A stretch of DNA of 64,000 nt from assembly GCF_988243305.1 (NCBI RefSeq), contig NZ_OZ547136.1. The stretch is one strand, 5' to 3'. Both the position numbers and the translations under genes were made by a program. Below the pieces are notes generated by a model. It was not told the origin of the DNA. It ran no database searches and saw only the letters and a list, made by a program, of their open reading frames with translations. Of the stretch, positions 1 through 64,000 are shown one piece after another (the first letter of the stretch is position 1; each line of letters opens with the position of its first letter).

Positions 1-8193: not shown

Positions 8194-10344
8194 TTAGTGG
8201 TGCGAAGAGATCTTCACGCCGCCTTCCGGGATTGGAACGTACGGTGTTTCTTTGTCAGTACGTTTGTCGCTGTTACGCACCGCAAGCCAGGTTTTGAAAC
8301 CATAGAAGATGATGCTGTACACCACGATCAGGAACAGAATACTCAGACCTGCGTTGGTGTAGTTATTCACAACGATGTGGTTCATGTTGGCAATCTGCTG
8401 CGCCGTCAGGTCAGTACCGTTAGCAATCTTCTCTTTGTACTGGCTTGCCATGTAGAAGAAGCCTTCCATCTGCGGGTTGGTACTGAACAGTTTCAGGCCC
8501 AGCGCCCAGGTGGTGCAGATAAGCAGCCATACAGCCGGAACAACAGTTACCCAGATGTATTGGGTGCGCTTCATCTTAATCAGCACAACGGTACCCAGTA
8601 CCAGCGCCACGGCGGCCAGCATCTGGTTGGAGATACCGAACAGCGGCCACAGGCTCTTAACGCCGCCCAGCGGATCGACCACGCCCTGATACAGCAGGTA
8701 GCCCCACAGACCCACACAGCCCGCAGTACCGATGATACCAGCAACCAGAGAGTCGGTTTTTTTCAGGAACGGGATGAAGTTACCCAGCAGGTCTTGCAGC
8801 ATAAAGCGGCCAGAACGGGTACCCGCATCCAGCGCGGTCAGGATGAACAGGGCTTCGAACAGAATACCGAAGTGATACCAGAAGCCCATGTCAGCCATCG
8901 GCAGTACTTTGTGGAACACGTGAGCGATACCTACCGCCAGCGTTGGCGCACCACCTGCACGGTTCAGGACAGAAGGCTCACCAATGTCTTTCGCGGTTTG
9001 CAGGATCTGCTCTGGCGAAATCACGAAGCCCCAGGAGCTGACGGTCGCTGCCGCGTGTGCGGTAACGTCTTTCAGCTGCGCCATGATGATCGGCGCGTTC
9101 TCGCCACCCATTTCATGCAGGTTAGGCATGGTGATGCCAAGGCCAGCAGGCGGGGTATTCATCGCGAAGTAAAGACCCGGTTCGATGATGGACGCAGCAA
9201 CCAGCGCCATAATCGCCACGAAGGACTCCATCAGCATTGCGCCGTAGCCAATGAAACGCGCGTCGGTTTCATTAGCCAGCAGTTTCGGTGTCGTACCGGA
9301 AGAGATCAGTGCGTGGAAGCCAGATACCGCACCACAGGCGATGGTGATGAACAGGAACGGGAACAGAGCGCCTTTCCACAGCGGGCCAGTACCGTCAATG
9401 TACTGGGTCATCGCAGGCATTTTCAGTTCCGGGTTCAGCACCACGATACCCAGCGCCAGGCCGACGATAACGCCGATTTTCAGGAAGGTTGCCAGATAGT
9501 CGCGCGGTGCGAGGATCAGCCACACTGGCAGCAGTGCGGAAACAAACGCATAGCCAATCAGCGCGAAGGTAATGGTGGTGTCTTTAAAGGTCAGTGCCGG
9601 ACCCCAGTACGGATCGTGAGCAATCACGCCACCGAAGTAGATAGAGGCAACCAGCAGCACGATACCAATGACAGAGACTTCACCCACACGCCCCGGACGG
9701 ATAAAGCGCATGTAGATACCCATAAACAGCGCAATCGGTACGGTTGAGCAAACGGTGAAGACACCCCACGGACTTTCGGCCAGGGCTTTAACCACAATCA
9801 GCGCCAGGACGGCGAGGATGATGATCATGATTAAGAAACAGCCAAACAGCGCGATAGTCCCCGGTACTGGTCCCATCTCTTCTTTGATCATCTCACCGAG
9901 AGATGCGCCGTTACGGCGAGAGGAGATAAACAGCACCATAAAGTCCTGTACCGCACCGGCCAGCACGACCCCCGCCAGCAGCCACAGCGTGCCAGGCAGG
10001 TAGCCCATCTGCGCGGCGAGAACCGGACCCACCAGCGGACCAGCACCGGCGATAGCGGCGAAGTGGTGACCAAACAACACGTAACGGTTGGTCGGAACAT
10101 AGTTCAGACCGTCGTTGTTAATAACCGCAGGCGTCGCTCGCGTGGGGTCGAGTTTCATTACCTTCTGGGCGATGTACAGACTGTAGTAGCGATAAGCCAC
10201 CAGATACACCGACACAGAGGCGACCACGATCCACAGGGCACTGACGTGCTCCCCCCGACGTAATGCAACTACCGCGAGGCAGAATGCACCGATGATTCCG
10301 AGAATCACCCAGGGTATGTGCTTGAATAGTTTTTTCGTATCCAT
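8194..10344 (-). CDS. btsT: CstA-family pyruvate/H+ symporter BtsT (YjiY), 716 aa
   Basis: Multi-pass membrane protein. Sequence from MDTKKLFKHIPWVILGIIGAF matches recalled BtsT. Start trimmed to the known Met. Confidence 0.9.
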   Translation of the reverse strand: MDTKKLFKHIPWVILGIIGAFCLAVVALRRGEHVSALWIVVASVSVYLVAYRYYSLYIAQKVMKLDPTRATPAVINNDGLNYVPTNRYVLFGHHFAAIAGAGPLVGPVLAAQMGYLPGTLWLLAGVVLAGAVQDFMVLFISSRRNGASLGEMIKEEMGPVPGTIALFGCFLIMIIILAVLALIVVKALAESPWGVFTVCSTVPIALFMGIYMRFIRPGRVGEVSVIGIVLLVASIYFGGVIAHDPYWGPALTFKDTTITFALIGYAFVSALLPVWLILAPRDYLATFLKIGVIVGLALGIVVLNPELKMPAMTQYIDGTGPLWKGALFPFLFITIACGAVSGFHALISSGTTPKLLANETDARFIGYGAMLMESFVAIMALVAASIIEPGLYFAMNTPPAGLGITMPNLHEMGGENAPIIMAQLKDVTAHAAATVSSWGFVISPEQILQTAKDIGEPSVLNRAGGAPTLAVGIAHVFHKVLPMADMGFWYHFGILFEALFILTALDAGTRSGRFMLQDLLGNFIPFLKKTDSLVAGIIGTAGCVGLWGYLLYQGVVDPLGGVKSLWPLFGISNQMLAAVALVLGTVVLIKMKRTQYIWVTVVPAVWLLICTTWALGLKLFSTNPQMEGFFYMASQYKEKIANGTDLTAQQIANMNHIVVNNYTNAGLSILFLIVVYSIIFYGFKTWLAVRNSDKRTDKETPYVPIPEGGVKISSHH

Positions 10345-10691
10345 AGTAAAACCTGGCATTTTACTCGTCGTCTTTTGGCTTACAGGTGCGGCAGCTGCGT
10401 TCGTTCACCCCTGTCACTTACTGTTGTAAGCTCCCGGGGATTCACTCACTTGCTGCCTTCCTGCAAACCAAAATCCATAGAGTAATTTGTTAATCATAGG
10501 CCGAAGCCGTTCTAGGTTTGCGTTGCGTTTGAGGAGGTAAATTGACCGCTATCCTGCAGTGATGTTGCCAGAGATACGCGCGCGTAAAGTAAGGTAAATA
10601 ACTGAGTGGTTATTTTAGGGATGTAAGCGGTCAGGAATGGCGGTGAGCGGTTGGGCAAGAATTATTCATCGGGTGGATATGTGATTGAGAT

Positions 10692-10730
10692 CACAATAAA
10701 AATGCCCCTTCGACGAATGCGTGAAGGGGC
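10692..10730 (-). terminator. Rho-independent terminator downstream of hpaC
   Basis: On the minus strand, GCCCCTTC-loop-GAAGGGGC followed by ATTTTTATT, immediately 3' of the hpaC stop. Confidence 0.6.
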
Positions 10731-10736
10731 TGGAGC

Positions 10737-11249
10737 TTAAATCGCAGCTTCCATTTCCAGCATCACCGGATGGAAACGGCGTTTAAAGTAGATAAGTCCG
10801 TGACCTTCTGCACTGAGGATGATGTTTTTAATCTCCACCAGATACACCAGATGTGTGCCAATTGCCTGCACATCGCGGATCTCACCTTCAAGACTGGCCA
10901 GCGAACCTTTTAGCACCGGCTGCGCCAGCGGACCTTTTTGCCAGCATGAGAGGCTAAAACGCTCTTCCATCGCCATGCCTGTCATGCCCGCGAAGTGGCG
11001 TGCCATCAGTTCCTGCTCATGGTTGAGGACGTTGACGCACAACTTGCCGTTGCCCTGAAAAACCGGGTTCATCGCACTGTTGGCGTTAATGCACACCATC
11101 AGCGACGGTGGTGTATCCGTGACCGAGCAGACAGCCGTTGCCGTAATCCCGCATTGTCCGGCGTCGCCCTCGGTGGTGATAATATTTACCGCTGCCGACA
11201 GGCTGGCCATTGCGTCACGAAAGCGCAGGCGTTGTTCATCTAATTGCAT
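10737..11249 (-). CDS. hpaC: 4-hydroxyphenylacetate 3-monooxygenase reductase component HpaC (flavin reductase)
   Basis: 170-aa flavin-reductase-like ORF immediately downstream of hpaB; part of the colinear hpa cluster. Confidence 0.88.
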   Translation of the reverse strand: MQLDEQRLRFRDAMASLSAAVNIITTEGDAGQCGITATAVCSVTDTPPSLMVCINANSAMNPVFQGNGKLCVNVLNHEQELMARHFAGMTGMAMEERFSLSCWQKGPLAQPVLKGSLASLEGEIRDVQAIGTHLVYLVEIKNIILSAEGHGLIYFKRRFHPVMLEMEAAI

Positions 11250-11266
11250 CTTAACCTCCTGCTGCG

Positions 11267-12829
11267 TTATTTCAGCAGCTTATCCAGCATGTTGATATCG
11301 TCGTTGTTGTGCAGGTGCGGCACAGTCCAGCCGTTCTGGTCGTATTCCGACAGGCAGCGATCAACCATCGCCATCATCTTGTCCATATTGCCGGAGCTTT
11401 GTGCCTGGCGCAGACACTGCAGGCGAATCTCATCCTGGCTACCGGAGTAGTTGATTTCATACAGTTCGTGACGACCACCAAATTCGCTGCCAATAGCATC
11501 CCACATCAGTTTGAGGATCTTGATGCGCTGGACGTGATCCATACCGTTCGAACCGCGCACATACTTCGCCAGATACTGGTCGATCTGCGGATTGTTCAGG
11601 TCACGGGCACTGGAAGGGAGATAGATCAGGCCACTGGTAACGTTGCGTTCGATAATGTTTTTGATCTTCGCGTAGGCCATTGGTGCCAGTACGCGATAGG
11701 TTTGCAGTGCGGCATGATCCGGTAAATAAGCCCCGTTGACCCACGGCGTCGCTTCTGAACACATCGAGTCACTCAATGCCCAGAAGGTGTTGCGCCACGC
11801 CACCACTTCACCGAGATCGGCCTGCACACCACGGAACTCCAGGGTGCCGGTACATTCGAGTGATTTTTTCAGCAGTGCCGTAATGAAGTCGAGTTTCACT
11901 GCCAGGCGCACACAGGCTTGCAGCGGATACATACGGGCGAAACCGCCTTCCATCGTCCAGCGACGGCAGCGATCAAAATCGCGGTAGATCAGCACGTTTT
12001 CCCATGGGATCAGCACGTTATCCATCACCAGAATCGCATCGTTCTCATCGAAGCGGCTGGAGAGCGGGTAGTCGTACGGCGAGCCGGTAGCACCCGCGAC
12101 CATCTCATAAGAGGCGCGGGAGATTAATTTCACGCCATCGGCATCCATTGGCGCAACGAACATCAGTGCGAAGTCCGGGTTTTCGCCCATCACTTGTGCC
12201 GAGCCGAAGCCAATCATGTTGTAGTGAGTCAGCGCCGAGTTGGTGGCAACCACTTTCGCACCGCTGACGATAATCCCGGCGTCAATCTCTTTTTCCAGCT
12301 TGATGTAAACGTCTTTCACTTTATCGGTCGGCAAATGACGATCAATCGGTGGGTTAACAATCGCGTGGTTAAAGTAGAGGCCAGTTTCCTGAATACGGGT
12401 GTACCAGTTACGGGCGTTCTGCTCGAACTGACCGTAAAAGCCCGGATTCGCGCCCAGTGCGCAACCGAAAGCAGCCTTGTAGTCTGGGGTACGGCCCATC
12501 CAGCCATAGCTCAGGCGTGACCACTCAGCGATGGCGTCGCGTTGCTGGCGCAGGTCGTCGGCACTTTTCGCCACGCGGAAGAATTTATGGGTATAGCCGC
12601 CGCTGCCGGTGTCGGTGTTCCAACACAGAGAGTCCTGCATCTCCGGTTTGTGCAGCGCGTCGTACAGTTGGGCAACAGACGCTGCCGCATTACGAAATGC
12701 CGGATGAGTGGTGACGTCTTTCACTCGCTCGCCATAGATATAGATCTCGCGACCATCCTGCAGGCTTTTCAGATACTCTTCCCCGGTGAACGGACGTTGG
12801 GTACTGGCGCGGAAATCTTCTGGTTTCAT
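11267..12829 (-). CDS. hpaB: 4-hydroxyphenylacetate 3-monooxygenase oxygenase component HpaB (520 aa)
   Basis: 520-aa ORF MKPEDFRASTQRPFTGEEYLKSLQDGREIYIYGERV... matches recalled HpaB. Confidence 0.92.
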   Translation of the reverse strand: MKPEDFRASTQRPFTGEEYLKSLQDGREIYIYGERVKDVTTHPAFRNAAASVAQLYDALHKPEMQDSLCWNTDTGSGGYTHKFFRVAKSADDLRQQRDAIAEWSRLSYGWMGRTPDYKAAFGCALGANPGFYGQFEQNARNWYTRIQETGLYFNHAIVNPPIDRHLPTDKVKDVYIKLEKEIDAGIIVSGAKVVATNSALTHYNMIGFGSAQVMGENPDFALMFVAPMDADGVKLISRASYEMVAGATGSPYDYPLSSRFDENDAILVMDNVLIPWENVLIYRDFDRCRRWTMEGGFARMYPLQACVRLAVKLDFITALLKKSLECTGTLEFRGVQADLGEVVAWRNTFWALSDSMCSEATPWVNGAYLPDHAALQTYRVLAPMAYAKIKNIIERNVTSGLIYLPSSARDLNNPQIDQYLAKYVRGSNGMDHVQRIKILKLMWDAIGSEFGGRHELYEINYSGSQDEIRLQCLRQAQSSGNMDKMMAMVDRCLSEYDQNGWTVPHLHNNDDINMLDKLLK

Positions 12830-13055
12830 GTCGACCTCTACAGTATTAATCGGAATACGATTGTTAATTTTGTGTGTTGTTTTTGTTATTCAATTGAATC
12901 GTTGAACGCGGTTGTCGGGAAGAGACGTTTCAGGCGAACGTTGGTACTTTTCGCCAGCAAGGTGGAGTTAAATAGTAAACTGCGATCGTGATCAACTTAC
13001 AGTAAGGCAAATCATAATATTCCCCGCTAACAAGGGCTAACGGGGACGGAATTGT
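12830..13055 (-). promoter_or_regulatory. Upstream region of hpaBC (expected HpaA-activated promoter)
   Basis: 226-bp non-coding gap upstream of hpaB. Inferred from known hpa regulation; no binding site mapped. Confidence 0.35.
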
Positions 13056-13994
13056 TTATGGGGCGAATGGAATGGTAATCGTCATATTTTCATGACCAAC
13101 GACGATAGGGCCTGAATAGTTTTTCTGTGCTTCTTGCTTCCATGTTTCATCCGGAACGGTGATTGGTACCAGGTGGCTAAGGATGAGTTTTTTCACTTTT
13201 GCTTCATTGGCAATTTTGCCTACATCCTCAATAGTCGTATGGTGAGAAGCAATGGCTTTTGCCAGTGTTTTACCATTGCCAATACTGTCTGCCAGCTTAG
13301 CGACGGAGGGCTCATGTACGGCCTCATGCACAAGTATATCAGCGCCTTCTGAGAAAGTTGCCAGTGGGGGAAAGTACGAGGTATCTCCTGAGAAGACAAT
13401 TCGCTTGCCTTGTGTGTCGAAGCGATAAGCAAAAGCCTCACCGTCAGGGAAAGGAGAATGAGGAACCTTTAATGCAGTCACGGTCACGGTATCATCTTTA
13501 TAAACTACGCCTTCACCAACATCTTGAGCTGTAACGAGCTTGCGAGGATCGGGTTTTCCTTCTTCTTCCATACGCAGTGTGATGTCCCGATCGAAGACCT
13601 GCCAACTGGCAGCGGTCATGGCTCGGGTACCTGGCGGACCGAACACATGAATATTTTTGTCCTGCAGACCGCTAGCCCATGCATTCATTAAGACTGAGGG
13701 ATAGTCCAGAATATGATCACTGTGTAAATGGGTGAGTAAAATATTATCAATCTGGCGCAGTGGAATATTATTTTTTACCAGTTGTAAGCTGGCCCCGTAA
13801 CCAGCATCAATTAACCATGTTTTATTGCCAATAATAAGTGCCGTTGCCATCGGCAAACGGTCAGCTTTTAATAAAGAAGGGCCACCTTTCGTTCCAAGTA
13901 GTACAATTTTCATTTCTTGCAGTTCGGAGGCGTAGGTGAATGCCACTGGCGCAATCAGGCACGCCACAAATAGTGAGCGTAAAGATATTTTCAT
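13056..13994 (-). CDS. Secreted metallo-beta-lactamase-fold hydrolase (HLHSDH motif, signal peptide), about 312 aa
   Basis: ORF track 13056..14051. Start set at MKISLRSLFVACLIAPVAFTYA (signal-peptide-like). HxHxDH motif (LTHLHSDHILDYP). Sits between hpaA and hpaB. Confidence 0.7.
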   Translation of the reverse strand: MKISLRSLFVACLIAPVAFTYASELQEMKIVLLGTKGGPSLLKADRLPMATALIIGNKTWLIDAGYGASLQLVKNNIPLRQIDNILLTHLHSDHILDYPSVLMNAWASGLQDKNIHVFGPPGTRAMTAASWQVFDRDITLRMEEEGKPDPRKLVTAQDVGEGVVYKDDTVTVTALKVPHSPFPDGEAFAYRFDTQGKRIVFSGDTSYFPPLATFSEGADILVHEAVHEPSVAKLADSIGNGKTLAKAIASHHTTIEDVGKIANEAKVKKLILSHLVPITVPDETWKQEAQKNYSGPIVVGHENMTITIPFAP

Positions 13995-14020
13995 GTCGAG
14001 TCTCTCAGGTTGATAAATGG

Positions 14021-14914
14021 TCAGCGACCACGGAATTGTGTTGGTGAGCAACCCATCATTCGGTTGAAAAAACGGGCGAAATAGGCGGGATCTTTGTAGC
14101 CAAGATCAAGGGCAATCTGGTTGATGCTTTGCTCGCTATAGAGCAGAAGCCGTCTGGCTTCCCGGCTCATTCGTTCGAAAATCAATCTCTTCGGCGATTG
14201 ATTGGCAAAACGTCGGCATAGCTCGGTAAGCCGTGATTCACTCATACCGAGCATTGCTGCATATTCAGGGACCATTAAATGTTGGCGATAATTTTCGTCA
14301 ATCAGCCGATTAAACTTCTGGAATAAACACATCTCGCCGCGCACGCTGCATGTTGAAATATCATTTGGTGGTGCTTCACGCAGTAGGATTGTAAAAATAC
14401 TTTGCGCCAGTGATTGCAATAGAATTTCCCGTCCTGGCTTATTTTGTTGAAACTCCAGGGATATTATCGGCCAATAATGATTTAATGCCGCCAGTGTATG
14501 TTCCATTCCCTCCAGCGACAGACAGATACCTTGTAGCATTGCGGCATCTCCACTACCAGGCCAGAGCTTTTCTACCAGGGGCCAAATTAACTCCTGACGT
14601 ACGGTCAGAACATGCCCGTCGCTATCAGGCTCAGTAAAGAAAGTATGTGGCACCGATGGTGGTGTTAGTACAAAAAGCGGTGCGCGCACAGAATAGAAGT
14701 GCTCATCCAGCTGTAAAGTAATGCGTCCAGTGACCAGATAATGGAGTTGAAAATATCTATCGTGCCAGTGAGGGCGCATATCGCGTCCAAAGAAATTCGC
14801 TAACCTGGCAAATGTTTCATAATGCACATCTTCACCAGCGTAGCGGGCATCATATTCCCGGACCAAATCAATATTTTCATAACCATGTTCAAAGATAGCT
14901 TCACTGGACATCAT
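14021..14914 (-). CDS. hpaA: AraC/XylS-family activator HpaA of hpaBC
   Basis: 297-aa ORF with a C-terminal AraC-type HTH (…YKDPAYFARFFNRMMGCSPTQFR), positioned between hpaX and hpaB. Confidence 0.85.
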   Translation of the reverse strand: MMSSEAIFEHGYENIDLVREYDARYAGEDVHYETFARLANFFGRDMRPHWHDRYFQLHYLVTGRITLQLDEHFYSVRAPLFVLTPPSVPHTFFTEPDSDGHVLTVRQELIWPLVEKLWPGSGDAAMLQGICLSLEGMEHTLAALNHYWPIISLEFQQNKPGREILLQSLAQSIFTILLREAPPNDISTCSVRGEMCLFQKFNRLIDENYRQHLMVPEYAAMLGMSESRLTELCRRFANQSPKRLIFERMSREARRLLLYSEQSINQIALDLGYKDPAYFARFFNRMMGCSPTQFRGR

Positions 14915-14920
14915 GACTCC

Positions 14921-16288
14921 TTATTGCGGTTTTGGTGCGATAAGTTCAGATGAAAGAGAGTGTTCCCGACTCCCCATAGGAATTCGGGTCATGACTAACG
15001 CGCCCAGTACCAGTAATCCTGCTACAAACCACAAACCTGAGCTAAAACTGCCGGTTGCATCTTTCAAAATACCGATAAGTAATGGACTGACTGCTGAACC
15101 TACATTACCGACAGCATTGATGACAGCCATCGCAACGGCACGCGATTGCAAGCTTATTACTTGATCCGGTGTCGTCCAAAAGATAGCCATTGCGGTAAAT
15201 GATCCCATTGAGGCCATAATGATGCCGCTCAGTTGAATGAGGCTGTGATCAGTCGCAGAAGCGAGTAACCATCCGGCAGCGGCAAACAGGTAGGGAAGAA
15301 TCGTATGCTTTTTGCGTTCTTTAAGACGGTCGGAACGACGACTCCACCAGATCATGCCAAAAATTGTGCAGAATTGGGGGATGGCCGCCAGCAAACCAAT
15401 CATGATGTTGCTACTGCCAGTATTGAAACTCTGTAGGATTTGCGGCGTCCAGATATTAATCGCACTCAGAGTATTGGTCAGGCAAAAATAAGCAAGTGTA
15501 TATAGCATGATGGCTGGGGTCAGGACTTCACGTAAGGTTGAGCGTGGAACAGATGCATGGGCAAATGCACTCTCTTGTTCACGGAGAATCATCGTTTTTA
15601 AAGCCTGTTTTTCGTTTTCATCAAGCCAGGTCGCCTGGTCTGGTGTATCGTTGAGATAAAACCAGGTGACGACACCAAGAATGACCGATGGCAGACCTTC
15701 CAGCAAAAAGAGCCATTGCCAGCCTTTTAGATTCCACAGTCCATCCAAGGCCAGAATGTAGCCTGAAAGGATCGATCCCAGCATCATAGTGACTGGCATC
15801 GCTATCATAAATAAGGCATTGGCTCTGGCCCGATGATATGCCGGGAACCACCAGGTCAGATAAACCAAAATACCAGGTAAAAAACCCGCCTCAGCAATAC
15901 CAACCAGCATACGCAGTAGATAGAGTGTTTCGGGGCTTGTTGCAAACATTGTGCAGGTGGAAGCAACTCCCCAGACCACCATGATCCCAGCGATCCATCG
16001 ACGAGCGCCAATTTTCGCTAACATCATATTACTGGGGATCCCGCACATGACGTACGTGACATAAAAGAGTGTCGCGGCGAGGCCAAACATTGTGGACGTC
16101 AGGCCAAGATCCTTGCCCATTGTCAGTCCGGCAAATCCTATATTGATGCGATCAAGAAACGAAAAAACAAACAGAATAAAAAGAAAAATGATTAGGCGAC
16201 GAAATAATTTATTAATGACACGATGTTCAATTTCAACAGTTTTATTATCTTTATATTGCAGGGTAGAGGTCGTCATGATGCGCTCCAC
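14921..16288 (-). CDS. hpaX: MFS 4-hydroxyphenylacetate transporter HpaX
   Basis: 455-aa 12-TM MFS protein in the hpa cluster. Confidence 0.85.
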   Translation of the reverse strand: MERIMTTSTLQYKDNKTVEIEHRVINKLFRRLIIFLFILFVFSFLDRINIGFAGLTMGKDLGLTSTMFGLAATLFYVTYVMCGIPSNMMLAKIGARRWIAGIMVVWGVASTCTMFATSPETLYLLRMLVGIAEAGFLPGILVYLTWWFPAYHRARANALFMIAMPVTMMLGSILSGYILALDGLWNLKGWQWLFLLEGLPSVILGVVTWFYLNDTPDQATWLDENEKQALKTMILREQESAFAHASVPRSTLREVLTPAIMLYTLAYFCLTNTLSAINIWTPQILQSFNTGSSNIMIGLLAAIPQFCTIFGMIWWSRRSDRLKERKKHTILPYLFAAAGWLLASATDHSLIQLSGIIMASMGSFTAMAIFWTTPDQVISLQSRAVAMAVINAVGNVGSAVSPLLIGILKDATGSFSSGLWFVAGLLVLGALVMTRIPMGSREHSLSSELIAPKPQ

Positions 16289-16297
16289 ATCGTACGT

Positions 16298-17101
16298 TTA
16301 GTAGACAGAGTTGTTGTTTTGCTTCGCCATCGAAATAGAAGAACTATTACCAAACCGTGCTGCCAGCGCTTCGGCGGCGCGGGCGAGCAGGGTGGTGTCA
16401 ACGCCGACGGCGACAAATAGCGCGCCCAGTTCCAGGTAGTGTTTTGCCAGTTGCTCATTGGCGATCAGGATACCCGGCGCCTTACCCGCTTCGCGGATCT
16501 GCACGATCGCCTGCTCAATCGCGGCCTGCACTTCCGGGTGTTGCGGATTACCGGCATAACCCATATCGGCGCTCAGATCCGCCGGGCCGATAAACACGCC
16601 GTCGACGCCTTCCACGTCCAGAATCTGCGGTAAGTTCTTCATTGCCTCACGCGTTTCGATCTGCACCAGTACGCACATTTGATCGTTGGCTTTTTGCAGG
16701 TAATCCGGAATACGGTTCCAGCGCGAGGCGCGTGCCAGCGCACTGCCCACACCGCGAATACCGGCGGGGGGATAACGGGTGGCGCGTACCGCTTCACGGG
16801 CTTCGTCGGCGTTTTGTACCATCGGCACCAGTAAGGTTTGTGTGCCGACGTCCAGCAGTTGTTTGATTTGCACCGGATCGTTCCACGATGGGCGTATCAC
16901 CGGCTGGCTGGGGTAGGGCGCAATCGCCTGTAGCTGGGTGAGCACGGTTTGCACGTTATTCGGCGCGTGCTCACCGTCGATCAATAACCAGTCGAATCCT
17001 GCTCCGGCCAGTAACTCTGCGCTGTAGCTGCTACTCAGCCCCAGCCATAATCCGATCTGCGGGCGGCCTGCTTTCAGCGCCGCTTTAAAACTGTTTTCCA
17101 T
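16298..17101 (-). CDS. hpaI: 4-hydroxy-2-oxoheptanedioate (HpaI) aldolase
   Basis: ORF track 16298..17242. Start trimmed to [19 protein letters not shown], the HpcH/HpaI aldolase N-terminus, 10 nt downstream of the hpaH stop. Confidence 0.85.
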
Positions 17102-17111
17102 CGTTCTCTCC

Positions 17112-17915
17112 TTAAACAAAGCGGCAGCTAATGGAGCCCATGTTGCCGTAATCGACGTGGAAGGTGTCGCCCTTACGCGCCGGAACCGGGCGGGTGAACG
17201 AACCGCCGAGAATGATTTGCCCGGCTTCCAGTTGTACGTCATACGGTGCGAGTTTGTTCGCCAGCCAGGCTACGCCGTTTGCCGGATGATTCAGCACACC
17301 AGCGGCGACGCCGGTTTCTTCAATCACGCCATTGCGATACATCAGGGCGGAGATCCAGCGCAGATCCAACTCATCGGGCTTAATGGGACGACCGCCGAGG
17401 ATCACCCCGGCGTTGGCGGCGTTATCGGAAATGGTGTCGAACACTTTGCGCGGGCGCTGGGTTTCCGGATCGATGTTGTGGCAGCGAGCGTCGATCAGCT
17501 CCAGCGCCGGGATCACATAATCCGTGGCGTTGTAGACGTCGAACAGCGTGCAGTTTGGTCCACGCAGCGGTTTTGCCAGCACGAAAGCCAGCTCCACTTC
17601 AATGCGCGGCACGATAAAGCGATCGGTCGGGATATCGCTGCCATCGTGGAAGAACATGTCATCCAGCAGGGCACCGTAATCCGGTTCGCTGATTTGCGAG
17701 CTGGCCTGCATCGCTTTCGAGGTCAGGCCGATTTTGTGGCCTTTCAGCGTACGGCCTTCGGCAATTTTCAGGCGGACCCATTCGCGCTGCACCGCGTAAG
17801 CGTCTTCGATGGTGATCTCCGGGTAATCCAGCGAGATCGCGCGGATCTGTTCGCGCTGTTTTTCTGCCTGATCCAGACGCTGGGCGATCAGGGTGTGGGT
17901 GTGTTTATCGAACAT
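17112..17915 (-). CDS. hpaH: 2-oxo-hept-4-ene-1,7-dioate hydratase HpaH
   Basis: Start set at [20 protein letters not shown] (267 aa). Confidence 0.85.
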
Positions 17916-17982
17916 GGCGATATCCTGTGGCATTGCCGGATGCGGCTGCGCCTTATCATCCGGCCTGGAAGCTGGTACAAAT

Positions 17983-18363
17983 TTATTTAAACAACGCGTG
18001 TACGTTGTTCTGTTTGAAATTCAACGTCGGGTGCAGCTCTGCAATCTCAAATGAAAGCGCCAGGTAACGGCTCTCCATCAGTGAGGCGAAGTGCGTTTTA
18101 ATCAGATCAAACAGCATTTCGCCTACTTCCTGACGGCTTTCCAGACTGCGCCCGCTGCCGATTTTTAGCGTCATATGCACAAAGGCGTAATCGTGCTTGC
18201 CATCAGCCATTTGCCAGGTATCGATCCAGTGCGCCCGGCTACGTATTCCCCCAAGCGGAAAAATCCCCGTCGCCGCCAGTGCAGTGTTAACACTGGCAAA
18301 CAGCTCAGGTAAGCGGGCTTCTTGACGAATATTTTCAGTACATTCCACGATAAAGTGCGGCAT
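17983..18363 (-). CDS. hpaF: 5-carboxymethyl-2-hydroxymuconate delta-isomerase HpaF
   Basis: 126-aa [25 protein letters not shown].... Confidence 0.85.
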
Positions 18364-18372
18364 GGTGGTTCC

Positions 18373-19224
18373 TTACGCGGGAAGCGGGAAAACAGCGTTA
18401 ACCTGACCGGTGCCAGAGCTTGGGAACAGCTCGGTGATAAACTCTACCTTGCCGTCGTATTTATCCCAGCCGAGCATCCCCAGCAGCATCACCGTGTCGT
18501 GCATATTGCCTTCGCCGTAGCAGTAGTCAGCGTACTCCGGCAGCATATTGCAGAACTCTTTGAACTGGCCTTCGCGCCACAACTTCACCACGCGCTCGTC
18601 CATCTGGCGGTCGAACTCGCGGGTGTAGCTGTTCATCCCTTCTTCCGCACGCTGATCGTCAATAAAGCGGTGCGATAATGAACCGCTGGCAAGGACCGCC
18701 ACGGTGCCGTCGTACTGTTCGATCGCTTTCAGAATCGCTTCGCCCAGCTTGCGGCTGTCGGCAAAATCATGAACGGTACAGAATGCGGAGATGGAGACCA
18801 CTTTGAAGTGCTTGTCTTCATTCATGTAGCGCATTGGCACCAGCGTGCCGTATTCCAGTTTCAGGCTGGGAATGTTGTGCGCTTTTGCCCGCACGCCGAG
18901 CTTTAAGGCTTCATCGGCAATTAGCTGCCCCAACTCCGGGTTGCCCTCGTAGTTGTAGGTCATGTCACGAATAAAATGCGGCAGCTCGTTACTGGTGTAG
19001 ACGCCTTCAAAATGGTCTGCACAGTTGATGTGATAAGCACTGTTGACCAGCCAGTGAGTATCGAAAACGATAATGGTATCGACGCCCATTTCCCGGCAAC
19101 GCTTGCTGATCTCTTTATGCCCGTCGATCGCGCCCTGGCGGCAACCGTGGTTTTTCCCTGGCAGTTCAGAGAGATACATCGACGGTACGTGCGTGATCTT
19201 GGCGGCTAACGCTAACTTACCCAT
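18373..19224 (-). CDS. hpaD: 3,4-dihydroxyphenylacetate 2,3-dioxygenase HpaD
   Basis: 283-aa extradiol dioxygenase-like ORF, 1 nt downstream of hpaE. Confidence 0.88.
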   Translation of the reverse strand: MGKLALAAKITHVPSMYLSELPGKNHGCRQGAIDGHKEISKRCREMGVDTIIVFDTHWLVNSAYHINCADHFEGVYTSNELPHFIRDMTYNYEGNPELGQLIADEALKLGVRAKAHNIPSLKLEYGTLVPMRYMNEDKHFKVVSISAFCTVHDFADSRKLGEAILKAIEQYDGTVAVLASGSLSHRFIDDQRAEEGMNSYTREFDRQMDERVVKLWREGQFKEFCNMLPEYADYCYGEGNMHDTVMLLGMLGWDKYDGKVEFITELFPSSGTGQVNAVFPLPA

Positions 19225-19225
19225 A

Positions 19226-20692
19226 TCAGACTCCCCATTTCGGAATTGGATGGTCGCCCATGGAAATGCAGACGTTCTTCATTTCCGCGAACACTTCGAA
19301 GCTGTACTCACCGCCTTCACGCCCGGTGCCGGAGGCTTTTACGCCGCCAAATGGCTGGCGCAGGTCACGCACGTTCTGGGTGTTGACGAACACCATGCCA
19401 GCTTCAATGCCACGCGCCAGGCGTAACACTTTGCTGACATCCTGTGTCCAGATGTACGACGCGAGGCCGTACTCCACGTCGTTTGCCAGACGTAAGCCTT
19501 CGGCTTCGTCTTTAAACGGCAGCAGGCAGGCGACCGGCCCGAAAATCTCTTCCTGGGCGACTCGCATACGGTTATCAACGTCTGCCAGCACGGTTGGGCG
19601 CAGGAAGTTGCCGCCTTTCAGGTGCGCAGGCAGGTCGGACGGTTTATCCGGACCGCCCGCCAGCAGGGTTGCGCCTTCTTCAATGCCGAGACGAATATAG
19701 CCGGAGACTTTTTCCCAGTGTTGCTGGCTGATAAGCGCCCCAACCTGGGTATTCGGATCGTTCGGATCGCCCACGCGCAGACGGTTGGCGCGTTCGGCAA
19801 AGCGTTTAACGAATTCCGGGTAGATGCTTTGCTGAATAAAGATGCGCGAACCGGCGGTGCAGCGCTCGCCGTTGATCGAGAAGATGGTGAACAGGGCAGC
19901 GTCCAGCGCGCGTTCAATATCGGCATCTTCAAAAATCAGCACCGGCGATTTACCGCCCAGTTCCATGGAGTATTTTTTCAGCCCGGCGTTTTTCATGATG
20001 TTGCGCCCGGTGGCCGTACCGCCGGTGAACGACACGGCACGTACGTCATGATGACGAACCAGCGCATCGCCTGCGGTTGCGCCGTAGCCCTGTACCACGT
20101 TCAGCACGCCCGCCGGAATACCGGCTTCCAGCGCCAGCTCACCCAGGCGGTCAGCGGTCAGCGGGGAGAGTTCCGACATTTTCAACACCGCGGTATTGCC
20201 CAGCGCCAGACACGGCGCGACCTTCCATGTGGCGGTCATAAACGGCACGTTCCACGGCGATACCAGCGCACAAACGCCTACCGGTTGCACCAGCGTGTAG
20301 TTGAGCATCTTGTCGTCAACCGGATAGGTCTTGCCGTTCATCTGCTGGCAGACTTCCGCGAAAAATTCAAAGTTGTGAGAAGCGCGTGGGATCAATACAT
20401 TTTTGGTCTGATGGATCGGCAGGCCCGTGTCCGCGGTTTCCATCGCGGCGATCTCAGGCACGTTCTGGTCGATCAGATCGCCCAGACGGCGCATCAGGCG
20501 CGCACGCTCTTTCATCGGCAGATTGGCCCATTTCGGGAACGCCTCTTTCGCTGCCGCTACCGCCTGATTGATCTCCGCTTCACCGCCGGAGGCCACATCT
20601 GCCAGCACTTCACCCGTTGCCGGATTGGTGGTCTGGAAGTAGTCGTTACCTGCAACATTTTTGCCGTTGATCCAATGATTTACTTTTTTCAT
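19226..20692 (-). CDS. hpaE: 5-carboxymethyl-2-hydroxymuconate semialdehyde dehydrogenase HpaE
   Basis: 488-aa aldehyde dehydrogenase family ORF; overlaps the hpaG stop by 4 nt. Confidence 0.9.
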   Translation of the reverse strand: MKKVNHWINGKNVAGNDYFQTTNPATGEVLADVASGGEAEINQAVAAAKEAFPKWANLPMKERARLMRRLGDLIDQNVPEIAAMETADTGLPIHQTKNVLIPRASHNFEFFAEVCQQMNGKTYPVDDKMLNYTLVQPVGVCALVSPWNVPFMTATWKVAPCLALGNTAVLKMSELSPLTADRLGELALEAGIPAGVLNVVQGYGATAGDALVRHHDVRAVSFTGGTATGRNIMKNAGLKKYSMELGGKSPVLIFEDADIERALDAALFTIFSINGERCTAGSRIFIQQSIYPEFVKRFAERANRLRVGDPNDPNTQVGALISQQHWEKVSGYIRLGIEEGATLLAGGPDKPSDLPAHLKGGNFLRPTVLADVDNRMRVAQEEIFGPVACLLPFKDEAEGLRLANDVEYGLASYIWTQDVSKVLRLARGIEAGMVFVNTQNVRDLRQPFGGVKASGTGREGGEYSFEVFAEMKNVCISMGDHPIPKWGV

Positions 20693-21978
20693 TTCGCTGT
20701 TTCCTCACTCACAATTCGGTTCACCAGGCGGCCCACGCCTTCTACTTCCACCACTACTTCATCGCCAGGCACCACGTCAGATAAGCCTTTTGGTGTGCCG
20801 GTGGCGATCATGTCGCCCGGATTCAGGGTCATAAATTCGCTTAAGTAGGCGATCAGGAAGGGCACGCTGAAGATCAGATCGGCGGTGGTGCCTTGCTGGC
20901 GTAACTCGCCGTTGACGAAGGTGCGAAGGGTCAGATTATGCGGGGCCGGGATCGCCTCTTTCGGCACGATGGTTGAAAGCATCGGCGTCAGTCCGTCGCG
21001 GCTTTTTACCCGCAGGTTAGGGCGGTAGTAGTTTTCCAGATAGTCGCGAATGGCGTAGTCGTTACACACGGTGTAGCCCGCGACATAATCCATGGCATCG
21101 GCTTCGCTGACGTTACGCGCCTGCTTGCCAATAACTACCACCAGCTCCGCTTCGTAGTGCATGTATTCAATATTGTTCGGGCGCACGGAGGTCTGGTTAT
21201 CGCCAGTGAGGGTATTCGGCGCTTTCAGGAACACCAGCGGTTCTTCCGGTGGCTTAAATTCCAGTTCGCTGGCGTGGTCGGCGTAGTTCAGGCCGAGGGC
21301 AAACAGCGTGCCGTGCGGGTGTGGCTGCGTTGGGAAGCTCTTGCGCGTGGTCACTTCACGTTCGTCCACTACCGGATTTTCCAGTGGCGGGAAACCTTCT
21401 GCGAGAACACGCACGCGATCGCCTGGCTGTATTTCCACGCGCGCCTGTGGCGTGCCGAGCAGAATGGCATCGCCTGGATTCAGCGTGGCAAATTCGCTCA
21501 GGGCGCTCAGCAACTGTGCGGCGTTACGTTGTAAATCGGCGGTATTCCAGTGATCGGCAGGACGCCCGTTGATCTCGGTATAGATAGTCAGATTATCGAC
21601 ATTGCTGAGAGCCACGGTTTCGCCAATGGGGCAGAATCCATCACGACATTTTGCTTTGATTGCCGGGCGGTAAAAGCTCTCTTCCGGCAGGCTGACGTCG
21701 TTAGCCAGCGCATATCCGGCGATGTACTCTGCCGCATCTTCTTCACGTACTTTCGTCGCCGTTTTCCCCACCATCAACGCAACAGTCGCACCGCTCAGTA
21801 CCTTTTCACCCTGTGGAAAGGGAATCCGTTCACCGCAACCAATCACCGTATTGCGCGGTTTAATAAACCAGACCGCAGTTTTAGGCGGGGTTTTGTAGGG
21901 GGATTGCTGGAACGCTTCCTGCCATGCATCAAGCTGGCTGCGATGGTTCAACGCTACGGCGAAGATAGTGCCTTTCAT
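20689..21978 (-). CDS. hpaG: Bifunctional 5-oxopent-3-ene-1,2,5-tricarboxylate decarboxylase / isomerase HpaG
   Basis: Duplicated FAH-fold protein. Start at MKGTIFAVALNHRSQLDAWQ (429 aa). Confidence 0.9.
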   Translation of the reverse strand: MKGTIFAVALNHRSQLDAWQEAFQQSPYKTPPKTAVWFIKPRNTVIGCGERIPFPQGEKVLSGATVALMVGKTATKVREEDAAEYIAGYALANDVSLPEESFYRPAIKAKCRDGFCPIGETVALSNVDNLTIYTEINGRPADHWNTADLQRNAAQLLSALSEFATLNPGDAILLGTPQARVEIQPGDRVRVLAEGFPPLENPVVDEREVTTRKSFPTQPHPHGTLFALGLNYADHASELEFKPPEEPLVFLKAPNTLTGDNQTSVRPNNIEYMHYEAELVVVIGKQARNVSEADAMDYVAGYTVCNDYAIRDYLENYYRPNLRVKSRDGLTPMLSTIVPKEAIPAPHNLTLRTFVNGELRQQGTTADLIFSVPFLIAYLSEFMTLNPGDMIATGTPKGLSDVVPGDEVVVEVEGVGRLVNRIVSEETAK

Positions 21979-22249
21979 TACCACTCCTCGGATTCGATCA
22001 TCTTAATCATTAATATGTTAATGATTACTTTTATTCCCGATTGCGTAGTTTGGCAAAAGTAAGTGATGTAAATGTGATCTAATTAACAAACTATTTACAT
22101 TTGCAGGTAATAAAATACTAAATATCAGTAAGTTAATAAAGTATGCTCAATTTTGATAAAATGAGGAATTGCGGGGATAGCTCAGTCCCGGTAACGTGAT
22201 GATTAACTGTTTCTATATTAATGATTTTGAATTTTTCAGGGGAAAGATA
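21979..22249. promoter_or_regulatory. Divergent hpaG-operon / hpaR promoter-operator region
   Basis: 271-bp AT-rich intergenic region between divergent hpaG and hpaR. Function inferred from known hpa regulation; no sites mapped. Confidence 0.45.
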
Positions 22250-22696
22250 ATGCACGACTCACTAACCATTGCGTTGCTCCAGGCGCGAGAAGCGGCGATG
22301 AGTTATTTTCGCCCAATCGTTAAACGGCATAATTTGACTGAGCAACAGTGGCGCATCGTGCGTATTCTGGCGGAAAGCCCATCAATGGATTTTCACGATC
22401 TGGCGTATCGCGCCTGCATTTTGCGCCCAAGCCTGACCGGGATCCTCACGCGGATGGAACGCGACGGTTTAGTGTTGCGATTAAAGCCGATCAATGATCA
22501 GCGGAAGCTCTATATCTCGCTGACCAAAGAGGGGCAGGCGCTGTATAACCGCGCTCAGACACAGATTGAAGAGGCCTATCGGCAGATTGAAGCTCAGTTT
22601 ACTGCCGAGAAAATGCAACAGTTAACCCATCTGTTAGAGGAATTTATTGCTCTGGGTAATTCCCGACAAGAAGACATCCCGGGCGATAATGAATAA
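22250..22696 (+). CDS. hpaR: MarR-family repressor HpaR
   Basis: ORF track 22196..22696. Start set at the ATG at 22250 (GGGGAAAG SD upstream), MHDSLTIALLQAREAAMSYFRP..., 148 aa. Confidence 0.85.
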   Translation: MHDSLTIALLQAREAAMSYFRPIVKRHNLTEQQWRIVRILAESPSMDFHDLAYRACILRPSLTGILTRMERDGLVLRLKPINDQRKLYISLTKEGQALYNRAQTQIEEAYRQIEAQFTAEKMQQLTHLLEEFIALGNSRQEDIPGDNE

Positions 22697-22757
22697 CTTT
22701 TTAATATCTGATAACCAGCGCCTGGTTTTTCCATGGATGGCGGGTTACACCTTTTCA

Positions 22758-22784
22758 TAAAGTTTTTCCTTTCCAGGCCGAAAA
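22758..22784 (+). promoter_or_regulatory. Sigma-28 (FliA) class III promoter of tsr
   Basis: TAAAGTTT-N11-GCCGAAAA matches the FliA consensus TAAAGTTT-N11-GCCGATAA, about 30 nt upstream of the tsr start. Confidence 0.6.
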
Positions 22785-22814
22785 TCTTGCATCGGTCCAC
22801 AGGAAAGAGAAACC

Positions 22815-24479
22815 ATGTTAAAACGTATCAAAATTGTGACCAGCTTACTGCTGGTTTTGGCCGTTTTTGGCCTTTTACAACTGACATCAGGCGGTCTGTT
22901 CTTTAATGCCTTAAAGAATGACAAAGAAAATTTCACTGTTTTACAAACCATTCGCCAGCAGCAATCCACGCTGAATGGCAGCTGGGTCGCGTTGTTGCAG
23001 ACGCGTAACACCCTCAACCGCGCGGGTATCCGCTACATGATGGATCAGAATAATATTGGTAGCGGTTCAACCGTTGCTGAGCTGATGCAGAGTGCCAGTA
23101 TTTCGCTGAAACAGGCGGAAAAAAACTGGGCGGATTACGAAGCGTTGCCGCGTGACCCGCATCAGAGCACCGCCGCAGCGGCAGAGATCAAACGTAATTA
23201 CGATATTTATCACAATGCGCTGGCGGAGCTGATCCAACTGTTAGGTGCAGGCAAAATCAACGAGTTCTTTGATCAGCCAACCCAGGGATATCAGGACGGT
23301 TTCGAGAAGCAGTATGTGGCTTACATGGAGCAAAACGATCGGCTCTATGATATCGCCGTCAGCGATAATAATGCCTCCTACAGCCAGGCGATGTGGATCC
23401 TGGTGGGCGTGATGATCGTCGTACTGGCAGTCATCTTCGCCGTCTGGTTCGGTATTAAAGCCTCGTTGGTAGCGCCAATGAATCGCCTGATTGACAGCAT
23501 TCGTCATATTGCAGGCGGCGATCTGGTGAAACCGATTGAGGTGGATGGCTCTAATGAGATGGGGCAACTGGCAGAGAGTTTGCGCCATATGCAGGGAGAG
23601 CTGATGCGAACCGTCGGTGATGTGCGCAACGGGGCCAATGCCATCTATAGCGGTGCCAGCGAAATCGCCACCGGCAATAACGATCTCTCTTCGCGCACCG
23701 AGCAACAGGCCGCTTCGCTGGAAGAGACGGCAGCCAGCATGGAGCAACTGACCGCAACGGTGAAACAGAACGCCGAGAATGCGCGTCAGGCCAGCCATCT
23801 GGCGTTAAGTGCTTCTGAAACGGCGCAACGCGGCGGCAAAGTGGTGGATAACGTAGTACAGACCATGCGCGATATCTCCACCAGTTCGCAGAAAATCGCC
23901 GATATTATCAGCGTAATTGACGGCATTGCCTTCCAGACCAATATTCTGGCTTTGAACGCGGCGGTTGAGGCTGCGCGTGCGGGTGAGCAAGGGCGCGGTT
24001 TTGCGGTGGTCGCGGGAGAAGTGCGTAATCTGGCCCAGCGCAGCGCCCAGGCGGCTCGTGAAATTAAAAGCCTGATTGAAGACTCGGTGGGGAAAGTGGA
24101 TGTTGGCTCTACGCTGGTCGAAAGCGCCGGGGAAACAATGGCGGAGATTGTCAGTGCCGTGACCCGCGTGACGGACATTATGGGCGAAATTGCTTCTGCT
24201 TCTGATGAGCAGAGCCGTGGTATCGATCAGGTTGGATTAGCGGTTGCTGAGATGGACCGGGTAACTCAACAGAACGCCGCGCTGGTGGAAGAATCTGCCG
24301 CCGCCGCTGCCGCGCTGGAAGAGCAGGCCAGTCGCCTGACCGAAGCTGTGGCAGTGTTCCGGATTCAGCAACAGCAGCAACAGCAGCGTGAAACATCGGC
24401 TGTAGTAAAAACCGTGACGCCAGCTACGCCGCGTAAAATGGCCGTGGCAGATAGCGGCGAGAACTGGGAAACGTTTTAA
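22815..24479 (+). CDS. tsr: Methyl-accepting chemotaxis protein I (serine chemoreceptor) Tsr, 554 aa
   Basis: Full-length match to recalled Tsr, including the C-terminal NWETF pentapeptide. Carries a 7-Gln run ([11 protein letters not shown]) in the C-terminal linker. Confidence 0.95.
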
Positions 24480-24488
24480 TCGCCATAA

Positions 24489-24521
24489 AAATGCCCGATA
24501 AGCAAAATGTTATCGGGCATA
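24489..24521. terminator. Bidirectional stem-loop terminator between convergent tsr and lgoT
   Basis: Inverted repeat ATGCCCGATAA...TTATCGGGCAT in the 48-bp convergent gap. Confidence 0.5.
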
Positions 24522-24527
24522 GGGAGT

Positions 24528-25889
24528 TTAATCTTTACGCGGGTCGTTGATCGGCTGACGAACCAGGAAGATGTACGCCAGTGCCCCCGCTGCGGTGACG
24601 CAACCGCAGATGATTAGTGCCAGACGGAATGAGTGGGTGGTATCAACAATAAAACCAGTAATGATCGGCGCGAAAGAGGCGCAGATGAAGCTGGCAAAGT
24701 TCTGGATACTGCCCACCGACGCCGTCATGCGAGAAGCAACTGCGACGTGGATCAAGCCCCAGCAGGATGTTCCGGCAAAGTGAATACAAAACAGTGCCAT
24801 GCCAATCAGCAGAACCGCTGTCATGGATGTTGTCGCTTGCGGTACGACCAGCGTAAAGGCGGCAGAACAGAACATCCCGGCAATAATGCAGATCTTACGG
24901 CTTTTAATCGGAGCCATTCCCCCTTTGACCAGCCAGTCGGTAACGTAACCGTTGACCAGCATCCCGGCAGCCCCAAACAGGAAAGGGATAGCCGCCATCA
25001 ATCCTGTGCTTTTTAAATCCAGGTTATAGGCTGTTTGCAGGTAACCAGGAAGCCAGGCCAGATACAGCCACGCAGTGTAGTTGATGCCACTGAATCCGAG
25101 CATCATTCCCCACATTGTGCGGTTACGGAACAGGCTGCGCCATTCGGCAAAACTGAGCGGATCTCGGCGGGCATTGACGCTACCTGCATTGAGATAAGCT
25201 TGTTCAACGGCAGTCAGTTCTACGTGCTCGCGGTTGCGATAGAGCATATACCAGCCGATGGCGAGAAAAATCCCCAGTACACCAATGGTAATAAACATCC
25301 CGCGCCAGCCCATCACCAGCATCATCGCCGCCAGAATCGGTGGGCTTACGGCAACGCCAATGGTAGAAGCTGCGTTGAAGAAGCCCATCGGGCGTCCGCG
25401 CTCTTTGATGTTGAACCAGTCGTTAATGACTTTTACACCGCATGGGTTCATCGGCGCTTCACCAATCCCCATACCGATACGCACCAACACGAACTGCGTA
25501 AAGCTGTGCACCATGCCAGACATGGCCTGGAACAGTGACCAGAAGAACATCCCCAGTCCCAGCATCAGGCGTGGGCCTTTACGATCCAATAGTGGGCCGC
25601 AAGGAAGTTGCGCAATCCCGTAAGCGAGTGAAAACACGGAGAGCAAAGCGCCGATTTCGGTGGCACTTAATCCCAATTCTTCACGAATCGTTAAATTTGC
25701 TACCGACAGCGAACTGCGGTCGAGATAATTGATTACCGCCGCAAAAAATAATAACAACATGGCGGTGGTTTGAATGCGTTTAATTCGGGTACTGCGTTGA
25801 ACTAATCCATCTGGTGGCACGGGAATATCTGCCGACGAAGATGGAGTAAATGAAGAACGCGGATCGAGGGTGATATTTTCTTTTTCCAC
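24528..25889 (-). CDS. lgoT: MFS L-galactonate transporter LgoT (YjiZ)
   Basis: 453-aa MFS protein, syntenic with lgoR and lgoD. Confidence 0.88.
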   Translation of the reverse strand: MEKENITLDPRSSFTPSSSADIPVPPDGLVQRSTRIKRIQTTAMLLLFFAAVINYLDRSSLSVANLTIREELGLSATEIGALLSVFSLAYGIAQLPCGPLLDRKGPRLMLGLGMFFWSLFQAMSGMVHSFTQFVLVRIGMGIGEAPMNPCGVKVINDWFNIKERGRPMGFFNAASTIGVAVSPPILAAMMLVMGWRGMFITIGVLGIFLAIGWYMLYRNREHVELTAVEQAYLNAGSVNARRDPLSFAEWRSLFRNRTMWGMMLGFSGINYTAWLYLAWLPGYLQTAYNLDLKSTGLMAAIPFLFGAAGMLVNGYVTDWLVKGGMAPIKSRKICIIAGMFCSAAFTLVVPQATTSMTAVLLIGMALFCIHFAGTSCWGLIHVAVASRMTASVGSIQNFASFICASFAPIITGFIVDTTHSFRLALIICGCVTAAGALAYIFLVRQPINDPRKD

Positions 25890-26103
25890 GCCGGACTCCT
25901 GTATTTATAATTTTAATTGTTTACGTAATTGTGCATTACGCAAGGTTGACATTAACGGCAGGTTAAAGTTTTAGGACTTTACTACCGCTCACAAAAACAT
26001 TTTTAGTCGACTGATTGTGAGCATAGGTAAGCGGGAATTTCCCGGTATTTATCTTTTGATAAAACCGTGCACCCGCTAATAGTTTGCTGTTTTTAATCCG
26101 TAC

Positions 26104-27018
26104 TTAATGAGCATAACGCGTGTTCTCATTAATGGATCGAATCATTGATTGTTTAGCTGAATTCAAATGGTTACGGAGCGCAAGGGTGGCATCAAGGTCA
26201 CTGCGGCAAATCAGAGCGCTGAGAATGGTCATATGCTCATCGACGGCAATGATATTGCGCTGTTTAAGATCGCTTTCGTCCCATTGATAGTGAAAATGAA
26301 AGATGACTGAGATGATCTCAAGCGATTGATCAAAAAAGATATTGTCGGCAGCTGAAAGCAGTAAGGAGTGAAAATCTCTGTCAAGTTGCGAGAACATGCG
26401 AAAGCTATTGCCGATGTTGTCACGCAGTAGCCGATGACGTTCGAGCATGGTTTTCGCCTGCAGCCAGCGGGGATCATGATCAGGCAGGTTGAGAAAGTGC
26501 TGAAGTGAATGAGTTTCGAGCATTTCGCGTAGCTCAAACAGCTGCTCAGCGTAGGATTGATCGAATTGCTTCATGCTCCACTGGCCGCGCTTTTCGCTTT
26601 GAATAAGATTATAACGGCCGAATTTTAAAAGATATTCTCTTACTACAACCGGGCTGACACCCGCGGCCCGAGCCAGTTGCAGTTCAGAAAAAGTTTCCCC
26701 AGGGCGTAACTGACGCTGGTTTATCATCGTGAAAAAAGCCTGCTCAAACACTTTGTTTTGTTCACTCATTGAAGCGGTAGTACAGGCGAAACCGTCATCA
26801 TGGTCAGGTTTACGCGCAATAACATAGTCGTTTCCAACCTGCGTTAAGACGCCGCATTCGCGTAAGTGGCTGAGAATATGACGCACTGTAGTGCGGCTGA
26901 TGTTGTACATTTCCGCCAACGCACTTTGCGATGGAAGTGGGGAAGGGATATGACCCCGCGCCATATCATCAATGACCTGGTTAATCACATTGTGGCGTAA
27001 ATTTTGTGAACGACTCAT
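26104..27018 (-). CDS. lgoR: GntR-family transcriptional regulator LgoR (YjjM)
   Basis: 304-aa ORF with an N-terminal GntR HTH. Confidence 0.88.
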   Translation of the reverse strand: MSRSQNLRHNVINQVIDDMARGHIPSPLPSQSALAEMYNISRTTVRHILSHLRECGVLTQVGNDYVIARKPDHDDGFACTTASMSEQNKVFEQAFFTMINQRQLRPGETFSELQLARAAGVSPVVVREYLLKFGRYNLIQSEKRGQWSMKQFDQSYAEQLFELREMLETHSLQHFLNLPDHDPRWLQAKTMLERHRLLRDNIGNSFRMFSQLDRDFHSLLLSAADNIFFDQSLEIISVIFHFHYQWDESDLKQRNIIAVDEHMTILSALICRSDLDATLALRNHLNSAKQSMIRSINENTRYAH

Positions 27019-27156
27019 ATTTTCCTCCTTGTGAGTCCATTAAAACCCGATTTAAAACATTTTTATGCGTGTGTTTTCACAAAACAGATTTTCCGTTCCG
27101 CTGCCATTTTTCATTTTCATTGATATCTAAGGCAACAAAAAATGGAGAGCCGAATC

Positions 27157-28179
27157 ATGTCTACGATGAATGTTTTAATTTGCCAGCAGCCGAAAGAATT
27201 AGTCTGGAAACAACGCGAGATACCTATTCCGGGTGACAATGAAGCATTAATAAAAATTAAGTCTGTCGGGATTTGCGGTACCGATATTCATGCCTGGGGT
27301 GGAAATCAACCATTTTTTAGTTATCCACGGGTTTTAGGCCATGAAATATGTGGGGAGATTGTTGGGCTGGGTAAAAATATTGCAAATCTTAAAAATGGAC
27401 AGCAAGTAGCGGTGATCCCTTATGTTGCCTGTCAGCAATGCCCGGCGTGTAAAAGCGGGCGTACCAATTGCTGTGAAAAAATTTCAGTCATTGGCGTGCA
27501 TCAGGATGGCGGTTTTAGTGAGTATTTGAGCGTGCCGGTGGCGAACATTTTGCCCGCAGACGGTATTGACCCGCAGGCGGCAGCATTGATTGAACCTTTC
27601 GCTATTAGCGCTCATGCGGTGCGTCGCGCAGCCATGGCTCCCGGCGAGCAGGTGCTGGTGGTCGGGGCGGGGCCAATCGGTCTGGGCGCGGCGGCAATCG
27701 CTAAAGCCGATGGCGCACAGGTAGTGGTGGCGGATACCAGTCCGGCGCGCCGTGAACATGTGGCAACGCGTCTGGAGTTGCCCGTGCTGGACCCGTCAGC
27801 CGAAGATTTTGACGCGCAGCTGCGGGCGCAGTTTGGTGGTTCGCTGGCGCAGAAAGTGATCGACGCGACAGGTAATCAACATGCGATGAATAACACCGTG
27901 AATCTGATTCGTCACGGCGGCACGGTGGTATTTGTCGGTCTGTTTAAAGGTGAGTTGCAGTTCTCCGATCCAGAATTCCATAAAAAAGAAACGACGATGA
28001 TGGGTAGCCGCAACGCCACGCCGGAAGATTTCGCTAAAGTCGGTCGACTGATGGCGGAAGGGAAAATCACTGCCGACATGATGTTAACCCATCGCTACCC
28101 GTTCGCCACGCTGGCAGAAACCTACGAGCGTGATGTGATTAACAATCGTGAGTTGATTAAGGGTGTAATTACTTTCTGA
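27157..28179 (+). CDS. lgoD: L-galactonate 5-dehydrogenase LgoD (YjjN), Zn-dependent MDR family
   Basis: Start set at MSTMNVLICQQPKELVWKQ with GGAGAG SD (340 aa). GHE and Cys-rich Zn-ADH motifs. Confidence 0.9.
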   Translation: MSTMNVLICQQPKELVWKQREIPIPGDNEALIKIKSVGICGTDIHAWGGNQPFFSYPRVLGHEICGEIVGLGKNIANLKNGQQVAVIPYVACQQCPACKSGRTNCCEKISVIGVHQDGGFSEYLSVPVANILPADGIDPQAAALIEPFAISAHAVRRAAMAPGEQVLVVGAGPIGLGAAAIAKADGAQVVVADTSPARREHVATRLELPVLDPSAEDFDAQLRAQFGGSLAQKVIDATGNQHAMNNTVNLIRHGGTVVFVGLFKGELQFSDPEFHKKETTMMGSRNATPEDFAKVGRLMAEGKITADMMLTHRYPFATLAETYERDVINNRELIKGVITF

Positions 28180-28316
28180 TAAGGCGAGATTATTAAAGTT
28201 GCCATGCAGCGTCCGGGGAAGTGTTGGGCGCTGTTTTTTTTGTTTCTTAATAGTGTGTTGTAAGCCGGAGAAGGCGTGTAGGTCGCACCTTATGCGACCT
28301 ACACATCAGTCAGGAA

Positions 28317-40511: not shown

Positions 40512-42101
40512 ATGACGTTGTCTCCTTATTTGCAAGAGGTGGCGAAGCGCCGCACTTTTGCCATTATTTCTCACCCGGACGCCGGTAAGACTACCATCAC
40601 CGAGAAGGTGCTGCTGTTCGGACAGGCCATTCAGACCGCCGGTACAGTAAAAGGCCGTGGTTCCAACCAGCACGCTAAGTCGGACTGGATGGAGATGGAA
40701 AAGCAGCGTGGGATCTCCATTACTACTTCTGTGATGCAGTTTCCGTATCACGATTGCCTGGTTAACCTGCTCGACACCCCGGGGCACGAAGACTTCTCGG
40801 AAGATACCTATCGTACCCTGACGGCGGTGGACTGCTGCCTGATGGTTATCGACGCTGCAAAAGGTGTTGAAGATCGTACCCGTAAGCTGATGGAAGTTAC
40901 CCGTCTGCGCGACACGCCGATCCTTACCTTTATGAACAAACTTGACCGTGATATCCGCGACCCGATGGAGCTGCTCGATGAAGTTGAGAACGAGCTGAAA
41001 ATCGGCTGCGCACCGATCACCTGGCCGATTGGCTGCGGCAAGCTGTTTAAAGGCGTTTACCACCTTTATAAAGATGAAACCTATCTCTATCAGAGCGGTA
41101 AAGGCCACACGATTCAGGAAGTCCGCATTGTTAAAGGGCTGAATAACCCGGATCTCGACGCTGCGGTTGGTGAAGATCTGGCACAGCAGCTACGTGACGA
41201 ACTGGAACTGGTGAAAGGCGCGTCTAACGAGTTCGACAAAGAGCTGTTCCTTGCGGGCGAAATCACTCCGGTATTCTTCGGTACTGCGCTGGGTAACTTC
41301 GGCGTTGATCATATGCTGGATGGCCTGGTGGAGTGGGCCCCTGCGCCGATGCCGCGTCAGACTGATACCCGTACCGTAGAGGCGAGCGAAGACAAATTTA
41401 CAGGCTTCGTATTTAAAATTCAGGCCAACATGGACCCGAAACACCGCGACCGCGTGGCGTTTATGCGTGTGGTGTCCGGTAAATATGAAAAAGGCATGAA
41501 GCTGCGCCAGGTGCGTACTGCGAAAGATGTGGTGATCTCCGACGCGCTGACCTTTATGGCGGGTGACCGTTCGCACGTTGAAGAAGCGTATCCTGGCGAT
41601 ATCCTTGGTCTGCACAACCACGGCACCATTCAGATCGGCGACACCTTTACCCAGGGTGAGATGATGAAGTTCACCGGTATTCCGAACTTCGCACCAGAAC
41701 TGTTCCGTCGTATCCGCCTGAAAGATCCGCTGAAGCAAAAACAGCTGCTTAAAGGGCTGGTACAGCTTTCCGAAGAGGGCGCAGTGCAGGTGTTCCGTCC
41801 GATCTCCAACAACGATCTGATCGTTGGTGCGGTTGGTGTGCTGCAGTTTGATGTGGTGGTAGCGCGTCTGAAGAGCGAATACAACGTTGAAGCAGTGTAT
41901 GAGTCAGTCAACGTTGCCACTGCCCGCTGGGTAGAATGTGCGGACGCGAAGAAATTCGAAGAGTTCAAGCGTAAGAACGAAAGCCAACTGGCGCTTGATG
42001 GCGGCGATAACCTCGCTTACATCGCTACCAGCATGGTCAACCTGCGCCTGGCGCAGGAACGTTATCCGGACGTTCAGTTCCACCAGACCCGCGAGCATTA
42101 A
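40512..42101 (+). CDS. prfC: Peptide chain release factor 3 (RF3) PrfC
   Basis: Start at [28 protein letters not shown] (529 aa), a GTPase. Confidence 0.95.
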
Positions 42102-42493
42102 TTCTTGCCTCCAGGGCGCGGTAGCCGCTGCGCCCTGTCAATTTCCCTTCCTTATTAGCCGCTTACGGAATGTTCTTAAAACATTCACTTTTGCTTATGT
42201 TTTCGCTGATCTCCCGAGCGGTTTCAAAATTGTGATCTATATTTAACAAAGTAATGACATTTCTGGCGGCGTTAAATACCGTTCAATGCGTAGATATCAG
42301 TATCTAAAGCCGTCGATTGTCATTCTACCGATATTAATAACTGATTCAGAGGCTGTAATGGTCGTTATTCATCACCCATCGCTTTTGTGATGGCGACCAT
42401 TGACTTCTGTAGAGGGTGAAGTCTCTCCCTATTCAGCAATGCAACCTCGTGTTGCCAGGCTCAAATTACGAGCAAACATACAGGAATAAATCG

Positions 42494-43099
42494 ATGACTA
42501 TGACAAGACTGAAGATTTCGAAAACTCTGCTGGCTGTAATGTTGACCTCTGCCGTCGCGACCGGCTCTGCCTACGCAGAAAACAACGCGCAGACTACCAA
42601 TGAAAGCGCAGGGCAAAAAGTCGATAGCTCTATGAATAAAGTCGGTAATTTCATGGATGACAGCGCCATCACCGCGAAAGTGAAGGCGGCGCTGGTGGAT
42701 CATGACAACATTAAGAGCACCGATATCTCTGTCAAAACCGATCAAAAAGTCGTGACCCTGAGCGGTTTCGTTGAAAGCCAGGCTCAGGCCGAAGAGGCAG
42801 TGAAAGTGGCGAAAGGCGTTGAAGGGGTGACCTCTGTCAGCGACAAACTGCACGTTCGCGACGCTAAAGAAGGCTCGGTGAAGGGCTACGCGGGTGACAC
42901 CGCCACCACCAGTGAAATCAAAGCCAAACTGCTGGCGGACGATATCGTCCCTTCCCGTCATGTGAAAGTTGAAACCACCGACGGCGTGGTTCAGCTCTCC
43001 GGTACCGTCGATTCCCAGGCACAGAGCGACCGTGCTGAAAGTATCGCCAAAGCGGTAGATGGTGTGAAAAGCGTTAAAAATGATCTGAAAACTAAGTAA
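42494..43099 (+). CDS. osmY: Osmotically inducible periplasmic protein OsmY (two BON domains)
   Basis: Start at [28 protein letters not shown] (201 aa), with AGGA SD upstream. Confidence 0.95.
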
Positions 43100-43225
43100 T
43101 TCGTCGTAATTCGTCCTCCCGAACTTTGTCGGGAGGCGCGATGTGCACCACACTAAAAATATCGCATTGTGTGATTTTCACGCTCATATCAAGCGGTGAC
43201 ATTAACTATGGTAAAGGAGACGCTT

Positions 43226-43387
43226 ATGTTTCGTTGGGGCATCATATTTCTGGTTATCGCGTTAATCGCCGCCGCACTTGGGTTTGGTGGTCTGGCCGGT
43301 ACCGCTGCAGGCGCAGCTAAAATTGTCTTTGTCGTCGGGATTATTCTGTTCCTGGTGAGTTTGTTCATGGGCCGAAAACGACCCTAG
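43226..43387 (+). CDS. ytjA: DUF1328 small membrane protein YtjA (53 aa)
   Basis: [53 protein letters not shown]. Confidence 0.85.
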
Positions 43388-43508
43388 ATTTCAGACCATT
43401 AAGAAAATTTTATCCAAAGCCAGTCCAGCGGACTGGCTTTTGCGGTTTTAGCGAATAATAAATTGCGTTACTTTGTCATTCTTTCACAACAAAAACAGGA
43501 AGGCAGAG

Positions 43509-44582
43509 GTGGGGCAGCGAATACCTGTAACGCTTGGTAATATTGCGCCGTTGTCGCTAAGGCCGTTCCAGCCTGGACGAATAGCTCTGGTGTGCGAAGG
43601 CGGCGGACAGCGTGGAATTTTCACGGCTGGCGTGCTGGATGAGTTTATGCGCGCGCAGTTTAATCCTTTCGATCTTTATCTCGGCACATCTGCCGGGGCG
43701 CAGAACCTCTCGGCGTATATCTGCAATCAGCCCGGTTACGCGCGCAAAGTCATCATGCGCTATACCACAAAACGCGAATTTTTCGATCCATTGCGCTTTG
43801 TCCGTGGAGGAAATCTTATCGATCTCGACTGGCTGGTGGAGGCCACCGCAAGCCAGATGCCGTTGCAAATGGATACCGCCGCGCGGTTGTTTGACAGCGG
43901 CAAATCGTTTTATATGTGCGCCTGTCGTCAGGATGACTATGCGCCGAATTACTTTTTACCAACCAAACAAAACTGGCTGGATGTGATTCGCGCCTCCAGT
44001 GCGATCCCTGGCTTTTATCGTAGCGGAGTGTCGCTGGAAGGCATTAACTACCTGGATGGCGGGATCAGTGATGCGATTCCGGTTAAAGAGGCGGCAAGGC
44101 AGGGAGCAAAAACCTTGGTCGTCATCCGCACCGTGCCGTCGCAAATGTACTACACGCCGCAGTGGTTCAAACGCATGGAACGCTGGCTGGGTGACAGTAG
44201 CCTGCAGCCGCTGGTCAATCTGGTGCAGCATCATGAAACCAGCTATCGTGACATTCAGCAATTTATTGAGAAACCACCGGGCAAGCTGCGGATATTCGAA
44301 ATTTATCCGCCGAAGCCATTACATAGTATCGCGCTTGGCAGTCGGATTCCGGCGCTGCGTGAAGACTATAAACTTGGGCGTTTATGCGGTCGTTATTTCC
44401 TCGCCACGGTCGGTAAATTATTGACTGAAAAAGCGCCGCTTACCCGCCATCTGGTGCCAGTGGTGACGCCGGAATCGATCGTTATTCCGCCTGCGCCAGT
44501 CGCCAACGATACGCTGGTTGCCGAAGTGAGCGATGCTCCGCAGGCGAACGACCCGACATTTAACAATGAGGATCTGGCTTGA
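43509..44582 (+). CDS. yjjU: Patatin-like phospholipase family protein YjjU
   Basis: GTG start giving MGQRIPVTLGNIAPLS... (357 aa). GGGQRG and GTSAG patatin motifs. Confidence 0.85.
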   Translation: MGQRIPVTLGNIAPLSLRPFQPGRIALVCEGGGQRGIFTAGVLDEFMRAQFNPFDLYLGTSAGAQNLSAYICNQPGYARKVIMRYTTKREFFDPLRFVRGGNLIDLDWLVEATASQMPLQMDTAARLFDSGKSFYMCACRQDDYAPNYFLPTKQNWLDVIRASSAIPGFYRSGVSLEGINYLDGGISDAIPVKEAARQGAKTLVVIRTVPSQMYYTPQWFKRMERWLGDSSLQPLVNLVQHHETSYRDIQQFIEKPPGKLRIFEIYPPKPLHSIALGSRIPALREDYKLGRLCGRYFLATVGKLLTEKAPLTRHLVPVVTPESIVIPPAPVANDTLVAEVSDAPQANDPTFNNEDLA

Positions 44583-45358
44583 TTTGCCGTTTTATCGACA
44601 CCCACTGCCATTTTGATTTCCCGCCGTTTAGTGGCGATGAAGAGTCCAGCCTGCAACGCGCGGCACAAGCGGGCGTAGGCAAGATCATTGTTCCGTCAAC
44701 CGAGGCGGAAAATTTTGCCCGCGTGCAGGCGTTAGCGGAAAAATATCAACCGCTGTATGCCGCATTGGGCTTGCATCCTGGTATGTTGGAAAAACATAGC
44801 GATGTGTCTCTTGATCAGCTACAGCAGGCGCTGGAAAGGCATCCGGCGAAGGTGGTAGCGGTGGGGGAGATCGGCCTGGATCTCTTTGGCGACGATCCGC
44901 AATTTGAGAGGCAGCAGTGGTTACTCGACGAACAACTGAAACTGGCGAAACGCTACGATCTGCCGGTGATCCTGCATTCACGGCGCACACACGACAAACT
45001 GGCGATGCATCTTAAACTCCACGATTTGCCGCGCTCTGGCGTGGTTCATGGTTTTTCCGGCAGCCTGCAACAGGCCGAACGGTTTGTACAGCTGGGCTAC
45101 AAAATCGGCGTAGGCGGTACTATCACCTATCCACGCGCCAGTAAAACCCGCGATGTCATCGCAAAATTACCGCTGGCATCGTTGTTGCTGGAAACCGACG
45201 CGCCGGATATGCCGCTCAACGGTTTTCAGGGGCAGCCTAACCGCCCGGAACAGGCCGCGCGGGTGTTTGACGTGCTTTGCGAGTTGCGTCCGGAACCAGC
45301 GGATGAGATTGCGCAAGCGTTGCTAAATAATACGTATACGTTGTTTAACGTGCCGTAG
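44579..45358 (+). CDS. yjjV: TatD-family metal-dependent deoxyribonuclease YjjV
   Basis: 259-aa ORF with the HCHFD motif; overlaps the yjjU stop by 4 nt. Confidence 0.9.
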   Translation: MICRFIDTHCHFDFPPFSGDEESSLQRAAQAGVGKIIVPSTEAENFARVQALAEKYQPLYAALGLHPGMLEKHSDVSLDQLQQALERHPAKVVAVGEIGLDLFGDDPQFERQQWLLDEQLKLAKRYDLPVILHSRRTHDKLAMHLKLHDLPRSGVVHGFSGSLQQAERFVQLGYKIGVGGTITYPRASKTRDVIAKLPLASLLLETDAPDMPLNGFQGQPNRPEQAARVFDVLCELRPEPADEIAQALLNNTYTLFNVP

Positions 45359-45360
45359 GC

Positions 45361-45445
45361 CGGACAAGGCGTTCACGCCGCATCCGGCAGTTGGCGCACA
45401 ATGTCTGATGCGACGCTTGACGCGTCTTATCAGACCTACAAGTCT
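45361..45445. repeat. REP (repetitive extragenic palindromic) element(s)
   Basis: CGGACAAGGCGTTCACGCCGCATCCGGCA ... GCCGTATCCGGCATG are canonical REP-type palindromes between convergent yjjV and yjjW. Confidence 0.55.
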
Positions 45446-45474
45446 GTGCCGAACCATAGGCCGTATCCGGCATG

Positions 45475-46338
45475 TTACAAATACAGCGCCGGGAATATTA
45501 AGCGGCTCACCCCGCGCTCCCGTAACGCATCAGCCAACGGCTCAACGTCTTCCGGCGTGGCGCTCGCCCAGCTTTGCGCCTCGCCATACACGCCGTGGGC
45601 ATGAAACGCGTTCAGGCGTACCGGAACATCGCCGACTCCCTTGATAAACGCCGCCAGTTCTTCGATGTGTTGCAAATAATCCACCTGGCCAGGGATTACC
45701 AGCAAACGCAGTTCCGCCAGCTTACCGCGCTCTGCCAGCAAACAGATGCTGCGCTTAATCTGCTGATTATCGCGTCCGGTTAATTGCTGATGACATTCGC
45801 TCCCCCACGCTTTGAGATCGAGCATTGCGCCGTCGCACACCGGGAGCAATTTTTCCCAGCCGGTTTCGCTCAACATACCGTTACTGTCCACCAGACAGGT
45901 GAGATGGCACAATTGCGGATCGTTTTTGATGGCAGTAAACAGCGCCATCACAAACGGCAGCTGGGTCGTGGCTTCGCCGCCGCTTACCGTTATCCCTTCG
46001 ATAAACAGCACTGCTTTGCGGATATGACGAAGCACTTCGTCCACGCTCATCAATTGCGCCATCGGCGTGGCGTGTTGTGGACACATCTTCAGGCAGGTAT
46101 CGCACTGCTCGCAGACTACAGCGTTCCACGCCACTTTGCCGTCAACAATCTGCAACGCCTGATGCGGACACTGTGGCACGCACTCCCCGCAATCATTGCA
46201 ACGTCCCATCGTCCACGGATTGTGACAGTTTTTGCAGCGCAGATTGCAGCCCTGCAAAAACAGAGCCAGACGACTGCCTGGCCCGTCAACGCAGGAGAAG
46301 GGGATAATCTTACTGACTAAAGCGCATCTGCTGTTCAT
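45475..46338 (-). CDS. yjjW: Glycyl-radical-enzyme activating enzyme-like radical SAM protein YjjW
   Basis: 287-aa ORF with the CxxxCxxC radical-SAM motif plus ferredoxin-like Cys clusters. Confidence 0.9.
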
Positions 46339-47860
46339 GGCTTATCACGCGCGGCTGGCGTTCCAGAATACGAGTGTTGCGTGCGGCCTCTTCGCCCAGC
46401 CAGGTGGTGTTGGTGCGTGAACCTTCGGCGCGATATTTTTCTAAATCCGACAAACGCACCATATAACCGGTAACGCGAACCAGATCGTTACCGCTGACAT
46501 TGGCGGTAAATTCACGCATTCCGGCTTTAAAGGCACCGAGGCAAAGCTGTACCAGCGCCTGCGGGTTACGTTTGATGGTTTCGTCGAGCGTCAGAATGTC
46601 GCTGATGCCGGAATAATAATAAGCATGATGCGGGGCGACAGTTTGCAGATGGGTGATCGGATCTGGCTCATCGCCATACGGCAAACGCGCGCCCGGCGTG
46701 GTGCCGATATCGGAACTGATCCCCGACTGTGCGTGTAACATGGCGCGTTTTTGCCAGCCATATTTCACGGGGGTATTGGCGACAAACTCCGCCAGTTGCG
46801 CGCTGATGCGATAACCCACTTCATTTGCGGCGGCTTCTTTACCGTAGCGCGCGGCAATCCCTTCTTTCTCACACAGTAAGTTAACTGCTTCCGCCAGCCC
46901 ATACATGCCAAACATTGGCACAAAACGTTCAGGGTTAATCAGCCCTTCTTTCACCAGGAAGCTATTCTCAAAGAAGTGTGATTGTTGATAGAGGAATTCA
47001 CACCGCGCATCGATGATGGCGATCTGCTGCTGGCAGTAGTGCGGTAGAGTGCGCGTAAAGAAGTCATCCAGCGATTCGCTGCGCTCGGCAATGGCTTTCA
47101 GGTTAAGGCGTACCAGCGTGCTGCCACCACCCGCCAGCGGCAGTGAGTTGTAACAGCTCACAATCCCGTAGCCCCCTTTTGTGAAAATTTTATCATGCAC
47201 CGGACCGTTGGCGATGTGCGGTTTGCTACATTCACAGATGTTCTTCGCCACTTCCAGCAGCAGGTCATCAGGGGTGATTTCAGGATCGTAGATAAAGGTC
47301 AGGTTCGGTGAAACCTGCTTCAGCTCTGCATCTGCACGTAAGATTGCACGGGTGATGGGCGAATCAGACGGGCCGATATTGGCGTGCATAAAGGCGTCTG
47401 GCAGGGTTCTGTCGAGGTAACGCCAGAAACGTTTTATTCGAATATCGATCTCGTCTTGTGTTAGAATTCTAACATACGGTTGCAACAACGCATCCAGTTG
47501 CCCCAGGTAGACCGGCATCGATGTGACCGACGGTACGTGGTGGTAAAGAATGGTCAGCAGAGAGAGTGCATCATCAAGATCTTTCGCGCCTTCCAGCTCC
47601 AGCCATTCGGAACCGTTCGCCAGAAAACGGGCGTAATCGGGTAAGACATAGCGCGGTTTGTACGGCGCATGACCTTCAAACATATCGCAGATTACACCCT
47701 CATCCAGCGCGCGGCGGGCTTCGGCAGGAAGCTGCGGATAAGGCAGATTGTTTTCTGCTTCCAGTGCCAGAAAATGGCGCTTCTGCTCCGGGCTAAGCAC
47801 TGGGCTGGTGACAATTTGCAGGCAACGTTGTTGCAGTGCATTTTCATGAGAAGTGGGCAT
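46310..47860 (-). CDS. yjjI: DUF3029 glycine-radical-enzyme-like protein YjjI
   Basis: 516-aa ORF matches recalled YjjI; overlaps yjjW by 29 nt. Confidence 0.9.
47458..47473. promoter_or_regulatory. DeoR operator-like perfect palindrome TGTTAGAATTCTAACA (candidate deo O1 / P1 region)
   Basis: Perfect 16-bp palindrome matching the DeoR operator consensus, exactly 600 bp upstream of a second copy. Lies inside the yjjI coding region. Confidence 0.55.
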
Positions 47861-48057
47861 CTTCTTTTCCTTTTATGCCGAAGGTGATGCGCCATTGTAA
47901 GAAGTTTCGTGATGTTCACTTTGATCCTGATGCGTTTGCCACCACTGACGCATTCATTTGAAAGTGAATTATTTGAACCAGATCTCATTACAGTGATGCA
48001 AACTTGTAAGTAGATTTCCTTAATTGTGATGTATATCGAAGTGTGTTGCGGAGTAGA

Positions 48058-48073
48058 TGTTAGAATACTAACA
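48058..48073. promoter_or_regulatory. DeoR operator-like palindrome TGTTAGAATACTAACA (candidate deo O2 / P2 region)
   Basis: 15 of 16 positions match the DeoR palindrome; about 45 nt upstream of the deoC start. Confidence 0.55.
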
Positions 48074-48117
48074 AACTCGCAAGGTGAATTTTATTGGCGA
48101 CAAGCCAGGAGAATGAA

Positions 48118-48897
48118 ATGACTGATCTGAAAGCAAGCAGCCTGCGTGCACTGAAATTGATGGACCTGACCACCCTGAATGACGACGACACCGACGAGAA
48201 AGTGATCGCCCTGTGTCATCAGGCCAAAACTCCGGTCGGCAATACCGCCGCTATCTGTATCTATCCTCGCTTTATCCCAATTGCTCGCAAAACGCTGAAA
48301 GAGCAGGGCACCCCGGAAATCCGTATCGCTACGGTAACTAACTTCCCACACGGTAACGATGACATCGACATCGCGCTGGCAGAAACCCGTGCGGCAATCG
48401 CCTACGGTGCCGATGAAGTTGACGTAGTGTTCCCGTACCGTGCGCTGATGGCGGGTAACGAGCAGGTTGGTTTTGACCTAGTGAAAGCCTGTAAAGAGGC
48501 TTGCGCTGCGGCTAACGTACTGCTGAAAGTGATCATCGAAACCGGAGAACTGAAAGACGAAGCGCTGATCCGTAAAGCGTCTGAAATCTCCATCAAAGCG
48601 GGTGCTGACTTCATCAAAACCTCTACCGGTAAAGTGGCAGTGAACGCGACGCCGGAAAGCGCGCGCATCATGATGGAAGTGATCCGTGATATGGGCGTAG
48701 AAAAAACCGTTGGTTTCAAACCGGCGGGCGGCGTGCGTACTGCGGAAGATGCGCAGAAATATCTCGCCATCGCCGATGAACTGTTCGGCGCTGACTGGGC
48801 CGATGCGCGTCACTACCGCTTTGGCGCTTCCAGCCTGCTGGCAAGCCTGCTGAAGGCTCTGGGCCACGGCGACGGTAAGAGCGCCAGCAGCTACTAA
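48118..48897 (+). CDS. deoC: Deoxyribose-phosphate aldolase DeoC
   Basis: Start at [24 protein letters not shown] (259 aa). Confidence 0.95.
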
Positions 48898-48974
48898 GGC
48901 TTGATTTGCCGGATGACGCAGCGATGCTCATCCGGTTCCCCGATTACCTCGTCTCTTTTCCACGGGAGGTTACC

Positions 48975-50297
48975 TTGTTTCTCGCACAAGAAATTATTCG
49001 TAAAAAACGTGATGGTCATGCGCTGAGCGATGAAGAAATTCGTTTCTTTATCAACGGCATTCGCGACAACACTATCTCCGAAGGGCAGATTGCCGCCCTC
49101 GCGATGACCATTTTCTTCCACGATATGACAATGCCTGAGCGTGTCTCGCTGACGATGGCGATGCGAGATTCAGGAACCGTTCTCGACTGGAAAAGCCTGC
49201 ATCTGAATGGCCCGATTGTTGATAAACATTCCACCGGCGGCGTCGGCGATGTCACTTCGCTGATGTTGGGGCCGATGGTTGCAGCCTGCGGCGGCTATAT
49301 TCCGATGATCTCCGGTCGCGGCCTCGGTCATACTGGCGGTACGCTCGACAAACTGGAATCCATCCCTGGCTTCGACATTTTCCCGGATGACAACCGTTTC
49401 CGCGAAATTATTAAAGACGTCGGCGTGGCGATTATCGGCCAGACCAGCTCACTGGCTCCGGCGGATAAACGTTTCTACGCGACCCGTGATATTACCGCAA
49501 CCGTGGACTCCATCCCGCTGATCACTGCCTCGATCCTGGCGAAGAAACTGGCGGAAGGTCTGGATGCGCTGGTGATGGACGTGAAAGTGGGTAGTGGTGC
49601 ATTTATGCCGACCTACGAACTCTCTGAAGCCCTTGCCGAAGCGATTGTTGGCGTAGCTAACGGCGCGGGCGTGCGCACCACCGCGCTGCTCACCGATATG
49701 AATCAGGTACTGGCCTCCAGTGCAGGTAACGCGGTTGAGGTTCGTGAAGCAGTGCAGTTCCTGACGGGAGAATATCGTAACCCGCGTCTGTTTGATGTCA
49801 CGATGGCGCTGTGCGTGGAGATGCTGATCTCCGGCAAACTGGCGAAAGATGACGCCGAAGCGCGCGCGAAATTGCAGGCGGTGCTGGACAACGGTAAAGC
49901 GGCAGAAGTCTTTGGTCGTATGGTAGCGGCACAAAAAGGCCCGACTGACTTCGTTGAGAACTACGCGAAGTATCTGCCGACAGCGATGCTGACGAAAGCA
50001 GTCTATGCTGATACCGAAGGTTTTGTCAGTGAAATGGATACCCGTGCGTTGGGGATGGCAGTGGTTGCAATGGGCGGCGGACGCCGTCAGGCATCTGACA
50101 CCATCGATTACAGCGTCGGCTTTACTGATATGGCGCGTCTGGGCGACCAGGTAGACGGTCAGCGTCCGCTGGCGGTTATCCACGCGAAAGACGAAAACAG
50201 CTGGCAGGAAGCGGCGAAAGCGGTGAAAGCGGCAATTAAACTTGCCGATAAAGCACCGGAAAGCACACCAACTGTCTATCGTCGTATCAGTGAATAA
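48975..50297 (+). CDS. deoA: Thymidine phosphorylase DeoA
   Basis: TTG start giving [17 protein letters not shown] (440 aa), with GGGAGG SD upstream. Confidence 0.92.
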
Positions 50298-50327
50298 CGG
50301 TATACTGATCTGATCATTTAAATTTGA

Positions 50328-51572
<1,245 letters not shown>

Positions 51573-51628
51573 TGGATTTGGGCGGAGCGTTGACTCCGCC
51601 TTTGTTATGTCACAAAAAGGATAAAACA

Positions 51629-52348
51629 ATGGCTACTCCACACATTAATGCAGAAATGGGCGATTTCGCTGACGTAGTTTTGATGCCAGGCGACCCGCTG
51701 CGTGCGAAGTATATTGCTGAAACTTTCCTTGAAGATGCCCGTGAAGTGAACAACGTTCGCGGTATGCTGGGCTTCACCGGTACTTACAAAGGCCGCAAAA
51801 TTTCCGTAATGGGTCACGGTATGGGTATCCCGTCCTGCTCCATCTACACCAAAGAACTGATCACCGATTTCGGCGTGAAGAAAATTATCCGCGTAGGCTC
51901 CTGTGGCGCTGTTCTGCCACACGTAAAACTGCGCGACGTCGTTATCGGTATGGGTGCCTGCACCGATTCCAAAGTTAACCGCATCCGTTTTAAAGACCAT
52001 GACTTTGCCGCTATCGCTGACTTTGACATGGTGCGTAACGCAGTAGATGCAGCTAAAGCACTGGGCATTGATGCTCGCGTTGGTAACCTGTTCTCCGCTG
52101 ACCTGTTCTACTCTCCGGACGGCGAAATGTTCGACGTGATGGAAAAATACGGCATCCTCGGCGTGGAAATGGAAGCGGCTGGTATCTACGGCGTCGCTGC
52201 AGAATTTGGCGCGAAAGCCCTGACCATCTGCACCGTGTCTGACCACATCCGTACTCACGAGCAGACCACTGCCGCTGAGCGTCAGACCACCTTCAACGAC
52301 ATGATCAAAATCGCACTGGAATCCGTTCTGCTGGGCGATAAAGAGTAA
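51629..52348 (+). CDS. deoD: Purine nucleoside phosphorylase DeoD
   Basis: Start at [34 protein letters not shown] (239 aa). Confidence 0.95.
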
Positions 52349-52380
52349 TTGTGTTTCGCTGAAAGGCGAACGTCGTGTTA

Positions 52381-52413
52381 AGCCGGAGTGGGAGACCGCT
52401 CCGGCTTTTTATT
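52381..52413 (+). terminator. Rho-independent terminator of the deo operon
   Basis: AGCCGGAG-loop-CTCCGGCT followed by TTTTTATT, about 30 nt after the deoD stop. Confidence 0.65.
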
Positions 52414-52514
52414 ATCTATTCATTTCTCTCTCCAGCTTGAATATTTTCGCTATACTTTTCAGTGAAATGTGTTAATAAATCTATTCAAGTATCTATTCAC
52501 GAATCTATTCATTA
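52414..52514 (+). promoter_or_regulatory. Array of ATCTATTCA direct repeats (4 copies; the last 3 tandem at 12-bp spacing) abutting the yjjJ start codon
   Basis: Copies at about 52414, 52479, 52491 and 52503. No recognisable Shine-Dalgarno lies between the last repeat and the ATG. Confidence 0.35.
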
Positions 52515-53846
52515 ATGAGCGAACTGACCGATCTTTTATTGCAAGGGCCGCGTTCTGCCCCGGAATTGCGCCAGCGTCTGGCAATCAGTCAGGCGACGTT
52601 CTCACGCCTTGTTGCCAGAGAAGATCGGGTGATTCGCTTTGGTAAAGCACGGGCAACGCGATATGCACTGCTGCGTCCTTATCGCGGAATTGAGCGTATT
52701 CCCGTATGGCGAGTGGACGATGCCGGAAAGGCGCATAAATTCGCCGACATCCGGTTGTGCTGGCCGCAGGGAAGTTGTCTGGTAACAGGCGCAGATGGCG
52801 ACGAACAGTGGTTTGATGGTTTGCCCTGGTATTTGACCGATCTGCGACCGCAGGGGTTTTTGGGGCGCGCGTGGGGCAGGAAGTTAGCCGCGCAACTGAA
52901 TCTTACTGAAGATATCCGTCTCTGGCAGGAAGAAGATGTGCTCTACGCCCTGACCGTATTTAGCGGTGAATACACCGGCGGCTGGCTGGTCGGGGAGGGG
53001 AATTATCAGCGATGGATTACTGCACAACGCCCTGCGGCAATTCATCTGGATCAAAAACTCACCCGTTATGAACAACTGGCGCATGATGCACTGGCAGGAG
53101 AAATTGTGGGTTCTTCTGCGGGCGGCGAGCAGCCAAAATTTACCTGCTATGCACAAACGCCGTCAGGCAATAAACATGTGCTGGTTAAATTCACCGTGCC
53201 ACAGCAAACCGCGGTCAGCCAACGTTGGGGCGACTTGCTTATTGCGGAATCTATTGCCGCGCAAATCCTGCGCGACGGTGGGATCCACGCCATCGAGTCA
53301 ACGGTGCTTGTAACAAGTAACAGGCAGGTATTCCTTGAAGCGGAACGATTTGACTGCAAAGGTAACGATGGTCGCTTGCCCATTGTGTCGCTGGAGGCGG
53401 TGCAGAGTGAGTTTATCTCTTCTCCGGGATCGTGGCCGGAGGCTATGCGCCGTTTGTGTGAGCAACAACTTGTCACTCACCAGAGCGTGGCGCAAACAGA
53501 AGTGATCTGGGCGTTTGGGCGACTTATCGCCAACAGCGATATGCACGCAGGCAATTTATCATTTTATTTATCTGAACCACCATTTGCGCTGACGCCCGTC
53601 TACGACATGCTGCCGATGGCCTATGCACCAAACAGCGCCGGAATGTTGCGTGATGCTGCCATTGAGGTGAGGTTTGATCTTAACGTCAGTAAAAGTGCAT
53701 GGTTAACGGCGATCCCGCTGGCGCAGCAGTTCTGGCAAACGGTCGCCGGAGATCCGCGTATCAGCGAGGCATTTCGCCACATTGCACAAGAAATGCCGGA
53801 AAAAATCCGGCAAATCGAAGGGAAAGTTGCCCGCATGGGCGGGTAA
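52515..53846 (+). CDS. yjjJ: HipA-family Ser/Thr kinase toxin homologue with N-terminal HTH, YjjJ
   Basis: 443-aa ORF with an N-terminal HTH (…ISQATFSRLVAREDRVIRFGKARATRYAL…) and a C-terminal HipA-like kinase core (…DMHAGNLSF…). Confidence 0.88.
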   Translation: MSELTDLLLQGPRSAPELRQRLAISQATFSRLVAREDRVIRFGKARATRYALLRPYRGIERIPVWRVDDAGKAHKFADIRLCWPQGSCLVTGADGDEQWFDGLPWYLTDLRPQGFLGRAWGRKLAAQLNLTEDIRLWQEEDVLYALTVFSGEYTGGWLVGEGNYQRWITAQRPAAIHLDQKLTRYEQLAHDALAGEIVGSSAGGEQPKFTCYAQTPSGNKHVLVKFTVPQQTAVSQRWGDLLIAESIAAQILRDGGIHAIESTVLVTSNRQVFLEAERFDCKGNDGRLPIVSLEAVQSEFISSPGSWPEAMRRLCEQQLVTHQSVAQTEVIWAFGRLIANSDMHAGNLSFYLSEPPFALTPVYDMLPMAYAPNSAGMLRDAAIEVRFDLNVSKSAWLTAIPLAQQFWQTVAGDPRISEAFRHIAQEMPEKIRQIEGKVARMGG

Positions 53847-54863
53847 CTACCGCACTGCCCCCGCTATCCATGCCGACAACTCCCGTAGCTCTTTTTCCTG
53901 TTCCGGGAAGTCAACCAACAGCGCTTCGCACTCCTGTTGCAGCATATCTGCGCGGTACAGGCAGCCTTGCAGTCGCCCGGCGAGGGCTTCCAGCGGCGCG
54001 GGGTTGAGGCTGTCGGTAAACACCTGGGCGCGGGTGATATGGCCTTTTTCAACGTCGAAATGCAGTTCCACGCCGCCCCAGGTAAAGCGTTCATCCAGCA
54101 GATGCGAGAATGCCGGAGCCTGACCGAAGTTCCATTCCCAGCTACTCTGACGGGCAAAGGTTTCGGCGAAGTTTGGCAAGTCTGGCGTTTTGTCCGGGGA
54201 GATGATTTCCGCTTCCACGCGCTCGCCATAATGGGCGAAAAAGGCCTCGGTTATGGCCTCGCAAACCTGCTCATGGGTGATCCCCGGCAGCAATTCGGTC
54301 AGATTGGTCACGCGGGAACGTACCGAGGTAATGCCTTTCGCCGCCAGTTTCTTTTTATCCGGGTTGAGATAGTTTGCCAGGCGGCTAAGGTCGGCATTAA
54401 GTAGCAAGGTGCCGTGATGGAAGCCACGATCTTTGGTTTCGCGATAGGCTGAGCCTGAGACTTTGCGGTCGCCTTCGGCGGTTTTCACCACCAGATCGTT
54501 ACGGCCGGACGCTTCGGCGCTGACGCCGAGCGCGTTCAGCGCATTAAGCACAATCGACGTGGAGATAGTTTTATCGTACTCCGGCTTGCCAGCCATAAAG
54601 GTAAAGCAGGTATTACCGAGATCGTGGAACACCGCGCCGCCACCGCTACTGCGCCGCGCCAGGCGGACGTTATCTTCTTCCATCCGCCGGGTATTACACT
54701 CTTTCCACGGGTTCTGCGCGCGACCAATCACTACCGTGTCGGCATTGCGCCAGAGAAACAGAACGCGCTGCGTGGCGGGCATCTGGCGAAAAATACACTC
54801 CTCCACCGCCAGGTTAAACCACGGGTCGTAAGAGTCAGAGATGAGCAGGCGTAATGTGGACAT
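53847..54863 (-). CDS. lplA: Lipoate-protein ligase A LplA
   Basis: 338-aa [32 protein letters not shown].... Confidence 0.95.
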
Positions 54864-54890
54864 AACGATTTCCTTTCTTGTAGTAATGGG

Positions 54891-55535
54891 TCACTCTTTT
54901 TTCTCGCTTTCTTCCTCTTCCGGCACCGGTTTGCTGGCGGTTAACAGGAAGGGCGATTGCTGCCAGCGGGTGCGTTTACCCTGTAGCAGCGTGCGGGTCA
55001 GCACTACGCCGATTGCCAGTGAGAGCAGCAACATCAGGCGTAAAATGTTAGTGGTGTTATCCACCTGTTGGGCTTCGGTGGCGAGCGTATGGGTGTCGAG
55101 CGTCAGGCGCAGATAGCCGAGCGGTCCGTTTTTCCCGGCAATTGGTTCGACAATCTGCTGGTTAAAATAGCCGCCCGCTTTTTTGCCGTCGAGCGCCAAC
55201 CGGTCGCGCACTTCGACGCTTTCGCCAGAACGGGCGATAAGATCGCCTTGTTCGTCATACACGCCCGCGTCGAGGATGCGGCTTTCATCCGTTAACTGAT
55301 CGAGGATCGCCTGAATGCGTTTGTCATCCGGTGAGTCGGTACGCATCAGCGGTGCAACGTTCAGCGTCACCTGACGCGCCAGGGTGCGGGCCAGTTCTTC
55401 CAGCTGTGGATTACGCTGTCGCTGGTGGTTTTGACTAAACCATGACGCTCCCTGCATCAGCGCCACTAACAAGGCAAGACAGAACAGGACAATCACTGCC
55501 CGATGCAGCCGGAATTTCAGTTTTGTGCGAGCCAT
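54891..55535 (-). CDS. ytjB: Inner-membrane protein YtjB (Smp)
   Basis: 214-aa ORF with an N-terminal TM segment; divergent from serB. Confidence 0.88.
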   Translation of the reverse strand: MARTKLKFRLHRAVIVLFCLALLVALMQGASWFSQNHQRQRNPQLEELARTLARQVTLNVAPLMRTDSPDDKRIQAILDQLTDESRILDAGVYDEQGDLIARSGESVEVRDRLALDGKKAGGYFNQQIVEPIAGKNGPLGYLRLTLDTHTLATEAQQVDNTTNILRLMLLLSLAIGVVLTRTLLQGKRTRWQQSPFLLTASKPVPEEEESEKKE

Positions 55536-55640
55536 CTTCCACCCTTTGAAAATTTGAGACTTAATGTTGCCAGAAGCAATGGATACAAGGTAGCCTCATG
55601 CGTTATTTTCCCTGCTTCGAACGATTTTACAGGAGCCTTA

Positions 55641-56609
55641 ATGCCTAACATTACCTGGTGCGACCTGCCTGAAGATGTCTCTTTATGGCCGGGTCTGCCT
55701 CTTTCATTAAGTGGTGATGAAGTGATGCCACTGGATTACCACGCAGGTCGTAGCGGCTGGCTGCTGTATGGTCGTGGGCTGGATAAACAACGTCTGACCC
55801 AATACCAGAGCAAACTGGGCGCGGCGATGGTGATTGTTGCCGCCTGGTGCGTGGAAGATTATCAGGTGATTCGTCTGGCAGGTTCACTCACCGCGCGGGC
55901 TACGCGCCTGGCCCATGAAGTGCAACTGGATGTCGCGCCGCTGGGGAAAATCCCGCACCTGCGCACGCCGGGTTTGCTGGTGATGGACATGGACTCCACC
56001 GCCATCCAGATTGAATGTATTGATGAAATTGCCAAACTGGCCGGAACGGGCGAGATGGTGGCGGAAGTAACCGAACGGGCGATGCGCGGCGAACTCGATT
56101 TTACCGCCAGCCTGCGCAGCCGCGTGGCGACGCTGAAAGGCGCTGACGCCAATATTCTGCAACAGGTGCGTGAAAATCTGCCGCTGATGCCAGGCTTAAC
56201 GCAGCTGGTACTCAAGCTGGAAACGCTGGGCTGGAAAGTGGCGATTGCCTCCGGTGGCTTTACTTTCTTTGCTGAATACCTGCGCGACAAGCTGCGCCTG
56301 ACAGCCGTGGTAGCCAATGAACTGGAGATCATGGACGGTAAATTTACCGGCAATGTGATCGGCGACATCGTTGACGCGCAATATAAAGCGAAAACCCTGA
56401 CCCGCCTCGCGCAGGAGTATGAAATCCCGCTGGCGCAGACCGTGGCGATTGGCGATGGAGCCAATGACCTGCCGATGATCAAAGCGGCAGGGCTGGGGAT
56501 TGCCTACCATGCCAAGCCAAAAGTGAATGAAAAGACGGAAGTCACCATCCGTCACGCTGACCTGATGGGGGTATTCTGCATCCTCTCCGGCAGCCTGAAT
56601 CAGAAGTAA
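55641..56609 (+). CDS. serB: Phosphoserine phosphatase SerB
   Basis: Start at MPNITWCDLPEDVSLWPGLPLSL (322 aa); HAD motif DMDSTAI. Confidence 0.93.
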   Translation: MPNITWCDLPEDVSLWPGLPLSLSGDEVMPLDYHAGRSGWLLYGRGLDKQRLTQYQSKLGAAMVIVAAWCVEDYQVIRLAGSLTARATRLAHEVQLDVAPLGKIPHLRTPGLLVMDMDSTAIQIECIDEIAKLAGTGEMVAEVTERAMRGELDFTASLRSRVATLKGADANILQQVRENLPLMPGLTQLVLKLETLGWKVAIASGGFTFFAEYLRDKLRLTAVVANELEIMDGKFTGNVIGDIVDAQYKAKTLTRLAQEYEIPLAQTVAIGDGANDLPMIKAAGLGIAYHAKPKVNEKTEVTIRHADLMGVFCILSGSLNQK

Positions 56610-56657
56610 TTGCCCGCCCGTCATCCTGCGGGCGGCACAGCATTAACGAGGTACATC

Positions 56658-58040
56658 GTGGCAAAAGCTCCAAAACGCGCCTTTGTTTGTAATGAATGCG
56701 GGGCCGATTATCCGCGCTGGCAGGGGCAGTGCAGTGCCTGTCATGCCTGGAACACCATCACCGAGGTGCGTCTTGCAGCGTCGCCAACGGTGGCGCGTAA
56801 CGAGCGTCTCAGCGGCTATGCCGGTAGCGCCGGGGTGGCAAAAGTCCAGAAACTTTCCGACATCAGCCTTGAAGAGCTGCCGCGTTTTTCCACCGGATTT
56901 AAAGAGTTCGACCGCGTATTAGGCGGCGGCGTGGTGCCGGGAAGTGCCATTCTGATTGGCGGTAACCCTGGTGCGGGGAAATCCACGTTGCTACTGCAAA
57001 CGCTGTGCAAACTGGCGCAGCAGATGAAAACGCTGTATGTCACCGGCGAAGAGTCGCTGCAACAGGTGGCAATGCGCGCTCATCGCCTTGGCCTGCCGAC
57101 TGACAATCTTAATATGCTGTCGGAAACCAGCATCGAGCAGATCTGCCTGATTGCCGAAGAAGAGCAACCGAAGCTGATGGTAATTGACTCGATCCAGGTG
57201 ATGCATATGGCGGATGTACAATCATCGCCTGGTAGCGTGGCGCAGGTGCGTGAAACGGCGGCTTATCTGACGCGCTTCGCCAAAACGCGCGGCGTGGCGA
57301 TTGTCATGGTCGGGCACGTAACCAAAGATGGCTCGCTGGCTGGCCCTAAAGTGCTGGAACACTGTATCGACTGTTCGGTGCTTTTGGATGGCGATGCCGA
57401 CTCCCGTTTTCGCACCTTGCGCAGCCATAAAAACCGCTTCGGCGCGGTGAATGAGCTGGGCGTCTTCGCGATGACCGAACAGGGGCTGCGTGAAGTTAGC
57501 AACCCTTCCGCCATCTTTTTAAGCCGCGGTGATGAAGTGACCTCCGGTAGCTCAGTGATGGTGGTATGGGAAGGAACGCGTCCACTGCTGGTGGAGATCC
57601 AGGCGCTGGTCGATCACTCGATGATGGCGAATCCACGCCGCGTCGCAGTAGGGCTGGAGCAAAACCGTCTGGCAATCCTGCTGGCTGTCTTGCACCGTCA
57701 CGGTGGTCTGCAAATGGCCGATCAGGATGTGTTTGTGAACGTGGTCGGCGGCGTGAAGGTAACCGAAACCAGCGCCGACTTAGCGTTACTGCTGGCGATG
57801 GTTTCCAGCCTGCGTGACAGACCGCTGCCACAGGATCTGGTGGTGTTTGGTGAAGTCGGGCTGGCAGGGGAGATCCGCCCGGTGCCCAGCGGTCAGGAAC
57901 GAATCTCTGAAGCGGCGAAACACGGTTTTCGCCGGGCGATTGTTCCTGCGGCTAACGTACCGAAAAAAGCGCCGGAAGGGATGCAGATTTTTGGCGTTAA
58001 AAAACTCTCCGACGCGCTTAGCGTGTTCGACGACTTATAA
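56658..58040 (+). CDS. radA: DNA repair protein RadA (Sms)
   Basis: GTG start giving MAKAPKRAFVCNECGADYPRWQGQCSAC (460 aa). Zn finger, RecA-like Walker A GNPGAGKST and Lon-like C-terminus. Confidence 0.93.
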   Translation: MAKAPKRAFVCNECGADYPRWQGQCSACHAWNTITEVRLAASPTVARNERLSGYAGSAGVAKVQKLSDISLEELPRFSTGFKEFDRVLGGGVVPGSAILIGGNPGAGKSTLLLQTLCKLAQQMKTLYVTGEESLQQVAMRAHRLGLPTDNLNMLSETSIEQICLIAEEEQPKLMVIDSIQVMHMADVQSSPGSVAQVRETAAYLTRFAKTRGVAIVMVGHVTKDGSLAGPKVLEHCIDCSVLLDGDADSRFRTLRSHKNRFGAVNELGVFAMTEQGLREVSNPSAIFLSRGDEVTSGSSVMVVWEGTRPLLVEIQALVDHSMMANPRRVAVGLEQNRLAILLAVLHRHGGLQMADQDVFVNVVGGVKVTETSADLALLLAMVSSLRDRPLPQDLVVFGEVGLAGEIRPVPSGQERISEAAKHGFRRAIVPAANVPKKAPEGMQIFGVKKLSDALSVFDDL

Positions 58041-58060
58041 TGAGAAATACGGAGGGAGAT

Positions 58061-59293
58061 ATGTCGTCATTTGATTACCTGAAAACTGCCATCAAGCAAC
58101 AGGGCTGCACGCTACAGCAGGTAGCTGATGCCAGCGGTATGACCAAAGGGTATTTAAGCCAGTTACTGAATGCCAAAATCAAAAGCCCCAGCGCGCAAAA
58201 GCTGGAGGCGTTGCACCGTTTTTTGGGGCTTGAGTTTCCCCGACAGAAGAAAACCATTGGTGTCGTATTCGGTAAGTTCTACCCGCTGCATACCGGACAT
58301 ATCTACCTTATCCAGCGCGCCTGTAGCCAGGTTGACGAGCTGCATATCATTATGGGTTTTGACGATACCCGCGACCGCGCGTTGTTTGAAGACAGCGCCA
58401 TGTCGCAGCAGCCCACCGTGCCGGATCGTCTGCGCTGGTTATTGCAAACCTTTAAATATCAGAAAAATATCCGTATTCATGCTTTCAACGAAGAGGGTAT
58501 GGAGCCGTATCCGCACGGCTGGGATGTGTGGAGCTACGGCATCAAAAAGTTTATGGCTGAAAAGGGGATCCAGCCGGACCTGATCTACACCTCGGAAGAA
58601 GCCGATGCGCCACAGTATATGGAACATCTGGGGATCGAAACGGTGCTGGTCGATCCGAAACGCACCTTTATGAGTATCAGCGGTGCGCAGATCCGCGAAA
58701 ACCCGTTCCGCTACTGGGAATATATTCCCACCGAAGTGAAGCCGTTCTTTGTGCGTACCGTGGCGATCCTTGGCGGCGAGTCGAGCGGTAAATCCACCCT
58801 GGTAAACAAACTTGCTAATATCTTCAACACTACCAGTGCATGGGAATATGGTCGCGATTATGTCTTTTCACACCTTGGCGGTGATGAGATCGCATTGCAG
58901 TATTCCGACTACGATAAAATCGCGCTGGGACACGCTCAATACATTGATTTTGCAGTGAAATATGCCAATAAAGTGGCGTTTATCGACACTGATTTTGTCA
59001 CTACCCAGGCGTTCTGCAAAAAGTACGAAGGGCGGGAGCATCCGTTCGTGCAGGCGCTGATCGATGAATACCGTTTTGATCTGGTTATCTTGCTGGAGAA
59101 CAACACCCCGTGGGTGGCGGATGGTTTACGCAGCCTCGGCAGTTCGGTGGATCGCAAAGAGTTCCAGAACTTGCTGGTGGAGATGCTGGAAGAGAACAAT
59201 ATCGAATTTGTGCGGGTTGAAGAGGACGATTACGACAGCCGTTTCCTGCGCTGTGTGGAGCTGGTGCGGGAGATGATGGGCGAGCAGAGATAA
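58061..59293 (+). CDS. nadR: Trifunctional NAD biosynthesis / regulator protein NadR
   Basis: Start at MSSFDYLKTAIKQQGCTLQQVADASGMTKGYLSQLL (410 aa). Confidence 0.93.
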   Translation: MSSFDYLKTAIKQQGCTLQQVADASGMTKGYLSQLLNAKIKSPSAQKLEALHRFLGLEFPRQKKTIGVVFGKFYPLHTGHIYLIQRACSQVDELHIIMGFDDTRDRALFEDSAMSQQPTVPDRLRWLLQTFKYQKNIRIHAFNEEGMEPYPHGWDVWSYGIKKFMAEKGIQPDLIYTSEEADAPQYMEHLGIETVLVDPKRTFMSISGAQIRENPFRYWEYIPTEVKPFFVRTVAILGGESSGKSTLVNKLANIFNTTSAWEYGRDYVFSHLGGDEIALQYSDYDKIALGHAQYIDFAVKYANKVAFIDTDFVTTQAFCKKYEGREHPFVQALIDEYRFDLVILLENNTPWVADGLRSLGSSVDRKEFQNLLVEMLEENNIEFVRVEEDDYDSRFLRCVELVREMMGEQR

Positions 59294-59326
59294 CCGTGAC
59301 GAAACGGCTCAAAGGCGAGGTATAAA

Positions 59327-59480
59327 ATGAGTTTTTTTGATGAGTTGAAAACCTCTCTGGAAGAGGCTGTTGAGATTAGAAAGAACCTGCACGGGTGACC
59401 CACTACGAAATTGCGGATGCTAAGGCTATTCGTGAGCAACTTCATACTCCAACTGACCGGTTGCGTAGCCAGAATGCAAT
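59327..59480 (+). pseudogene. Frameshifted remnant of a small ORF (23-aa MSFFDELKTSLEEAVEIRKNLHG continuing out of frame as THYEIADAKAIREQLH...); possible decayed small HTH/antitoxin-like gene
   Basis: Good RBS and ATG at 59327, then a stop after 23 codons. A protein-like continuation lies in another frame. Family assignment is tentative; 3' extent is approximate. Confidence 0.3.
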
Positions 59481-59519
59481 CAAATCTGACAGTCTGCTTC
59501 GGCGCGCGCTTTGGTGTAT

Positions 59520-59711
59520 TTACCGGAGTAAATCAGCGTGCCGTGGAAAATTATGCGCAGCGCTTCTGCTGATTTGCGTACCTTCGCTGATGATAAGTCC
59601 TGCACTAGCGCGCTGCGCGTAATAGTCCGCCATCATGTCAATCGCAACGTCACCCGCACCGGCGCGGGAACGCGTCATCGGTGGCAGTACAAAACGGTTT
59701 ATTAATGGCAA
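59520..59711 (-). pseudogene. N-terminal fragment of an Old Yellow Enzyme / NemA-like NADH:flavin oxidoreductase gene (truncated)
   Basis: Translation ...NRFVLPPMTRSRAGAGDVAIDMMADYYAQRASAGLIISEGTQIS matches the conserved OYE N-terminus (…APLTR…YYRQRASAGLIISEATQIS…), then diverges to a stop after about 63 codons. Confidence 0.5.
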
Positions 59712-59759
59712 CGCATTCAGCGCATATTTAGCAAATTACGTAATGGGTCCCTTGCGCGG

Positions 59760-59972
59760 TTATTTGTACAGTTCGGCACTCATGGTGACGGTATTGCCCA
59801 TGCGAGCGCTGGTGATTTTGTATTCAGAGGCGTTCATCTCTTTCGCTTTCTGCGCAATAACTGCTTCCGCAGAATCCAGTGTTGTACCGGTTGCTGTCAC
59901 GCTTTGCGCCGATGCGTTAAACGCCGCGACAGAGAAAAGAGAAGCTGTAAAAATTGCGATGATCGTTTTCAT
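59760..59972 (-). CDS. DUF1471 (YdgH/BhsA/McbA-family) small periplasmic protein, about 70 aa
   Basis: ORF track 59760..60140. Start set at MKTIIAIFTASLFSVAAFNASA (signal peptide). C-terminal ...TVTMSAELYK is typical of the family. Confidence 0.75.
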   Translation of the reverse strand: MKTIIAIFTASLFSVAAFNASAQSVTATGTTLDSAEAVIAQKAKEMNASEYKITSARMGNTVTMSAELYK

Positions 59973-60129
59973 GTTTATATTCCAGAGTGTCTTAATTGTT
60001 TGGCGTTTATTAACGCGATGGGGAGAGAATACGCCTGCTGCCTGATAACATAAATGATACAAATGACAATAGACTATTCTGCTTTTGTTAATAATCAGAC
60101 GCCGGACGTTCCGACGCCTGTCGATTGCA

Positions 60130-60546
60130 TCAGGCAACAAAGTTGTCCTTCAGCGCCTTGAGACCATCCCGATAGATGCCGGTAAACAGCGCTTCGGCCT
60201 CTTCGTTCGTCACATTCACCGGGGTGAATTCACCGAACCATTCCACACGGGAAACCTGGCTGTCGGCGGTTTCATGAACGGTAATGGTGGAGAGGTAATC
60301 CACCACCGGGAACGGTGCCTGAATAATGGAATAGGTATAACTGCGTTGACGGTTATCAAACGCTTCCAGACGTTCAACCACAGTGCCGCCGTCAGAGGTT
60401 GTCAGCGAACGAACGCGACCGCCTTCTGTCACTACGCTTTTCGGGATGAACGGCAGCCAGTCTGGCAGCGCATCAAAGCCGCCCATCAATTGCCATACGG
60501 TGTCGGCAGAAGCCGGAATTTCGATCGATACAGTTGTTTTAGCCAT
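60130..60546 (-). CDS. SRPBCC (Bet v1-like / polyketide-cyclase-like) family protein, 138 aa
   Basis: MAKTTVSIEIPASADTVWQLMGGFDALPDWLP... has the N-terminal pattern typical of SRPBCC ligand-binding proteins. Confidence 0.65.
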   Translation of the reverse strand: MAKTTVSIEIPASADTVWQLMGGFDALPDWLPFIPKSVVTEGGRVRSLTTSDGGTVVERLEAFDNRQRSYTYSIIQAPFPVVDYLSTITVHETADSQVSRVEWFGEFTPVNVTNEEAEALFTGIYRDGLKALKDNFVA

Positions 60547-60571
60547 GATAATTTTCTCTTAATTTATAGGG

Positions 60572-61369
60572 TTACATTGTCAGGGTGTCGACGACGCCGC
60601 CATCGACGCGCAGGGCTGCCCCTGTGGTTGCCGAGGAAAGCGGTGACGCGAGATAAACCGCCAGATTCGCCACTTCTTCCACATCTGCCGCACGCTGGAT
60701 GATGGAGCTCGGACGTGAGGTTTTAACAAACTCATCGGCCTGTTCACGCGCACTGCGTCCCGATTGTGCAGCGGCATCCGCCAGCATCTCTTTCAGGCCA
60801 TCGGTAAAGGTTGGCCCTGGCAGAATGGCGTTGACGGTCACACCGGTCCCCGCCAGTCGTTTCGCCAGACCATGAGAGACCGCCAGATTCGCAGCTTTGG
60901 TGACGCCGTAGTTGATCATGTCGCCAGGAATTGCCACGCCGGATTCGGACGAGACAAAGATAATCCGCCCCCAGCCCTGTTCCGTCATGCCTGGCGCATA
61001 GTGACGCGCCAGACGAACGCCGGAGAGGACGTTGACGTTATAGAAGTGCATCCACTCATCATCCGGAACGCTAAAGAAATCTTTATCGTTAAAAATGCCC
61101 AGATTATTGACCAGCACATCAGCCGTTGGGACTGCAGCGATCAGCGCAGCCACGCCGTCTTCGGTGCTGAGATCGGCCACCACGCCACGCAGTGACGCCG
61201 TGGGAGTTTGTGCCGCAATCGCAGCCATGGCATCATCAACGCCGCGCTGTTTACGGCCGACGACAACCACCGTTGCGCCTGCTTTTGCCAGTCCGGCGGC
61301 GATACCCTGCCTAATGCCGGAGGTTGAGCCGCTGACCACCGCGACTTTACCTGTCAGATCCAGTTTCAT
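60572..61369 (-). CDS. Short-chain dehydrogenase/reductase (SDR), about 265 aa
   Basis: Start set at MKLDLTGKVAVVSGSTSGIRQGIA (Rossmann TGxxxGxG-type motif), 20 nt downstream of the AKR gene stop. Confidence 0.82.
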   Translation of the reverse strand: MKLDLTGKVAVVSGSTSGIRQGIAAGLAKAGATVVVVGRKQRGVDDAMAAIAAQTPTASLRGVVADLSTEDGVAALIAAVPTADVLVNNLGIFNDKDFFSVPDDEWMHFYNVNVLSGVRLARHYAPGMTEQGWGRIIFVSSESGVAIPGDMINYGVTKAANLAVSHGLAKRLAGTGVTVNAILPGPTFTDGLKEMLADAAAQSGRSAREQADEFVKTSRPSSIIQRAADVEEVANLAVYLASPLSSATTGAALRVDGGVVDTLTM

Positions 61370-61388
61370 CGTTTTCTCACCAGGTTGA

Positions 61389-62399
61389 TTAACGGGTCGG
61401 CAGCGGAGCGTTTTCCGCAACCAGATTTTGACGGCGCATTTCTGCCCAGAATTCAGCCGGAACAGGCGCATTCAGTGCAGCCAGATCTTCTGCCATACGG
61501 CCAGGACGGCTGGAGCCAGGAATAACCGCTGCAACGGCCGGGTTTGCCAGCGCGAACTGCAGCGCAGCTGCTTTAACGTTCACATTGAAACGTGTGGCAA
61601 TGGCGTTAATTTGCGCCACTTTCTGCTGGATGGCCGCAGAAGCTTTCTGATATTCAAAGTGCTCGCCGCCTGCCAGTACGCCAGAGCTGTACGGACCGCC
61701 CACAACAATATCCACGTTCTGTTCCAGTGCTTCTGGCATCAGGCGTTGCAGCGCACGTTCGTGATCCAGCAGGGAATAACGCCCCGCCAGCAGGAACGCA
61801 TCCGGCTTCGGTTCGTCCAGCGCCAGCGTCAGTTCGCAAGGTTCGACGCGATTCACACCCAGTCCCCAGGCTTTAATCACACCTTCGTCACGCAAACGCG
61901 TCAGCGCACGAAACGCACCGGTACGGGCTATGTTGAACTGTTCCAGCCAGCTGTCACCGTAGAAGTCCTGCGCCGGGTCGTGGATCCAGACAATATCCAG
62001 ACGATCTGTTTTCAGGCGTTTCAGGCTGTCTTCAATCGAGCGCAGCGTGGCGTCAGCAGAGTAGTCATTCAGAATTTTGTTTTTCAGGCCGTGTTCGAAC
62101 AGGCCACCTTTTTCACCGAAATCACGTTTTGCCGGATCTTCCATTTCGTCCAGCATGATGCGGCCGACTTTGCTGCTCAGAACGTATTCATCACGTGGAT
62201 ACTGAGACAGCGCTTCACCCATGCGGATTTCAGAAAGGCCAGAGCCGTACAGCGGCGCGGTATCAAAGTAACGCACGCCCAGGTTCCAGGCTTCGCTCAC
62301 GGTGGCGTGGGCCTCTTCTTCCGGAATGGCACGGAACATGTTGCCGAGTGGTGCGCCGCCTAAGCCAATTTTGCCGGGAAGTAAATTTTTGATGCTCAT
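61389..62399 (-). CDS. Aldo/keto reductase family oxidoreductase, 336 aa
   Basis: MSIKNLLPGKIGLGGAPLGNMF...YFDTAPLYGSGLSE...IHDP... are AKR signature segments. Confidence 0.85.
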   Translation of the reverse strand: MSIKNLLPGKIGLGGAPLGNMFRAIPEEEAHATVSEAWNLGVRYFDTAPLYGSGLSEIRMGEALSQYPRDEYVLSSKVGRIMLDEMEDPAKRDFGEKGGLFEHGLKNKILNDYSADATLRSIEDSLKRLKTDRLDIVWIHDPAQDFYGDSWLEQFNIARTGAFRALTRLRDEGVIKAWGLGVNRVEPCELTLALDEPKPDAFLLAGRYSLLDHERALQRLMPEALEQNVDIVVGGPYSSGVLAGGEHFEYQKASAAIQQKVAQINAIATRFNVNVKAAALQFALANPAVAAVIPGSSRPGRMAEDLAALNAPVPAEFWAEMRRQNLVAENAPLPTR

Positions 62400-62532
62400 A
62401 AGATGTCCTCAATTATTCGGTTTGGGTTAGGGCGTTTTTTTGCTATCGCCCTGTGACGTGGATCACAATACCTTGCGAGGTTGTGACTTGATAGGACATA
62501 ATTCGTCTGACTTAAGTCCTTTGAGGTCTAAC

Positions 62533-63420
62533 ATGATTGATTTACGCCAACTGAAGTACTTCGTGGTGGTCGCAGAAGAAGAGCACGTGGGACGCGCAGC
62601 CGAGCGATTACATATCTCGCAATCACCGCTGAGCCGCCAGATTGCACAACTGGAAGAACGACTGGGGCTGACGCTGTTTGAGCGTAATCAGCAGCGCATT
62701 CGCCTGACCGCTGATGGACAGACATTCCTTGCCGAAACACGTTCGTTGCTGACACACGCCAACCGCCTGGAGTCGTTAGGCAAACGCCTGGGACGGGGGG
62801 AAGATGGGGGCTTGTGTATTGGCTATATCGAAAACGCCATGCATTCCGGTGTACTTTCTACGGCGCTACGTACGTTACGTGTATCGCGTCCGAATGTGCA
62901 TATCGCTCTTTACAGCCAACCACCGGCTACCCAGATTGAAGGCCTGCGCCAGCGCAGTCTCGATTTTTCTCTGGTCGATACGCCGCCCACCGACAGCGAG
63001 CAGGATCTTGAATATATTCAGGTTCTGGATGATCGAATGTTGTTGGCCTTACCGCAAAATCATCCTCTGGCGCAGGAGGAAAACCTTGTCGCGTCACAAC
63101 TTGGCGATGAGCAGTGGATTGCGGTGATTCATAACGACGATGCGCATTTTCGCGATCATTTTGTCGCCGCCTGTGTTAACGCCGGGTTTAATCCTGATAT
63201 TCGCCTGGAAGCGGGTGAACCCCTCACGGCATTAGGTTTGGTCGCTGCGGGATTAGGTCTGGCCTTAATTCAACATAGTCTGCGTCATAATGCGCCGGAA
63301 GGGGTGGTATTACGTGAATTGCCGTGGATGAATTATTCAACGCAATTATGGGCAGCCTGGCATAAAGCCAACCAACGTCCGCTGGTTTCCCATTTCCGCC
63401 AGATTTTGCGCGGTGAATAA
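62533..63420 (+). CDS. LysR-family transcriptional regulator (divergent from the AKR-SDR genes), about 295 aa
   Basis: Start set at MIDLRQLKYFVVVAEEEHVGRAAERLHISQSPLSRQI (LysR HTH); ORF track extends to 62440. Confidence 0.85.
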   Translation: MIDLRQLKYFVVVAEEEHVGRAAERLHISQSPLSRQIAQLEERLGLTLFERNQQRIRLTADGQTFLAETRSLLTHANRLESLGKRLGRGEDGGLCIGYIENAMHSGVLSTALRTLRVSRPNVHIALYSQPPATQIEGLRQRSLDFSLVDTPPTDSEQDLEYIQVLDDRMLLALPQNHPLAQEENLVASQLGDEQWIAVIHNDDAHFRDHFVAACVNAGFNPDIRLEAGEPLTALGLVAAGLGLALIQHSLRHNAPEGVVLRELPWMNYSTQLWAAWHKANQRPLVSHFRQILRGE

Positions 63421-63479
63421 AACGTTAAGCGGGAACCATGAGTTCCCGCTTGATTTGAGATGTCAGTCCGCATCTGAGC

Positions 63480-63570
63480 TAATACGCTTAAAGAAAATTC
63501 TGGCTTTTCCGGGGACTAATCATTTAACTAATACCGGATGCGATGCTGGCGCGCCGCACCCGGCATTTTA
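63480..63570. repeat. REP-like palindromic sequence downstream of the LysR gene
   Basis: TACCGGATGCGATGCTGGCGCGCCGCACCCGGCAT resembles REP units; sits between convergent genes. Confidence 0.35.
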
Positions 63571-63574
63571 CGCA

Positions 63575-64000
63575 TTACTTCGCAATACGCTTGTACTTGA
63601 TACGCTTCGGCTCCAGCGCGTCTGCGCCCAGCGTGCGTTTTTTGTACTCTTCGTACTCGGTAAAGTTACCTTCGAAGAACTCAACTTTACCTTCATCCTG
63701 GTAGTCCAGGATGTGCGTGGCGATACGGTCGAGGAACCAACGGTCGTGCGAGATAACCATCGCACAGCCCGGGAACTCCAGCAGGGCGTTTTCCAGCGCG
63801 CGCAGGGTTTCGATATCCAGGTCGTTGGTTGGTTCGTCGAGCAGCAACATGTTGCCGCCAACTTGCAGCAGCTTCGCCAGATGCAGACGACCGCGCTCAC
63901 CGCCGGAAAGTTCGCCAACGCGTTTACCCTGATCAACCCCTTTAAAGTTAAAGCGGCCAACGTAGGCGCGGCTTGGCATCTCGGTGTTGCCGATCTTCAT
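63575..64000 (-). CDS. ettA: Energy-dependent translational throttle ABC-F ATPase EttA (YjjK), C-terminal part; 5' end outside window
   Basis: Translation ...VGELSGGERGRLHLAKLLQVGGNMLLLDEPTNDLDIETLRALENALLEFPGCAMVISHDRWFLDRIATHILDYQDEGKVEFFEGNFTEYEEYKKRTLGADALEPKRIKYKRIAK matches the recalled EttA C-terminus. Confidence 0.9.
   Translation of the reverse strand: MKIGNTEMPSRAYVGRFNFKGVDQGKRVGELSGGERGRLHLAKLLQVGGNMLLLDEPTNDLDIETLRALENALLEFPGCAMVISHDRWFLDRIATHILDYQDEGKVEFFEGNFTEYEEYKKRTLGADALEPKRIKYKRIAK

Follow-up and report, generated by a model that had tools for sequence, protein, structure and literature searches.

LysR-type units such as those of BenM, CatM, CbnR and ItcR combine an HTH_1 plus LysR_substrate regulator with a divergent target operon, and a conserved operator lies over the regulator's own promoter, just upstream of the target -10. 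BenM and CatM respond to benzoate and muconate, and their operator box is ATAC-N7-GTAT. In nemRA-gloA and rclABC (RclB being a DUF1471 protein) a regulator, TetR-type for NemR and AraC-type for RclR, goes together with NAD(P)H oxidoreductases, while a transporter is lacking. The locus described here has traits in common with both, and several of its proteins have solved relatives: two helix-grip structures from structural genomics (B. cereus XoxI, 3CNW; B. thuringiensis, 3F08) are without assigned function, and two SDR structures (A. baumannii 8G9M, B. anthracis 3T4X) are without assigned substrate, that of 8G9M being explicitly called unknown in a paper from whose discussion the gene context of our module is absent (PMC10889901). 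Our literature searches found no paper describing the module, nor a substrate, inducer or phenotype for any ortholog.

The window, by which we mean the whole stretch of 64,000 nucleotides analysed, is 99.9% identical to E. coli strain C4, where RefSeq annotates the same genes. Between nadR and ettA it holds a LysR regulator, a divergent row of aldo/keto reductase (AKR), SDR and SRPBCC genes, a DUF1471 gene and decayed fragments:

58061-59293, plus strand: nadR, conserved gene on the left side (NCBIfam NadR equivalog at E 3e-239; so annotated in RefSeq for strain C4)
59497-59741, minus strand: Old Yellow Enzyme (OYE) pseudogene, NemA/SYE1-type alkene reductase (Pfam Oxidored_FMN and NCBIfam NemA matches on the fragment)
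59760-59972, minus strand: small secreted DUF1471 protein, YdgH/BhsA/McbA-like (PF07338, E 2.5e-11)
60096-60120, minus strand: hairpin with 11-bp stem just past the SRPBCC stop, possible weak terminator
60130-60546, minus strand: SRPBCC protein (helix-grip, Polyketide_cyc2; Pfam E 9e-31), predicted operon gene 3
60572-61369, minus strand: classical SDR oxidoreductase (Pfam adh_short and adh_short_C2)
61389-62399, minus strand: AKR (Pfam Aldo_ket_red, E 8e-45), predicted operon gene 1
62533-63420, plus strand: LysR-type transcriptional regulator, divergent from akr (Pfam HTH_1 and LysR_substrate)
63427-63451, unstranded: terminator-like hairpin 3' of lysR (terminator scan)
63575-64000, continuing past the window end, minus strand: 3' part of ettA, the right conserved flank (NCBIfam EttA, E 2e-76; RefSeq annotation)

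An earlier note on this DNA, made from its letters alone, had seen here a LysR-controlled redox and detoxification gene set. Every gene that it named (nadR, DUF1471, SRPBCC, SDR, aldo/keto reductase, divergent LysR, ettA) lies where it had been placed, and the content of a LysR regulator plus oxidoreductases holds, as do the decayed fragments at the nadR-proximal edge, which are a nadS 5' remnant and the OYE pseudogene. While the observation is thus confirmed, its interpretation is so in part, and overall we regard the note's reading as partly supported.

The same block is found in hundreds of other bacterial species, and copies of its core, in which LysR diverges from AKR(-SDR)-SRPBCC, occur across Enterobacterales, Acinetobacter, Pseudomonas and Betaproteobacteria. 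We compared 80 loci of other species: 77 have LysR divergent, 74 have SRPBCC next and 70 include the SDR. SRPBCC relatives at a greater distance (about 55% identity) likewise directly follow an AKR, with or without LysR. The AKR-SRPBCC pairing is the most conserved part. In none of the 80 loci is a transporter, kinase, lactonase, dehydratase or aldolase conserved beside the module, and no downstream catabolic genes conserved in adjoining positions were found in the loci compared. LysR and AKR(-SDR)-SRPBCC together make up the functional unit, and that this is a self-contained four-gene module widespread in Proteobacteria is well supported.

Enterobacterial copies in addition adjoin an OYE ene-reductase gene and a DUF1471 stress-protein gene. 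Aligned to the intact 365-aa OYE gene of a donor-like locus (L005), the E. coli fragment has its start ATG changed to ACG, a stop as its second codon, 686 bp missing from the interior (between 59567 and 59568) and no 3' end. E. coli and E. whittamii each lost the function of this gene in an independent event, so an ene-reductase step is not needed. The DUF1471 protein, which starts with a signal-peptide-like N-terminus, MKTIIAIFTASLFSVAAFNASA, matches BhsA, RclB and YhcN weakly. The earlier note had counted it into the gene set; as it is a neighbour in Enterobacterales only and is separated from SRPBCC by 157 bp and a hairpin, it probably forms a separate transcription unit outside the operon. 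RNA folding of 60060-60135 (minus strand) gives -20 kcal/mol (z -1.9), although a poor U-tail leaves the terminator function of this hairpin uncertain.

Conservation within the module is highest for the AKR (75% identity to Pseudomonas orthologs), which has D46-Y51-K77-H140 at the motif positions. The solved AKRs closest to it are, weakly, NAD+-dependent L-galactose dehydrogenases (E 2e-29 to 2e-22). Gaps of 19 bp (AKR-SDR) and 25 bp (SDR-SRPBCC) separate the three genes. The SDR contains its catalytic motif and, after beta-2, VVVVGRK; by the Kallberg-Persson rule Arg/Lys at this place marks NADP(H)-type SDRs, and the stretch points to that type. Its closest characterised relatives are sorbose reductase and 3-hydroxybutyrate dehydrogenases. 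Judged by their nearest relatives, both enzymes would fit sugar or polyol metabolism, an observation at odds with the explanation that we come to prefer below. The SRPBCC protein has an AlphaFold model of pLDDT 98 with 3CNW and 3F08 as first fold neighbours and, as the nearest characterised ones, the PYR/PYL small-molecule receptors; model and likeness together suggest a ligand binder, in which the family's invariant residues W18, R46, Y72 and W103 probably line a hydrophobic pocket.

The lysR-akr intergenic region has the following elements:

62430-62451, minus strand: leader stem-loop GGGCG-N12-CGCCC, 3' of the akr -10 (found in all genera at this position, with differing stem sequences)
62452-62467, unstranded: perfect CRP core palindrome TGTGA-N6-TCACA over the akr -10/+1 region (pattern match)
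62465-62470, minus strand: probable akr promoter -10 hexamer TATTGT (TAnnnT), from its spacing to the ATTATGTC anchor
62473-62502, plus strand: probable lysR promoter, -35 TTGCGA, 18-nt spacer, -10 CATAAT (promoter scan)
62485-62529, unstranded: operator block AGACCT-N4-GGACTyAAGT-N7-ATTATGTCyT-N5-GTC, presumed LysR binding region (group consensus comparison)

The layout is fixed: lysR ATG, 33 nt, ATTATGTC, 32 nt, TAnnnT. Read on the opposite strand, the lysR -10 forms the near-invariant ATTATG block, always 33 nt from the lysR ATG, and in nearly all of 78 loci the TAnnnT hexamer stands exactly 32 nt from the anchor. Comparison of consensus groups (Enterobacterales plus Acinetobacter, Pseudomonas, other genera) shows that the operator block, with GAC/GTC triplets phased about 10 bp apart, and the intergenic architecture are kept from E. 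coli to Pseudomonas and Betaproteobacteria. Because of this architecture and of the divergent LysR/AKR order in 77 of 80 loci, we strongly infer that LysR controls the module; transcription start sites, LysR binding site and operon structure are predictions. The CRP core is one of only two perfect ones in the window (0.04 expected), the other lying upstream of cstA, and is kept in Escherichia, Trabulsiella, Yokenella, Yersinia, Raoultella and Klebsiella only. It hints at carbon-status control. Such a core is more typical of catabolic promoters, which again sits uneasily with our preferred explanation.

What, then, might the module do? The most plausible, albeit unproven, reading is that LysR induces an NADPH-dependent reduction of some lipophilic carbonyl compound. 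LysR would bind the conserved operator overlapping its own promoter, just upstream of the akr promoter, and thereby repress itself; a small inducer, probably carbonyl- or carboxylate-bearing and entering the cell without a dedicated transporter, would act on LysR to activate akr-sdr-srpbcc. AKR and NADP(H)-type SDR may then reduce one or more carbonyl groups of a lipophilic compound, for instance an aldehyde, ketone, enone or quinone, which the helix-grip SRPBCC protein would hold in its pocket (W18, R46, Y72, W103) and either hand to the AKR or subject to an accessory isomerisation. In enteric bacteria cAMP-CRP could be an additional modulator of the promoter. The lack of conserved transporter or catabolic neighbours, the NADP(H)-type SDR and, in enterobacteria, the OYE and DUF1471 neighbours suggest a detoxification-type logic, and a carbonyl or quinone detoxification role is what we hypothesise. 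To our minds, an acquired module with this carbonyl-reduction mechanism is the best overall explanation and stands about an even chance of being right.

A LysR-induced, CRP-controlled catabolic or peripheral-metabolism module, in which the AKR acts as an oxidative aldose/alcohol 1-dehydrogenase and the SDR as a polyol or hydroxy-acid dehydrogenase, the two feeding a sugar-like or hydroxy-acid compound to central metabolism, would account for the L-galactose dehydrogenases among the nearest solved AKRs, for the resemblance of the SDR to sorbose reductase and 3-hydroxybutyrate dehydrogenases (PMC10889901), for the perfect CRP core in enterics and for the organic acids that the closest solved LysR relatives sense (itaconate in the case of ItcR). 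We nonetheless consider it unlikely: none of the 80 loci has a conserved transporter, kinase, lactonase, dehydratase or aldolase beside the module, the AKR resembles sugar dehydrogenases weakly and for the most part at its N-terminus, the SDR signature is of NADP(H) type and the hydrophobic-pocket SRPBCC protein is left without an explained role. Moreover, the CRP core lies over the predicted -10/+1, where one would expect repression and not activation, and is absent outside Enterobacteriaceae and Yersinia.

SRPBCC aromatase/cyclases have essential pocket residues of W, R, Y and W types. The invariant W, R, Y and W of the island family match these types, and one may envisage that AKR and SRPBCC recognise and inactivate or convert one lipophilic signalling or defence molecule (plant, host or microbial), with SRPBCC as a catalytic isomerase or cyclase. 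The AKR-SRPBCC pairing as the most conserved part, the extreme conservation of the AKR, the PYR/PYL abscisic-acid receptors as nearest characterised fold and the 61% identity between E. coli and Bacillus SRPBCC proteins, which argues for one defined ligand, would all agree with this. The argument is, however, purely one of structure and context, and module hosts span gut, soil and insects, habitats so different that they argue against one niche-specific signal; hence we hold this option for rather improbable.

As for how the module came to lie here, we mapped its junctions against intact, decayed and empty alleles:

59327-59441, plus strand: nadS 5' remnant, frameshifted by a 10-bp deletion (alignment to strain 104, with intact toxin and nadS, and to K-12-type HB101)
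59442-59496, unstranded: 55-bp filler at the left junction (no homology to nadS alleles or donor-like loci)
63454-63487, unstranded: 34-bp filler at the right junction (junction alignments)
63488-63519, on the ettA side, plus strand: nadS 3' remnant with stop codon (alignment to strain 104 nadS)

K-12-type genomes have only ~300 bp between nadR and ettA, containing a nadS pseudogene. The earlier note's insertion between adjacent nadR and ettA gives way to one within nadS, a toxin-antitoxin remnant: nadS, downstream of nadR, is the antitoxin-like gene left orphaned by decay of a relE/parE-nadS pair and is broken by the island, its 5' part being labelled 'NadS family protein, frameshifted' in RefSeq, and the relE/parE-type toxin gene that some strains have upstream of it is missing. 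Precisely at the interruption point, island-free strains have nadS intact (IAI39) or the toxin-nadS pair intact (strain 104), and the insertion is therefore the derived state. The inserted DNA (59442-63487) is about 4,046 bp long; the 55-bp filler is common to island variants and confined to island-bearing E. coli genomes, and homology to donor-like loci L005 and L006 stops at the hairpin 3' of lysR. We sought transposase, integrase, tRNA gene and flanking direct or inverted (terminal) repeats in the island and its flanks and found none, in line with the absence of mobility genes noted before. A non-mobile accessory segment of ~4 kb that entered nadS by illegitimate recombination is well supported. 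Its accessory status is borne out by 482 of 5,426 complete E. coli genomes (8.9%), which have it always as one chromosomal copy of 98.1-99.9% identity; it is a real but ordinary accessory island.

In the cryptic-clade Escherichia genome E69 the module sits after yhiN with the OYE gene intact, and in E. whittamii it occupies a third site, after glyQS. The E69 copy is 97.7% identical to the island, whereas the E69 core flanks reach only about 92% identity with E. coli; this and the other loci point to a foreign origin of the island. That it is instead ancestral core DNA lost by most lineages including K-12 seems very improbable: within E. coli it varies to much the same degree as the core genes beside it (about 97-98% identity), which suggests long residence, yet the intact nadS alleles exactly at the island site, the E69 identity far above that between both core genomes and the different loci in other Escherichia species speak against it. 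Synonymous changes far outnumber non-synonymous ones in all five genes (AKR: 17:0 and 15:0 against other Escherichia species, further ratios 73:10 and 120:16), and the module genes are, by these sequence comparisons, under strong purifying selection. Two pseudogenes flank them, but that they too are decaying, non-functional hitch-hikers like the OYE and nadS fragments is effectively refuted by these substitution ratios. All five ORFs are intact in the window, in the RefSeq records examined and, by product name, in ~65 listed of the 482 island-bearing records.

Set against the systems named at the outset, the acquired module has its nearest solved regulators in 7W06 (ItcR; E 5e-37), BenM/CatM (E 1e-30) and CbnR, while its LysR reaches none of the NCBIfam equivalog cutoffs (224 bits for AlsR vs 430, 209 for PRK09986 vs 290) and its operator has phased triplets rather than the BenM/CatM box. 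Likeness to nemRA-gloA and rclABC is one of gene content, including the NemA-type OYE and DUF1471 genes that adjoin enterobacterial copies. The regulator, however, is of LysR type, the OYE gene is inactive in both E. coli and E. whittamii after separate losses, and the DUF1471 protein falls far below the RclB, BhsA and YhcN cutoffs. Membership of the AKR in the plant L-galactose/aldose 1-dehydrogenase family, a candidate that we considered, is not supported, as the best-scoring stretches span only about residues 10-81 and no equivalog is reached (best YdjG, 71 bits vs a cutoff of 550). The PYR/PYL receptors share the fold of the SRPBCC protein (TM about 0.85) but only 19-27% identity, and nothing indicates a phosphatase partner. 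Closer to it are 3CNW and 3F08, helix-grip proteins with 60-61% identity and TM 0.97; the SDR has its ortholog 8G9M (E 2e-136) and a clear homolog in 3T4X (E 2e-69).

The segment 58800-64000 of the window shares 99.9% identity with the chromosome of E. coli C4, a bovine strain; several hundred further E. coli chromosomes match it at 98-99%. All the genes that the earlier note had named between nadR and ettA are present according to our ORF listing and Pfam/NCBIfam scans, and the RefSeq annotation of C4 gives the same set:

58061-59293, nadR
59760-59972, minus strand, DUF1471 protein, 70 aa, with signal peptide
60130-60546, minus strand, SRPBCC/Polyketide_cyc2 (helix-grip) protein, 138 aa
60572-61369, minus strand, classical short-chain oxidoreductase (SDR), 265 aa
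61389-62399, minus strand, aldo/keto reductase (AKR), 336 aa
62533-63420, plus strand, divergent LysR-type regulator, 295 aa
from 63575, minus strand, 3' part of ettA

That this block is accessory rather than universally conserved core genome, as the note had proposed, is borne out by its distribution: of 5,426 complete E. coli genomes, exactly 482 match the island sequence by itself (98.1-99.9% identity, one chromosomal copy each). K-12, BL21, Nissle 1917, O157:H7, 042, IAI39 and SMS-3-5 are without it, and plasmids hold no island copy, only short nadS-like fragments. Its proposed placement between two adjacent genes, however, has to be revised, in that the island is located within nadS, which encodes the antitoxin-like HTH protein of a toxin-antitoxin pair now decayed. 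Pairwise and multiple alignment against three island-free alleles (HB101, strain 104, strain 2/0) sets the left junction at ~59441/59442 and the right one at 63487/63488, so that 4,046 bp of island substitute for 116 bp of mid-nadS. The 5' remnant of nadS (59327-59441) carries a 10-bp deletion, the 3' remnant (63488-63519) retains the stop codon, and fillers of unknown origin occupy the left (55 bp) and right (34 bp) edges of the island. The decayed fragments previously noticed on the nadR side are, by alignment, this 5' remnant and a piece of an Old Yellow Enzyme (OYE) gene.

The island-free alleles tell what the insertion site looked like. In strain 104, a toxin gene of the relE/parE family and nadS, both of them intact, lie between nadR and ettA, and the NadS of this strain matches the NadS equivalog (E 1e-54), in addition to a weak match to a generic HTH model in PADLOC; the K-12-type allele of HB101 has a 108-nt nadS pseudogene between nadR and ettA, strain 2/0 has nothing there, and IAI39 represents a fourth type with nadS intact and the toxin gene absent. 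All that the window has left of the toxin gene is ~30 nt at its end, a state shared with K-12 and IAI39, so that the recipient was likely an orphan-nadS allele. A type II toxin-antitoxin system would be marked by toxin and HTH antitoxin genes that overlap and are both intact, whereas the window has a deleted toxin gene and a split, frameshifted nadS; the nadS remnant of K-12 is expressed according to a PIRT-Seq study (PMC12350097).

With at least five E. coli alleles (toxin plus nadS, orphan intact nadS, the nadS pseudogene of K-12, empty, and island), the gap between nadR and ettA has the character of a hot spot. Island carriers vary further: between the 55-bp filler and the OYE remnant, GPEC1185 (L096, 661-2241) and F344 (L097, ~661-1386) hold extra cargo, which comprises a TauE/SafE exporter gene and a wHTH gene in one variant and a GNAT acetyltransferase gene in another, the OYE remnant being slightly longer in both, while other carriers have IS1397 or IS200C insertions. 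A special recombination tract around the island was considered and rejected, as flank identity to K-12 and strain 104 is even at ~97-98%. Mobility genes are absent, just as had been claimed, with neither transposase nor integrase in the ORF listing or the C4 annotation, and the island has no tRNA gene and no direct or inverted repeats at its ends; nor is there anything distinctive in its base composition. Elsewhere in the window, a 443-aa ORF (52515-53846) between deoD and lplA is a further presence/absence polymorphism: all that occupies this gap in HB101, strain 104, IAI39, 042 and SMS-3-5 is a short gene with an HTH domain.

Outside E. coli proper, the LysR gene and the divergent akr-sdr-srpbcc genes (hereafter the module) are found at other sites. 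In strain E69 (CP089930.1) the module follows yhiN and is 97.7% identical to that of the window. The core flanks in E69 (uspA-uspB-pitA-yhiN) are only ~92% identical to E. coli, so that E69, though labelled E. coli, is a cryptic Escherichia lineage. In E. whittamii the module follows glyQS, and in Serratia (L015/L017) it lies beside yhiN-pitA-uspB too, but inverted. Its occurrence at three Escherichia loci means that it has moved between at least three chromosomal sites without recognisable mobility functions, and shows that chromosomal modules pass between Escherichia species without mobility genes. The E69 locus (L005) also has a ProA/Hhe-like anti-phage helicase gene after the module (11523-14987); of the five island proteins, none matched a PADLOC anti-phage model.

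Homology between the window and E69 covers 59497-63451, ending on the right just past the lysR terminator hairpin, and it explains the OYE fragment. The 63-aa ORF at 59520-59711, which resembles the N-terminus of NemA-type OYEs in Pfam/NCBIfam, corresponds to an intact 365-aa OYE gene of SYE1/NemA type that follows the module in E69. Compared to this copy, the start codon in the window is changed to ACG, a stop stands at codon 2, 686 bp are deleted internally and the last 167 nt are gone at the island edge. A deletion common to E. coli and E. whittamii was rejected on alignment: the E. whittamii copy has an internal deletion as well, but a different one. Hence, OYE was inactivated independently in the two and is dispensable for the module.

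How far the module extends was examined by an AKR scan with one genome per species, which returned 571 relatives, and the best 80 loci were retrieved. Among these 80 of 571, with AKR identities to E. coli of 74-100%, an SRPBCC gene lies next to the AKR gene in 74 and the SDR gene between the two in 70, whereas DUF1471 is nearby in nine, all of them Enterobacterales; the exceptions to the module layout are mostly contig ends. Enteric hosts include Trabulsiella, Yokenella, Yersinia, Raoultella, Klebsiella, Serratia, Providencia, Xenorhabdus and Ewingella, further hosts Acinetobacter, ~60 Pseudomonas species, Duganella and Massilia, and the SRPBCC protein occurs on more than 1,000 K. pneumoniae contigs. 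More distant SRPBCC relatives (~55% identity) still come directly after an AKR of 336-342 aa; the SDR is missing there and LysR is optional, which makes AKR-SRPBCC the core pair. A two-component system, DinB and HAD were rejected as module parts; they recur in Pseudomonas, are absent elsewhere and look like lineage synteny. Purifying selection acts strongly on each of the five island genes, with synonymous to non-synonymous changes in the AKR gene of 17:0 against E69, 15:0 against E. whittamii, 73:10 against Trabulsiella and 120:16 against Yokenella. Two database entries stand apart: a 1.4-kb 'Collinsella sp.' MAG contig (L007, JAIJJM010000794.1), 99% identical to the E. coli AKR gene plus intergenic region, is probably binning contamination, and a 'Streptomyces sp. 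Ru62' contig (L075, NZ_PQSU01000008.1) with a proteobacterial-type LysR-AKR-SRPBCC set (AKR 75%) and conserved operator reflects either contamination or inter-phylum transfer.

As for regulation, the LysR gene is divergent from the AKR gene in 77 of the best 80 loci, and the intergenic region (133 bp in the window) has a geometry that is alike in virtually all of them: 33 nt separate the lysR ATG from ATTATGTC, and 32 nt more lead to a TAnnnT hexamer. Read on the opposite strand, ATTATG gives the predicted lysR -10 (CATAAT, 62497-62502; -35 TTGCGA by promoter scan), while the hexamer (TATTGT, 62470-62465) is the probable akr -10. Enterobacterales, Acinetobacter, Pseudomonas and Betaproteobacteria share the block AGACCT-N4-GGACTyAAGT-N7-ATTATGTCyT-N5-GTC (62485-62529) with GAC/GTC triplets every ~10 bp, a natural candidate for the LysR operator. 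Divergence, this predicted operator block and spacing conserved across classes are as expected for a LysR-type system, in whose classic layout – with binding and start sites being predictions here – LysR would repress its own gene and activate the divergent akr operon. Of the single gene set that had been suggested, akr-sdr-srpbcc stands, linked by gaps of 19 and 25 bp; DUF1471 is probably separate from this putative operon given the 157-bp gap with an 11-bp-stem hairpin that follows srpbcc.

In addition, a stem-loop in the akr leader (62430-62451, minus strand), just downstream of the akr -10, has a counterpart in every genus (L005-L084, the comparison loci). The stems differ in sequence (GGGCG/CGCCC in E. 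coli, GGGAU/AUCCC in Raoultella, GGCAG/CUGCC in Acinetobacter, GGUCA/UGACC in Pseudomonas, G.U wobbles included) and keep their position, which suggests a conserved 5'-leader hairpin. Per-sequence folding of 32 leaders gave moderate support (mean z -1.24); with RNAalifold and a MAFFT alignment the hairpin was missed, as loop lengths differ, and an Rfam search of the island had no match at E up to 0.1.

What may the proteins do? The AKR (Aldo_ket_red PF00248, E 8e-45, residues 10-322) has D46, Y51, K77 and H140 in FDTAPLYG, SSKVG and WIHDP as a putative catalytic tetrad (Asp-Tyr-Lys-His), by pattern reading of the translation. The SDR (PF00106, PF13561) shows the classical motifs SGSTSGIRQG, VSSESG and YGVTK, and after beta-2 reads VVVVGRK, i.e. 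basic (Arg-Lys) and with no Asp, which by the Kallberg-Persson rule indicates NADP(H) as predicted cofactor. Orthologous to A. baumannii 8G9M (E 2e-136), whose substrate is stated as unknown by the authors of the structure (PMC10889901), it is also a homolog of B. anthracis 3T4X. The SRPBCC protein (Polyketide_cyc2 PF10604, E 9e-31) has an AlphaFold model (pLDDT 98) with a helix-grip fold of seven strands and a long C-terminal helix (114-137); it is ~61% identical to B. cereus 'XoxI' 3CNW and to 3F08 (TM 0.97 to 3CNW), both of them structural-genomics entries from the B. cereus group without function. Next to these, PYR/PYL small-molecule receptors appear as the closest characterised folds to the model, and W18, R46, Y72 and W103 are invariant in 40 diverse family members. 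An Rv0910-type type II toxin was rejected as an identity for this protein, which scores 20.8 bits against a cutoff of 100, over residues 1-33 only, and has oxidoreductases as neighbours. The DUF1471 protein (PF07338, E 2.5e-11) fits its family and, with a hydrophobic N-terminus ending in ASA, a signal peptide, but is below the cutoffs for BhsA, RclB, YhcN and YbiJ. The LysR protein combines N-terminal HTH_1 (PF00126, E 2e-24) with C-terminal LysR_substrate (PF03466, E 3.5e-39) and falls below the curated NCBIfam cutoffs of named equivalogs (AlsR, XapR-like PRK09986, HcaR, BenM and others).

In line with the idea of the earlier note, we favour an inducible reductive module, which in our reading of the sequence would reduce a membrane-permeant lipophilic carbonyl compound. 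This is because the module has an SDR of predicted NADPH type and a hydrophobic-ligand fold, keeps OYE and DUF1471 as neighbours in enterics and lacks transporter and downstream catabolic genes; for reductive detoxification as the actual mechanism, we see the chances as roughly even. That the module may serve catabolism instead is unlikely to our minds, albeit with several points to its credit. The nearest AKR relatives are sugar-dehydrogenase-like – there is no close solved relative, the best being plant L-galactose dehydrogenases (E 2e-29) – and the relatives of the LysR protein sense organic acids, those closest among solved structures being the itaconate sensor ItcR (7W06), BenM, CatM and CbnR. 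Moreover, a perfect CRP core (TGTGA-N6-TCACA, 62452-62467; two in the 64-kb window against 0.04 expected) overlaps the predicted akr -10/+1 and sits at about -50 from the predicted lysR start site, compared with activating CRP positions such as -41.5 and -61.5; it is kept in Escherichia, Trabulsiella, Yokenella, Yersinia, Raoultella and Klebsiella and absent in other module hosts. Against catabolism speaks that neither a conserved transporter nor an extra (downstream catabolic) enzyme was found beside the module among the loci examined. A class II CRP-activated promoter downstream of the core was rejected for lack of a conserved -10 at the required distance. The second CRP core of the window (10680-10695) is upstream of cstA (8194-10359, minus strand), a CRP-dependent gene, and beside hpaC/hpaB-like genes (10737-12829), so this strain carries an hpa cluster next to cstA. 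A specific signal-modifying role of the module, finally, seems very improbable to us.

The searchable literature gave us no description of island or module, only the 8G9M structure paper and the report of nadS expression in K-12; automatic RefSeq annotation covers the island in hundreds of genomes. As an oxidoreductase operon under LysR control within a region that varies among strains, the island is of a familiar kind, and for E. coli it adds another strain-variable block to a recombination hot spot. The four-gene module, on the other hand, recurs with constant promoter/operator geometry in several hundred species, among them Klebsiella pneumoniae, Acinetobacter baumannii and many Pseudomonas, and although structures are solved for an SDR ortholog and SRPBCC homologs, none has an assigned function. 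As regulator and operator are conserved, the module can be tested by a reporter screen for inducers, which could give function to all module proteins at once. What the island chiefly offers is an easily testable way into an uncharacterised module that many bacteria of clinical and environmental importance share.

A bolder proposal, in our view quite a long shot, is that AKR-SRPBCC with its dedicated LysR sensor and an optional SDR may constitute an unrecognised two-protein enzyme system, in which the helix-grip protein would act as catalytic or channelling partner on one specific, widespread lipophilic molecule. If so, ~9% of E. coli strains would owe a defined chemical ability to the island, as a copy acquired by horizontal exchange. 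A comparison for such a pair comes from poppy, where a PR10-type isomerase works with codeinone reductase.

Follow-up and report, generated by a model that had tools for sequence, protein, structure and literature searches.

Three described systems are the closest counterparts of the genes discussed here, namely the HigB2/HigA2 toxin-antitoxin pair of Vibrio cholerae (PDB 5ja8, 5jaa, 5j9i), the nadS remnant of strain K-12 (RefSeq 'NadS family protein', NCBIfam NF041265) and the NemA/Old Yellow Enzyme (OYE) alkene reductases. HigB2/HigA2 is a type II module, and the intact Escherichia coli locus downstream of nadR likewise has the toxin gene first and the antitoxin gene, nadS, second. The N-terminal peptide 3-22 of V. 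cholerae HigA2 neutralises HigB2 on its own (PMC5416850). The literature on 'NadS' amounts to a sole mention, as an expressed, PGAP-annotated K-12 ORF in a PIRT-seq paper (PMC12350097); this ORF is the nadS remnant of K-12, which is longer than the one described below. Literature searches that combined nadR, ettA or yjjK with an island or with toxin-antitoxin systems found no papers.

The interval that we compare with these systems lies within a window of 64,000 nucleotides (the whole stretch of DNA that was analysed), in a region that is 100% identical to E. coli strain C4 (NZ_CP010121.1). The order of the genes is radA, nadR (end 59293), the scar interval, DUF1471, SRPBCC, SDR, AKR (-), LysR (+) and ettA (-). 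In C4, RefSeq/PGAP already annotates two pseudogenes in this interval: a 'NadS family protein; frameshifted; incomplete; missing C-terminus' (window 59327-59445) and a 'hypothetical protein; incomplete; missing C-terminus' (window 59559-59678); sister genomes call the latter 'oxidoreductase' or 'alkene reductase'. The pseudogene status of the nadS and OYE remnants is therefore known, the scar is a case of ordinary stepwise decay, and the finding is an ordinary one because both remnants are so marked in RefSeq. The comparison clarifies that NadS belongs to the HigA2 type of antitoxins and that ~12% of E. coli still carry its partner, a HigB2-type toxin. It shows, too, that the 4-kb oxidoreductase cluster was inserted into nadS, which it splits, with ends that can be placed exactly, and that the OYE of this cluster was lost independently in E. 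coli and Escherichia whittamii. The value of these results lies in a correct annotation and a worked example of stepwise pseudogene decay; they open no new question. The coordinates of the features are collected in Table 1.

Table 1. Features of the nadR-ettA interval, in window coordinates
Feature	Position	Strand	Basis or remark
3' end (~30 nt) of deleted HigB2-type RelE/ParE toxin gene	59294-59326	+	alignment with L003
nadS 5' remnant, nt 1-125 of the 285-nt gene	59327-59441	+	NF041265 profile, alignments with intact nadS, PGAP
4,046-bp insert inside nadS	59442-63487	.	gene families, annotation, end of cluster homology at ~63451
55-bp filler between nadS breakpoint and OYE remnant	59442-59496	.	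common to long alleles L013 and L016
OYE piece B, gene nt 861-931, 71 nt, (E)ALRIIFHGTLIYSGKYTKARAE, out of frame with piece A	59497-59567	-	98.6% identity to L023 9666-9736
4-bp microhomology (ttcg), secondary-deletion junction	59498-59501	.	overlap of alignments to L013/L016
OYE piece A, codons 1-58	59568-59741	-	gap-free alignment with L023 8806-8979; Pfam, NCBIfam
DUF1471 gene	59972-59760	-	first intact cluster gene beyond the scar
36-bp filler at the other end of the insert	63452-63487	.	no match in any compared locus
nadS 3' remnant, nt 242-285, 32 nt	63488-63519	+	window 63440-63600 aligned with L003 3215-3400

The original prediction described a well-initiated plus-strand ORF of 23 codons with a protein-like continuation in another frame, and both are present. 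The ORF (59327-59398), which encodes MSFFDELKTSLEEAVEIRKNLHG, has a GAGG Shine-Dalgarno sequence 6 nt upstream and is composed of 17 native NadS residues followed by RKNLHG; the continuation is a GTG ORF (59395-59622) that starts (M/V)THYEIADAKAIREQL. After frame correction, the match to the NCBIfam model NF041265 (NadS) has E = 2.1e-14 and covers positions 1-45 of the 94 in the profile; the fragment scores 53.6 bits, below the curated cutoff of 60, and intact NadS 182.6 bits. Alignment with intact nadS reveals a 10-bp deletion at 59378/59379, which is the cause of the predicted frameshift and hence of the 23-codon ORF, and which leaves the native codons 27-42 in the other frame, where they read VTRYEIADxKAIREQL. 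Homology to nadS ends at 59441, that is, at nt 125 of 285; the HTH domain (PF01381), which spans residues 35-79 of intact NadS, is gone, nadS nt 126-241 being missing from the window. The resident gene nadS, which encodes a 94-aa antitoxin of the V. cholerae HigA2 type, thus has its 5' end in the 23-codon ORF. This ORF had been taken for a decayed gene of the island, a part of the prediction that fails: nadS is the resident gene downstream of nadR, and at least part of it is present in ~4,960 of the 5,426 complete E. coli genomes, the majority of these being island-free.

NadS is assigned to the HigA2 type because it matches the HTH domain of HigA-2 (E = 2e-6, residues 33-91) and the toxin of the intact E. 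coli locus (WP_001298496.1) matches V. cholerae HigB-2 (PDB 5ja8, 5jaa; E = 8e-16, residues 6-101). A PDB search with the N-terminal 42 residues of NadS returned nothing significant and no detectable similarity to the N-terminus of HigA2, and so NadS can only be presumed to bind its toxin in the manner of HigA2. Among the NCBIfam models, the closest relative of NadS is YiaG (NF007481; E = 1.6e-12; L003 3031-3315 and L024 9928-10218), which suggests that E. coli YiaG may be another solitary HigA2-like protein. In the intact E. coli locus (L003), the RelE/ParE toxin is annotated at 2697-3029 and nadS at 3031-3315, and window 59297-59441 aligns with L003 3001-3155. The synteny of nadS with nadR is kept in the window, where the preceding toxin gene is absent save for its last ~30 nt, following a deletion of ~394 bp. 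The 33 nt from the nadR stop to the nadS ATG, which hold this remnant, supply the nadS Shine-Dalgarno sequence.

The nadR-ettA spacer shows an allelic series of four forms. Form A consists of the RelE/ParE toxin gene (333 nt) followed by nadS (285 nt, 94 aa), as in L003; in form B, nadS is intact and the toxin absent (L005); in form C, the first 114 nt of nadS are fused to REP elements (K-12, L004); and form D is the island form represented by this window. The full toxin-nadS pair is found in 674 of the 5,426 complete E. coli genomes (~12%). The toxin deletion is identical in all island alleles and all K-12-type alleles; the break in K-12-type nadS lies at nt 114 instead of nt 125, so that this gene was truncated independently of the nadS in the window. 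The nadS remnant of K-12 and O157 encodes 55 aa, in an ORF that joins 38 native codons to REP-element sequence (L004 2034-2310; L102, L104, L105), and that of BL21-type island-free strains (sampled: BL21-AI) carries an ATG -> ATA change plus a 1-bp deletion. The spacer is thus a locus of repeated decay.

The minus-strand ORF (59711-59520; 63 codons) matches Pfam PF00724 (Oxidored_FMN) with E = 1e-7 and 32 bits (cutoff 27), covering only profile positions 12-65 of 342, and the NCBIfam N-ethylmaleimide reductase model with E = 6.9e-13. Both the OYE and the NadS matches are far beyond chance, so that each of the two fragments does resemble a known family, OYE in one case and a small protein in the other. 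The ~60 OYE residues that had been predicted are there, ending after ...EGTQIS (59568). The TTG at 59711, the start chosen by the ORF finder, is native OYE codon 11, and the homology begins upstream, at 59741. The start codon (59741-59739) is ACG, vs ATG in the intact gene, and codon 2 (59738-59736) is a TAA stop, vs TTA. An internal deletion of 686 bp (codons 59-286) joins piece A to piece B, and the 3' end is missing; altogether, 245 of the 1,098 nt remain, in two frames. The catalytic HGANGYL motif (the active-site His/Asn pair and the proton-donor Tyr; residues 183-189 in E69) lies within the 686-bp deletion, and the remnant has no complete ~340-residue TIM barrel in one ORF. The prediction of a truncated OYE/NemA-like fragment stands, but the simple divergence to a stop that it envisaged does not, being replaced by a mutated start, a stop at codon 2, the 686-bp deletion and the 3' truncation.

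Truncations and a frameshift of this kind could be produced by sequencing or assembly errors in genes that are really intact, and a possibly erroneous frameshift does divide related OYE genes in some draft or Logan assemblies (L007, L008). In this case, the probability of such an origin is practically nil: the 10-bp deletion, the 686-bp deletion and the start-codon change are found in 8 of the 8 sampled, independent short-form assemblies and far exceed homopolymer errors in size, and OYE remnants, each holding just 22-27% of the gene, are present in 482 of the 5,426 complete E. coli genomes. Assembly error was rejected because identical lesions recur across independent genomes, and we treat the lesions as real.

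No intact copy of the cluster OYE was found among the 5,426 complete E. coli RefSeq genomes, in which the maximum is 27% of the gene, and when the OYE fragment was searched against a protein database, the sole matches were short fragments and split ORFs. Intact copies were located via the neighbouring SRPBCC protein in species-representative genomes: the LysR gene and the AKR-SDR-SRPBCC-DUF1471-OYE series, with an intact 365-aa OYE, are present in a genome labelled E. coli E69 (CP089930.1, L023) and in Yokenella regensburgei. Window 59568-63451 is 97.7% identical to the DNA of E69, with 0 gaps over 3,884 bp. Comparison with relatives that carry intact versions, as envisaged at the outset, yielded the exact deletion points, with E69 serving for OYE and L003 for nadS. 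A 136-codon ORF on the plus strand (59635-60045), antisense to the OYE remnant and DUF1471, has no stop in E69 and E. whittamii either; conservation of the opposite-strand genes most likely produces it as an artefact.

The cluster occupies three chromosomal sites in Escherichia (window 59760-63451; L023 5096-9903; L024 5094-9258). In E69, it adjoins an aminoacetone-oxidase-family gene (apparently yhiN) and pitA, and in E. whittamii (L024), it lies between glyS and cspA-yiaG. Directly after the LysR stop, window 63427-63451 forms a hairpin with a perfect 10-bp stem (aagcgggaac catga gttcccgctt), which probably serves as the terminator of LysR. With this hairpin the conserved part of the cluster ends, the homology stopping at the same point, just past the hairpin (~63451), in all three sites. 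None of the three sites showed a mobility gene or terminal repeats. The E. whittamii OYE (L024 8803-9258) has an independent, in-frame internal deletion of 639 bp that leaves a 151-aa ORF; the cluster OYE has therefore been inactivated at least twice, with the other cluster genes intact.

The original prediction held that the scar may mark an insertion junction, and this is borne out by the position of the two parts of nadS, the 5' remnant on the nadR side and the 3' remnant beside ettA. The 3' remnant is 12 nt shorter than the corresponding part of the intact gene, ends with the native stop (63517-63519) and runs into the conserved nadS-ettA spacer. Because the nadS pieces flank 59442-63487, this segment is an insert that split nadS, replacing 116 bp (nt 126-241). 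It consists of filler, the OYE remnant, the DUF1471, SRPBCC, SDR and AKR (-) genes, LysR (+), the LysR terminator hairpin and a second filler, the DUF1471, SRPBCC, SDR, AKR and LysR genes being intact. The filler at the nadS breakpoint has no match in nadS, in the OYE gene or in the sequences that flank the cluster in Yokenella, E69 and E. whittamii. There is no integrase or transposase gene within the insert, and a repeat search across it found no direct or inverted repeat pairing its two ends and no target-site duplication; the target lost 116 bp rather than being duplicated. As there is no integrase or transposase, terminal repeat or target duplication, we infer from these sequence features that the insertion occurred by illegitimate recombination.

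The same arrangement could conceivably result from the opposite course of events, in which the island was ancestral at this site and island-free K-12-type E. coli lost it by deletion, the scar then being no insertion junction. K-12-type strains also have a truncated nadS, so that a history of deletion at the locus is real. This course is nevertheless extremely unlikely, given that intact nadS, with or without the toxin, is found at the island-free site and could not be regenerated from a split gene that is missing 116 bp. Furthermore, the K-12 nadS breaks at nt 114 rather than nt 125 and is followed by REP elements, with no island sequence, and the same cluster is found at two other Escherichia chromosomal sites. 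Insertion of the cluster into a resident nadS is the reading retained below.

The short form in the window is not the only form of the island. Long alleles were found among contigs that encode an identical DUF1471 protein. One of these (L016; 20 genomes) carries a GNAT acetyltransferase gene between the OYE and nadS remnants, with 727 bp extra, and the other (L013; 21 genomes) has a TauE-family exporter and a small winged-helix (wHTH) regulator at the 59498-59501 site, with 1,582 bp extra. Both long alleles are without the 10-bp nadS deletion, and their OYE piece B measures 129 nt vs 71 nt in the window. The extra DNA of L016 and L013 is flanked on one side by the counterpart of window 59294-59501 and on the other by that of window 59498-59758, and these two stretches overlap by 4 bp. 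By this comparison, the short form is derived from a long-type allele via a deletion between 4-bp repeats, a secondary deletion that took the long-form cargo along with 58 nt of OYE piece B. The expectation that the island once carried more genes is thereby supported, by the intact OYE in E69 and Yokenella and by the GNAT gene, or TauE plus wHTH, at 59498-59501. The alternative cargos share one spot between identical flanks (L013 6214-8268; L016 6214-7413), and the TauE cargo is bounded by an inverted repeat of 11-12 nt, AAGCGGAAGTT; the 59498-59501 spot may be a small cassette-like exchange site.

The lesions of the window are the same in all 8 sampled short-form alleles, and sister alleles have additional ones: in nadS, the ATG has become TTG or 1 bp is missing from the T-run of codons 3-4, and OYE shows a 6-bp indel. 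Divergence between alleles amounts to 2.6-3.4% plus indels in the scar and to 0.9-1.5%, almost free of indels, in the intact island genes, a pattern of relaxed constraint. An Rfam scan of 59000-60200 with E up to 1 found no RNA family, and a promoter and terminator scan of 59200-60150 found one promoter-like site and zero terminators, not above shuffled sequences. The gene-decay scar of the original prediction, with its truncated OYE and frameshifted ORF, is thus confirmed. The interval is very probably a non-functional junction scar left by successive deletions and one insertion at nadR-ettA, and a working protein is not expected from anything in 59327-59741.

The history of the locus can be reconstructed in six steps from the breakpoints, homologies and allele frequencies, which are read directly from the genomes; the order given to the second, third and fourth steps is a proposal, as is the loss of function. 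The ancestral state is nadR, the HigB2-type toxin gene, nadS and ettA, as it persists in 674/5,426 genomes. A deletion of ~394 bp would then have removed the toxin gene except for its last ~30 nt, sparing the ribosome-binding site of nadS; this loss is placed before the insertion of the island by parsimony, because island and K-12-type alleles share one toxin deletion. In the third step, a LysR-regulated AKR-SDR-SRPBCC-DUF1471-OYE segment of ~4 kb or larger would have entered nadS by illegitimate recombination, replacing nt 126-241. Subsequently, the OYE gene at the inner edge would have lost its start codon, 686 bp including HGANGYL and its 3' end, and gained the stop at codon 2. In the lineage of the window, a deletion between the 4-bp repeats next dropped the cargo that is retained in rare alleles, and the final 10-bp deletion frameshifted the nadS remnant.

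A different view of the 23-codon ORF is that it is a functional micro-gene, which would encode a peptide with a toxin-binding helix, active in anti-addiction against HigB2-type toxins, or have some other role. The Shine-Dalgarno sequence and ATG are both good and the first 17 codons native; peptide 3-22 of HigA2 is sufficient against HigB2 (PMC5416850); the toxin is a clear HigB2 homologue that circulates in 674/5,426 E. coli genomes; and the nadS remnant of K-12 is reported to be expressed (PMC12350097). Against this stand the inactivating lesions, which differ by lineage (the 10-bp frameshift; ATG -> TTG; the 1-bp deletion; the BL21-type ATG -> ATA plus 1-bp deletion), the N-terminal 42 residues of NadS, which are unlike the HigA2 N-terminus, so that the analogy is one of architecture only, and the mere 17 native residues that are left. 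Taken together, these points make a functional micro-gene of any kind very improbable. The specific proposal that the 17 native residues, translated from nadR read-through, would neutralise HigB2-type toxins as an anti-addiction peptide, by analogy with HigA2, is likewise very improbable; if true, toxin-free strains would hold a peptide against toxins carried by ~12% of E. coli. A decayed 5' end of nadS remains our interpretation of this ORF.

Compared with the nadS remnant of K-12, the remnant in the window has in common the site after nadR, the toxin deletion, the 33-nt leader with its Shine-Dalgarno sequence and the first 17 codons. The K-12 gene keeps 38 in-frame codons within its 55-aa ORF, whereas the ORF of the window is stopped at 23 codons by the 10-bp deletion; the nadS of the window is broken at nt 125 by the 4-kb insert, with its 3' end 4 kb off, and that of K-12 is fused to REP elements. 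The proteins of the intact E. coli locus are similar in length to V. cholerae HigB2 and HigA2 (toxin, 110 aa vs ~110 aa; NadS, 94 aa vs ~104 aa), and no similarity in sequence to HigA2 is detectable in the N-terminal stretch of NadS, the presumed toxin-binding part. Unlike the V. cholerae module, the window has lost the toxin but for ~30 nt, and its antitoxin is without the HTH domain and frameshifted after codon 17. With respect to the NemA/OYE alkene reductases (PF00724; NF007899), codons 1-58 of the remnant match the N-terminal beta-hairpin and the first barrel strands, and the intact E69 orthologue reaches 396 bits with the N-ethylmaleimide reductase model (cutoff 403). The OYE of the window is a paralogue distinct from nemA and, unlike the members of this family, has neither a start codon nor the HGANGYL motif.
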